This document shows positions 1-39,167 of a stretch of DNA of 39,167 nucleotides, piece after piece (position 1 is the stretch's first letter; each line of letters begins with the position of its first letter). The stretch is taken from contig CANQHY010000001.1 in the NCBI GenBank assembly GCA_947623975.1, positions 1 through 39,167 of the forward strand, in the 5' to 3' direction. Under the pieces are notes generated by a model. It searched no databases, was not told where the DNA came from, and saw only the letters and a list, made by a program, of their open reading frames with translations. Origin of the DNA: an uncultured Bacilli bacterium (GTDB lineage Bacteria; Bacillota_I; Bacilli_A; RF39; UBA660). A program made the translations under genes and the position numbers.

Positions 1-45
1 GTATATGAAGAAGTTATGAAAATATTAAATAAAATTAAAGATTAA
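1..45 (+). CDS. 3' end of an upstream gene (partial, product unassignable)
   Basis: Frame 1 is open from the window edge to TAA at 43-45 (VYEEVMKILNKIKD*). A terminator-like hairpin follows at 113-137. Confidence 0.3.
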   Translation, partial: VYEEVMKILNKIKD

Positions 46-112
46 AAGTTGTTGTACTTCTTCCTTTAGGGCACCATTGATTAATCTGTTCGAGCCTTTT
101 TAGACTTTATAG

Positions 113-137
113 AGAACTTGCAAAAAGTTCTTTTTTT
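113..137 (+). terminator. Rho-independent terminator candidate
   Basis: AGAACTT (113-119) pairs with AAGTTCT (125-131), with a 5-nt loop, followed by T6. Confidence 0.5.
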
Positions 138-330
138 CATTATATCTTTTCTTTATTTTTCAAGAATGTAGCACAATATTCCATCAAATGTTCCTATAAT
201 ATTATGCGATAATATAAATACTAATAAAATGATAATTAGTATTAGAAATTAGATTAATAAATTTTTATTACTAAGGATTTATAAAATTATTAAAATCAGT
301 TCACTGTTATTAAAAAAAATGATATTATGA

Positions 331-352
331 TAGTACAAAGAACTTTGTACTA
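331..352. promoter_or_regulatory. Perfect 22-bp palindrome (operator-like) just upstream of the ASCH-fusion gene
   Basis: TAGTACAAAG-AA-CTTTGTACTA has 10-bp perfect arms. It lies 30 nt before the ATG at 382 and directly after a TATTAT -10-like box (324-329). Confidence 0.4.
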
Positions 353-381
353 AAATTTTATAATTTAGGAGTGTTAAAAAA

Positions 382-1293
382 ATGAAGGTATTGAGTATAA
401 CAGAACCATTTGCTACGTTGATAAAGGAAAAAAAGAAATTTATTGAAACAAGAAGTTGGAAAACTGATTATAGGGGGAAGCTGTATATACACGCTAGTTC
501 GGCAAAAATTCCAAAAGAGTATTTAAAAAATGAAGAATTGAGGACATTAGTTAATAAAGAAGATTTAAATTTTGGAAAAATTATTTGTAAATGTGATTTA
601 GTTGACTGTATTTATATGACCAAAGAATTTATAGAAAAAGTAAAAAGCGATAATTACAAAGAATATATTTGCGGTATATATGAAGAGGGTAGATATGCGT
701 GGGTATTAGATAATATTGAACCATTAGAAAAGTTAATTAAAGCTAAAGGACAGCTTAATATTTGGAATTATTATAGTGAGTTTGAAATTATGGATTTGAT
801 GGATAATATTGAATATGGTTGGGTAGATAAAAATAATAATAAATATAAAACAGTAGATAAAACATTTTTAGATAATTATATTCTACAATCGCCAAAAGAA
901 ATAATAAAAAATAAAGTTGGCGTATGTTGGGATCAAGTAGAACTTGAAAGATTTTATTTTAAAGCAAATGAATGGAACATTAAAACCTATTTTTTAGTTC
1001 ATTATGATAATGATAAATGTCCAACACATACATTTTTAACTTATGAAAAAAATAATAAGTTTTATTGGTTTGAACATTCTTGGGAGAGATTTAGGGGAAT
1101 ACATGAATATAATACTATTAAAGAATTGCTAGTTGATGTTAGAGACAAATTTATTAATTATGAATTAAATAATAAATATAGAAAATCCAATTTAGTATTG
1201 CATGAATATAAAAAGCCAAAATATCACATCTCAGTACCAGAATTTTATAATCATTGTGATTCTGGAAATTATATTGACTTCGATGAGTTGTAG
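382..1293 (+). CDS. ASCH (PUA-like) domain protein fused to a C-terminal Cys/His hydrolase-like (transglutaminase/papain-like?) domain
   Basis: RBS AGGAG lies 8 nt upstream. The N-terminus LSITEPFATLIKEKKKFIETRSWKTDYRGKLYIHAS...KGQLNIWNY matches the ASCH pattern. The C-terminal ~170 aa contains GVCWDQ (Cys182), THTF (His216) and FEHSW. Confidence 0.7.
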   Translation: MKVLSITEPFATLIKEKKKFIETRSWKTDYRGKLYIHASSAKIPKEYLKNEELRTLVNKEDLNFGKIICKCDLVDCIYMTKEFIEKVKSDNYKEYICGIYEEGRYAWVLDNIEPLEKLIKAKGQLNIWNYYSEFEIMDLMDNIEYGWVDKNNNKYKTVDKTFLDNYILQSPKEIIKNKVGVCWDQVELERFYFKANEWNIKTYFLVHYDNDKCPTHTFLTYEKNNKFYWFEHSWERFRGIHEYNTIKELLVDVRDKFINYELNNKYRKSNLVLHEYKKPKYHISVPEFYNHCDSGNYIDFDEL

Positions 1294-1310
1294 AAAAAAG
1301 ATTAATTTAA

Positions 1311-1367
1311 AAATATCTATTCAAATTTTCAAATATAAATAGGGAATTGATTAATAGATATTTTTTT
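1311..1367 (+). terminator. Terminator candidate (long-loop hairpin plus T-run)
   Basis: AAATATCTATT (1311-1321) pairs with AATAGATATTT (1353-1363), followed by a T-run. The 31-nt loop weakens the call. Confidence 0.35.
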
Positions 1368-1425
1368 GTTGTAAATGAAGTCCTATTATCGTTGATTTAA
1401 CTAAAATCATACTATATAATAAGTA

Positions 1426-4400
1426 ATGAGAGGTGAGTTTGTGAAAATTTTGAAAAAATTATTGTCAATTTTCTTAGTGGCAGCAATACTACTAAGTAAT
1501 TTTGGACCAACACTTATCTTTGCTTTGGAGTTAGATAATGTTGCTATGTATCGAACAATAGCAATCGATGATGAAATTACTCCAAAGGGGGATATTGAGG
1601 TCGAAGCCCATTTGGTACTTCCAATAAGAAATCGTGAAAAAAACAACATGGAATTCAAAATATACGACAAAGATAAAAATTGTGCTACGCTTGATTTAAA
1701 CAAAGTCAATGAACCAAGCGACGGATATTTTGAGACATCATTAACTTTAGGAGACCAAAAAGTTCGTGTTACAGTCACTGAACGTGATAAAGATGGAAAC
1801 TTATTAAGTGGCGTTGATTATGAAGAAAACGTCGTATATTTAAGTATCAATGTATATTCTCTTAATGTTGGAGATTATCGCGTTGAATTGAGTGGAAAAT
1901 ATTTTGTCACTTACGGTGTCGATGTTACACTTTCAGACTTTTCAAAAAGAATTAATATCACTGATGAAAGAGGAATGTTCGAAATTGGTGATATAAATGA
2001 AGACGGAAAAGTCGATAATAATGATAGCTTGTTAATGTTAAATGCTATAAAATCAAATAACAACACTTATGACTTGAATTTAGATGGTGTTGTTGATATT
2101 GCTGATTTAAATTATATAACAGCAATGTTAAATGGCGAAAAACATGAAAAAGAAATTAGTAATACTAGTGCTATCATAAGTAGTGAAAATGTGTCATTTA
2201 CGGTTCCAGAAGGAACTATAAAAGAAGGTTCACTTAACGATATTTTCTCTAATGACGGAGGCGTTACTTTACAACAAGTAGGTGACGAACCAATTAATCT
2301 TAGCCTAGATTTGAGTGGAAAAGATAACTCTTCGACTGTAGAAATGAGTGAAATTAGAATTGGTGTTGGTGATGAGACGCCAAAGAGCTTAAAAGTAGCT
2401 GTAGAATTAGAAAATGGTGACATAATCGTAAGAAATGTAACATCAACTAATAATCAAGATACTTATCCTTTTACCGATAGAGTTACAGAAAAAACTATTG
2501 TCGTTGATTTGGGAAAGCAAGTTGCTGTTAAAAAAGTAACAATTGTTGTTACAGAAGCATCTTCTAATAATTTAGCAGATATTGCTAAGGTAGAATTTTT
2601 AAATAACGTTAAAGTAAAGACAGAAGAACCTGATAATTTCTATACACCTGATAACATCAAAGTTGATAGTTCCGTAAGTGAGCAATTAACAATTAGCTTT
2701 AATTCTGTACCAAATGTTACTGGTTATGAGATTTGGGTAGTTGGACCAAAAATGGATACTGTATTCCAAACAACATATACAACATTTACGGTTGAAGATT
2801 TAAAGAACTATGCTACATATAAGATTTATGTACAATCTGCTAATCAGGAATGGCGAAGCGGATGGAGCGAAGCAATAGAAGCAACACCACAAGCAACAAG
2901 AAAAGCACCTAAAGTTGATATGGTTAAAGCAGAACCTACTTATGCTGGAATAAACTTTTCATGGAACGATATGGATGATACTTTATCATATAAACTTTAT
3001 TACCGTGAAAAAGGTGCTGATAAATTTGAACTTATAGATAACATTACTACTAATAGTTATAAATTAAAAGGATTAAAGGCATCGACAACATATGAAGCTT
3101 ATGTTTTAGGTGTAAATAAGATCGGGGAAAGCGAAACTTATACGTTAGTTAGTGCTAAAACCTTAGAATCAGGAGCTGCTATTGTTCCTAGATATTATCT
3201 AATTAATTCTGAATATGATCAATTAACAAAAAGAACAACACATATCGAAAAAGTTCAATATTCTACTGGAACAATGACAAATAATGATGGAAATTCAATT
3301 GTCGATGATGATTTTTCTACTTATTGGAATCATGATGATTGGCAAATTTCAGCTCACTATGGATTTAATACTGGAGCACCAGTTATTGTCTTAGATAAAG
3401 CTTATGAAATGGATGAATTTGTCATTACTGTTCCTGATGGCTTTAAATACAGTTATAAAGCAGGAGGGCAAAATAGTAATGATATAAAGCTTCATTATTG
3501 GAAAGAATCACATGATGTTTATAACGATACTGATCGAATAGAAGTAAAAGCTACTTTAACTACTAAAACAGATGAAAATAATCGTAAATATTATGTGTTA
3601 AAACTTGATGAGCCAATCACAGCAAAAGCTGTTTCTTTTGCACTTACTGTTGCTGGAAACGGAAGCAACAATATGCAAATAGACGAGGTTAAATTTTATA
3701 AATACGACTCATTAGTAGATGATGTTGCAGCACTATTTACTGATGATTTAAGATTAGTTCTTGCTGATGGTGTTGATATGGATGATATCAATGCTTTAAG
3801 AGAAAGAGCAGAACTTAAAGATAACGATGAATATTCGCCTTATAGAGATAGTGTTCTAGCCGATTTGGATTATGCTGAGAAGATTCTTAAGGATGAAAAA
3901 ATAGATGACGTTATTACGTTAAATCCTAACATTTCCAATAGTTATAATGGACATTTAAAATTTGCTATGACAATAAGTGATTATCAACCATTAGGAATTG
4001 TAGCAAGACCTGGTGAGACTTTAAATGTTTATGTTGGATCAACTGGCAGTGTAAATGTACAATTGGTATTTACACAATATCATGCCGAAGCAGGTGAATG
4101 GAATAAAACGTCAGTAGCTTTACAAAAAGGATTAAATATAATTAAAGTGCCAACGATTGGTTCTTCAACCGATGAACGTGGTGGAAGTGTCTATATTCGT
4201 TACACATCTAAGCCTGATGCAGCTAATCCAATTAAAGTAAGAGTTAGTGGTGGTACTAAAATACCTATGGTAGATACAACTTTGCTTGAGAATGACGAGT
4301 TAAAGAAAGAAGCTATCAAAAATTATATTGAAGAACTTACTGATTACAATAGTAAGCTAGAAAGCACTTATGCTAGTGAAGGTTTGATATTTGATAAGTA

Positions 4401-6603
4401 TAGTAGTGTTTTAGCATCTACAGAAATCGTTACAGAACATGGAATTTTCTCTGTATCTAGTATAGCTGTTTTAAATGCTTTAAACTCTAAAGCTACGACT
4501 ATCGAGGGAAAAACTGATACATTATTTGAATCAATGGAAGCATTCGATGAAATGATGGAGTTGTTCTATCGTCAAAAAGGATTATCAAGAAATGCTTCTG
4601 TTACAACTGATGAAATGCCAAAAGCTAGAATCAACATTCGTTATATGCAGATGTTTGATGGTGCCTTCATGTATGCTGGTGGGTACCACGTAGGTATCGA
4701 ATATGGTTCAATAGCAGGACTTGTTCAAGCAAGTAGAAATAGCGATAATGCTACTGGATATTTCGGTTGGGGAATAAGCCATGAGGTTGGTCATCAAATA
4801 AACCAAAAAGATACCGTATTTGCTGAGGTAACTAACAACATTTATGCATTACTTGCACAAACTAGCAACGATTATGATAATTCTCGTTTAGAGTTAAGTA
4901 ACATTTACGAAAAAATATATGATAAAGTAACATCTCATACTTTAGGAAGAGCACAAAATGTGTTTGTTCAATTGGGAATGTATTGGCAACTTCATCTAGC
5001 ATATGACGGAAACAAAACATTTAATGATGAAAATTCCATTTATGCAAGAATCAATAAATTCTCAAGAACATATACTAATCCAAACAAACTTTCAAGAGAT
5101 GAATTAACTATCCTTTATGCTAGTATCGCTGCTAATAAAGATTTAACTGATTTCTTTAGTGCTTGGGGATTAGTTGCAACTGATAAAGTAAAAGAAGAAA
5201 TAGCAAATTTAAAACTTGAAAAAGAAACAAGAGAAATTTACTATTTAAATGATGAAGCTAGAAGATATATATTAGCAGGTGGTGAAAAGATTACAAACTC
5301 AGATATTTTAACTGCTAGTATTGAAGATGCTTCTAGTACTAATAAACGCGTTACTTTAAACTTTAATGTTACAAATGAATCTAATAAGATATTAGGTTAT
5401 GAAATAATTCGTAATGGTGTGTCTATTGCCTTTGTTCCAAGTGGTATGAATACATTTACCGATAATATCGGAGCAGAAAACAATAGAGCATACACATACC
5501 AAGTAGTAGCATACGATTATCTATTGAATAAAACAAATACTGTAACATTAGATGAGATTAAAATCTCTCATGATGGAAGCGTTAAAAAAGATGCCTTTAC
5601 AATTACGTCAAATGTAAAAGAACAGGGCGAAATAGTCGATAATGAAGATATCGATTTAGATCCTAATAAATTACATGTAAATAATCTTATTGATGGAAAT
5701 CTTTCAACTGGATTTAAAGGTGATGAAAAAATTAAAACTTTGAATCAAACTAGTGATAAACCAAGTATTTCTGTCGATGATGGAAACGCTTACGTAATAA
5801 TTAATTTAAATAATTCAATGTCTGTAAGTGGTATCAAATATCGTGCTTTAGTAGAAGATGGCAATCTTGCTCCAAATACGATTACAAAATATAAAATTTC
5901 TGTAAGTGCAACAGGTGAAGATGGTAGTTGGATAGTTGCAAGAGTTGGAGAATTCAGTCTTAGTGCTGATAATCCTGAACAGACAGTTTACTTTATGGGT
6001 CAAGATACTGATAGCCAAAGTCAATTATGGACATATAATGGTGTAGGTTACATTAAGATTGAATCAGATGGTAACAAAGCTGGATTATCAGGAGCTGAAT
6101 TTGATGTTATTGCACCTCCTGGTGATAACGTTGACTTTAATAATGACTCTATTGGTTTATTAGAAGAAGATTATTGTTATCTAACAGCAGGATGCCCTAT
6201 CGATAAAGTCGATGAAAATGGTGATGTTGAAGGAATAATTAAGGCTGGTTCTGTAGTTATTCAAGGATCATACCGTGGCAATCCATCATTTAACAACGTA
6301 TTAATAGCAGATGCCAACAATATAGAAAAAGTATATGGCGGATATTTCTTACTATTTGCCGAGCTTAATAGTGATAATTCAGTCTATGATGTTGCAAATG
6401 GAACTTGGTTATATGTTATGACAAAAGAAGAATATGAAAAAATGATAGGTGAATCAACAAGTATTCGTGCTTACTTATATAGAGTTAATAATGCCATTAC
6501 AAATGCCGGTCAAAGATTAACTAGTACATCTAAGATGGTTACTGATTTGAAAAAATATGATGAATTAACAAAAATTCAAATTAAAGATACAAATAAGAAA
6601 TAG
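1426..6603 (+). CDS. Secreted multidomain M60-like (enhancin-like) zinc metallopeptidase with dockerin, FN3 and CBM32/F5-8-type-C-like modules
   Basis: Signal peptide KILKKLLSIFLVAAILLSNFGPTLIFA. Zinc motif GWGISHEVGHQ (HEVGH at 4780-4794) with a downstream AEVTNN Glu. Two FN3-like segments (aa ~405-580). Repeated ...I(D/A)EV(K/E)F... carbohydrate-binding-module-like segments. GTG at 1441 behind GAGAGGTGAG is the more likely true start. Confidence 0.85.
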   Translation: MRGEFVKILKKLLSIFLVAAILLSNFGPTLIFALELDNVAMYRTIAIDDEITPKGDIEVEAHLVLPIRNREKNNMEFKIYDKDKNCATLDLNKVNEPSDGYFETSLTLGDQKVRVTVTERDKDGNLLSGVDYEENVVYLSINVYSLNVGDYRVELSGKYFVTYGVDVTLSDFSKRINITDERGMFEIGDINEDGKVDNNDSLLMLNAIKSNNNTYDLNLDGVVDIADLNYITAMLNGEKHEKEISNTSAIISSENVSFTVPEGTIKEGSLNDIFSNDGGVTLQQVGDEPINLSLDLSGKDNSSTVEMSEIRIGVGDETPKSLKVAVELENGDIIVRNVTSTNNQDTYPFTDRVTEKTIVVDLGKQVAVKKVTIVVTEASSNNLADIAKVEFLNNVKVKTEEPDNFYTPDNIKVDSSVSEQLTISFNSVPNVTGYEIWVVGPKMDTVFQTTYTTFTVEDLKNYATYKIYVQSANQEWRSGWSEAIEATPQATRKAPKVDMVKAEPTYAGINFSWNDMDDTLSYKLYYREKGADKFELIDNITTNSYKLKGLKASTTYEAYVLGVNKIGESETYTLVSAKTLESGAAIVPRYYLINSEYDQLTKRTTHIEKVQYSTGTMTNNDGNSIVDDDFSTYWNHDDWQISAHYGFNTGAPVIVLDKAYEMDEFVITVPDGFKYSYKAGGQNSNDIKLHYWKESHDVYNDTDRIEVKATLTTKTDENNRKYYVLKLDEPITAKAVSFALTVAGNGSNNMQIDEVKFYKYDSLVDDVAALFTDDLRLVLADGVDMDDINALRERAELKDNDEYSPYRDSVLADLDYAEKILKDEKIDDVITLNPNISNSYNGHLKFAMTISDYQPLGIVARPGETLNVYVGSTGSVNVQLVFTQYHAEAGEWNKTSVALQKGLNIIKVPTIGSSTDERGGSVYIRYTSKPDAANPIKVRVSGGTKIPMVDTTLLENDELKKEAIKNYIEELTDYNSKLESTYASEGLIFDKYSSVLASTEIVTEHGIFSVSSIAVLNALNSKATTIEGKTDTLFESMEAFDEMMELFYRQKGLSRNASVTTDEMPKARINIRYMQMFDGAFMYAGGYHVGIEYGSIAGLVQASRNSDNATGYFGWGISHEVGHQINQKDTVFAEVTNNIYALLAQTSNDYDNSRLELSNIYEKIYDKVTSHTLGRAQNVFVQLGMYWQLHLAYDGNKTFNDENSIYARINKFSRTYTNPNKLSRDELTILYASIAANKDLTDFFSAWGLVATDKVKEEIANLKLEKETREIYYLNDEARRYILAGGEKITNSDILTASIEDASSTNKRVTLNFNVTNESNKILGYEIIRNGVSIAFVPSGMNTFTDNIGAENNRAYTYQVVAYDYLLNKTNTVTLDEIKISHDGSVKKDAFTITSNVKEQGEIVDNEDIDLDPNKLHVNNLIDGNLSTGFKGDEKIKTLNQTSDKPSISVDDGNAYVIINLNNSMSVSGIKYRALVEDGNLAPNTITKYKISVSATGEDGSWIVARVGEFSLSADNPEQTVYFMGQDTDSQSQLWTYNGVGYIKIESDGNKAGLSGAEFDVIAPPGDNVDFNNDSIGLLEEDYCYLTAGCPIDKVDENGDVEGIIKAGSVVIQGSYRGNPSFNNVLIADANNIEKVYGGYFLLFAELNSDNSVYDVANGTWLYVMTKEEYEKMIGESTSIRAYLYRVNNAITNAGQRLTSTSKMVTDLKKYDELTKIQIKDTNKK
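1987..2136 (+). other. Dockerin module (two Ca-binding EF-hand-like segments) inside the M60 peptidase
   Basis: DINEDGKVDNND...LLMLNAI and DLNLDGVVDIAD...LNYITAML both fit the D-x-N-x-D-G-x-x-D-x-x-D loop plus helix. They sit at aa ~188-236 rather than at the C-terminus. Confidence 0.65.
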
Positions 6604-6615
6604 GGTGGTGAGGTT

Positions 6616-7554
6616 ATGAAGAAAAATATATTAATTGTAATAACATTTATAACATGCTTATTTTGTTCATTTACTTCCGTTGATGCCTTAACTAAAGTTA
6701 ATTTTGGTGAAGAGAGTAATGGAAAGATTAAAACAACTCTTCATTTCGAAGAAGGATTTGTTGGAGGAGTAGAGTTAGTACTTAAATTGGAAGGCGACGT
6801 TTCCGTTAAGAATTTTGCCTTCGATAATAAAATATCATCTAGTAATTATGAAAAAAGTTACGACTATAATAATGGGAACCATACACTAACTATTCGTATA
6901 ACGACTGGTGGTGTAGGTTCCAGTCATAACTTACTTAATTCAAAAAAAGAATTATTATTAGGAAATATTGAGTTATCTACTGATTCTTTAGAAAATGTTA
7001 ATTATAAACTTAGTGAATCATCTCTAACTGTTGTAGATAACAGCTGGAATTCTAAAAAAGTTTCACAAGAACATATAACGTTAGGTGATAAAACAGAGTT
7101 TACTTATGTTGTTACCAACACTAGTGAAGAAAATCCTCCGGTAGATGAAGATAAAGACGAAGAAGAAGACAAAAAAGACGAAGATGACAATAAAGATGAT
7201 AACAACAAAGAAGAAAATGTTTCTGGTAATAATGGAGGAACTACAAGCAACGATTCAAACAATCCTAATAGCGGTAATACGACGAATAATAATACCAATA
7301 ATACCAATAATAACAATAATAACAATGACAATAACAATAATAGTAATAACGATGAAAGCAATGTTATTGGAGACGATAATAATACAACAGAACCTGAGAC
7401 CGATGATAATAATTTAGAAAACAATACTAGTACTGATAATGATCAAGAAGAAGATAACGATAGTTGGCTTTTGATTTTAGGATGTGCTGTAGCAGTATTT
7501 GCTGTTGGTGTTGGAATTTACGTCTTCGTAGTTAAGAAAAGAGAAGAACAATAA
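6616..7554 (+). CDS. Membrane-anchored surface protein: signal peptide, cohesin-like beta-sandwich candidate, D/E/N-rich linker, C-terminal TM helix
   Basis: RBS GGTGGTGAGG is present and the gene starts 12 nt after the M60 stop. Signal peptide ILIVITFITCLFCSFTSVDA. The segment GGVELVLKLEGDVSVKNFAFDN...LLLGNIELS resembles cohesin segments (by eye only). C-terminal anchor WLLILGCAVAVFAVGVGIYVFVVKKREEQ. Confidence 0.6.
   Translation: MKKNILIVITFITCLFCSFTSVDALTKVNFGEESNGKIKTTLHFEEGFVGGVELVLKLEGDVSVKNFAFDNKISSSNYEKSYDYNNGNHTLTIRITTGGVGSSHNLLNSKKELLLGNIELSTDSLENVNYKLSESSLTVVDNSWNSKKVSQEHITLGDKTEFTYVVTNTSEENPPVDEDKDEEEDKKDEDDNKDDNNKEENVSGNNGGTTSNDSNNPNSGNTTNNNTNNTNNNNNNNDNNNNSNNDESNVIGDDNNTTEPETDDNNLENNTSTDNDQEEDNDSWLLILGCAVAVFAVGVGIYVFVVKKREEQ
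7125..7465 (+). repeat. Coding low-complexity tract (Asp/Glu/Lys then poly-Asn/Thr) with AAT/AAC trinucleotide runs
   Basis: DEDKDEEEDKKDEDDNKDDNNKEEN...NNNTNNTNNNNNNNDNNNNSNND. Near-pure AAT/AAC/ACC codon run at ~7285-7350. The tract generates the spurious overlapping ORFs 7104-7424(-) and 7145-7417(+). Confidence 0.85.
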
Positions 7555-7563
7555 TATAAAGCA

Positions 7564-7594
7564 AAAGAACAGATTGTAATAAATTTGTTCTTTT
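7564..7594 (+). terminator. Terminator candidate after the anchor-protein gene
   Basis: AAAGAACA (7564-7571) pairs with TGTTCTTT (7586-7593), with a 14-nt loop and a short T tail. Confidence 0.4.
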
Positions 7595-7661
7595 ACTTAT
7601 CAAATATAATAATTAAAAAATATCATCCTTCATATAGTGTAATAGTGAGGGAGTGATCATA

Positions 7662-7913
7662 ATGACATTAACTGTTGCTAGTATTGTTTTATTTACGACA
7701 CTAGTTTTGGGGTCTATTTGCAAAAGTACTAATTTGCGTACCAAAAACAACATACCATTACAGAATTTAATCATAGGAGTAATTTCAGGATTTATTTGTT
7801 ATTTTGCTGGTGTTGAAAATAATTTAATGGAGGCAATTATTTTGTGTGTAATGTCCGCTTTTTCCGCTGGTGGAGTATACGATTTGTCCAAAACAGTTAG
7901 AAAAGATAAATAA
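7662..7913 (+). CDS. Holin-like small membrane protein (Listeria phage A118 Hol118-type)
   Basis: RBS GAGGGAG (7647-7653) lies 8 nt before the ATG at 7662. The 83-aa product has 2-3 TM segments. ...NNIPLQNLIIGVISGFI...AFSAGGVYDLSKTVRKDK parallels Hol118 ...SKWLPTVSILIGAILGAL...AGAGGTGLFEQF... with a charged tail. Confidence 0.5.
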   Translation: MTLTVASIVLFTTLVLGSICKSTNLRTKNNIPLQNLIIGVISGFICYFAGVENNLMEAIILCVMSAFSAGGVYDLSKTVRKDK

Positions 7914-7915
7914 AG

Positions 7916-7941
7916 CAAATAGAAATTCTATTTGTTTTTTT
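7916..7941 (+). terminator. Rho-independent terminator
   Basis: CAAATAGA (7916-7923) pairs with TCTATTTG (7927-7934), followed by T7. Confidence 0.65.
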
Positions 7942-7960
7942 GACAGAATTGAATTTATAG

Positions 7961-7990
7961 TTGACTAAAATAATAACTGTAGGTTATAAT
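7961..7990 (+). promoter_or_regulatory. Sigma-A-type promoter for tRNA-Ser
   Basis: TTGACT (7961-7966), an 18-nt spacer, then TATAAT (7985-7990). The tRNA 5' end is 19 nt downstream. Confidence 0.6.
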
Positions 7991-8008
7991 TAGTTAGTCA
8001 GGCGATTT

Positions 8009-8101
8009 GGAGTGATACTCAAGAGGCTGAAGAGGCGCCCCTGCTAAGGGTGTAGATCGGGTTAAACTGATGCGAGGGTTCAAATCCCTCTCGCTCCGCC
8101 A
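8009..8101 (+). tRNA. tRNA-Ser (anticodon GCU), class II with long variable arm, encoded CCA
   Basis: Acceptor stem GGAGTGA/TCGCTCC. Anticodon stem CGCCC/GGGTG with loop CTGCTAA (GCT at 8043-8045). Variable-arm stem ATCGG/CTGAT. T arm GAGGG-TTCAAAT-CCCTC. Discriminator G plus CCA. Confidence 0.93.
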
Positions 8102-8113
8102 TATATGTAAAAC

Positions 8114-8150
8114 AAAAGATGTTTGAATATTTCTTCAACATCTTTTTACT
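8114..8150 (+). terminator. Rho-independent terminator after the tRNA
   Basis: AAAAGATGTTTGAA pairs with TTCAACATCTTTT (one bulged T), followed by a T-rich tail. Confidence 0.65.
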
Positions 8151-8245
8151 TTTATGGAATAAATTCTTTCGTTGTTTATATTCGTTTTATCTTGAATTTG
8201 ATTAATAACTATTATATAATTGTGGCATATAATAGGTGATGAGTT

Positions 8246-8779
8246 ATGGTAAAAAGTGATGATAAAAAGAAGAAAAATCTAAAAGACACCAAAAAGAAAG
8301 CTAAAGAAGAAAAGAATAGAACTAAAAAGGTTTCCAAAGAACTAAAAAAGATTTCTAATAATAATGTGGAAACCTCGGAAAAGAAAAAAACAATTTATAT
8401 TTTTGAAACAGTTGTAGTAGTTTTATTGGCTATAATTATGTTACTACTATTATGCAATAGAACATTTTTTAGAGAAAAATACACTACTGATAAAATAGAT
8501 ATTGATATTCCTTTACTTACATTTTATGTTAAAGATAGCAATGGTGAAATCGTATTTAAAACTTTGAGAAAGTCGGAATATGTAAGACATTATTTTGATT
8601 TATATTTATCAAATTTAACTAAGTATAATTGTGGTGATAATAGTTTTTATTATGATGAACTAAAGCATGTGGCTATATATGATATATCTGTAGAAAAAAA
8701 GTTTGCAGTGAAAACTATTAAAATAAAGTATACGAATGGCGATGCTGATTGCTTGTGCGATTCTAAAATTAATTGTTAA
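8246..8779 (+). CDS. Hypothetical single-pass membrane protein (Lys-rich N-terminus, TM helix, Cys-containing ectodomain)
   Basis: RBS AGGTGATGAG. N-terminus KKKKNLKDTKKKAKEEKNRTKK, TM segment IFETVVVVLLAIIMLLLL. No recognisable family. Confidence 0.6.
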   Translation: MVKSDDKKKKNLKDTKKKAKEEKNRTKKVSKELKKISNNNVETSEKKKTIYIFETVVVVLLAIIMLLLLCNRTFFREKYTTDKIDIDIPLLTFYVKDSNGEIVFKTLRKSEYVRHYFDLYLSNLTKYNCGDNSFYYDELKHVAIYDISVEKKFAVKTIKIKYTNGDADCLCDSKINC

Positions 8780-8783
8780 AAAT

Positions 8784-8835
8784 AATTAGGTAATAATTAG
8801 TATTTTCTATTAAAATTATTACCTAATTTTTTTAT
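8784..8835 (+). terminator. Strong Rho-independent terminator
   Basis: Perfect 15-bp stem AATTAGGTAATAATT (8784-8798) / AATTATTACCTAATT (8814-8828), followed by a T-run. Confidence 0.8.
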
Positions 8836-8973
8836 TATAAATGATTAGTAATGAATAGTGTAAAGTGCCAGAAAAAAGGATTATTTATTTAAGTTATCGT
8901 TGACTATCATTCTTTCTAAATGATAATATTTTATTGTATAAAAAATATGTCGATAAGAAAGGATTTTTATAAT

Positions 8974-11900
8974 ATGAGAAAGCTTAAAAAGAAATGGATT
9001 AAAACAATTTTAGCTACTTTTACTATTACTCTGTTGACTGTAATAGGTATATCTATTGTATCTAATACATCGGCACTAGAGATAGTAAAATACGTAGAAC
9101 CAGGAGCAGGTACACTAAAAAAGGCCGTTAGTGAAGCTGAACCTGGAACTATTTTAAAATTAAGAGCTGGTTCTTATACAGGAGGTAGCGGTAGTGATAA
9201 AACCGTTATTATTGATAAAGAACTTACAATTGAAGGAGTAGGAACTAGACTAAGTTCAAATAGTAACAAGACGGTTATCGATGTTCCGATAACCGTAGCT
9301 ACTACTGATAAGGTTGTCCTATCTGGATTTGAATCTGGTAGTCAAAGCGTCGAGCCCAATTTTATTTTTATAAAAGCCGATGCTAAAGTTAACTTGGATA
9401 TAAAAGATGTTTATATTTGGGGAATACTAAGATCATCTAATGGTAGTTATCCAATTCATGATGCAATGGCTTTAAATGTTACTGATAAAGCAGATGGCTC
9501 TGTCATTAACATTACAGGAACTTCCTTTGTTAAACCTGGTGTTCACTATGGTATTTATGTTAATGCTAGCGATACTACCATAAACATTTCTAAATCTGAA
9601 ATATTAGGAAGAACTGCAATTAAATATGAAGATGGTAGCAACAATAAACTATACATAAGAGATAAATCTTTAATTATTGGACCATCAGTAAGTTATAGAG
9701 ATAATGAAACTATTGCAATAAACAAAGAGGATAGACTAACTATCGAAATAGATGATTCTACAATAAATAGTGAAATTCCTAGTGGAAATGGACCTACTAA
9801 AATGTTTTCATTTGGAACTGGTGAAAATAAGAGCACTAACGTAGTAATCGATATAAAGAATGGAAGCATAATTGCTGATAAGGATCTTCCAAATGCTAGA
9901 AGCAATAACAGTGTAATTTTTGGTTTTGCTCCTGATAATACAGCAAGTGACAACAATATTGTAAAAATTGACAATACGTCTAGTATGTATCTTTCTTTAG
10001 TTGATGGTGGTCACAATGAAATATCAAAAGATGTTTTAACATTAGAACGTAAATATAGCAAGACAGTTGGTGCTGGAGTTGTAGGTATTTATGATAGCGA
10101 AGGTAATGCTTTAATTAAACTTTATGATGGAAATACCCAAATTTCTGAACTAACTCAAAATAAATATATCGAAAAAGAAGGTAATATCTTCAAAGGTTGG
10201 TTTAGAAACTTTGATGGCAATACTTATAGTGATGAATATCAGAAAGATAATGATGTCTATCCAGCCGTTGTTAGTGGTACAAATATGGATTTGTATGCTA
10301 AGTTTGTTAAATTAATACATTTGACAATTAAAAATGTTCCTAGTGGTAGTGGAGTAGAAAATAAAGAATATATTCTAGAAGAAGGACAAACTATTGCAGA
10401 AAGCAAATATGCTGAACAAATAAGAAAAGATTTAACTAGTATTCAAAACAAAGAAGGACAAGTATTTAAGGGTTTTGTTATTTATAATGGTAATGGCTCT
10501 CTAGCGTATGATCCTTCTTATGAGGAAGAATTAATTAATTCTTTAGAAATGACACAAGATTGTAGTATTGAAGCAATACATCAAGTTTCTATTACAATAA
10601 ACGAAGAAGAGCCTTTCTATTTAGATGCTGGAAAAACACTAAATGATCTTAAAGATGATCCACGCTTTACTACTGTTAAAATGAAAAACAGTAATGGAAG
10701 AGAGTTCTCTAGGTTTGTCGATGAAAAAGGTAGAGAAGTTGGCTACGAAGATGGTATTACAGCAAATGTTAAACTTACATCTAAATATTTAAATCAGATA
10801 ACAATTGATGGTAATAATTATCCACTAGAAGAAGGACTTACTTTAAATTCTAGCGAAGAAATTAAAACAGCTCTTGAATCTATAAGTGGTGAAATAGAGG
10901 GAAGACATTTTAGTGGTTTCGTAGATAAAACTGGAAAACAAATAAATCTTGAAAAAGATAAAATAGAAGAAAGTATTGAAATCGAAGCAATATATAAAAT
11001 AAAAGTAAAATTAGTTGGTAAAAAAGATACTAAAACTTATGAAATAGTTGCTGGAAATAATTTAAAAAGCCTAAATAATGATAGTGAAATATTAAGTGCT
11101 ATGGATGATGTTTCCCAAAATATCGAAAAAGGAAAAACATTTGATGGATTTGTAGCATCTTATGATAAAGATTCTAGTAATATTATATTTGATAGAACAA
11201 AAGAAAAAGATAAAGAAATATTAAAACAGGAATTACTATTACAAAATCTTTTATACGATACGACAATTTATGCAAGATACAACATAGTACTAACAATAGG
11301 TGATGAAGAATTTGAACTTGAAGCAGGAGAAACTATAGAAAAAGCTATTTTAAATAGTGGTAATAATGAATTAAAAGAACGTTACAATGCTGCTAAATAT
11401 AATAAAAAAGAAGAAAATAGATTTTCTAGATTTGTTGATGAAGAAGGAAATGAAATAAAAGAGACAGACGAGATTGAAAAATCTATGACTTTAACTCCTA
11501 AATATTTAGTATTCATTACAATTGAAGACGAAAGAGAAAATGTAGGAGGAGTATACAGCTTAGAAGAAGGAAATAGTATTAACGATTTTACAGATGAAAG
11601 AGCAAATAGAGCTTTAGAAACGTTAAGACTTGATATAGTATCAGATCAAGATGAAAATGGTGAAAACTTACATTTTGACAAAATAGTAGATGAAAAAGGA
11701 AATGATATAGAATTAGATTCTATTACTAAAGATATTACAATTAAAGCTCTTTATCATTATGATGTAAGTATTGTCGAAGATTATGATAATCCTATTTATG
11801 GTGATAGCGAGATTCATGAAGGTACTAAAGGATTAAAAGCTTATCGTAACGAAACATTGCGATCTAATGAACAAAAAATAAAAGAGGCTCTAAAATTATT

Positions 11901-13812
11901 AAAAGATTCTGCAAATAACGAAGAAAAAAATAGAAAATTTTACTCTTATATTGAGACTAATACTAATAGAGAATTCATGGAAAATGAATTAGATGAACTT
12001 TTAGATACCAAATTTAATACTCATTTATACATTAATGCTAAAGTATCTTACAAAGTAAAAGTAGGAACTGTTGATTACTATGTAGTAGAAGGAAAAAAGA
12101 TTAAAGAAAGTGGTAATAGTGAGCTTCTTACAGCAATAGAAAACTTAAAAAATGTACCAGGAAAAGTAATTAATAAATTTTTAGTTAATGGCAAAGAAAT
12201 GACTATGGATGAGGTTTCTAATCTTGTTGTTAGCGAGTATGTTGAAATAACTGCTAAATATGGTGTTGAGGTTAAAATTGGTAGTGAAACCTTTACCATT
12301 GAAGAAGGAAAAACACTAGCAGATTATGAAAATCAAGATGCTATTGATGAGGCACTTAATGCTTTAAAGCAACAAGTTATTGACGATGGTTATAATTTCA
12401 AAGGATTCTACTATACTGATGGAGAAAGTAACCTTGATTTTAGTAAAGATGACACTGTAATAGTTAAAAATACGACTATTGGAGCAAGGTACAATATCGA
12501 GATAACTATCGAAGGAGAAACAACTAAAAAATTTGAAATTGAAGCGGGCGAGACACTAGCAGATATTAAAAAGAATAATGAGAGTGATTACAATTTAGTT
12601 CAAACAAAAGAAGATAGAACTTTCTTACATTTTGTAACAGAAGATAAAACAATACTTGAAAGTGACGATACATCTTATAAATTTAATAAAAATACTAAAT
12701 TAACTGCAATTTTTGCTGTCACTGTCAAAATTAGTGAAAAAGATTATTATCTTGAAGAAGGTAAAAAATTATCTAGTGATACCAAGATAATTGAATCATT
12801 AGGAAAGCTAGAGCGAGAAGATATGCGTCTTGTTGGAGTAGTAACTGATAAAGATGATACTTTAATTACCTTAGAGTCAATTAATAATAAAGAGGACGAA
12901 GAAATTAATGACAATATTGTCTTAACTCCTAAGTACGTTGTTGACGTGGAAATTGTGGGCAATGAAACTTATAAGGAAACAGTTGACTTAGATACACTTG
13001 TAAAAGATTTGAAATATCAAAAACCTGATAAATTCATAAGATTTGTTGATTATGAAACAAACGCTACTGTTAATGATGATGATAAACTTACAAAACATAC
13101 AAAATTGAAAGCTATTTATGGAATTGAGGTAACTATAAATGGAAATCCATATTATTTAGAAGCTTTCCAAACATTCGGTGATTTAAAGGATGCTGAAGAA
13201 GATCTAGAGGCAATGAAAAAAGTCCCTGAAGGTAGAATATCATTTAAGAGATTTGTCTTTGTTGACGATGGTGTAGAAATAGAGCTTAACAAAGATACTG
13301 TTCTTACTAAAGATATCGTAGTAGTTAGTAAGTTTACAATAGAAATTAATGTAGTTTATAAAAATGATGATGGAAAGTATAAAGATATTGTCAGTGTAGA
13401 ATTAGAAGAGGGAAGAACAATTGGAGATTTATCTAGTGAGGAATTAGAAAAATTAAATAATAAATTAAGAGAGTTAGAAAAACAAGCAGAGCAAGAAGGA
13501 AAGAAAGATTATAAATTCTCTAAATTTATCAAAGAAGATGGTTCGGAAATTGATACTAAGACAACAGAATTTAATTCTAGTTCGACAATAGAAGCAGTAT
13601 TCGAGTACAAAAAAGAACCAACACCAATAGAGCCAAATGACCCTGATGCTGAACATGGAAATAATACACCAAATACAGGTGTTGAACAGGTTAAAAAAGT
13701 AAATAATTATACTTTTGTATTCCCAATTCTTCTTGTCTTAATAATAGTAATATGTGCCTTAGTAATTGGATACAAAAAATATTCTGCAAAGAATAGAAAA
13801 GAAGAATTTTAA
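8974..13812 (+). CDS. Giant cell-surface protein: signal peptide, right-handed beta-helix-like head, ~14 Flg_new-like repeats, xPxTG-type wall/membrane anchor
   Basis: The tracked ORF opens at 8920, but ATG 8974 gives a proper signal peptide (MRKLKKKWIKTILATFTITLLTVIGISIVSNTSA). The head contains GTILKLRAGSYTGG. One canonical repeat reads NIFKGWF...LYAKF. C-terminus: TPNTG (13666-13680), hydrophobic FVFPILLVLIIVICALVIGY, then KKYSAKNRK. Confidence 0.85.
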   Translation: MRKLKKKWIKTILATFTITLLTVIGISIVSNTSALEIVKYVEPGAGTLKKAVSEAEPGTILKLRAGSYTGGSGSDKTVIIDKELTIEGVGTRLSSNSNKTVIDVPITVATTDKVVLSGFESGSQSVEPNFIFIKADAKVNLDIKDVYIWGILRSSNGSYPIHDAMALNVTDKADGSVINITGTSFVKPGVHYGIYVNASDTTINISKSEILGRTAIKYEDGSNNKLYIRDKSLIIGPSVSYRDNETIAINKEDRLTIEIDDSTINSEIPSGNGPTKMFSFGTGENKSTNVVIDIKNGSIIADKDLPNARSNNSVIFGFAPDNTASDNNIVKIDNTSSMYLSLVDGGHNEISKDVLTLERKYSKTVGAGVVGIYDSEGNALIKLYDGNTQISELTQNKYIEKEGNIFKGWFRNFDGNTYSDEYQKDNDVYPAVVSGTNMDLYAKFVKLIHLTIKNVPSGSGVENKEYILEEGQTIAESKYAEQIRKDLTSIQNKEGQVFKGFVIYNGNGSLAYDPSYEEELINSLEMTQDCSIEAIHQVSITINEEEPFYLDAGKTLNDLKDDPRFTTVKMKNSNGREFSRFVDEKGREVGYEDGITANVKLTSKYLNQITIDGNNYPLEEGLTLNSSEEIKTALESISGEIEGRHFSGFVDKTGKQINLEKDKIEESIEIEAIYKIKVKLVGKKDTKTYEIVAGNNLKSLNNDSEILSAMDDVSQNIEKGKTFDGFVASYDKDSSNIIFDRTKEKDKEILKQELLLQNLLYDTTIYARYNIVLTIGDEEFELEAGETIEKAILNSGNNELKERYNAAKYNKKEENRFSRFVDEEGNEIKETDEIEKSMTLTPKYLVFITIEDERENVGGVYSLEEGNSINDFTDERANRALETLRLDIVSDQDENGENLHFDKIVDEKGNDIELDSITKDITIKALYHYDVSIVEDYDNPIYGDSEIHEGTKGLKAYRNETLRSNEQKIKEALKLLKDSANNEEKNRKFYSYIETNTNREFMENELDELLDTKFNTHLYINAKVSYKVKVGTVDYYVVEGKKIKESGNSELLTAIENLKNVPGKVINKFLVNGKEMTMDEVSNLVVSEYVEITAKYGVEVKIGSETFTIEEGKTLADYENQDAIDEALNALKQQVIDDGYNFKGFYYTDGESNLDFSKDDTVIVKNTTIGARYNIEITIEGETTKKFEIEAGETLADIKKNNESDYNLVQTKEDRTFLHFVTEDKTILESDDTSYKFNKNTKLTAIFAVTVKISEKDYYLEEGKKLSSDTKIIESLGKLEREDMRLVGVVTDKDDTLITLESINNKEDEEINDNIVLTPKYVVDVEIVGNETYKETVDLDTLVKDLKYQKPDKFIRFVDYETNATVNDDDKLTKHTKLKAIYGIEVTINGNPYYLEAFQTFGDLKDAEEDLEAMKKVPEGRISFKRFVFVDDGVEIELNKDTVLTKDIVVVSKFTIEINVVYKNDDGKYKDIVSVELEEGRTIGDLSSEELEKLNNKLRELEKQAEQEGKKDYKFSKFIKEDGSEIDTKTTEFNSSSTIEAVFEYKKEPTPIEPNDPDAEHGNNTPNTGVEQVKKVNNYTFVFPILLVLIIVICALVIGYKKYSAKNRKEEF
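10300..13610 (+). repeat. About 14 tandem, highly diverged 60-95-aa protein repeats (Listeria-Bacteroides / Flg_new-like)
   Basis: Recurrent pattern [VI]x[VI]x[VI]...Y.LEEG.T(L/I)...F(S/K)(R/G)FVDE.G.EI...(L/I)...(K/R)Y. Examples: FSRFVDEKGREV, FSGFVDKTGKQI, FSRFVDEEGNEI, FIRFVDYETNATV, FKRFVFVDDGVEI, FSKFIKEDGSEI. Confidence 0.75.
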
Positions 13813-13833
13813 TTATTTTAAGTTTTAAAAATC

Positions 13834-13870
13834 AAAAGAGTGATGAAGAAAATATCACTCTTTTAATTTC
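13834..13870 (+). terminator. Rho-independent terminator
   Basis: AAAAGAGTGAT (13834-13844) pairs with ATCACTCTTTT (13854-13864), with a 9-nt loop. Confidence 0.7.
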
Positions 13871-13965
13871 TAAAAAAATTATATTTCTATCTTTAATATT
13901 TAATGATTTCTTAGTAAAATTATTTATAGGTTGATAATTTTAATTTATATAGAAAGGATTTTATT

Positions 13966-15078
13966 ATGATTTCGTACTATTTAATGATGGTGTTATTATA
14001 TTCTCCAGTAGGACTTTACTATTATTATTTTTTTAAAAGGTTTTATACTCTTTTTAAAAAAGAAATAACTAAATATGAAAAAATACTTTTTGCACTAATA
14101 GCACTAATAATAACTGTATTAGGTTGCTATCCTTTTGGAGTATGGATAGTAATATTTACCCATTTCTTTGTTTTCTCTTTAATTGTCGACTTTTATTGCC
14201 TACTTGAAAAGAAAATAAGAAATAAGAACAATAAAAAAATAGAAATATTACAAAAAAGTGGAATAATTCCATTTGCGACAACAATATTAATTTTAATATT
14301 AGCTTATTTTAATATGACTAATGTTGTAGTAAAAGAATATGAAATAAAAACTAACAAAGATATTAGTTCTGATTATCGAATAGTATTTCTATCAGATTTA
14401 CATTATCCAACTACTATGAATAAAGAAAAATTGGAAAAATATGTAAAAGAAATATCCCGTTTAAAGGCTGATTTTATTATACTTGGTGGTGACATAACTG
14501 ATGAAAATACAACAAAAAAGGAAATGAATGACGTTTACGATACTTTAGGTAATATTGAAAGTAAATATGGTATATTTTTTGTCTATGGAAACCACGATAA
14601 AGCAAAATATAATAGTAAAGAAAGAAAATATACTGAAGAAGAATTGGCAAAAACTTTAGAAGAAGAAAATATTATTGCCTTAATCGATGATTATTATATT
14701 ATTAATGACGATATAATTTTAATAGGAAGAGATGATACTGATTTTCCACTTTCAAAAAGAAGAAAAGATAGTAGTGAACTAATAGATAATTTAGATAAAG
14801 ATAAATTCTTGTTGTTAATAGATCACCATCCAAATGATTTATATGTAAATAATACTTTAGGATATGATTTACAATTATCAGGTCATACTCATGGTGGACA
14901 AATATTTCCAACAGGATTATTAGAGCAGTTATTCGATAGTAAAAAATTGATATATGGATATCGAAGGATAGATGATTTATCTGTTATAGTAACATCAGGA
15001 ATGGGAGGTTGGGCTTATCCTTTCAGAACTGGTAATAATTCCGAATATTTATTAGTTACAATTAAGAAAAGTGAATAA
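13966..15078 (+). CDS. Membrane-bound metallophosphoesterase (calcineurin-like, YkuE-type)
   Basis: About 4 N-terminal TM helices, then the motifs LSDLHY, GGDITD, GNHD and GHTHGGQ. Confidence 0.85.
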   Translation: MISYYLMMVLLYSPVGLYYYYFFKRFYTLFKKEITKYEKILFALIALIITVLGCYPFGVWIVIFTHFFVFSLIVDFYCLLEKKIRNKNNKKIEILQKSGIIPFATTILILILAYFNMTNVVVKEYEIKTNKDISSDYRIVFLSDLHYPTTMNKEKLEKYVKEISRLKADFIILGGDITDENTTKKEMNDVYDTLGNIESKYGIFFVYGNHDKAKYNSKERKYTEEELAKTLEEENIIALIDDYYIINDDIILIGRDDTDFPLSKRRKDSSELIDNLDKDKFLLLIDHHPNDLYVNNTLGYDLQLSGHTHGGQIFPTGLLEQLFDSKKLIYGYRRIDDLSVIVTSGMGGWAYPFRTGNNSEYLLVTIKKSE

Positions 15079-15236
15079 TTTTAAATATTTCTTTTCTTTT
15101 TATTAAAATTAATTCTTTTTTTTACATAATAAAATATAATTAATATGTAATTTACAGTATTTTTATAAATTACTTAAAAAAAGTAGAAAATATCAAGCAT
15201 TTATAGTATAATTAAACAAGCTTAGGGAGTGAAAAA

Positions 15237-16214
15237 ATGGGAATTTTATTATTAACAAAATCAGTTTTTGCAATAATGATTGGATTCTTAGCAGCAATAG
15301 TATTTGGTCTTATATTAATTCCAATATTAAAAAAACATCATATTGGGCAAAGAATTAGTATTTTTGTTGGTGAAAATCATAAGAAAAAAGAAGGAACTCC
15401 TACTATGGGAGGACTTATCTTTGTGCTTCCGACACTTCTTGCAACGTTTTTTCTTTTAATAACTGATAAAATAGAACTGACTGCTAATCTAATAATAATT
15501 TTATTTGTTTTTACAGGATATGCGATAATTGGTTTCTTAGATGATTTTTTGAGTATTAAAAAGAAAAATAATGAAGGTCTTACGACTTATCAAAAATTAT
15601 TTTTACAACTTATAATAGCTTTAGTGTTCTTTTATTTGTATATGGAAAAGGGTGGACAGACTGCTCTTATAGTGGGAACTCTTGGTATAAATATTGAAAT
15701 GGGTTGGTTTTATGGTGTATTCCTTCTTTTCATCTTAATAGGTGCAAGTAATGCTGTAAATTTGACTGATGGACTAGATGGTCTTGCTGGAGGACTTTCA
15801 GCAATAGCCTTTAGTCTTATTTCATTGGCAGCAGGATTTGAAGAGGTTGGAATATTTAGCTTTATTTTAACAGGGGCTCTTCTTGGCTTTTTAATCTTTA
15901 ATACGCATCCTGCTAAAGTATTTATGGGAGATACTGGTTCTTTATCACTTGGGGCTGTAATGGCTGTTGTTGCCATATTAACACATAGAGAAATAACTCT
16001 TTTAATAGTGGCAAGCGTGTTTGTGATAGAGACATTGAGTGTAATATTACAAGTGTTTTGGGTAAAAGTCTTTAAAAAGAAATTATTTTTAATGACACCG
16101 CTACATCATCATTTTGAAAAATTAGGATGGGCAGAAACAGATATAGTTAAATTATTTTGGGTAGTTGGACTTATACTTACAATGGCTGGAATATTCTTTG
16201 GTGTTTGGCTATAA
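15237..16214 (+). CDS. mraY: Phospho-N-acetylmuramoyl-pentapeptide transferase
   Basis: RBS GGGAGTG. Motifs GTPTMGG, DDFLSIKKKNNEGL, NAVNLTDGLDGLA, FMGDTGSLSLGA and TPLHHHFE. The protein is 325 aa and polytopic. Confidence 0.92.
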   Translation: MGILLLTKSVFAIMIGFLAAIVFGLILIPILKKHHIGQRISIFVGENHKKKEGTPTMGGLIFVLPTLLATFFLLITDKIELTANLIIILFVFTGYAIIGFLDDFLSIKKKNNEGLTTYQKLFLQLIIALVFFYLYMEKGGQTALIVGTLGINIEMGWFYGVFLLFILIGASNAVNLTDGLDGLAGGLSAIAFSLISLAAGFEEVGIFSFILTGALLGFLIFNTHPAKVFMGDTGSLSLGAVMAVVAILTHREITLLIVASVFVIETLSVILQVFWVKVFKKKLFLMTPLHHHFEKLGWAETDIVKLFWVVGLILTMAGIFFGVWL

Positions 16215-16286
16215 AAAGAAAAAATAATTAAAAATTCAGAGTTAGAAAGATAATTATATTTGAAAAAGGTGATAGATACAGATATG

Positions 16287-16321
16287 AACCCCGTTTCTTG
16301 GACATAGAAACGAGGTTTTTA
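16287..16321 (+). terminator. Rho-independent terminator downstream of mraY
   Basis: AACCCCGTTTCT (16287-16298) pairs with AGAAACGAGGTT (16306-16317) with one mismatch and a 7-nt loop, followed by a T-run. Confidence 0.65.
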
Positions 16322-16680
16322 TATGAGTAAATTAAGCTATGAATATAAAATAATTTTGTATAATGGTAAAAAATGGTAATGAATCTGAAATTTCTTGCAT
16401 CAAATTGAAACTTAAGACGAATTGATGCAAATATTGTATAATCGATGCTATTGGTATTGAAAAAATGCTTGGAAAAATTCAATAAATTTAATGATTATAA
16501 TACTCTTATTTTGTATTGCTTTTTTTCATAATTTGCTATATAATTAACGAGAAAGTGGGGGTTGTGTTTAATTTTAATTAGGTGCATAAATTATTATAAA
16601 GAATGCTTATGGTTTAATAATTGTAGAGTCTTGGTCTAGATTAATATAAATCAATCTTTTTTTAGGGAGTTTTAGAAGGA

Positions 16681-17355
16681 GTGGTTACGGTGTATAGAAT
16701 AATAAAAAGAATAATTGATTTCGTAATGGCATTAATATTAATAATAGTTTGTTCTCCAATAATGTTAATTGTAGCAATAGCAATTAAAATAGATAGTAGG
16801 GGACCTGTTTTATTTATTCAGCCAAGAAGCGGTAAAAACGGAAAAGTATTTAATCTTTATAAATTTAGAAGTATGGCAAAAGATAACAATGTGCATGATT
16901 TTAAAGAAGAAAACAAAGTAACTAAAGTAGGAAATTTTATTAGAAAGACAAGTTTGGATGAAATTCCACAGTTATTTAATATATTAAAGGGGGAGATGTC
17001 TTTTATTGGCCCTCGTCCTTGGATAACTGATTATGAAATATATTTTACAGAAAATCAGAAAAGAAGACTAGAAGTGTTACCTGGCATAACAGGACTTGCA
17101 CAAGCTAGTGGTAGAAATGATATAAGTATAAAAGAAAAAATAAATTTAGATATTTATTATGTAGATCATCTTTCGTTTTTAATGGATGTTAAAGTTTTGA
17201 TTGGAACAGTAAAAACAGTTTTGTCTAGAAAAGGATCAGACCTTTCTAAAACAGGGATTCAAAATGAACTTGAAGAATTAAAAGGACAATGGAAAAATAA
17301 CAAGAGTAAGAAAAATATTGATAATAAATCAAAGGAAGATATGCAATACATTTGA
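16681..17355 (+). CDS. Undecaprenyl-phosphate sugar phosphotransferase (small monotopic PglC/CapM-type priming transferase)
   Basis: IIKRIIDFVMALILIIVCSPIMLIVAIAIKIDSRGPVLFIQPRSGKNGKVFNLYKFRSM...DEIPQLFNILKGEMSFIGPRP. AAGGAG (16676-16681) overlaps the tracked GTG, so GTG at 16690 is the likelier start. Confidence 0.9.
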   Translation: MVTVYRIIKRIIDFVMALILIIVCSPIMLIVAIAIKIDSRGPVLFIQPRSGKNGKVFNLYKFRSMAKDNNVHDFKEENKVTKVGNFIRKTSLDEIPQLFNILKGEMSFIGPRPWITDYEIYFTENQKRRLEVLPGITGLAQASGRNDISIKEKINLDIYYVDHLSFLMDVKVLIGTVKTVLSRKGSDLSKTGIQNELEELKGQWKNNKSKKNIDNKSKEDMQYI

Positions 17356-17858
17356 AATATAATTAGGATCTAATACCAAAAATAAATAAATAAATCCTTT
17401 GTTATGGTTTGTTTATTTTTTATATAATGTAGATAACCTAATAATAACGGAAAAATCGATGTAAAAGTTGTAGCTTGTTATGATAAGAAATTTGTGATGT
17501 ACTTTTAGTTGTATGATTTTAAATAATGTTCGATTTATTTTTTATAAGATTATTTATTTAAAAAGATTCGAGTTTTATTTTTCATAACTTATCAAGACAT
17601 TTACAATAATAGATATTAGAAATAAAGAATAAATAATATTTGAAAAAAATTGTAATACATTACCATGGAGTATGTTTTGCGTTGGAGTAATGGAAATTTA
17701 TAAATTAATGTCAGTAATTATATAACTCTTTAGGAATCTATAAGTCACGAAATAATTTTAGTAATGAATCCCTTACGTTAAATACAAAGAATTGTGAATT
17801 TGTTAATTGAATTATAGATTATTTGCATTAATTTTTACTATAAAGAAATGAGGATTTT

Positions 17859-18950
17859 ATGAAAAAGATAGTAATGATACTTGCCAACGATACGACATAT
17901 ACTTATAACTTAAGAGAAGCTTTAATAAAGGAGCTGGTAAAAAGAAAATATGACGTATACGTTGTCGCTGAAATCTTGAATTTTAAAGAAGAATTAGAAA
18001 ATATTGGATGTAGGGTAATTGATATAAAAATAGGTAGGCATAGCACTAATCCATTTTCGGATTTTCAATTGTTGAAAAAATATAAATCTTTGTTAAAGGG
18101 AATAAAGCCAGATTTAGTGTTGTCTTATAATATAAAGCCCAATATATATGGTGGAATTGCTTGTGCTAAGTATAAAATAAAATTTATGCCAAATATTACA
18201 GGATTGGGAACAGCATTGGAATACCCTGGTATAATGCAAAAAATAACTATAGCACTAAGTAGGGTTGGATTAAGAAAAGCAGATACAGTTTTTTTTCAAA
18301 ATTCTGATAATAAACAATTTTTCTTAGAAAAAAAAATTTTGTCTAAAAATACTAAAATTGTACTTTTGCCTGGTTCTGGTGTAGATCTTGTTAAACATAA
18401 AATTTTAAGCTACCCACATGGTAAAGTTGTGAATTTTTTATTTGTTGCAAGGATAATGAAAGATAAAGGAATAGACATTTATCTAGAAACAGCAAAAGCT
18501 ATAAAAAAGAAATATCCAAATACAGAATTTCATATTTGTGGATATTGTGATGATGATAATTATAAAAAAATATTAAGAGAATTTGAGAAAGAAAAGTTGA
18601 TAATTTATCATGGCGAACAAAAAGATATGATTCCTTTTTTTGAAATGACTAATTGCGTTATTCATCCGTCTTATTATCCTGAGGGAATGTCAAATGTTTT
18701 GTTAGAAGCAGCAGCACATGCTAGACCGATAATTTGTACGAATAGAAGCGGATGTCGTGAGACAGTTGACGATGGGATTACAGGTTTCATTGTTCCAGTT
18801 AAAAATAAAGATGCTATTATTGAAGCTGTTGAAAAAATAATCAATATGTCAAATAAAAAACGTGAACTTATGGGGTTAAATGGGCGAAAAAAAATAGAAA
18901 GAGAATTTGATAGAAATATTGTTGTCGAAAAATATATGGAAAATTTATAA
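17859..18950 (+). CDS. Glycosyltransferase family 4 (CapL/PglA-like aminosugar transferase)
   Basis: RBS AATGAGGA. The N-terminus ILANDTTYTYNLREALIKELVKRKYDVYVV resembles CapL/PglA-type enzymes. E-x7-E region: EGMSNVLLEAAAHARPIICTNRSGCRETVDDGITGF. Confidence 0.85.
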   Translation: MKKIVMILANDTTYTYNLREALIKELVKRKYDVYVVAEILNFKEELENIGCRVIDIKIGRHSTNPFSDFQLLKKYKSLLKGIKPDLVLSYNIKPNIYGGIACAKYKIKFMPNITGLGTALEYPGIMQKITIALSRVGLRKADTVFFQNSDNKQFFLEKKILSKNTKIVLLPGSGVDLVKHKILSYPHGKVVNFLFVARIMKDKGIDIYLETAKAIKKKYPNTEFHICGYCDDDNYKKILREFEKEKLIIYHGEQKDMIPFFEMTNCVIHPSYYPEGMSNVLLEAAAHARPIICTNRSGCRETVDDGITGFIVPVKNKDAIIEAVEKIINMSNKKRELMGLNGRKKIEREFDRNIVVEKYMENL

Positions 18951-19013
18951 GAAAAAATATAAAATATTAATTTTTTCTGTGTATTATTGAATAAAAGCAA
19001 AGGAGTAAAGAAA

Positions 19014-20114
19014 GTGAAAAATAAGAAAAGGACTATTATATATATTGGCGGTTTCGAATTGCCGGATAAAAATGCTGCTGCTCATCGTGTACGAACAAAT
19101 GCAAAAATATTAAAAAAACTTGGTAGAAAAGTTGTGTATATAGGTGTTAATAGAGAAAACAAAACAAAAATCTTTATAGATGGTAATGATGAAGCATTTT
19201 GCATAAAATATCCTAAAACAAAAAAAGAATGGATTAATTATTTATCAAATCCTCAAGAATACATTCAAATAATAGAAAAATATGATAATGTTGAATCAAT
19301 AATATTGTATAATTTTCAAGCAGTTATTATGAACAAATTAATTAGATACTGTAAGAAGCACGACATTAAAATTTATAGCGATGTTACAGAGTGGTATTCA
19401 GCAAACGGTCATGGATTTATTTATAAGGTGTTAAAAGGATTTGATACGTGGTTTAGAATGAGGGTTTTAAATAGAAAAGTTGATGGATTAATTTTAGTTA
19501 GTAAATATTTGATGAGTTATTATAAAGATGTTAATAATAGAATATATTTGCCAATATTAACTGATTTAAATGATATTAAGTGGCTAAATGATTATAAGAA
19601 ATCCCATAATAAACTTATGCTGGTATATGCTGGAAATCCAGGAAAAAAAGATGAAATAAAAATTTTAATAAATGCTATACAACAAGTAAAAAGACCTTAT
19701 CATTTGGATATTGTAGGAATTTCAGAAGAAGAATATTTTAAAAATTATAACATCGAGAAAATTTCGTTCGATAGTAGTAAGATAGAATTTCATGGCAGAT
19801 TATGTCACAATGATGCATTGAATTTTATAAAAAAGGCAAATTATAGTATTTTTTTTAGAGAAAATAATAGAGTAACCAAGGCAGGATTCCCAACTAAGTT
19901 TGTAGAAGCAATTTCTTGTAAAACACCAGTTATTACTAACAAATCTAGTAACATAAATGATTACTTTAACGGAAAAAATGGATTGTGTATTGATTCTATT
20001 GATGTTGATGAAATTTCTAGAGCTATTGAAAGAATTCCCTATGAATGTGATACAAATGAAAGTGTATTTGATTATAATAATTATATTGACCAAGTCGCTA
20101 ATTTAATTAAATAA
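19014..20114 (+). CDS. Glycosyltransferase (GT-B fold, GT1/GT4-like)
   Basis: The tracked ORF starts with TTG at 18987, but AGGAG (19001-19005) lies 8 nt before GTG 19014. C-terminal donor-binding segment GFPTKFVEAISCKTPVITN. Confidence 0.75.
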   Translation: MKNKKRTIIYIGGFELPDKNAAAHRVRTNAKILKKLGRKVVYIGVNRENKTKIFIDGNDEAFCIKYPKTKKEWINYLSNPQEYIQIIEKYDNVESIILYNFQAVIMNKLIRYCKKHDIKIYSDVTEWYSANGHGFIYKVLKGFDTWFRMRVLNRKVDGLILVSKYLMSYYKDVNNRIYLPILTDLNDIKWLNDYKKSHNKLMLVYAGNPGKKDEIKILINAIQQVKRPYHLDIVGISEEEYFKNYNIEKISFDSSKIEFHGRLCHNDALNFIKKANYSIFFRENNRVTKAGFPTKFVEAISCKTPVITNKSSNINDYFNGKNGLCIDSIDVDEISRAIERIPYECDTNESVFDYNNYIDQVANLIK

Positions 20115-20131
20115 AACGGGGTGTAACGTTA

Positions 20132-21406
20132 ATGACTGAATTAAAAGAAAAAACAAATTTTTTAACTATTGTTATAGCTGTTATATTAATATTAATTGGT
20201 CAAGTTGCAGCGATATATCATGCAAATAATATCATACTAATATCGTTTGTTATTTCAATTTTATATACAGCACTTTGTAATAAAAAGGAAATAATATTAC
20301 TATTAATGTTGACGATAGCACCAAATAGGCTTTTGACTTATGGGTCAATGTCGGTTCCTTCGTTAATAATGATTGTGGGGGTTTTAAGAGGGATTAGCAC
20401 AAATTATAACCTTAATAAGAAGATTGTGTCTTTTGCTGTATTATTAGTTTTATATTCTAGTTTTTTAATTTTTATGGAATCTAATCAATTCTTTTCTTCA
20501 ATAAAAATTGTAATCATGATTATATTTTATGATATGTATACTAAAAATGATGCATTAAAAATAATGTATGAAAAAATTGTTAAATATTGCTCATTAGGAT
20601 GTATAATATCTGCTTTCTTTTCTTTTTTGTTTAATCCTAGTTTTTTAAAGGAAGCTTCTAGGTTTGGATTGACGGAAAGTGGAGAGAATGTATTGGGTAT
20701 ATTATGTGCAATATTAATATTAAACTTTATTTGTTTAAACTTAGATTCAAATCATAAACACAAGAAATACAATTTTATTAATATTGTTATTTTGTTGGTA
20801 ATCGGATTATTTACTGGATCGAGAAGCTTTTTATTAATACTTGCAGTTGGAGGATTGTTTATTTTATTTTATTTATTAAGTAAATTAAAGTTAAATCAGA
20901 TCTTAAAACTATTGCTAATTGTATTTATAGTCGGCATTACCTTTTTTATGCTGTATGAAACGAACTCATATATCAATCAGTATTTTACCAATCTATTGCA
21001 TAGAATGGATAAACTTCAAAATACAGATATTTCGAATGGAAGATACGAACTTTGGAAAGAGTATATCAAAGTATTTAAAGAAAAACCTTATTATTTATGG
21101 TTTGGTAATTTGAATTACATTAAATATGGTTTAGAATTTGTTGCTCATAATATGATTATAGAACAACTTGCTGCTTATGGAATAGTTGGATCGATTATAA
21201 TTACAGCGTTATATACCACTTTTTTTAAAAAGATAAAAAAAGAAAATTTTTGTAAACCATTTTTTTCTGAAAGGTATGCACCGTTAGTTGCATTTTTTGC
21301 TGGTGAGATGGTATCACATTCTATTGTTGGCATTACCCAAACAACTTTGCTATATATTTGTGTTCTGTCAATATATACTGGAACTAAACAAAAAGGAGGA
21401 AAATAG
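20132..21406 (+). CDS. wzy: O-antigen/capsule repeat-unit polymerase (Wzy / O-antigen-ligase-like family)
   Basis: About 10-11 TM helices. LFTGSRSFLLILAVGG motif and a large loop (YINQYFTNLLHRMDKLQNTDISNGRYELWKEY). Sits between glycosyltransferases and wzx. Confidence 0.7.
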   Translation: MTELKEKTNFLTIVIAVILILIGQVAAIYHANNIILISFVISILYTALCNKKEIILLLMLTIAPNRLLTYGSMSVPSLIMIVGVLRGISTNYNLNKKIVSFAVLLVLYSSFLIFMESNQFFSSIKIVIMIIFYDMYTKNDALKIMYEKIVKYCSLGCIISAFFSFLFNPSFLKEASRFGLTESGENVLGILCAILILNFICLNLDSNHKHKKYNFINIVILLVIGLFTGSRSFLLILAVGGLFILFYLLSKLKLNQILKLLLIVFIVGITFFMLYETNSYINQYFTNLLHRMDKLQNTDISNGRYELWKEYIKVFKEKPYYLWFGNLNYIKYGLEFVAHNMIIEQLAAYGIVGSIIITALYTTFFKKIKKENFCKPFFSERYAPLVAFFAGEMVSHSIVGITQTTLLYICVLSIYTGTKQKGGK

Positions 21407-22672
21407 ATGAAAGTATTGTGGGTAACCTCCCAAATTCTTCCACTAGTCGCAAATGAATTAGATGTAAAAACTAGTGGTTTTGGTGGATGGGTTATGAATA
21501 TGCTCTGTGAACTAGACAAAAAAAAAGATATTGAAATAGGAATTGTTATGGTATCTGATAAAGTAAAAGAAATAAAAACAATAAAAGTTGATAGATTCAT
21601 TTGCTATGTTGCACCAGAATATGGGAAAAAGAACATAAAAGATGAATATAGAGATGAAATATTAAACAGATTTATACCAGACATAATACATATTGAGGGA
21701 AACGAGTTTGGTATACAAAATAAGTTCTCCAAAGTCAAAAAATATCCTGTTTTAGTTTCATTGCAAGGAATTTTATCTGGTTATGAACCTTATCAGTATG
21801 GAGAAATACAGATTTCTGATCATTTATTCAACATATTTGATAAACATTTTCTACCATCATGGACAATTTTCTTTAGGAAAAAATTTAGGTTTAATAAAAG
21901 ATTGGCGATAGAAAATGAAACCATATCTAATGCTAATTATTTAACAGGAAGAACATTTTGGGATAGAGCACATAGTTATTGGTTAAATTCACGTGCTTAT
22001 TATTTTGAATGTAATAGAATTTTAAGACCAGTTTTTTATAGCGAAACTTGGGATATAAACGAAATAGAAGAGAAAACTTTATTTGTCGGAAATGGTTATT
22101 CGCCATTGAAAGGTTTGCATTTTGTACTTGAGGCTGTTAATCTTCTTAAAAAAGAATATAAAAATATAAAGTTATACGTTGCTGGAAATTGCCCAGTAGT
22201 AGAAAAAAACAAAATATCATTACACAAGTTTGGGTATAGTATGTATATTAAACAATTAATAAAAAAATATGATTTAGAAAAACAAGTGATTTTTACTGGT
22301 TCTTTGAATGGTGAAGAAATGGTTAAAGTTATGAAAAAGTGCAACATATATGTATTACCATCACTGATTGAAAACAGTCCAAATACGTTAGGCGAAGCTA
22401 TGATTTTGGGAATGCCATGCGTTTCTGCATATACAGGTGGTGCATCTCAAATGGCAATTGACGAGAAAGAGTGCCTTTTTTATCGCGCAAACGACCCTAA
22501 TTTGTTGGCATGGCAGGTAAAAAGGTTATTTGATGATAAAAATCTTGCAATTAAAATAGGCGAAAATGCTAAAAAGCACGCTCGAATTACACATAATGCT
22601 GAAGAAAATTGCAAAAAATTAATAGAAGGTTATAATAAGATATTGGAGAATAGTAAGTCTAATGAAAAATAA
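21407..22672 (+). CDS. Glycosyltransferase family 4
   Basis: The start abuts the wzy stop (TAGATG). Motif ENSPNTLGEAMILGMPCVSAYTGGASQMAIDEKECLFY. Confidence 0.85.
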   Translation: MKVLWVTSQILPLVANELDVKTSGFGGWVMNMLCELDKKKDIEIGIVMVSDKVKEIKTIKVDRFICYVAPEYGKKNIKDEYRDEILNRFIPDIIHIEGNEFGIQNKFSKVKKYPVLVSLQGILSGYEPYQYGEIQISDHLFNIFDKHFLPSWTIFFRKKFRFNKRLAIENETISNANYLTGRTFWDRAHSYWLNSRAYYFECNRILRPVFYSETWDINEIEEKTLFVGNGYSPLKGLHFVLEAVNLLKKEYKNIKLYVAGNCPVVEKNKISLHKFGYSMYIKQLIKKYDLEKQVIFTGSLNGEEMVKVMKKCNIYVLPSLIENSPNTLGEAMILGMPCVSAYTGGASQMAIDEKECLFYRANDPNLLAWQVKRLFDDKNLAIKIGENAKKHARITHNAEENCKKLIEGYNKILENSKSNEK

Positions 22673-23867
22673 TAAAACGTTAAAAATGTATATAAAAACA
22701 ATTTTATATAAATTGATATGTGTATTGGTTGGCTTCCTTAATTCGATATTAATTAATAGGAGTTTGGGTGTTGCATTAAGAGGAGAATATACATCAATTA
22801 CAAATTGGGCAAGTTTAATTCAACTTTTTTTAAATCTTGGTATTGGTACAATTTATCCATCAATAAAAAGGGAAAACAATGAGGAAGCAAAAAGTATAAT
22901 CTCAACCTTATTATACATGGTAGGTATCATGTATTTGGTGTTAATTATAATTTTATTTCCTTTCTTATCAACAAAAGTGAGATATATAGCAATTTTGTCA
23001 TACTTACTAACATTAGAAAACATTATTTTATTTGTAGCTATAGTCGAGGATGTTTCAAAAAAGAATTTTATCAATATAATTACTTCTATTTTGCATACCG
23101 TGGTTCTATTTATCATATATTATTCTTTTAAAAGAAATTTAGATATGATAATTTTAGCTGTTTTTTTAGATCATATTTTGTTATCTTTGTTATTGGTTGC
23201 AAATTATAAAATTACTATATTTGATAGAGGAAAAATAAATAAATCTCTTCTTAAATCTATATCCTATCAATCATTTCCTGCTATGTTAATGAATATGTTG
23301 ATGTATTTAAATTATCATGCTGATATTTTGTTTTTAAGTTCAATGACAAAAAATTCTGTACAAGTGGGATTATATGGTACTGCCGTGTCATTAGGGAATA
23401 TGCTTTGGATAATTCCAGATGCTTTTAAAGATATTCTTTATAATAGATCAACAAAAAGAGATAATCCAAAAGAAATTAAAATTGCTATATTAATAAATAT
23501 AGTAATTTGTATATTTGTAATAATTGGGTTTATATTTCTAGGAAAATGGTTTTTGATTACTATGTATGGTGAGGAGTATTTAAATTCATATGGAATAGCA
23601 TTAATAATTTTTATTGGTACAATACCAATGATTTTGTATAAATTGATACATCCAATTTATATTGCAAATGGAAAAACAAGCGTTGTAGTTATCTTACTTT
23701 TAATTGCAGTTATTACCAATATATTGGGTAATATAATTTTAATTCCTCAATTTGAAGGTATTGGAGCTGCCTTATCATCAGTTATTTCGTATTCAATTTG
23801 CGGAATTGCGTTCTATTTGAGATTTGTTAAGGATTATAATAAGAAAAGAGGGAAATTAAATGAATAA
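22662..23867 (+). CDS. wzx: Polysaccharide flippase (MOP/Wzx family)
   Basis: Polytopic protein with about 10-12 TM helices. Overlaps the upstream gene by 11 nt and the downstream gene by 8 nt. Position is typical for wzx. Confidence 0.7.
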   Translation: MKNNKTLKMYIKTILYKLICVLVGFLNSILINRSLGVALRGEYTSITNWASLIQLFLNLGIGTIYPSIKRENNEEAKSIISTLLYMVGIMYLVLIIILFPFLSTKVRYIAILSYLLTLENIILFVAIVEDVSKKNFINIITSILHTVVLFIIYYSFKRNLDMIILAVFLDHILLSLLLVANYKITIFDRGKINKSLLKSISYQSFPAMLMNMLMYLNYHADILFLSSMTKNSVQVGLYGTAVSLGNMLWIIPDAFKDILYNRSTKRDNPKEIKIAILINIVICIFVIIGFIFLGKWFLITMYGEEYLNSYGIALIIFIGTIPMILYKLIHPIYIANGKTSVVVILLLIAVITNILGNIILIPQFEGIGAALSSVISYSICGIAFYLRFVKDYNKKRGKLNE

Positions 23868-24921
23868 TAAAAATATGTTCGATGGAAAAGTATTGATGAT
23901 TACCGGAGGAACTGGATCTTTCGGTAACACTGTATTAAAACATTTTTTAAAAAGCGATATCAAAGAAATAAGAATTTTTTCGAGAGATGAAAAAAAGCAA
24001 GACGATATGAGACACGAACTACAAGCAAAATATCCAGAATATGCAAAAAAAGTAACATTTTATATCGGTGATGTTAGAAATTTACAAAGTGTTAAAGACG
24101 CAATGGTAGGAGTTGATTACATATTTCATGCAGCAGCTTTAAAACAAGTACCTAGTTGTGAATTTTATCCAATGGAAGCTGTAAGAACTAATGTTATCGG
24201 TACTGACAATGTATTGCATGCCGCTATGGAAGAAGGAGTAAAAAGGGTAGTGTGTTTGTCAACAGATAAAGCAGCATATCCAATTAACGCAATGGGACCA
24301 TCAAAAGCTATGATGGAAAAAGTAATATATGCGAATGCTAGAATTTCTGCTAAAAGGGGAGGACCCGTAATTTGTTGTACTAGATATGGGAATGTAATGT
24401 GTTCGAGAGGTAGCGTTATTCCATTATTTATTGATCAAATTAAAAGTGGAAGACCTATTACTATTACAGACCCAAATATGACAAGATTTTTAATGAATTT
24501 AGATGAAGCGGTTGATCTAGTACAATTTGCATTTGAACATGCCAATCCAGGTGATCTTTTTATTCAAAAAGCCGATGCTTCTACAATCGGAGACTTAGCA
24601 AAAGCTGTTCAAAAGTTATTTGGTGATACTGGCACAAATATAATAGGAACTAGGCATGGAGAAAAGTTATACGAAACTCTTATGACGAGAGAAGAAGCCT
24701 TAAGATGCGAGGATATGGGGAATTATTACAGAATTGCAGCCGATACAAGAGATTTGAATTATGATAAATTCGTTGTAAAAGGAACTGTAAAGACTATGGC
24801 TGAAGAATCTTACACTTCTCACAATACTAATAGATTAAACGTAGATGAAACTGTAGATAAGATACTTACAACAGATTATGTCCAAGATGAGTTAAAAAAA
24901 TGGAGAGAAGAGGGAAAATAG
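23860..24921 (+). CDS. capE: UDP-N-acetylglucosamine 4,6-dehydratase/5-epimerase (CapE/FnlA)
   Basis: MFDGKVLMITGGTGSFGNTVLKHFLKSDIKEIRIFSRDEKKQDDMR is near-collinear with the S. aureus Cap5E N-terminus as recalled. SDR fold. Confidence 0.9.
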   Translation: MNNKNMFDGKVLMITGGTGSFGNTVLKHFLKSDIKEIRIFSRDEKKQDDMRHELQAKYPEYAKKVTFYIGDVRNLQSVKDAMVGVDYIFHAAALKQVPSCEFYPMEAVRTNVIGTDNVLHAAMEEGVKRVVCLSTDKAAYPINAMGPSKAMMEKVIYANARISAKRGGPVICCTRYGNVMCSRGSVIPLFIDQIKSGRPITITDPNMTRFLMNLDEAVDLVQFAFEHANPGDLFIQKADASTIGDLAKAVQKLFGDTGTNIIGTRHGEKLYETLMTREEALRCEDMGNYYRIAADTRDLNYDKFVVKGTVKTMAEESYTSHNTNRLNVDETVDKILTTDYVQDELKKWREEGK

Positions 24922-24948
24922 TTTATAATAATTAATTGAGGTATGAGT

Positions 24949-26106
24949 ATGAAAATATTGGTAACTGGTTCAAGTGGATTTGTTGGTAAAAATTTAGTTG
25001 AAACATTAAAAAATATTAGAGATAAAAAAGATAAAACAAGGTTAAACCTAAGTATAGAAGAAATATATGAGTTTGATAAAGATACAAGTTATAATTTATT
25101 GGATGAATATTGCTCTAAATGCGATTTTGTGTTTAATCTAGCTGGAGTTAATAGACCACGAGACCAAAAAGATTTTGATTTTAATTTTAATTTTGTTGAA
25201 ATTCTTCTGAATATGTTGAAAAAACACAATAATAAATGTTCAATAATGTTGTCTTCATCTATTCAAGCCAAACTTGATAATGATTACGGTAAAAGTAAGC
25301 TAGAAGGGGAAAAAATATTGTTTGATTATGCTAAAAATAATAATGTTAATGTTTTTGTTTACAGATTCCCAAATTTGTTTGGAAAATGGTGTAAACCAAA
25401 TTACAATAGTGTGATTGCCACTTGGTGCTATAATTATGCAAATAATTTGGCAATAAAGGTAAATAACCCAGATACAGAATTAGAATTATGTTATATTGAC
25501 GACGTTATAGAGGAAATGCTTGATGCTTTGGATGGAAATGCACATAAAAAAAATGAATATTGCTATGTTCCGATAACTTACAAGATAACGTTAAAGAGAA
25601 TCGTAGAAATTCTCAATTCTTTTAAAGAACAACCGTCTACTTTAATAATACCAGAAATTCCCAATAATTCTTTTGAAAAAAAATTATATTCAACATATCT
25701 GTCATATTTGCCAAAAGATAAAGTTAAATTTCCACTCAAGTGTAATGTAGATGATAGAGGTAGTTTTACAGAATTACTAAAGACTATTAATAATGGACAG
25801 TTTTCTGTTAATATAAGTAAACCTGGGATTACCAAAGGGCAACATTGGCATCATTCAAAATGGGAAATTTTCATTGTAGTTAAAGGAAGTGCTTTGATAC
25901 AAGAACGTAAAATAGGTACTGATGAAATAATAGAATTTTATGTTAGTGATAAAAAAATAGAGGCAGTTCAAATGTTACCAGGTTATACACACAATATAAT
26001 TAATTTGTCTAATACAGAAGATTTAATAACATTGATGTGGGCTAACGAGTTGTTTGATTACAATAAACCTGATACATATAGTGAGGAGGTAAAAAATGAG
26101 CATTAA
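24949..26106 (+). CDS. capF: CapF/FnlB: SDR reductase domain plus C-terminal cupin (UDP-L-FucNAc pathway step 2)
   Basis: Motifs FPNLFGKWCKPNYNSVIATWCY, LYSTYLSYLP, VDDRGSFTELLKT and SVNISKPGITKGQHWHHSKWE match Cap5F. The tracked ORF starts at 24943, but GAGG (24938-24941) favours ATG 24949. Confidence 0.9.
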   Translation: MKILVTGSSGFVGKNLVETLKNIRDKKDKTRLNLSIEEIYEFDKDTSYNLLDEYCSKCDFVFNLAGVNRPRDQKDFDFNFNFVEILLNMLKKHNNKCSIMLSSSIQAKLDNDYGKSKLEGEKILFDYAKNNNVNVFVYRFPNLFGKWCKPNYNSVIATWCYNYANNLAIKVNNPDTELELCYIDDVIEEMLDALDGNAHKKNEYCYVPITYKITLKRIVEILNSFKEQPSTLIIPEIPNNSFEKKLYSTYLSYLPKDKVKFPLKCNVDDRGSFTELLKTINNGQFSVNISKPGITKGQHWHHSKWEIFIVVKGSALIQERKIGTDEIIEFYVSDKKIEAVQMLPGYTHNIINLSNTEDLITLMWANELFDYNKPDTYSEEVKNEH

Positions 26107-27286
26107 AGCAGATTACACGGATATTAAATGGAAAGAAAATAATAAATTGAAATTATTAATTATAGTAGGAACAAGACCAGAGATAATTAGACTTTCGGCA
26201 GTTATTACAAAATGTAGAAAATATTTTGATTGTATTTTAGCTCATACTGGTCAAAACTACGATTATAATTTAAATGAAATTTTCTTTAAAGATTTGAGGA
26301 TTGATAATCCGGAAGTGTATATGGATACTGTTGGTAGCGATTTAGGCGAGACTATTGGTAATATTATTAGTTGCTCTTATAAACTAATGAGCCAAATTAA
26401 ACCAGATGCATTATTGGTACTTGGTGATACTAATAGTTGTTTAAGTGCTATAAGTGCTAAGAGATTACATATACCAATATTCCATATGGAAGCAGGTAAT
26501 AGGTGCAAAGACGAATGTTTACCAGAAGAAACTAATAGAAGAATAGTAGATATTATTTCTGATGTGAATTTAGCTTACTCAGAACATGCAAGAAAGTATT
26601 TACATGAATGTGGTCTACCTAAGGAGAGAGTATATGTTACAGGTTCTCCAATGGCTGAAGTATTACAAAATAATTTAGATGATATTAAGAAAAGTGATAT
26701 ATTAAATAAATTAAATTTAAAGAAAAATAATTATATTTTATTATCTGCTCATAGAGAAGAGAATATAGATACTAAAGAAAACTTTGAAAGTTTATTTAAC
26801 GCTATTAATAAGATAGCTGAGAAATATGATATGCCAATATTATATTCATGTCATCCTAGAAGTAGAAAGAGATTGGAATCTAGTGGTTTTAAATTAGATA
26901 AAAGAGTAGTAATGCATGAACCTTTAGGCTTTCATGATTACAATAATTTACAGATGAATGCTTTTTGTGTAATAAGTGATTCTGGAACTTTACCAGAAGA
27001 ATCAAGTTTTTATATGAGTATAGGAAAACCAATATCAGCAGTATGCATAAGAACTTCAACGGAAAGACCAGAAGCATTGGATAAAGCAAGTTTTATATTA
27101 GCAGGCATTGATGAAAAAAGCCTTCTTCAATCAGTTGAGACTGCTGTAGAAATGACAAATCACAATGAGTTTGGAGTCCCAGTACCGGACTATGTTGACA
27201 GAAATGTGTCAACTAAAGTTGTTAAAATTATTCAAAGTTATACTGGAATTGTAAATAAAATTGTTTGGCGAAAAGATAGATGTTAA
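26096..27286 (+). CDS. capG: Non-hydrolysing UDP-sugar 2-epimerase (CapG/FnlC-type)
   Basis: LIIVGTRPEIIRLSAVI...HTGQNYDY...VLGDTNS...HMEAGNRC...PEE.NRR is the typical WecB-family layout. Immediately follows capE and capF. Confidence 0.88.
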   Translation: MSIKADYTDIKWKENNKLKLLIIVGTRPEIIRLSAVITKCRKYFDCILAHTGQNYDYNLNEIFFKDLRIDNPEVYMDTVGSDLGETIGNIISCSYKLMSQIKPDALLVLGDTNSCLSAISAKRLHIPIFHMEAGNRCKDECLPEETNRRIVDIISDVNLAYSEHARKYLHECGLPKERVYVTGSPMAEVLQNNLDDIKKSDILNKLNLKKNNYILLSAHREENIDTKENFESLFNAINKIAEKYDMPILYSCHPRSRKRLESSGFKLDKRVVMHEPLGFHDYNNLQMNAFCVISDSGTLPEESSFYMSIGKPISAVCIRTSTERPEALDKASFILAGIDEKSLLQSVETAVEMTNHNEFGVPVPDYVDRNVSTKVVKIIQSYTGIVNKIVWRKDRC

Positions 27287-27295
27287 GGTGATATT

Positions 27296-28345
27296 ATGAA
27301 AAATAAAATAAATTTAGAAAATAAAACAATATTAGTTACTGGCTCATCAGGTTTTATTGGGGCTAATCTTACTAAAAGATTGTTGAGCGAATATCCAACC
27401 TGTACTGTTATTGGTCTTGATAATATGAATGAATATTATGACATTAGAATTAAAGAATCAAGATTAAAAGAATTGGAAAAATTTACCAATTTTAATTTCA
27501 TTAAAGGAAATCTTGCTGATAAAGAGTTAATTAATTCCTTATTTGAAAAGTACAAACCTAGTGTAGTAGTTAATTTAGCTGCCCAAGCAGGAGTTAGATA
27601 TTCTATTACTAATCCTGACGCTTATATCGAATCAAACATAATTGGATTTTATAATATATTAGAGGCTTGCAGAAACTATCCTGTTGAACATTTAGTTTAT
27701 GCTTCATCATCATCAGTATATGGAGGTAACACCAAAGTTCCTTTCTCAACTGACGATAAAGTAGATAATCCAGTAAGCCTATATGCTGCTACTAAAAAGT
27801 CTAACGAATTGATGGCTCACGCTTATTCAAAACTATACAATATACCTAGTACAGGTTTAAGATTCTTTACAGTTTATGGACCTGCAGGAAGACCTGATAT
27901 GGCTTATTTTGGATTTACAGATAAATTAATTAAAGGTGAAACAATAAAAATATTTAATTATGGAAATTGTAAAAGAGACTTTACTTATGTTGATGATATA
28001 GTGGAAGGAATAGTTAGAGTAATGCAGGGCGCACCTGAGAAGAAAAATGGTGATGATGGACTTCCTATTCCGCCTTATGCAGTTTATAACATAGGAAACA
28101 GTAATCCTGAAAACTTGTTAGATTTTGTAAATATATTACAAGAAGAATTGGTAAGGGCAGGAGTACTTCCAAAAGACTATGATTTTGAATCTCACAAAGA
28201 GTTAGTGCCTATGCAAGCAGGAGATGTTCCAGTAACTTATGCAGATACTACACCTCTAGAAAAAGATTTTGGCTTTAAGCCAAGTACATCTTTAAGAGAA
28301 GGCTTAAGAAAATTTGCCGATTGGTATAAAGAATTTTATATGTAA
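27296..28345 (+). CDS. NAD-dependent epimerase, UDP-glucuronate 4-epimerase-like
   Basis: ILVTGSSGFIGANL...GLDNMNEYYDIRIKESRL...ASSSSVYG...YAATKKSNE is typical of the CapI/LpsL/WbnF group. Confidence 0.8.
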   Translation: MKNKINLENKTILVTGSSGFIGANLTKRLLSEYPTCTVIGLDNMNEYYDIRIKESRLKELEKFTNFNFIKGNLADKELINSLFEKYKPSVVVNLAAQAGVRYSITNPDAYIESNIIGFYNILEACRNYPVEHLVYASSSSVYGGNTKVPFSTDDKVDNPVSLYAATKKSNELMAHAYSKLYNIPSTGLRFFTVYGPAGRPDMAYFGFTDKLIKGETIKIFNYGNCKRDFTYVDDIVEGIVRVMQGAPEKKNGDDGLPIPPYAVYNIGNSNPENLLDFVNILQEELVRAGVLPKDYDFESHKELVPMQAGDVPVTYADTTPLEKDFGFKPSTSLREGLRKFADWYKEFYM

Positions 28346-28371
28346 TGGTTTTTATAGACCATTATTTTTTT
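28344..28371 (+). terminator. Terminator ending the glycan operon
   Basis: AATGGT (28344-28349) pairs with ACCATT (28358-28363), followed by ATTTTTTT. The short 6-bp stem overlaps the stop codon. Confidence 0.5.
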
Positions 28372-28399
28372 ATTATAATCATTTTAGTAATTAAATTTG

Positions 28400-28427
28400 T
28401 TGACTTTTTACAAAAATGGTATAAAAT
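28400..28427 (+). promoter_or_regulatory. Promoter candidate for the ATPase/Toprim pair
   Basis: TTGACT (28400-28405), a 16-nt spacer, then TAAAAT (28422-28427). A TG lies at 28417-28418. Confidence 0.5.
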
Positions 28428-28510
28428 ATAACAACAACATCAAAAATATTTCAAAAAATGGTATTATTTAGTTAGTTTTGTGATACAATATTATCGAAAG
28501 GAAGATTGTT

Positions 28511-29833
28511 ATGATAAGATATGTTAAACTAGTTAATTATAAGTCACTTGTTAATTTGCATGTTGATTTTATGAAAACTAAAACAAAATCTAAAAATCTA
28601 GTACTTATATATGGTGAAAATGGAATAGGAAAATCTAATTTTGCAAATTCATTTTATACTCTTAATGAAACAATGAGAACATTATCTTCTATTGAAATGC
28701 TTAAAAAAATAATTGAAAAAAAAGAAGATAAATCTAATCAATATGAGGATTTTATTGAAAAATATGCAAAACATAGTTTTAAAGATATTAAAACGATTAT
28801 AGATGATTGCAAAACAATTGATTCAAAAGATAATATGATAATGGAATATGGATTCATTTGTAATAAGAAAAAAGGAATTTATCGTATTGAAATGAATAAC
28901 GAGGAAATTGTTGCTGAAAGACTAGAATATGTTATTAGTAAAAATCAAACATATTTTTTTGACATAGATAAAAGAAATGTTAAAATTAATAATAATATTT
29001 TTACCGATAAAAGTTATTATAACGAATTTATTGAATTGATTGATAAATATTGGGGTAAACATTCTTTCCTTTCAATTTTGTCATACGAAATTGAGGACAA
29101 AAAAAGAGAATATATGAATAAAAAAATATCCAAAAATTTGTTTGATGTATTGTTATATTTGAAAATGATATGTACAAAAATAAAAGGTGGTAATCATAGC
29201 GAGTTTGGTATAATTGGAACTAAACATAATTTAATTGATGATCTTGAAGAAGGTAAGATTCTTGTAAAATATGAAAAAGAACTTAATAAAAATGAATATC
29301 TAATAAATGAAATATTTACTAACTTGTATTCCGATATAAAGAATGTTTATTATAAGAAAATAAATGAAGATAATTACATAAAATATAAACTTTTTTGTAA
29401 AAAAACTATTTATGGCAAAACAATGGATGTAGATTTTTCTCTTGAATCTACAGGAACACAAAATATTTTAACGCTAATACCATATTTAATATCTGCATGT
29501 GAGGGACAGACAGTAATAATTGATGAACTAGATACTGGAATACATGACATACTTGTAAAAAACTTGTTAGAGTGTATTTCAAAATATGTTAAAGGGCAAC
29601 TGATTATTACTACTCATAATACAATGCTAATAGATTCATCAATACCACATGATAATATTTATATTTTTAATGCTAATAGTAAATCCGAAAAAGAACTAAT
29701 TGCAATAACTAATTTTGAAGGAAGAATTCATAAGAATAATAGTCCAAGAAGAAAATATCTTAATGGCGTTTATGGTGGAATTCCTATGCCTGCAGATATA
29801 GATTTTGAGGAATTAATTGAAAATCTAAAATAG
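28511..29833 (+). CDS. AAA_21/AAA_15-type (RecF/SMC-like ABC) ATPase, predicted defence-system component
   Basis: RBS AAAGGAAG. N-terminus IRYVKLVNYKSL. Walker A GENGIGKSN (from 28613). About 290-aa helical insert. Signature-like ESTGTQ, Walker B VIIDELDTGIH, QLIITTHN, and C-terminal YLNGVYGGIPMP. Confidence 0.85.
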   Translation: MIRYVKLVNYKSLVNLHVDFMKTKTKSKNLVLIYGENGIGKSNFANSFYTLNETMRTLSSIEMLKKIIEKKEDKSNQYEDFIEKYAKHSFKDIKTIIDDCKTIDSKDNMIMEYGFICNKKKGIYRIEMNNEEIVAERLEYVISKNQTYFFDIDKRNVKINNNIFTDKSYYNEFIELIDKYWGKHSFLSILSYEIEDKKREYMNKKISKNLFDVLLYLKMICTKIKGGNHSEFGIIGTKHNLIDDLEEGKILVKYEKELNKNEYLINEIFTNLYSDIKNVYYKKINEDNYIKYKLFCKKTIYGKTMDVDFSLESTGTQNILTLIPYLISACEGQTVIIDELDTGIHDILVKNLLECISKYVKGQLIITTHNTMLIDSSIPHDNIYIFNANSKSEKELIAITNFEGRIHKNNSPRRKYLNGVYGGIPMPADIDFEELIENLK

Positions 29834-29848
29834 AGGAAATAAAATTTA

Positions 29849-30436
29849 ATGAAGCAGTTAAATTATACAAAAGCTGTTGTAATTGTTCATGGTAAATCGG
29901 AGATGCAAATTTGTCAATATATTAAGAATAAACTCAGATTAAAAATGGAAATATATAGTGACAAAAATGGTGAAAAGGCTATACAAATAACTAGTTTAAA
30001 AAACACACTGAATAATAAGATATTTAAATCGTTTAAAAATTTTATTAAAACTTACGAAGATATAAAATTAACTGATGATGGAAAGTCTATAGATGCCAAT
30101 TTTAAAATATTTATAATTATGGATACTGATGACTGTAGCGAAAAACAAAAAAAAGATTTTATTAGTTGTGAAATGTTTAAAGAACATTGGGCTTATAAGT
30201 ATATAGTGCCTATATATAATATCCCTGAATTAGAGTCGGTATTAGAAATGGCAAATATTCCCTTTAAAAAATTAGGAGATAAAAGAAAAGCGGAATATGT
30301 AAAAATATTTCCAACTGATCCAAAATATAAAAAGTCTGATGAAATTCAAATTCAAGAATTACTTAATAAATTAAAAAAGCAACAAAATACTAATTTAAAT
30401 GAATTTTTAGAATTTTGCTTAAAATCCGTTCTTTAG
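29849..30436 (+). CDS. Small Toprim-clan protein (RloB/DUF4276-like), predicted effector partner of the ATPase
   Basis: Starts 15 nt after the ATPase stop. VVIVHGKSEMQICQYIKNKL (the EG-x-x-E-type segment, with His in place of the first Glu), IFIIMDTDD (DTDD at 30122-30133) and YNIPELESVL (compare the SNPcFElWll segment of RloB). Confidence 0.6.
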   Translation: MKQLNYTKAVVIVHGKSEMQICQYIKNKLRLKMEIYSDKNGEKAIQITSLKNTLNNKIFKSFKNFIKTYEDIKLTDDGKSIDANFKIFIIMDTDDCSEKQKKDFISCEMFKEHWAYKYIVPIYNIPELESVLEMANIPFKKLGDKRKAEYVKIFPTDPKYKKSDEIQIQELLNKLKKQQNTNLNEFLEFCLKSVL

Positions 30437-30450
30437 CGGATTTTTTTATT
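30421..30450 (+). terminator. Rho-independent terminator of the two-gene module
   Basis: AAAATCCG (30421-30428) pairs with CGGATTTT (30437-30444) with an 8-nt loop. The T-run continues. The stop codon lies in the loop. Confidence 0.7.
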
Positions 30451-30496
30451 ATGATTTATACAGCTTAAAAAATAAACAGAAAAAAATATAAAATAC

Positions 30497-30525
30497 TTTA
30501 ATTTTTGGCTATTTTGTAGTATAAT
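30497..30525 (+). promoter_or_regulatory. Promoter candidate for the kinase / nucleotidyltransferase genes
   Basis: TTTAAT (30497-30502), a 17-nt spacer, then TATAAT (30520-30525). It lies 30 nt before the ATG at 30555. Confidence 0.45.
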
Positions 30526-30554
30526 ATGAGCACTTATGAATTTAGGGGTGTTTT

Positions 30555-31793
30555 ATGAACGATGAAACTATAAAAAGTAAATTGGCAAATAAGCTAGAAA
30601 GTATTTATCCTGATATCGATAGTGATTATATACTTTATTCTTTTTGCCCATATCGAGTTTGTCCTGTTGGTGCACATATTGATCACCAAAAAGGGAATGT
30701 AACTGGTTTTGCCATTAACTATGGTATCACAATGGCTTTCGTTCCTAGTGGTAATCGTATGTTTGAAGCAACCAGTTTAAATTTCGATGGCTTAAAAGGT
30801 GAAAATATTTTAGACATTTCTGAAAAGAAAAACGATTGGGCGGATTATTTAAGAGGGGCAGCTAAAATATTACGTGATAAATATGGTATTGAAAAAGGTT
30901 TATACTGCGTAATAGATGGTAGTCTACCAATTGGAGGAATCTCCTCTTCAGCCGCTGTTATTATTGCCTTTGCAAAAGCATTATGTATGGTAAATGGATT
31001 ACAATTATCTAGTGATGAAATAATTAATTTAGTACAAGAAGTAGAAAACAAATATATAGGTGTTAATAGTGGTAAGCTGGATCAATCATGTGAAGTTTTA
31101 TCCAAAAAAGATAATCTATTATACTTAGATATTAGCACGGGAGAATATCAACTTATTCCTCAAAACCCAAATATGAAACCTTATAAAATAGCTATTGTAT
31201 TTAGTGGTATCAAAAGAACATTGGTTGGTAGTGCATACAACACTAGGGTAGATGAATTAAAATCGGCTGCTTATTCTCTAAAAGCCTTTTCTGGTATGAA
31301 TTATGGAAAGTATAACGATACTGTTTTAAGGGACGTTCCCTATGATGTATACAAAGAGTTCGGTAGCAGATTGCCAGAACAATTTAGAAAGCGTGCTGAG
31401 CATTATTATTCGGAAATGGATCGCGTAAAACGTGGAGTAGAAGCATGGAAAAATGGTGATATAGAAGAATTAGGACGAATTTCTTTTGAAAGTGGAGATA
31501 GTAGTATTGAAAACTATGAGGCTGGTTCACCGGAATTAAAAAAGATTCATGAAATAATGAAAGAAACTGACGGTATCTATGGTGGAAGGTTTAGTGGGGC
31601 AGGATTTAAAGGATGCTGTCTAGCTTTTGTAGATCCTAGTCTAGAGTCTGAAATTACTCAAAATATTACTCAAAAATATTTAGAAAAATTCCCACAATAC
31701 AAAGATTCTTTTGGAATATATTATTGTGATACTGCCGATGGTTGTGACTTTGACTTAGAAAAACCAAAAGCTAAAAAGATGATTAGGAGGTAG
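30555..31793 (+). CDS. GHMP-family sugar-1-kinase (galactokinase-like; possibly uronic-acid kinase)
   Basis: RBS AGGGGTG. YRVCPVGAHIDHQKGNV replaces the GalK GEHxDY signature. GHMP motif II: LPIGGISSSAAVIIAFAKAL. C-terminal GGRFSGAGFKGC. Confidence 0.75.
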   Translation: MNDETIKSKLANKLESIYPDIDSDYILYSFCPYRVCPVGAHIDHQKGNVTGFAINYGITMAFVPSGNRMFEATSLNFDGLKGENILDISEKKNDWADYLRGAAKILRDKYGIEKGLYCVIDGSLPIGGISSSAAVIIAFAKALCMVNGLQLSSDEIINLVQEVENKYIGVNSGKLDQSCEVLSKKDNLLYLDISTGEYQLIPQNPNMKPYKIAIVFSGIKRTLVGSAYNTRVDELKSAAYSLKAFSGMNYGKYNDTVLRDVPYDVYKEFGSRLPEQFRKRAEHYYSEMDRVKRGVEAWKNGDIEELGRISFESGDSSIENYEAGSPELKKIHEIMKETDGIYGGRFSGAGFKGCCLAFVDPSLESEITQNITQKYLEKFPQYKDSFGIYYCDTADGCDFDLEKPKAKKMIRR

Positions 31794-31797
31794 TAAT

Positions 31798-32568
31798 ATG
31801 AAATGTGTGATATTAGCTGCCGGATATGCGACTAGATTGTATCCTTTAACAGAAAATTTTCCTAAGCCTTTATTGGAAATTAATGGAAAAACTATTTTAG
31901 ATTGGTTAGTAGATGACATAGATACATCCCCATATATTGATGAATATATTGTCGTTTCTAATCATAAATTTATAAATTATTTTGAAGAATGGAAAAATAG
32001 TAAAAACACCTCAAAAAAAATAACAGTAATAGATGATGGTACAGTTAGTAATGATAACAGATTAGGTGCTGTTAGTGATATTAATTTAGCTATTTCTACA
32101 TTGGATTTGAATGATGATGTGTTAGTAGTAGCAGGCGATAATGTTTTAGATTTTTCATTAAACAGTTTTATTGATTATTTTCATGAGAAAAAAGATACTT
32201 GTATTATGAGATATTATGAAGCTGACAAAGAAAAAATTAAAAAAAGTGCTTCTGTTAATTTTGATGCCAATGATTTAGTTTTAGAAATGGTTGAGAAGCC
32301 TAATAATCCAAATTCAAATTGGTGTGTTCCTCCATTTTATATATATAGTAGAGATGATGTATCTAAAGTAGGTCTAGCCCTTAAGAACGGGTGTAATAAA
32401 GATGCTCCAGGTTCATTTATAAATTGGTTATACGATAAAAGTAATGTTTATGCTATGGAAATGCCTGGAAGAAGATATGATATCGGTAACTTTGATAGTT
32501 ACAATGAAGTTAATAAAACTTACACTGGCATATCTACTGACAAAAAAATAAAAAAGATTTTACACTAG
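31798..32568 (+). CDS. Sugar-1-phosphate nucleotidylyltransferase
   Basis: MKCVILAAGYATRLYPLTENFPKPLLEINGKTILDWL is the classic G-x-G-T-R-L-type N-terminus. Starts 4 nt after the kinase stop. Confidence 0.85.
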   Translation: MKCVILAAGYATRLYPLTENFPKPLLEINGKTILDWLVDDIDTSPYIDEYIVVSNHKFINYFEEWKNSKNTSKKITVIDDGTVSNDNRLGAVSDINLAISTLDLNDDVLVVAGDNVLDFSLNSFIDYFHEKKDTCIMRYYEADKEKIKKSASVNFDANDLVLEMVEKPNNPNSNWCVPPFYIYSRDDVSKVGLALKNGCNKDAPGSFINWLYDKSNVYAMEMPGRRYDIGNFDSYNEVNKTYTGISTDKKIKKILH

Positions 32569-32646
32569 CAATTAAATGTTTTTTGTATTGTAATTGCATT
32601 TTGCTATATTGTGTAATAAAATAAAAAAAGCAAAGGAGAGATTATT

Positions 32647-33816
32647 TTGAAAATCGCAGTAGCAGGAACAGGTTATGTAGGATTATCTTTAGCTACATTA
32701 CTTAGTCAAAAACATGAGGTAGTAGCATTAGATGTTATACCTGAAAAAGTAGATAAAATTAATAATAGAATTAGTCCAATAAAAGATGAATATATTGAAA
32801 AATTCTTTGCTGAAAAAGAATTGAATTTAAAAGCAACTCTTGATTACAAAGAAGCCTTTACAGGAGCAAGATTTGTAATTATCAGTACTCCAACAAACTA
32901 TGATGATAAAACTAATTTCTTTGATACATCTTTAGTAGAAGATATTATCAAAAAAGTTATTGAAATTGGAGATCCTAATACGATAATGGTTGTTAAGTCA
33001 ACTATACCAGTTGGCTTTGTTAATAGTATGAAAAAGAAATATGGAATAGATAATATTTTCTTTAGTCCAGAATTTTTAAGAGAAGGAAAAGCTTTATATG
33101 ATAATTTATTTCCATCAAGAATTATTGTTGGAGAAAAATCCAAAAGAGCTGAAGAGTTTGCATTCTTATTAAGTGATTGTGCTGTTAAAGAAGATATTGA
33201 AGTTAAGTATATGGATAATACTGAAGCTGAAGCAGTAAAACTATTTGCTAATACGTTCTTAGCATTAAGAGTTTCTTATTTTAATGAATTGGATACTTAT
33301 GCTGAGTTAAAAGGATTAAACACACAAGATATTATTGAAGGGGTTTGCTCAGATCCAAGAATTGGAAATTATTATAATAATCCATCATTTGGTTATGGAG
33401 GCTATTGTCTTCCAAAGGATACGAAACAATTACTTGCTAACTATAAAGATGTACCTCAAAATATGATTAAAGCAATCGTTGATGCTAACGATACTAGAAA
33501 GCAACATATTGCTGATATGGTTATTAGTAAAGGCCCAAATATTGTTGGTGTTTACAGATTAACAATGAAATCAGGATCTGATAACTTTAGAGCATCTGCT
33601 ATTCAAAGTGTTATGGCAAAGATAAAGGAAAGAGGAGTAGATGTTCAAATATACGAACCGACTATAAAGGATGATGCATTTGAAGGATACAGAGTTGAAC
33701 ATAACTTAGATACCTTCAAGAATACTTCTGATGTAATTATTGCTAATCGTTTTGATGAAGAAATAGCAGATGAAAAAGCAAAAATATATACGCGTGATAT
33801 TTTTAGAAATAATTAA
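32647..33816 (+). CDS. ugd: UDP-glucose 6-dehydrogenase
   Basis: TTG start 8 nt after [25 protein letters not shown]. Catalytic [10 protein letters not shown]. 389 aa. Confidence 0.9.
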
Positions 33817-33846
33817 TAATTGTTCATCTGGTAAAATGACAAAAAA

Positions 33847-33882
33847 AGAGTTGTAATGGAAAAGGTTACAACTCTTTATTTT
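33847..33882. terminator. Bidirectional terminator between convergent ugd and the KAP NTPase gene
   Basis: Perfect 10-bp stem AGAGTTGTAA (33847-33856) / TTACAACTCT (33866-33875). It is flanked by an A-run upstream and a T-rich tail downstream. Confidence 0.75.
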
Positions 33883-35173
33883 AGTCATTTAGTTTAATAT
33901 TTGTACCTAATAAAGATAGTATTTCGAAGAAAGGTATTTTTTGGTATGAATATTCCAAATTAAAAATCTCATGGTAAACATCTATTATTTTTTGGTTTAA
34001 ATTATTGCCTTTTATATTAAATAACTCTATAAGCCACTTTTCAAAATCTGTGCCGATTACTTCCTTTTCAAGAAAATCAACGATAATTTTTTCACCTTGA
34101 TTTGATGTTAATAGATTGTATTTATTGATATCTCTAATTTTTAAAGCTAGGGCTAATGGTATCAATATGCATTTATTAACATAATTATTTTCTTTATTAA
34201 AACTACTTTCATTTTCAAAATAATTTTCTAATAAATTATACAAAGTTATATATTTATTACATTCTCTTAAAGAAAAATTAAGATATTTCATTATTAAATA
34301 GCTAGTATCTTGGTATATTGATGATTCTTTACAATAATTGAACCTTTGTTGTAAATAACTTTTTATATCTTTAGTTTCCAAATTTATAGTAAAATCATAG
34401 AATTTGTCTAAGTATCCATAACTATCGAAATTGTTGCCATAAAAATTTTTAATCGTATTTGAAAGTTCAATATTGTTAGTTGACACTATGATCGTTATTT
34501 TTTCGTTGGTGTAGAAATGTTTTATTGTTTCTAACATTTCGACAGCAAAAGTAGGTCTGCAACGATCTAGTTCATCTATTATTAATATTAATCTTTTCTT
34601 TTCACCTAGAATTTCATTAATGAGTTTGTTAAATGCCGTCTTTACTTCTTCAATAGTTTTAATCTCTTCTGCTAAATCATCAAAGTTATTTAATTTATCT
34701 ATATTGTTAATGTCAAAATACTCAAAACTAGCTGAATATAGAAAATCTCTTAAAAATGATTTTAATACTTTACTGAAATCTTTAAAATTTGTTATTTGGT
34801 CTTTAATTTTTGGATAATCGTTTAAGATATTGTAGATTAATGATTTTAATGGATTAGTATGCATATCATTTTCCCAGGCATTGTAATAAACGATTAAATT
34901 TTCTCTATTTAATTTTCTAAATATTGGTTTGCTTTCATCGGTTATTATTTTATTATCCGTATAATCATCAATATTTTCAACTAAATATTTAAATTGTTTA
35001 ATAAAAAAGGATTTTCCAGAGCCCCATTTTCCATCGATTGAAATGGTTAGGTTTTCTTTAACAGTGGCTAATAGTTTTGCAAGCATTATCAATTGTGAAT
35101 TTCTTTTTAATATGTTTTCTTCGATAGTTTTTTTTAAATTTTCTTCGTTTAATTCAAGTTCAGTCTTTAACAT
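33881..35173 (-). CDS. KAP-family P-loop NTPase (short, soluble form)
   Basis: RBS GGAG lies 8 nt upstream. Walker A SIDGKWGSGKSFF (35009-35032). IVYYNAWEND. Walker B LILIIDELDRCRPTFAVEMLETIKHFY. YLDKFYDFTINL. No TM insertion. Confidence 0.85.
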   Translation of the reverse strand: MLKTELELNEENLKKTIEENILKRNSQLIMLAKLLATVKENLTISIDGKWGSGKSFFIKQFKYLVENIDDYTDNKIITDESKPIFRKLNRENLIVYYNAWENDMHTNPLKSLIYNILNDYPKIKDQITNFKDFSKVLKSFLRDFLYSASFEYFDINNIDKLNNFDDLAEEIKTIEEVKTAFNKLINEILGEKKRLILIIDELDRCRPTFAVEMLETIKHFYTNEKITIIVSTNNIELSNTIKNFYGNNFDSYGYLDKFYDFTINLETKDIKSYLQQRFNYCKESSIYQDTSYLIMKYLNFSLRECNKYITLYNLLENYFENESSFNKENNYVNKCILIPLALALKIRDINKYNLLTSNQGEKIIVDFLEKEVIGTDFEKWLIELFNIKGNNLNQKIIDVYHEIFNLEYSYQKIPFFEILSLLGTNIKLND

Positions 35174-35277
35174 TTTATCATCTCCAAATCATTATTTATT
35201 TTACTATAAATAATTATGAGTTGCTATATAATAAAATGGTAAAAATTGGTATTTTTCTTTGATTTAATATTAGAATT

Positions 35278-35301
35278 AAATGGTAATTTTTACCATTTTT
35301 T
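35278..35301 (+). terminator. Orphan terminator-like hairpin in the KAP/vanZ divergent intergenic region
   Basis: AAATGGTAA (35278-35286) pairs with TTACCATTT (35290-35298). The T-run continues to 35301. No upstream + strand gene is present. Confidence 0.35.
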
Positions 35302-35392
35302 GGATAGCGATGAAAAAAATAACAAAAGCTTTTACTAAAGAGCAGGTAGCATATAGTGATAGTGTTATAATCAAGATAGTAAAAAAATGCTG

Positions 35393-35417
35393 ATAATTTC
35401 CATATTTTGGAAATTAT
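35393..35417. promoter_or_regulatory. Perfect 10-bp inverted repeat (operator-like)
   Basis: ATAATTTCCA-TATTT-TGGAAATTAT. About 155 nt upstream of the vanZ-like start and about 220 nt upstream of the KAP start. Confidence 0.4.
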
Positions 35418-35570
35418 GATAATACGGATAGATATGGGATACTTTAATATTCTCTTATTGATGGTTATTATGGACAAATATTAATGCAAAGACTATAATT
35501 AATAACAATGAATAAAATTAATGAAAAAAGTATAAAGTTTAAAATGTTATTTAAAAATGGGGGAGATAAT

Positions 35571-36071
35571 ATGAAATGGAAAATTGTTATTTCTTGGCTT
35601 TTGGTATTTCTATGGATGGGTGCAATTTTTTGGCTATCAGGAATGGATTCTACAGAGTCGGGGAGTAAAAGTAAAGGTGCAATTAGTAAAGTAATCGAAG
35701 GGTCTGTTGATGTATCAAATAAATTGGGAATTACTGATAAGCATCCAAGTGATGAAAAAATAGAATCGGTAACTAAAGTATTAAATTCACCACTTCGCAA
35801 GTGTATGCATGCTAGTGTTTATTTAGTGCTAGCTATTCTAGTGGCAAATGCTTTATTAATAGGAAAGACCAAATTAAAATATGCTTTAATATTTTCTTTT
35901 TTAATTAGTTTTTTATATGCCTGTAGTGATGAGATACATCAGTTATTTGTCCCTGGAAGATCGGGTGAATTATTTGATGTTTTTATTGATACTTGCGGTG
36001 CTAGTCTAGGAATCATCATCTTTTACCTTTTTTATAGATTATACCTAAAGAAAAAAAGACAAAGTGCCTAA
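35571..36071 (+). CDS. VanZ-like family membrane protein
   Basis: The tracked ORF opens at 35508, but GGGGGAG precedes ATG 35571 (MKWKIVISWLLVFLWMGAIFWLSG). Motif CSDEIHQLFVPGRSGELFDVFIDTCGASLG. Confidence 0.8.
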   Translation: MKWKIVISWLLVFLWMGAIFWLSGMDSTESGSKSKGAISKVIEGSVDVSNKLGITDKHPSDEKIESVTKVLNSPLRKCMHASVYLVLAILVANALLIGKTKLKYALIFSFLISFLYACSDEIHQLFVPGRSGELFDVFIDTCGASLGIIIFYLFYRLYLKKKRQSA

Positions 36072-36104
36072 TTATACATTTATTTTGTCGCAATTTAGTT
36101 AATT

Positions 36105-36133
36105 TTGACAAGTTTTGTCGGGTTAGCATAAAT
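36105..36133 (+). promoter_or_regulatory. Promoter candidate for the sortase operon
   Basis: TTGACA (36105-36110), a 17-nt spacer, then ATAAAT (36128-36133). Confidence 0.45.
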
Positions 36134-36188
36134 GTGTTGCATCTCAAACATAATAATAGTAAAATAATAAATGAAAGAGGGAATGAAA

Positions 36189-36719
36189 ATGAAAAAGATT
36201 GTTTACGTAGTATTAGCAGCCGCTATGTTATTTACAACAACAAGTGTTAGTGCTATGACCGAATCTGAGTTAGCAGAAAAACTAACAAAGACTTATGAGA
36301 TTAATGGTGTTATGTTCAGTGCTACAAATGCTCAGAAAGTAGAAATCGAAAGATATTTTAGAGAAAATGAAGTTCCAGAAGCTGACTTAGATTTTATCTC
36401 TAAAAAATTTGATGAAGCTTTAGCTATAATCGAAAAAGGTGATGCTACTAGCATTGAAGAGTTAACTAGTTCTGAAAAAGATCAAATCGTAGCACTATTT
36501 AACGAAGTATCAGAAAAGACAAAGGTAAGAATAACTCTTGAAAATGGCAAAATTAATGTCTACGGAGTTAACGGTGGTGATAAACCATTTACAGTAGTTA
36601 CCGATGAAATCGTAAGATATACTGATGGTACTAATTATTTAATAGCACTTGCTGGTGCAATTTCACTTGTTGGCGTAGCGGCAATTGTTTTAAAAGTTAA
36701 AAGAGCAAATGCTAAATAA
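36189..36719 (+). CDS. Secreted protein with C-terminal hydrophobic anchor and basic tail (candidate sortase substrate, non-canonical motif)
   Basis: AGAGGG RBS, then ATG 36189 (the tracked ORF starts at 36171). Signal peptide KKIVYVVLAAAMLFTTTSVSA. C-terminus RYTDGTNYLIALAGAISLVGVAAIVLKVKRANAK. Overlaps the sortase gene by 11 nt. Confidence 0.65.
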   Translation: MKKIVYVVLAAAMLFTTTSVSAMTESELAEKLTKTYEINGVMFSATNAQKVEIERYFRENEVPEADLDFISKKFDEALAIIEKGDATSIEELTSSEKDQIVALFNEVSEKTKVRITLENGKINVYGVNGGDKPFTVVTDEIVRYTDGTNYLIALAGAISLVGVAAIVLKVKRANAK

Positions 36720-37350
36720 AGTAAAGAAAATAATCAAGGGAATTGCAATTGAAATTGCATTTTCCCTTTTCTTTTCATCATTTTTCATTTTTAGTGTTTA
36801 TTTCTTATTTAGAGATAAAATATATAATTCAATCTTTCTTATTAATAGACTTATAGTAGTAGAAAAAAATACTGAAACTGAAGATAAAGAAATCAGCTTT
36901 GATAGCGTTAAAAAAAGATTAGTTCATTATCCTTACTATGGTGAGGTTTGGGCTACAATAAGAATACCTAAAGTTGAAATAAACGCGGTTGTCTACCATG
37001 GTGATACCCTAGATATTCTAGATAAAGGAGTAGGGCACTTTTCAGGTAGCTATTTTCCTGCTGAGGGTGGAACAGTAATTATTGATGGACACAATAGCCC
37101 TTCACAATTTGGCAGAATTCCTGGATTAGATGTAGGAGATAATATAATAATTGAAGCCAAGTATGGAACCTTTACTTATGAGGTTACTGAAGGAAAAATA
37201 ATGAAAGCAACAGAACTTGAGAAAATAAACATTCAAGATGATAGGGAAGAACTAGTTTTGTATACATGTTATCCCATAAGTGCAATAGGATATAAAACAG
37301 ATAGGTATGTAATATATGCAAAATTAGTCGGTGAAGAATATGAAAATTAA
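36709..37350 (+). CDS. Sortase-family transpeptidase
   Basis: N-terminal TM helix. Motifs IRIPKVEINAVVYHG, VIIDGHNS (His), LVLYTCYP (Cys187, TGT at 37267-37269) and DRYVIYAKL (Arg). Confidence 0.85.
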   Translation: MLNKVKKIIKGIAIEIAFSLFFSSFFIFSVYFLFRDKIYNSIFLINRLIVVEKNTETEDKEISFDSVKKRLVHYPYYGEVWATIRIPKVEINAVVYHGDTLDILDKGVGHFSGSYFPAEGGTVIIDGHNSPSQFGRIPGLDVGDNIIIEAKYGTFTYEVTEGKIMKATELEKINIQDDREELVLYTCYPISAIGYKTDRYVIYAKLVGEEYEN

Positions 37351-38161
37351 AACATTATTAAAATATGTTGTCGAATTTATAATGTCTATTACTCTTTTTT
37401 TATTTATTTCTTTTTTAATACTTAAAACTACTGTATTTAATGAACATTATTTTATTTCACAATTAGATAAAAATAATTATTTTGAATCTTTATATGAAAC
37501 TGTAAATAAAAATATGTCATATTATATAGTTCAATCAGGATTAACTAAAGATGTCTTAACCGATATATATACAGTGAATGATTTAAAGAAAAATGTAAAA
37601 GATAGTATTGGTGTACTCTATGGAAAAGCTAAGACTGAAATAGATACAACAGCTATTAAAAAAAGATTAGAGGATAATATTAAAAGGTATTTAGAATCTA
37701 ATAGTAATTTAGTAGCAGATGATAATTCTCTTGATATGTTTGTTTCAAAAATGATGGATGTTTATGTTGAAAATATAGAACTTTCTAATACGATAGATAC
37801 TTTAGCACCTAAATTTACTAAGCTTAATGCAGTTATAAATACTATCTTAATAATTAGTTTTATCTTAGTAGCACTCTCTTTTGCTTATCTTACTGTAGTT
37901 TCTAAAAGGGGAAGATTGTCAGTATCGATTATGACTTGTGGAATCTTGTTAATTGTTATTTATTTTTTCTTTAATAAAAATGTTGATGTAAAAAATATTG
38001 TTTTTTATAATGATGCTGTTTCAAATATAATTAGAGCAATTTTTTCTAATATATTAAAATTATTTAAATATACTGGCATTGTTGTTTTAGTATTTGGTTT
38101 TATCTTTACGCTTAAAAGACAAATACGACAAAATAGACTAAAAATAGTAAAAATTCGCTAA
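37331..38161 (+). CDS. Hypothetical polytopic membrane protein co-transcribed with the sortase
   Basis: GTG 37331 or ATG 37340 overlaps the sortase 3' end. N-terminal TM helix, a ~130-aa extracytoplasmic segment, then 3 C-terminal TM helices. No recognisable family. Confidence 0.6.
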   Translation: MKNMKIKTLLKYVVEFIMSITLFLFISFLILKTTVFNEHYFISQLDKNNYFESLYETVNKNMSYYIVQSGLTKDVLTDIYTVNDLKKNVKDSIGVLYGKAKTEIDTTAIKKRLEDNIKRYLESNSNLVADDNSLDMFVSKMMDVYVENIELSNTIDTLAPKFTKLNAVINTILIISFILVALSFAYLTVVSKRGRLSVSIMTCGILLIVIYFFFNKNVDVKNIVFYNDAVSNIIRAIFSNILKLFKYTGIVVLVFGFIFTLKRQIRQNRLKIVKIR

Positions 38162-38226
38162 AATTTTAATTTATAGGTAAAAAAGCTTCCTTTATGTGTA
38201 ATATTAATAATAAGGGAGGTTTTTTT

Positions 38227-38367
38227 ATGATAGTTTTGTTATTATCCATAATTTTTATACCAATGTTATTTGTATTTTGGTGTATACTTAGAATTTCTAG
38301 TATTGAAAGTCGTAATGAAGAATTTATTATAAATAGTCTTAGTAGACATAAAAAAATTGTTAAATGA
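38227..38367 (+). CDS. Small (46 aa) membrane protein, not in the supplied ORF track
   Basis: Strong RBS AAGGGAGG (38212-38219) lies 7 nt before ATG 38227. Product MIVLLLSIIFIPMLFVFWCILRISSIESRNEEFIINSLSRHKKIVK*, with TGA at 38365-38367. Confidence 0.45.
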   Translation: MIVLLLSIIFIPMLFVFWCILRISSIESRNEEFIINSLSRHKKIVK

Positions 38368-38441
38368 ATATAAATACTCTGTATACCCTTGAAAAAAAAT
38401 GTTAAATAAGATATAATTTGATAGTATTTGAGAGGTTGATT

Positions 38442-39146
38442 ATGGAAGAAATTAATTTAAAAGATTTATTCAGTTATATGCTTAGCAAAATTTTTATTAT
38501 AATCATTGCTATAGTAATATTTCTTATCGGGGGAGTTGTTTATAGAGAGTGTTTTAAGACGCCATTGTATGAATCTTATACGACGATTATACTTACAAAG
38601 GTTAATGATTCAACCAATGTTGAAACGGGAATTACTCAAAATGATATTACCCTTAACCAAAAATTAGTTTCCACATATAGAGAAATTATTAGAAGTAAGC
38701 GTATTCTTGATAAGGTTATTAAGGATTTAGAGCTCGATATAAGTGTTGATGATCTTATGAATCGTATAAGTGTCACAAATAAAGAAGATACTGAATTGAT
38801 TCGTATTTCAGTAGTAGATGAGGATAGCGAGACAGCTCAAAATATTGTAACTAGAGTATCTAAGGTTTTTGCCGATGAAATAGTTAGAATTTATAATATC
38901 GAAAACATAAGTACTATTGATTATGCTAGTGCAAGTGATGTTCCTTATAATATAAATGTTGCTAAGGAAACAGTTATTTCTGTATTGCTAGGTGCTTTCC
39001 TAGGATGTGCTATTGTGTTTGTAATGTTCTATTTTGATACAACTGTAAAAAGTGTTGAGGAAATTGAAAGAAAATTGGAATTACCAATTCTTGGAAGCGT
39101 ACCAAGAAGTCATACACGTAGTCGTAGTAAAGGGGGAAGTAACTAA
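38442..39146 (+). CDS. Polysaccharide chain-length determinant / tyrosine-kinase modulator (Wzz, CpsC/CapA/YwqC-type)
   Basis: AGAGG RBS before ATG 38442 (the tracked ORF starts at 38418). TM helix, then LYESYTTIIL...NQKLVSTYREIIRSKRILDKVI...IRISV.D.D...AQ.I, a second TM helix, and C-terminal ELPILGSVP. Confidence 0.85.
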   Translation: MEEINLKDLFSYMLSKIFIIIIAIVIFLIGGVVYRECFKTPLYESYTTIILTKVNDSTNVETGITQNDITLNQKLVSTYREIIRSKRILDKVIKDLELDISVDDLMNRISVTNKEDTELIRISVVDEDSETAQNIVTRVSKVFADEIVRIYNIENISTIDYASASDVPYNINVAKETVISVLLGAFLGCAIVFVMFYFDTTVKSVEEIERKLELPILGSVPRSHTRSRSKGGSN

Positions 39147-39167
39147 TGAAGAAAGAGTTAATTGTTG
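39146..39167 (+). CDS. Start of the next gene (probably a CpsD/YwqD-type tyrosine kinase), truncated by the window end
   Basis: TAATG stop/start overlap. The MKKELIV... opening and the position after a cpsC-like gene fit. Only 7 codons are visible. Confidence 0.4.

Follow-up and report, generated by a model that had tools for sequence, protein, structure and literature searches.

A probable mobile AbiL/PARIS-like abortive-infection cassette with a histidine-variant, Toprim-clan partner protein inside a polysaccharide locus

The two-gene cassette described here is part of the window, by which we mean the whole 39,167-nt stretch of CANQHY010000001.1 that was analyzed, and is best explained as a horizontally mobile abortive-infection cassette of the AbiL/PARIS kind whose effector is a variant, a reading to which we assign a probability of roughly two in three. 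The class to which it belongs combines an ABC ATPase with a small Toprim-clan partner and includes AbiL, RloA/RloB, MADS3-4 and HEC-01 and, as a more distant member, PARIS. A role in defense is suggested by homology, by mobility and by carriage on phages and a plasmid. The features of the cassette and its borders are the following:

28342-28372, forward strand: hairpin resembling a terminator (stem of 10 bp followed by a U-run) at the end of the upstream polysaccharide operon
28400-28432, forward strand: cassette promoter P1, from the promoter scan (10 of 12 matches), conserved among cassettes
28407-28422 and 28449-28464, forward strand: two copies of the 16-nt direct repeat TTTaCAAAAATGGTAT (repeat family D11)
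28481-28489, forward strand: second, extended -10-like element TGATACAAT, conserved in the six-cassette alignment
28511-29833, forward strand: ORF1, 440 aa, AbiLi-like ABC (AAA_21) ATPase
29849-30436, forward strand: ORF2, 195 aa, divergent RloB-like (Toprim-clan) protein, presumed effector
30421-30451, forward strand: intrinsic terminator, from the terminator scan, overlapping the ORF2 stop codon

Both open reading frames were found where the initial annotation had placed them, with 15 nt between them, and each is preceded by a plausible ribosome-binding site (AAAGGAAG, 28497-28504, for ORF1; GAGGAA, 29833-29838, for ORF2). That the genes are real follows from the many homologues of ORF2, of which the first protein search retrieved 640 (E ≤ 0.001), with the family amounting to about 360 clusters at 50% identity. 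The promoter that had been claimed at 28400-28427 is retrieved by the promoter scan as a -35 box TTGACT (28400-28405), a 16-nt spacer and a -10 box TAAAAT (28422-28427) within GGTATAAAATATAAC, but the scan alone stays at chance level in this AT-rich DNA (24 sites versus 24.0 expected). P1 gains credibility because conservation across unrelated contexts starts exactly at its -35 box. It is almost invariant in an alignment of six cassettes, the one in the window and the related cassettes L002-L006, and forms the left edge of a conserved unit that extends from the -35 box to the ORF2 stop codon (~28396-30436). Conservation across cassettes thus bears out the view that the pair is self-contained and has a promoter of its own. 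The hairpin proposed to close the upstream glycan operon folds well (28342-28365 plus U-run; dG -9.5 kcal/mol, z -3.3) and is situated outside the conserved cassette; the sequence 5' of 28396 varies among related cassettes. Scan and RNA folding (dG -9.4 kcal/mol, z -2.8) also agree on the terminator annotated after ORF2, which is absent from the conserved part and local to the window copy, that is, not kept in L002-L006. The intergenic regions gave no Rfam match.

On both sides, the cassette is flanked by a polysaccharide locus, and the domain content of the flanks (Wzy, GT1, Polysacc_synt_2, UDP-GlcNAc 2-epimerase and NAD-epimerase upstream; GHMP kinase, nucleotidyltransferase and UDP-glucose dehydrogenase downstream) fits the glycan and sugar-precursor setting originally described. 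The GC content is 21.5-24% within the module versus 28-30% in the flanks, and this dip, together with the cassette's own promoter, points to insertion. Close relatives of the cassette (78-88% identity) reside in contexts unrelated to each other. As delimited by these sequence comparisons, the mobile unit consists of promoter plus two genes and is horizontally mobile. The cassette is carried by the temperate Oenococcus phage phi9805, lies between a helicase gene and terminase/portal/capsid genes on an IMG/VR viral contig, and, on a conjugative E. faecalis plasmid, has integrase, Fic, IS256 and a type I S subunit as neighbors. No empty insertion site turned up on record when the flanking genes and ORF2 were looked up as exact proteins, and a repeat search revealed no convincing flanking direct or inverted repeats that might explain mobility.

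The first gene encodes what is, by its sequence, a catalytically intact AbiLi-like ABC ATPase, in agreement with the original assignment. ORF1 matches the PADLOC model for AbiLi (PDLC02335) over residues 1-433 (E 1.3e-41, 140.8 bits), phrog_5836 (E 4.4e-41) and Pfam AAA_21 (PF13304; E 4.6e-15, 56.9 bits at a cutoff of 27), as well as PADLOC AriA (E 1.8e-15), PDC-M07A, HEC-01A and mad3. The match to GajA is marginal (3.9e-4) and confined to the C-terminal ATPase part, and a sequence search of the PDB gave nothing at E ≤ 0.01. The translations contain all motifs that had been quoted for ORF1 and ORF2. In ORF1 these are GENGIGKS (aa 35-42), STGTQ (313-317), VIIDELD (335-341) and ITTHN (366-370), which provide the Walker A lysine K41, the signature residues S313-G315, Walker B D338-E339, D-loop D341 and H-loop H369; the insert between Walker A and signature motif, put at ~290 aa before, is rather about 270 aa long. 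Among 75 partner ATPases with 30-87% identity, the catalytic motifs do not vary.

Its place inside a glycan locus, along with weak SMC_N and RecF P-loop matches of ORF1, could be read as indicating a housekeeping function, be it in the polysaccharide locus, for example as an ABC export ATPase, or in DNA repair after the manner of RecF/SbcC. Such a function is very improbable, as the best matches of ORF1 are to defense-system ATPases and not to transporters (ABC_tran only at E 0.028), a transmembrane partner is missing, and the GC dip and own promoter speak for insertion. Of 80 homologous loci, one alone has any flanking synteny in common, and there is no conserved third gene, the cassette standing alone; on these two grounds, a role in polysaccharide export was rejected.

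ORF2 belongs to a large, previously unannotated partner family that ranges over gut Bacillota, Fusobacterium, Brachyspira, Melainabacteria, phages and one conjugative plasmid. All 78 informative loci, which come from several phyla, encode an ATPase homologue directly upstream of the ORF2 homologue, and the homologues of the two proteins co-diverge (r = 0.95; Mantel 0/500). The two genes are thus always adjacent and co-divergent, and apparently co-transcribed. Direct HMM searches with ORF2 gave no match in Pfam, NCBIfam, PADLOC (E ≤ 1) or PHROG, and so none of the profiles to which it had been likened or which had been put forward for checking it (RloB, DUF4276, DUF4435, AbiLii, AriB) recognizes the protein. 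The same holds for a Pfam scan of 95 relatives (nothing at E ≤ 1) and for the ten most RloB-like family members compared with Pfam RloB (nothing at E ≤ 10). With PADLOC, 14 of the 95 relatives match AbiLii, albeit weakly (best 5.8e-5), four match mad4 and two HEC-01B, all of them partner proteins of ATPase models matched by ORF1. Since the curated models of Pfam, NCBIfam, PADLOC and PHROGs miss the family, systems of this kind are probably under-counted in defense surveys.

Profile-profile comparison identifies ORF2 as a remote homologue of RloB (PF13707), a family that is placed in the Toprim clan in the literature. When the ORF2-family profile (A2) was compared with an enriched 20-sequence alignment of PF13707 (A7), hhalign returned a probability of 83% and a P value of 9.1e-6 over 167 columns. 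The score of 41.5 was reached by none of 150 block shuffles (mean 17.3, maximum 30.0; z ~9), and the reversed control scored 13.2. An earlier, smaller RloB profile (A4) was likewise not equaled by any of 400 shuffles, and a 19-sequence RloB profile gave P 0.0033; against single RloB sequences only the N-terminal motif was aligned, without significance, and the convincing hhalign result is that with the enriched 20-sequence profile only. Reciprocal hmmsearch between the two families was marginal (12-13 bits). The motifs are co-linear, with HGKSE of the ORF2 family corresponding to CEGxTE of RloB, MDxDD to YDKD, YNxxxLE to SNxCFE and TN to NPYTN. The original proposal of a Toprim-clan protein is supported as regards the RloB link; the DUF4276 and DUF4435 models remain silent.

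With a shallow alignment, AlphaFold2 at first gave a poor model of ORF2 (pLDDT 67.6), since superseded by one based on 95 sequences (pLDDT 94.3). The predicted order of elements in the latter, beta-alpha-beta-alpha-beta-alpha-beta, is of the Toprim type. In this model, H14 and E18 follow beta1, D92 and D94 lie at the end of beta3 (strand 86-92) and E129 comes after beta4. Foldseek searches of the PDB with either model gave nothing significant (best E 0.045); topoisomerase II cores recur among these non-significant matches, and the structures of OLD, GajA and AriB are not among the best 50. In the BFVD, the second-best structural match is annotated as "RloB-like protein" (E 2.4e-3, probability 1.0) and a DnaG Toprim follows at E 0.13. 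PDB sequence searches with the ORF2-family profiles A1 and A2 found no matches, and canonical RloB likewise has no sequence-detectable relative in the PDB.

A distinguishing property of the family concerns the presumed active site. ORF2 carries the segments VVIVHGKSE, IIMDTDD and YNIPELESVL, and the conserved residues are H14-G15-x-x-E18, D92-x-D94-D95, P121-I122-Y-N124...L128-E129, Y150 and T181-N182. Of the features typical of Toprim proteins, the glutamate after beta1 is absent, whereas the DxD after beta3 and further acidic ligands are present. The histidine that had been noticed in place of the first Toprim glutamate is in fact a trait of the whole family, as it is found in 89 of 95 members, glutamate occurring in none; xHGxxE is carried by 120 of 150 cluster representatives. 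In the profile alignment, H14 coincides with the invariant E19 of RloB. The other acidic positions are retained (n = 95: D92 in 93, D94 in 87 plus four with Glu, E18 in 91, E/D129 in 92). For AriB, the effector of PARIS, the acidic set consists of E26, D30, D88, E90 and E122, and the E26A exchange abolishes defense (PMC11464382). E26 of AriB and E19 of RloB both correspond to the family-wide histidine, and as the residue essential in AriB is absent from ORF2, nuclease activity should not be assumed.

The missing glutamate leaves a small chance that ORF2 works without catalysis, as an adaptor or regulator, being a Toprim-derived scaffold whose nuclease chemistry disappeared when Glu became His, and that the ATPase acts otherwise, for example by DNA binding, by cleavage through a host factor or by SMC-like clamping. 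It would agree with this that the AriB-essential residue is missing from every member of the family and that no active Toprim nuclease was matched significantly in the Foldseek searches of the PDB. On the other hand, E18, D92, D94, E/D129 and the histidine are 92-98% conserved among proteins only 30-58% identical to ORF2 of the window, which is the pattern of an active site and unexpected for a relaxed scaffold, and histidine is able to serve both as metal ligand and as general base. The histidine in combination with the retained E18, D92, D94 and E/D129 rather suggests an active site that is altered yet functional, for instance one with a Mn/Zn-type metal preference or with the histidine as general base, and judged by these residues ORF2 has little resemblance to a pseudo-enzyme in decay.

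Tentatively, although we consider it unlikely, the proteins with HGKSE could go further and constitute a distinct RloB/Toprim-derived effector class with changed chemistry, representing a new defense subtype with its own trigger and target. Such chemistry may, for example, be transition-metal-dependent or histidine-general-base (possibly metal-independent) RNA cleavage, or the substrate may be new. Tools of the PADLOC type would miss such a subtype because ORF2 fits none of their effector models. The initial annotation had regarded the effector as far shorter than AbiLii/AriB and as a possible minimal subtype. This is ruled out, as canonical RloB partners of homologous ATPases comprise 192, 200, 205, 239 and 245 aa; size is not distinguishing, and therefore the histidine substitution and the sequence divergence are the distinguishing features.

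Among the established systems, AbiL and RloA/RloB share with the cassette the adjacent, co-oriented genes for an AAA_21 ATPase of ~420-540 aa and a following RloB-type partner of ~190-245 aa. AbiL and MADS3-4 have been grouped with the ABC ATPase plus Toprim defense systems (PMC11464382); the mechanism of AbiL has not been worked out (PMC13064643). While the first gene fits the AbiLi model (1.3e-41), ORF2 does not match AbiLii and its relatives do so weakly, and the pair is therefore filed as AbiL-like and not as AbiL. RloA/RloB pairs, too, occupy accessory slots on prophages and plasmids (proPhi7, Klebsiella phage ST13-OXA48phi12.1 and the small 3.9-kb E. coli plasmid pZ1323CEC0016-6). They differ in that neither the AbiLii model nor Pfam RloB recognizes ORF2, in that the invariant glutamate of CEGxTE is replaced by the histidine of HGKSE, in that the SNxCFEyWlLLHF block with the invariant His116 gives way to PIYNxxNLExVL, and in the low identity of their ATPases to ORF1 (24-35%, partly partial). 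HEC-01 and the MAD3/MAD4 pair of MADS are likewise ABC ATPases with small Toprim-type partners, and ORF1 matches HEC-01A and mad3, but the matches are weak and few members of the ORF2 family match HEC-01B or mad4. Moreover, MAD3/4 are accessory parts of an eight-gene methylation-associated system and HEC-01 occurs within Hma systems, whereas here the two genes form a stand-alone cassette. In E. coli assays, HEC-01 failed to confer protection (bioRxiv 10.1101/2024.01.29.577857). OLD and Gabija GajA follow the same general logic with ABC ATPase and Toprim modules, which are fused in one polypeptide there and separate here; neither a Toprim_OLD match nor a conserved helicase neighbor was found. 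PARIS resembles the cassette in combining an ABC ATPase with a separate Toprim-clan effector, in being often phage- or satellite-borne and in the order of active-site residues, H14, E18, D92, D94 and E129 corresponding to E26, D30, D88, E90 and E122 of AriB. It differs in that the AriA match of ORF1 is a generic AAA_21 match (1.8e-15 versus 1.3e-41 for AbiLi), in that ORF2 matches neither DUF4435 nor AriB, so that no AriB adjoins an AriA here, and in that AriB (~35 kDa) has an extra dimerization region which the 195-aa ORF2 lacks.

Pairs of ABC ATPase and Toprim protein are among the most widespread architectures of anti-phage immunity, and within the class a mechanism has been worked out for PARIS alone: a sensor ATPase sequesters the nuclease until a trigger releases it and tRNA is cut. 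By analogy, an oligomer of the ATPase would keep the small partner inactive and would sense a trigger derived from the phage; once released or activated in an ATP-dependent manner, the partner would cut nucleic acid, the likeliest target being tRNA of the host or some other RNA, and translation would halt and the infection abort. The conserved exchange of Glu for His at the very residue whose mutation kills PARIS can serve as an experiment of nature on Toprim catalysis; in practical terms the gain is modest, namely one more candidate defense system of gut commensals and their phages.

Homologous pairs had been expected near defense genes, yet enrichment in defense islands is not evident from the immediate neighbors of 72 homologous cassettes; housekeeping genes make up most of these neighbors (examples being trigger factor, QueA, PurH and ABC transporters), by estimate only about a tenth have PADLOC matches, and the classic defense-island signal is weak for this reason. 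These neighborhoods, the compact two-gene build with its own promoter and the movement among unrelated contexts, plasmids and phages would also suit a selfish addiction cassette of the toxin-antitoxin type without real anti-phage role, in which the ATPase neutralizes a Toprim-like toxin and which owes its persistence to post-segregational killing or simply to horizontal spread, and PARIS formally behaves as a type II toxin-antitoxin pair (PMC13064643). We nevertheless hold this to be improbable. Toxin-antitoxin-like behavior is compatible with abortive-infection defense, PARIS having both, a large ATPase with invariant catalytic motifs exceeds the needs of a simple antitoxin, and the accessory slots beside packaging genes in phages are a typical site of phage-borne defense genes.

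The promoter region of the cassette contains two further conserved elements. The second -10-like element is located 22 nt 5' of the ORF1 start, reads TGATATAAT in L002, L003 and L005 and TGCTATAAT in L004 and L006, and may have a promoter-type function. Both copies of the 16-nt repeat are kept in the related cassettes and possibly represent an operator or else extended -10 boxes in tandem.

The two open reading frames of the cassette lie where the initial annotation had placed them, separated by 15 nt from the stop of the first to the start of the second, and every peptide motif quoted there was found in ORF1 or ORF2. On both sides the cassette is flanked by a polysaccharide-biosynthesis locus, with genes for Wzy, a GT1 glycosyltransferase, Polysacc_synt_2, a CapF-like epimerase, UDP-GlcNAc 2-epimerase and an NAD-epimerase upstream and for a GHMP sugar kinase, a nucleotidyltransferase and UDP-glucose dehydrogenase downstream. 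The GC content is 21.5-24% inside the module as opposed to 28-30% in the flanks.

28342-28365: hairpin, 10-bp stem followed by a U-run (-9.5 kcal/mol, z -3.3, RNA fold)
28400-28427: consensus-matching promoter-like site (promoter scan)
28511-29833, + strand: ORF1, 440 aa, with Shine-Dalgarno-like sequence
29849-30436, + strand: ORF2, 195 aa, with Shine-Dalgarno-like sequence
30421-30444: hairpin, 10-bp stem followed by a U-run (-9.4 kcal/mol, z -2.8), also reported by the terminator scan

Inside the glycan operon, a 401-aa ORF (22662-23867) has no Pfam match at 1e-5, all of its neighbours being annotated, and two very large ORFs upstream of the polysaccharide locus (1426-6603 and 8920-13812; 1725 and 1630 aa) may encode surface or cell-wall proteins.

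ORF1 is an ABC-type ATPase (Pfam AAA_21, 56.9 bits at a cutoff of 27). Its top PADLOC match is by far AbiLi (E 1.3e-41, residues 1-433), followed by weaker matches to AriA (1.8e-15), PDC-M07A, HEC-01A, mad3 and PtuA; a close relative of solved structure was not found by sequence. Among 75 orthologues from cassette loci (30-87% identity), Walker A (G35-E-N-G-x-G-K41), the signature residues S313/G315, Walker B (D338-E339), D341 of the D-loop and H369 of the H-loop are invariant, and the protein is a working ATPase under purifying selection. ORF1 also matches the phage family phrog_5836 (4.4e-41), aligning to positions 31-415 of its 1071-position profile, which suggests that some members of this family are far longer and perhaps fused.

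ORF2 itself has no match in Pfam, PADLOC, NCBIfam or PHROGs, the PADLOC models for AbiLii and AriB being among the curated models that do not recognise it. An initial protein search brought up 640 homologues (E <= 0.001), and an exhaustive HMM search resolved the family into 360 clusters at the 50% identity level, almost all with lengths of 185-210 aa; the named copies are annotated as 'hypothetical' without exception. In an alignment of 95 members sharing 29-58% identity with ORF2, His occupies the place of the first Toprim Glu, as had been proposed from the window alone (H14, 89 of 95, never Glu). Further conserved positions are G15 (93), E18 (91), D92 (93), D94 (87, plus four Glu), P121-I122 (92 and 93), E/D129 (92), Y150 (90), T/S181 (94) and N182 (all 95). 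The motif x-H-G-x-x-E is present in 120 of 150 cluster representatives and Glu at the His position in none; most of the other 30 lack the motif entirely, and many are fragments.

Several independent lines of evidence agree in pointing to kinship of ORF2 with RloB and Toprim proteins. When the 95 relatives were scanned with PADLOC, 14 matched AbiLii (best 5.8e-5), four mad4 and two HEC-01B, exactly the partners of ATPase models matched by ORF1, where we estimate some 0.02 chance matches to one given model of the 5027 over 95 scans. For profile comparison, RloB references were compiled from annotated PF13707 proteins adjoining homologous ATPases, together with their database relatives. The annotated proteins come from plasmids of E. 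faecium (200 aa) and C. beijerinckii (245 aa), the Lactococcus prophage proPhi7 (192 aa), an E. coli mini-plasmid (205 aa) and a P2-like Klebsiella phage (239 aa). Aligned by hhalign with a 19-sequence RloB profile, the ORF2 family scored 25.8 (P 0.0033), exceeding every one of 200 column shuffles and 200 block shuffles. With 20 RloB sequences of greater diversity in the profile, the probability was 83%, P 9.1e-6 and the score 41.5, and the 167 aligned columns spanned both profiles almost from end to end; reversal of the profile gave a score of 13.2, and 150 block shuffles averaged 17.3 with a maximum of 30.0 (z = 9). The signature blocks occur in the same order in both families, RloB IFCEGxTE corresponding to vIvHGKSE, YVVYDKD to FIIMDxDD, SNxCFE to YNxxxLE and NPYTN to xxxTN, the third pair being the least certain because alternative alignments disagree there. 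The AF2 model of ORF2 built from the 95-sequence alignment (pLDDT 94.3, pTM 0.90) has the order beta1(9-13)-alpha-beta2-alpha-beta3(86-92)-alpha-beta4(119-124)-alpha, with H14 and E18 after beta1, D92 and D94 at the end of beta3 and E129 after beta4, a predicted layout as expected for a Toprim domain. Foldseek against viral models placed a homologue in Oenococcus phage phi9805 first (8e-6) and an annotated RloB-like protein next (E 2.4e-3, prob 1.0, TM 0.49), with a DnaG Toprim domain and a topoisomerase II lower in the list. We therefore regard ORF2, with a confidence of about 0.85-0.9, as a member of a family of its own in the Toprim clan that is a remote relation of RloB. The earlier Toprim/RloB assignment thus holds as remote kinship but not as membership of a curated family, and ORF2 lies outside PF13707 as currently defined.

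The cassette shares its architecture with AbiL and RloAB-type pairs and is not a categorically new system. It departs from the PADLOC definition of AbiL at the second gene, for which AbiLii gave no match, and from RloB of Pfam at the level of the HMM; nor does it belong to PARIS, OLD or Gabija. The argument that the effector is far shorter than known ones, and hence minimal, does not survive since canonical RloB partners have only 192-245 aa. What is new is the partner family, which is large, lacks annotation and spans a broad range of taxa. At the canonical catalytic position it carries a fixed Glu-to-His exchange, and it is paired with its own clade of AbiLi-like ATPases.

A scan of species-representative genomes yielded 80 loci, from Bacilli MAGs, Lachnospiraceae, Oscillospiraceae, Ruminiclostridium, Merdibacter, Fusobacterium, Brachyspira and Melainabacteria. 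In all 78 with upstream room an ATPase homologue of 435-498 aa directly precedes the small gene on the same strand, with a gap that, one locus excepted, measures -77 to +21 nt. Across 73 loci the pairwise identities of the two proteins are tightly correlated (r = 0.95, Mantel 0/500), so that the genes travel and evolve together. No conserved third gene was seen near the pair in the loci compared, the flanking genes differing in size and orientation. Cassettes 78-88% identical to that of the window sit among unrelated genes, and a flanking gene in common was found only in Coprobacillus sp. CAG:605, at a different position. In a Lachnospiraceae MAG (L055, 9986-10603) the small gene following an intact ATPase is split into ORFs of 74 and 115 aa, which probably reflects either decay of the partner to a pseudogene or a fault in the assembly. 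Two further loci (L017 and L018) are equally similar to the window's cassette (68% identity) and labelled Bacilli and Bacteroidaceae, and another (L007, 82% identity) is labelled Oscillospiraceae, the other close relatives being Bacilli; these labels reflect either very recent transfer or contamination during MAG binning.

The edges of the cassette were mapped by aligning the window with five relatives in unrelated contexts. Conservation begins abruptly at the -35 box TTGACT (28400), runs through GGTATAAAATATAAC, a second extended -10 (28481-28489; TGATACAAT in the window, TGATATAAT or TGCTATAAT in relatives) and the ribosome-binding site, and ends at the ORF2 stop codon, which defines the mobile unit as 'promoter plus two genes' of about 2.04 kb. 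Promoter-like matches occur in this AT-rich DNA at the rate expected by chance (24 found, 24.0 expected), and the site at 28400-28427 is credible because of its conservation among relatives, not because of the scan alone. The initial annotation had credited the pair with its own promoter and terminator: the promoter is shared by the relatives, but the terminator (30421-30444) is peculiar to the window copy and does not form part of the conserved unit. Neither terminal repeats nor a recombinase were found for the unit, and Rfam returned nothing for the intergenic DNA. The pattern of conservation argues for a single, horizontally mobile transcription unit with its own promoter. The promoter region contains a 16-nt direct repeat, TTTaCAAAAATGGTAT, with copies 42 nt apart (28407-28422 and 28449-28464), both retained in relatives in unrelated contexts; it could serve as an autoregulation operator or represent two extended -10 promoters in tandem.

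The cassette combines an intact ABC ATPase with an RloB-like partner to which it is obligately linked and in which the putative active site is conserved. Any further mechanism we infer from PARIS, the one relative whose mechanism has been worked out, in which AriB is sequestered by an AriA hexamer and released upon binding of a phage trigger and ATP; freed AriB dimerises and cuts tRNA-Lys, and translation stops (PMC11464382). By analogy, ORF1 would sequester ORF2 until a trigger and ATP release it, and freed ORF2 would cleave RNA such as tRNA, thereby halting translation. Of the Toprim acidic set of AriB (E26, D30, D88, E90 and E122; E26A abolishes defence; PMC11464382), four have counterparts in the same order in the ORF2 family (E18, D92, D94, E/D129), whereas the first, E26, is replaced by His. 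The His, Gly and acidic residues are 92-98% conserved although the proteins are only 29-58% identical to ORF2, which indicates that the putative site is under selection and probably active. One may speculate that the exchange of Glu for His alters metal preference or provides a general base. AbiL acts after transcription on Ceduovirus phages (PMC13064643), and in E. coli assays HEC-01 failed to protect (bioRxiv 10.1101/2024.01.29.577857). A defence phenotype of the cassette cannot be taken for granted.

The 144 proteins immediately flanking 72 cassettes form a mixed set in which housekeeping functions prevail (trigger factor 5, ABC transporters 4, QueA 3, PurH 3), with only two serine recombinases and two tyrosine integrases among them. 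By our estimate roughly a tenth have a PADLOC match at 1e-10, comprising mad3-type ATPases (4), PDC-M36A (3), mad8 (2) and single matches to a CBASS cyclase, a type I S subunit and SduA. The suspected enrichment near defence genes is therefore not clearly apparent. In one locus (L058) a canonical RloB (181-975, - strand; E 1.7e-15, RloB HMM) adjoins a 441-aa ORF (978-2300, - strand) about 1.2 kb upstream of the His-variant cassette, and two paralogous ATPase/RloB-type systems may stand side by side there.

Mobile elements carry the cassette repeatedly. Accessory slots in temperate phages are typical places for defence genes. In the temperate Oenococcus phage phi9805 the cassette lies between a transcriptional activator and exonuclease/terminase genes, in IMG/VR viral contigs between a DNA helicase gene and those for terminase, portal and major head protein, and on a conjugative E. 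faecalis plasmid it adjoins integrase, Fic, IS256 and a type I S subunit. Canonical ATPase and RloB pairs hold equivalent slots in phages. One follows the lysin gene of proPhi7, both of its genes bearing the annotation 'abortive phage resistance protein'; another lies in the P2-like Klebsiella phage, with replication genes on one side and the portal gene on the other. The small gene of phi9805 (9014-9517; 149 aa from 9068 in GenBank) encodes only 167 aa and retains IVHGKSE, MDLDD and PIFCDRNLED; its C-terminus is divergent, without Y150 and the TN motif, and this copy may have suffered a frameshift or be in decay. On a 5.6-kb Acinetobacter baumannii plasmid (L090, 1574-3383) the gene behind that of a distant ATPase homologue overlaps it and encodes a 145-aa 'hypothetical protein', not an RloB; this pair recurs on many small Acinetobacter plasmids, and the 145-aa protein may represent another unannotated partner family.
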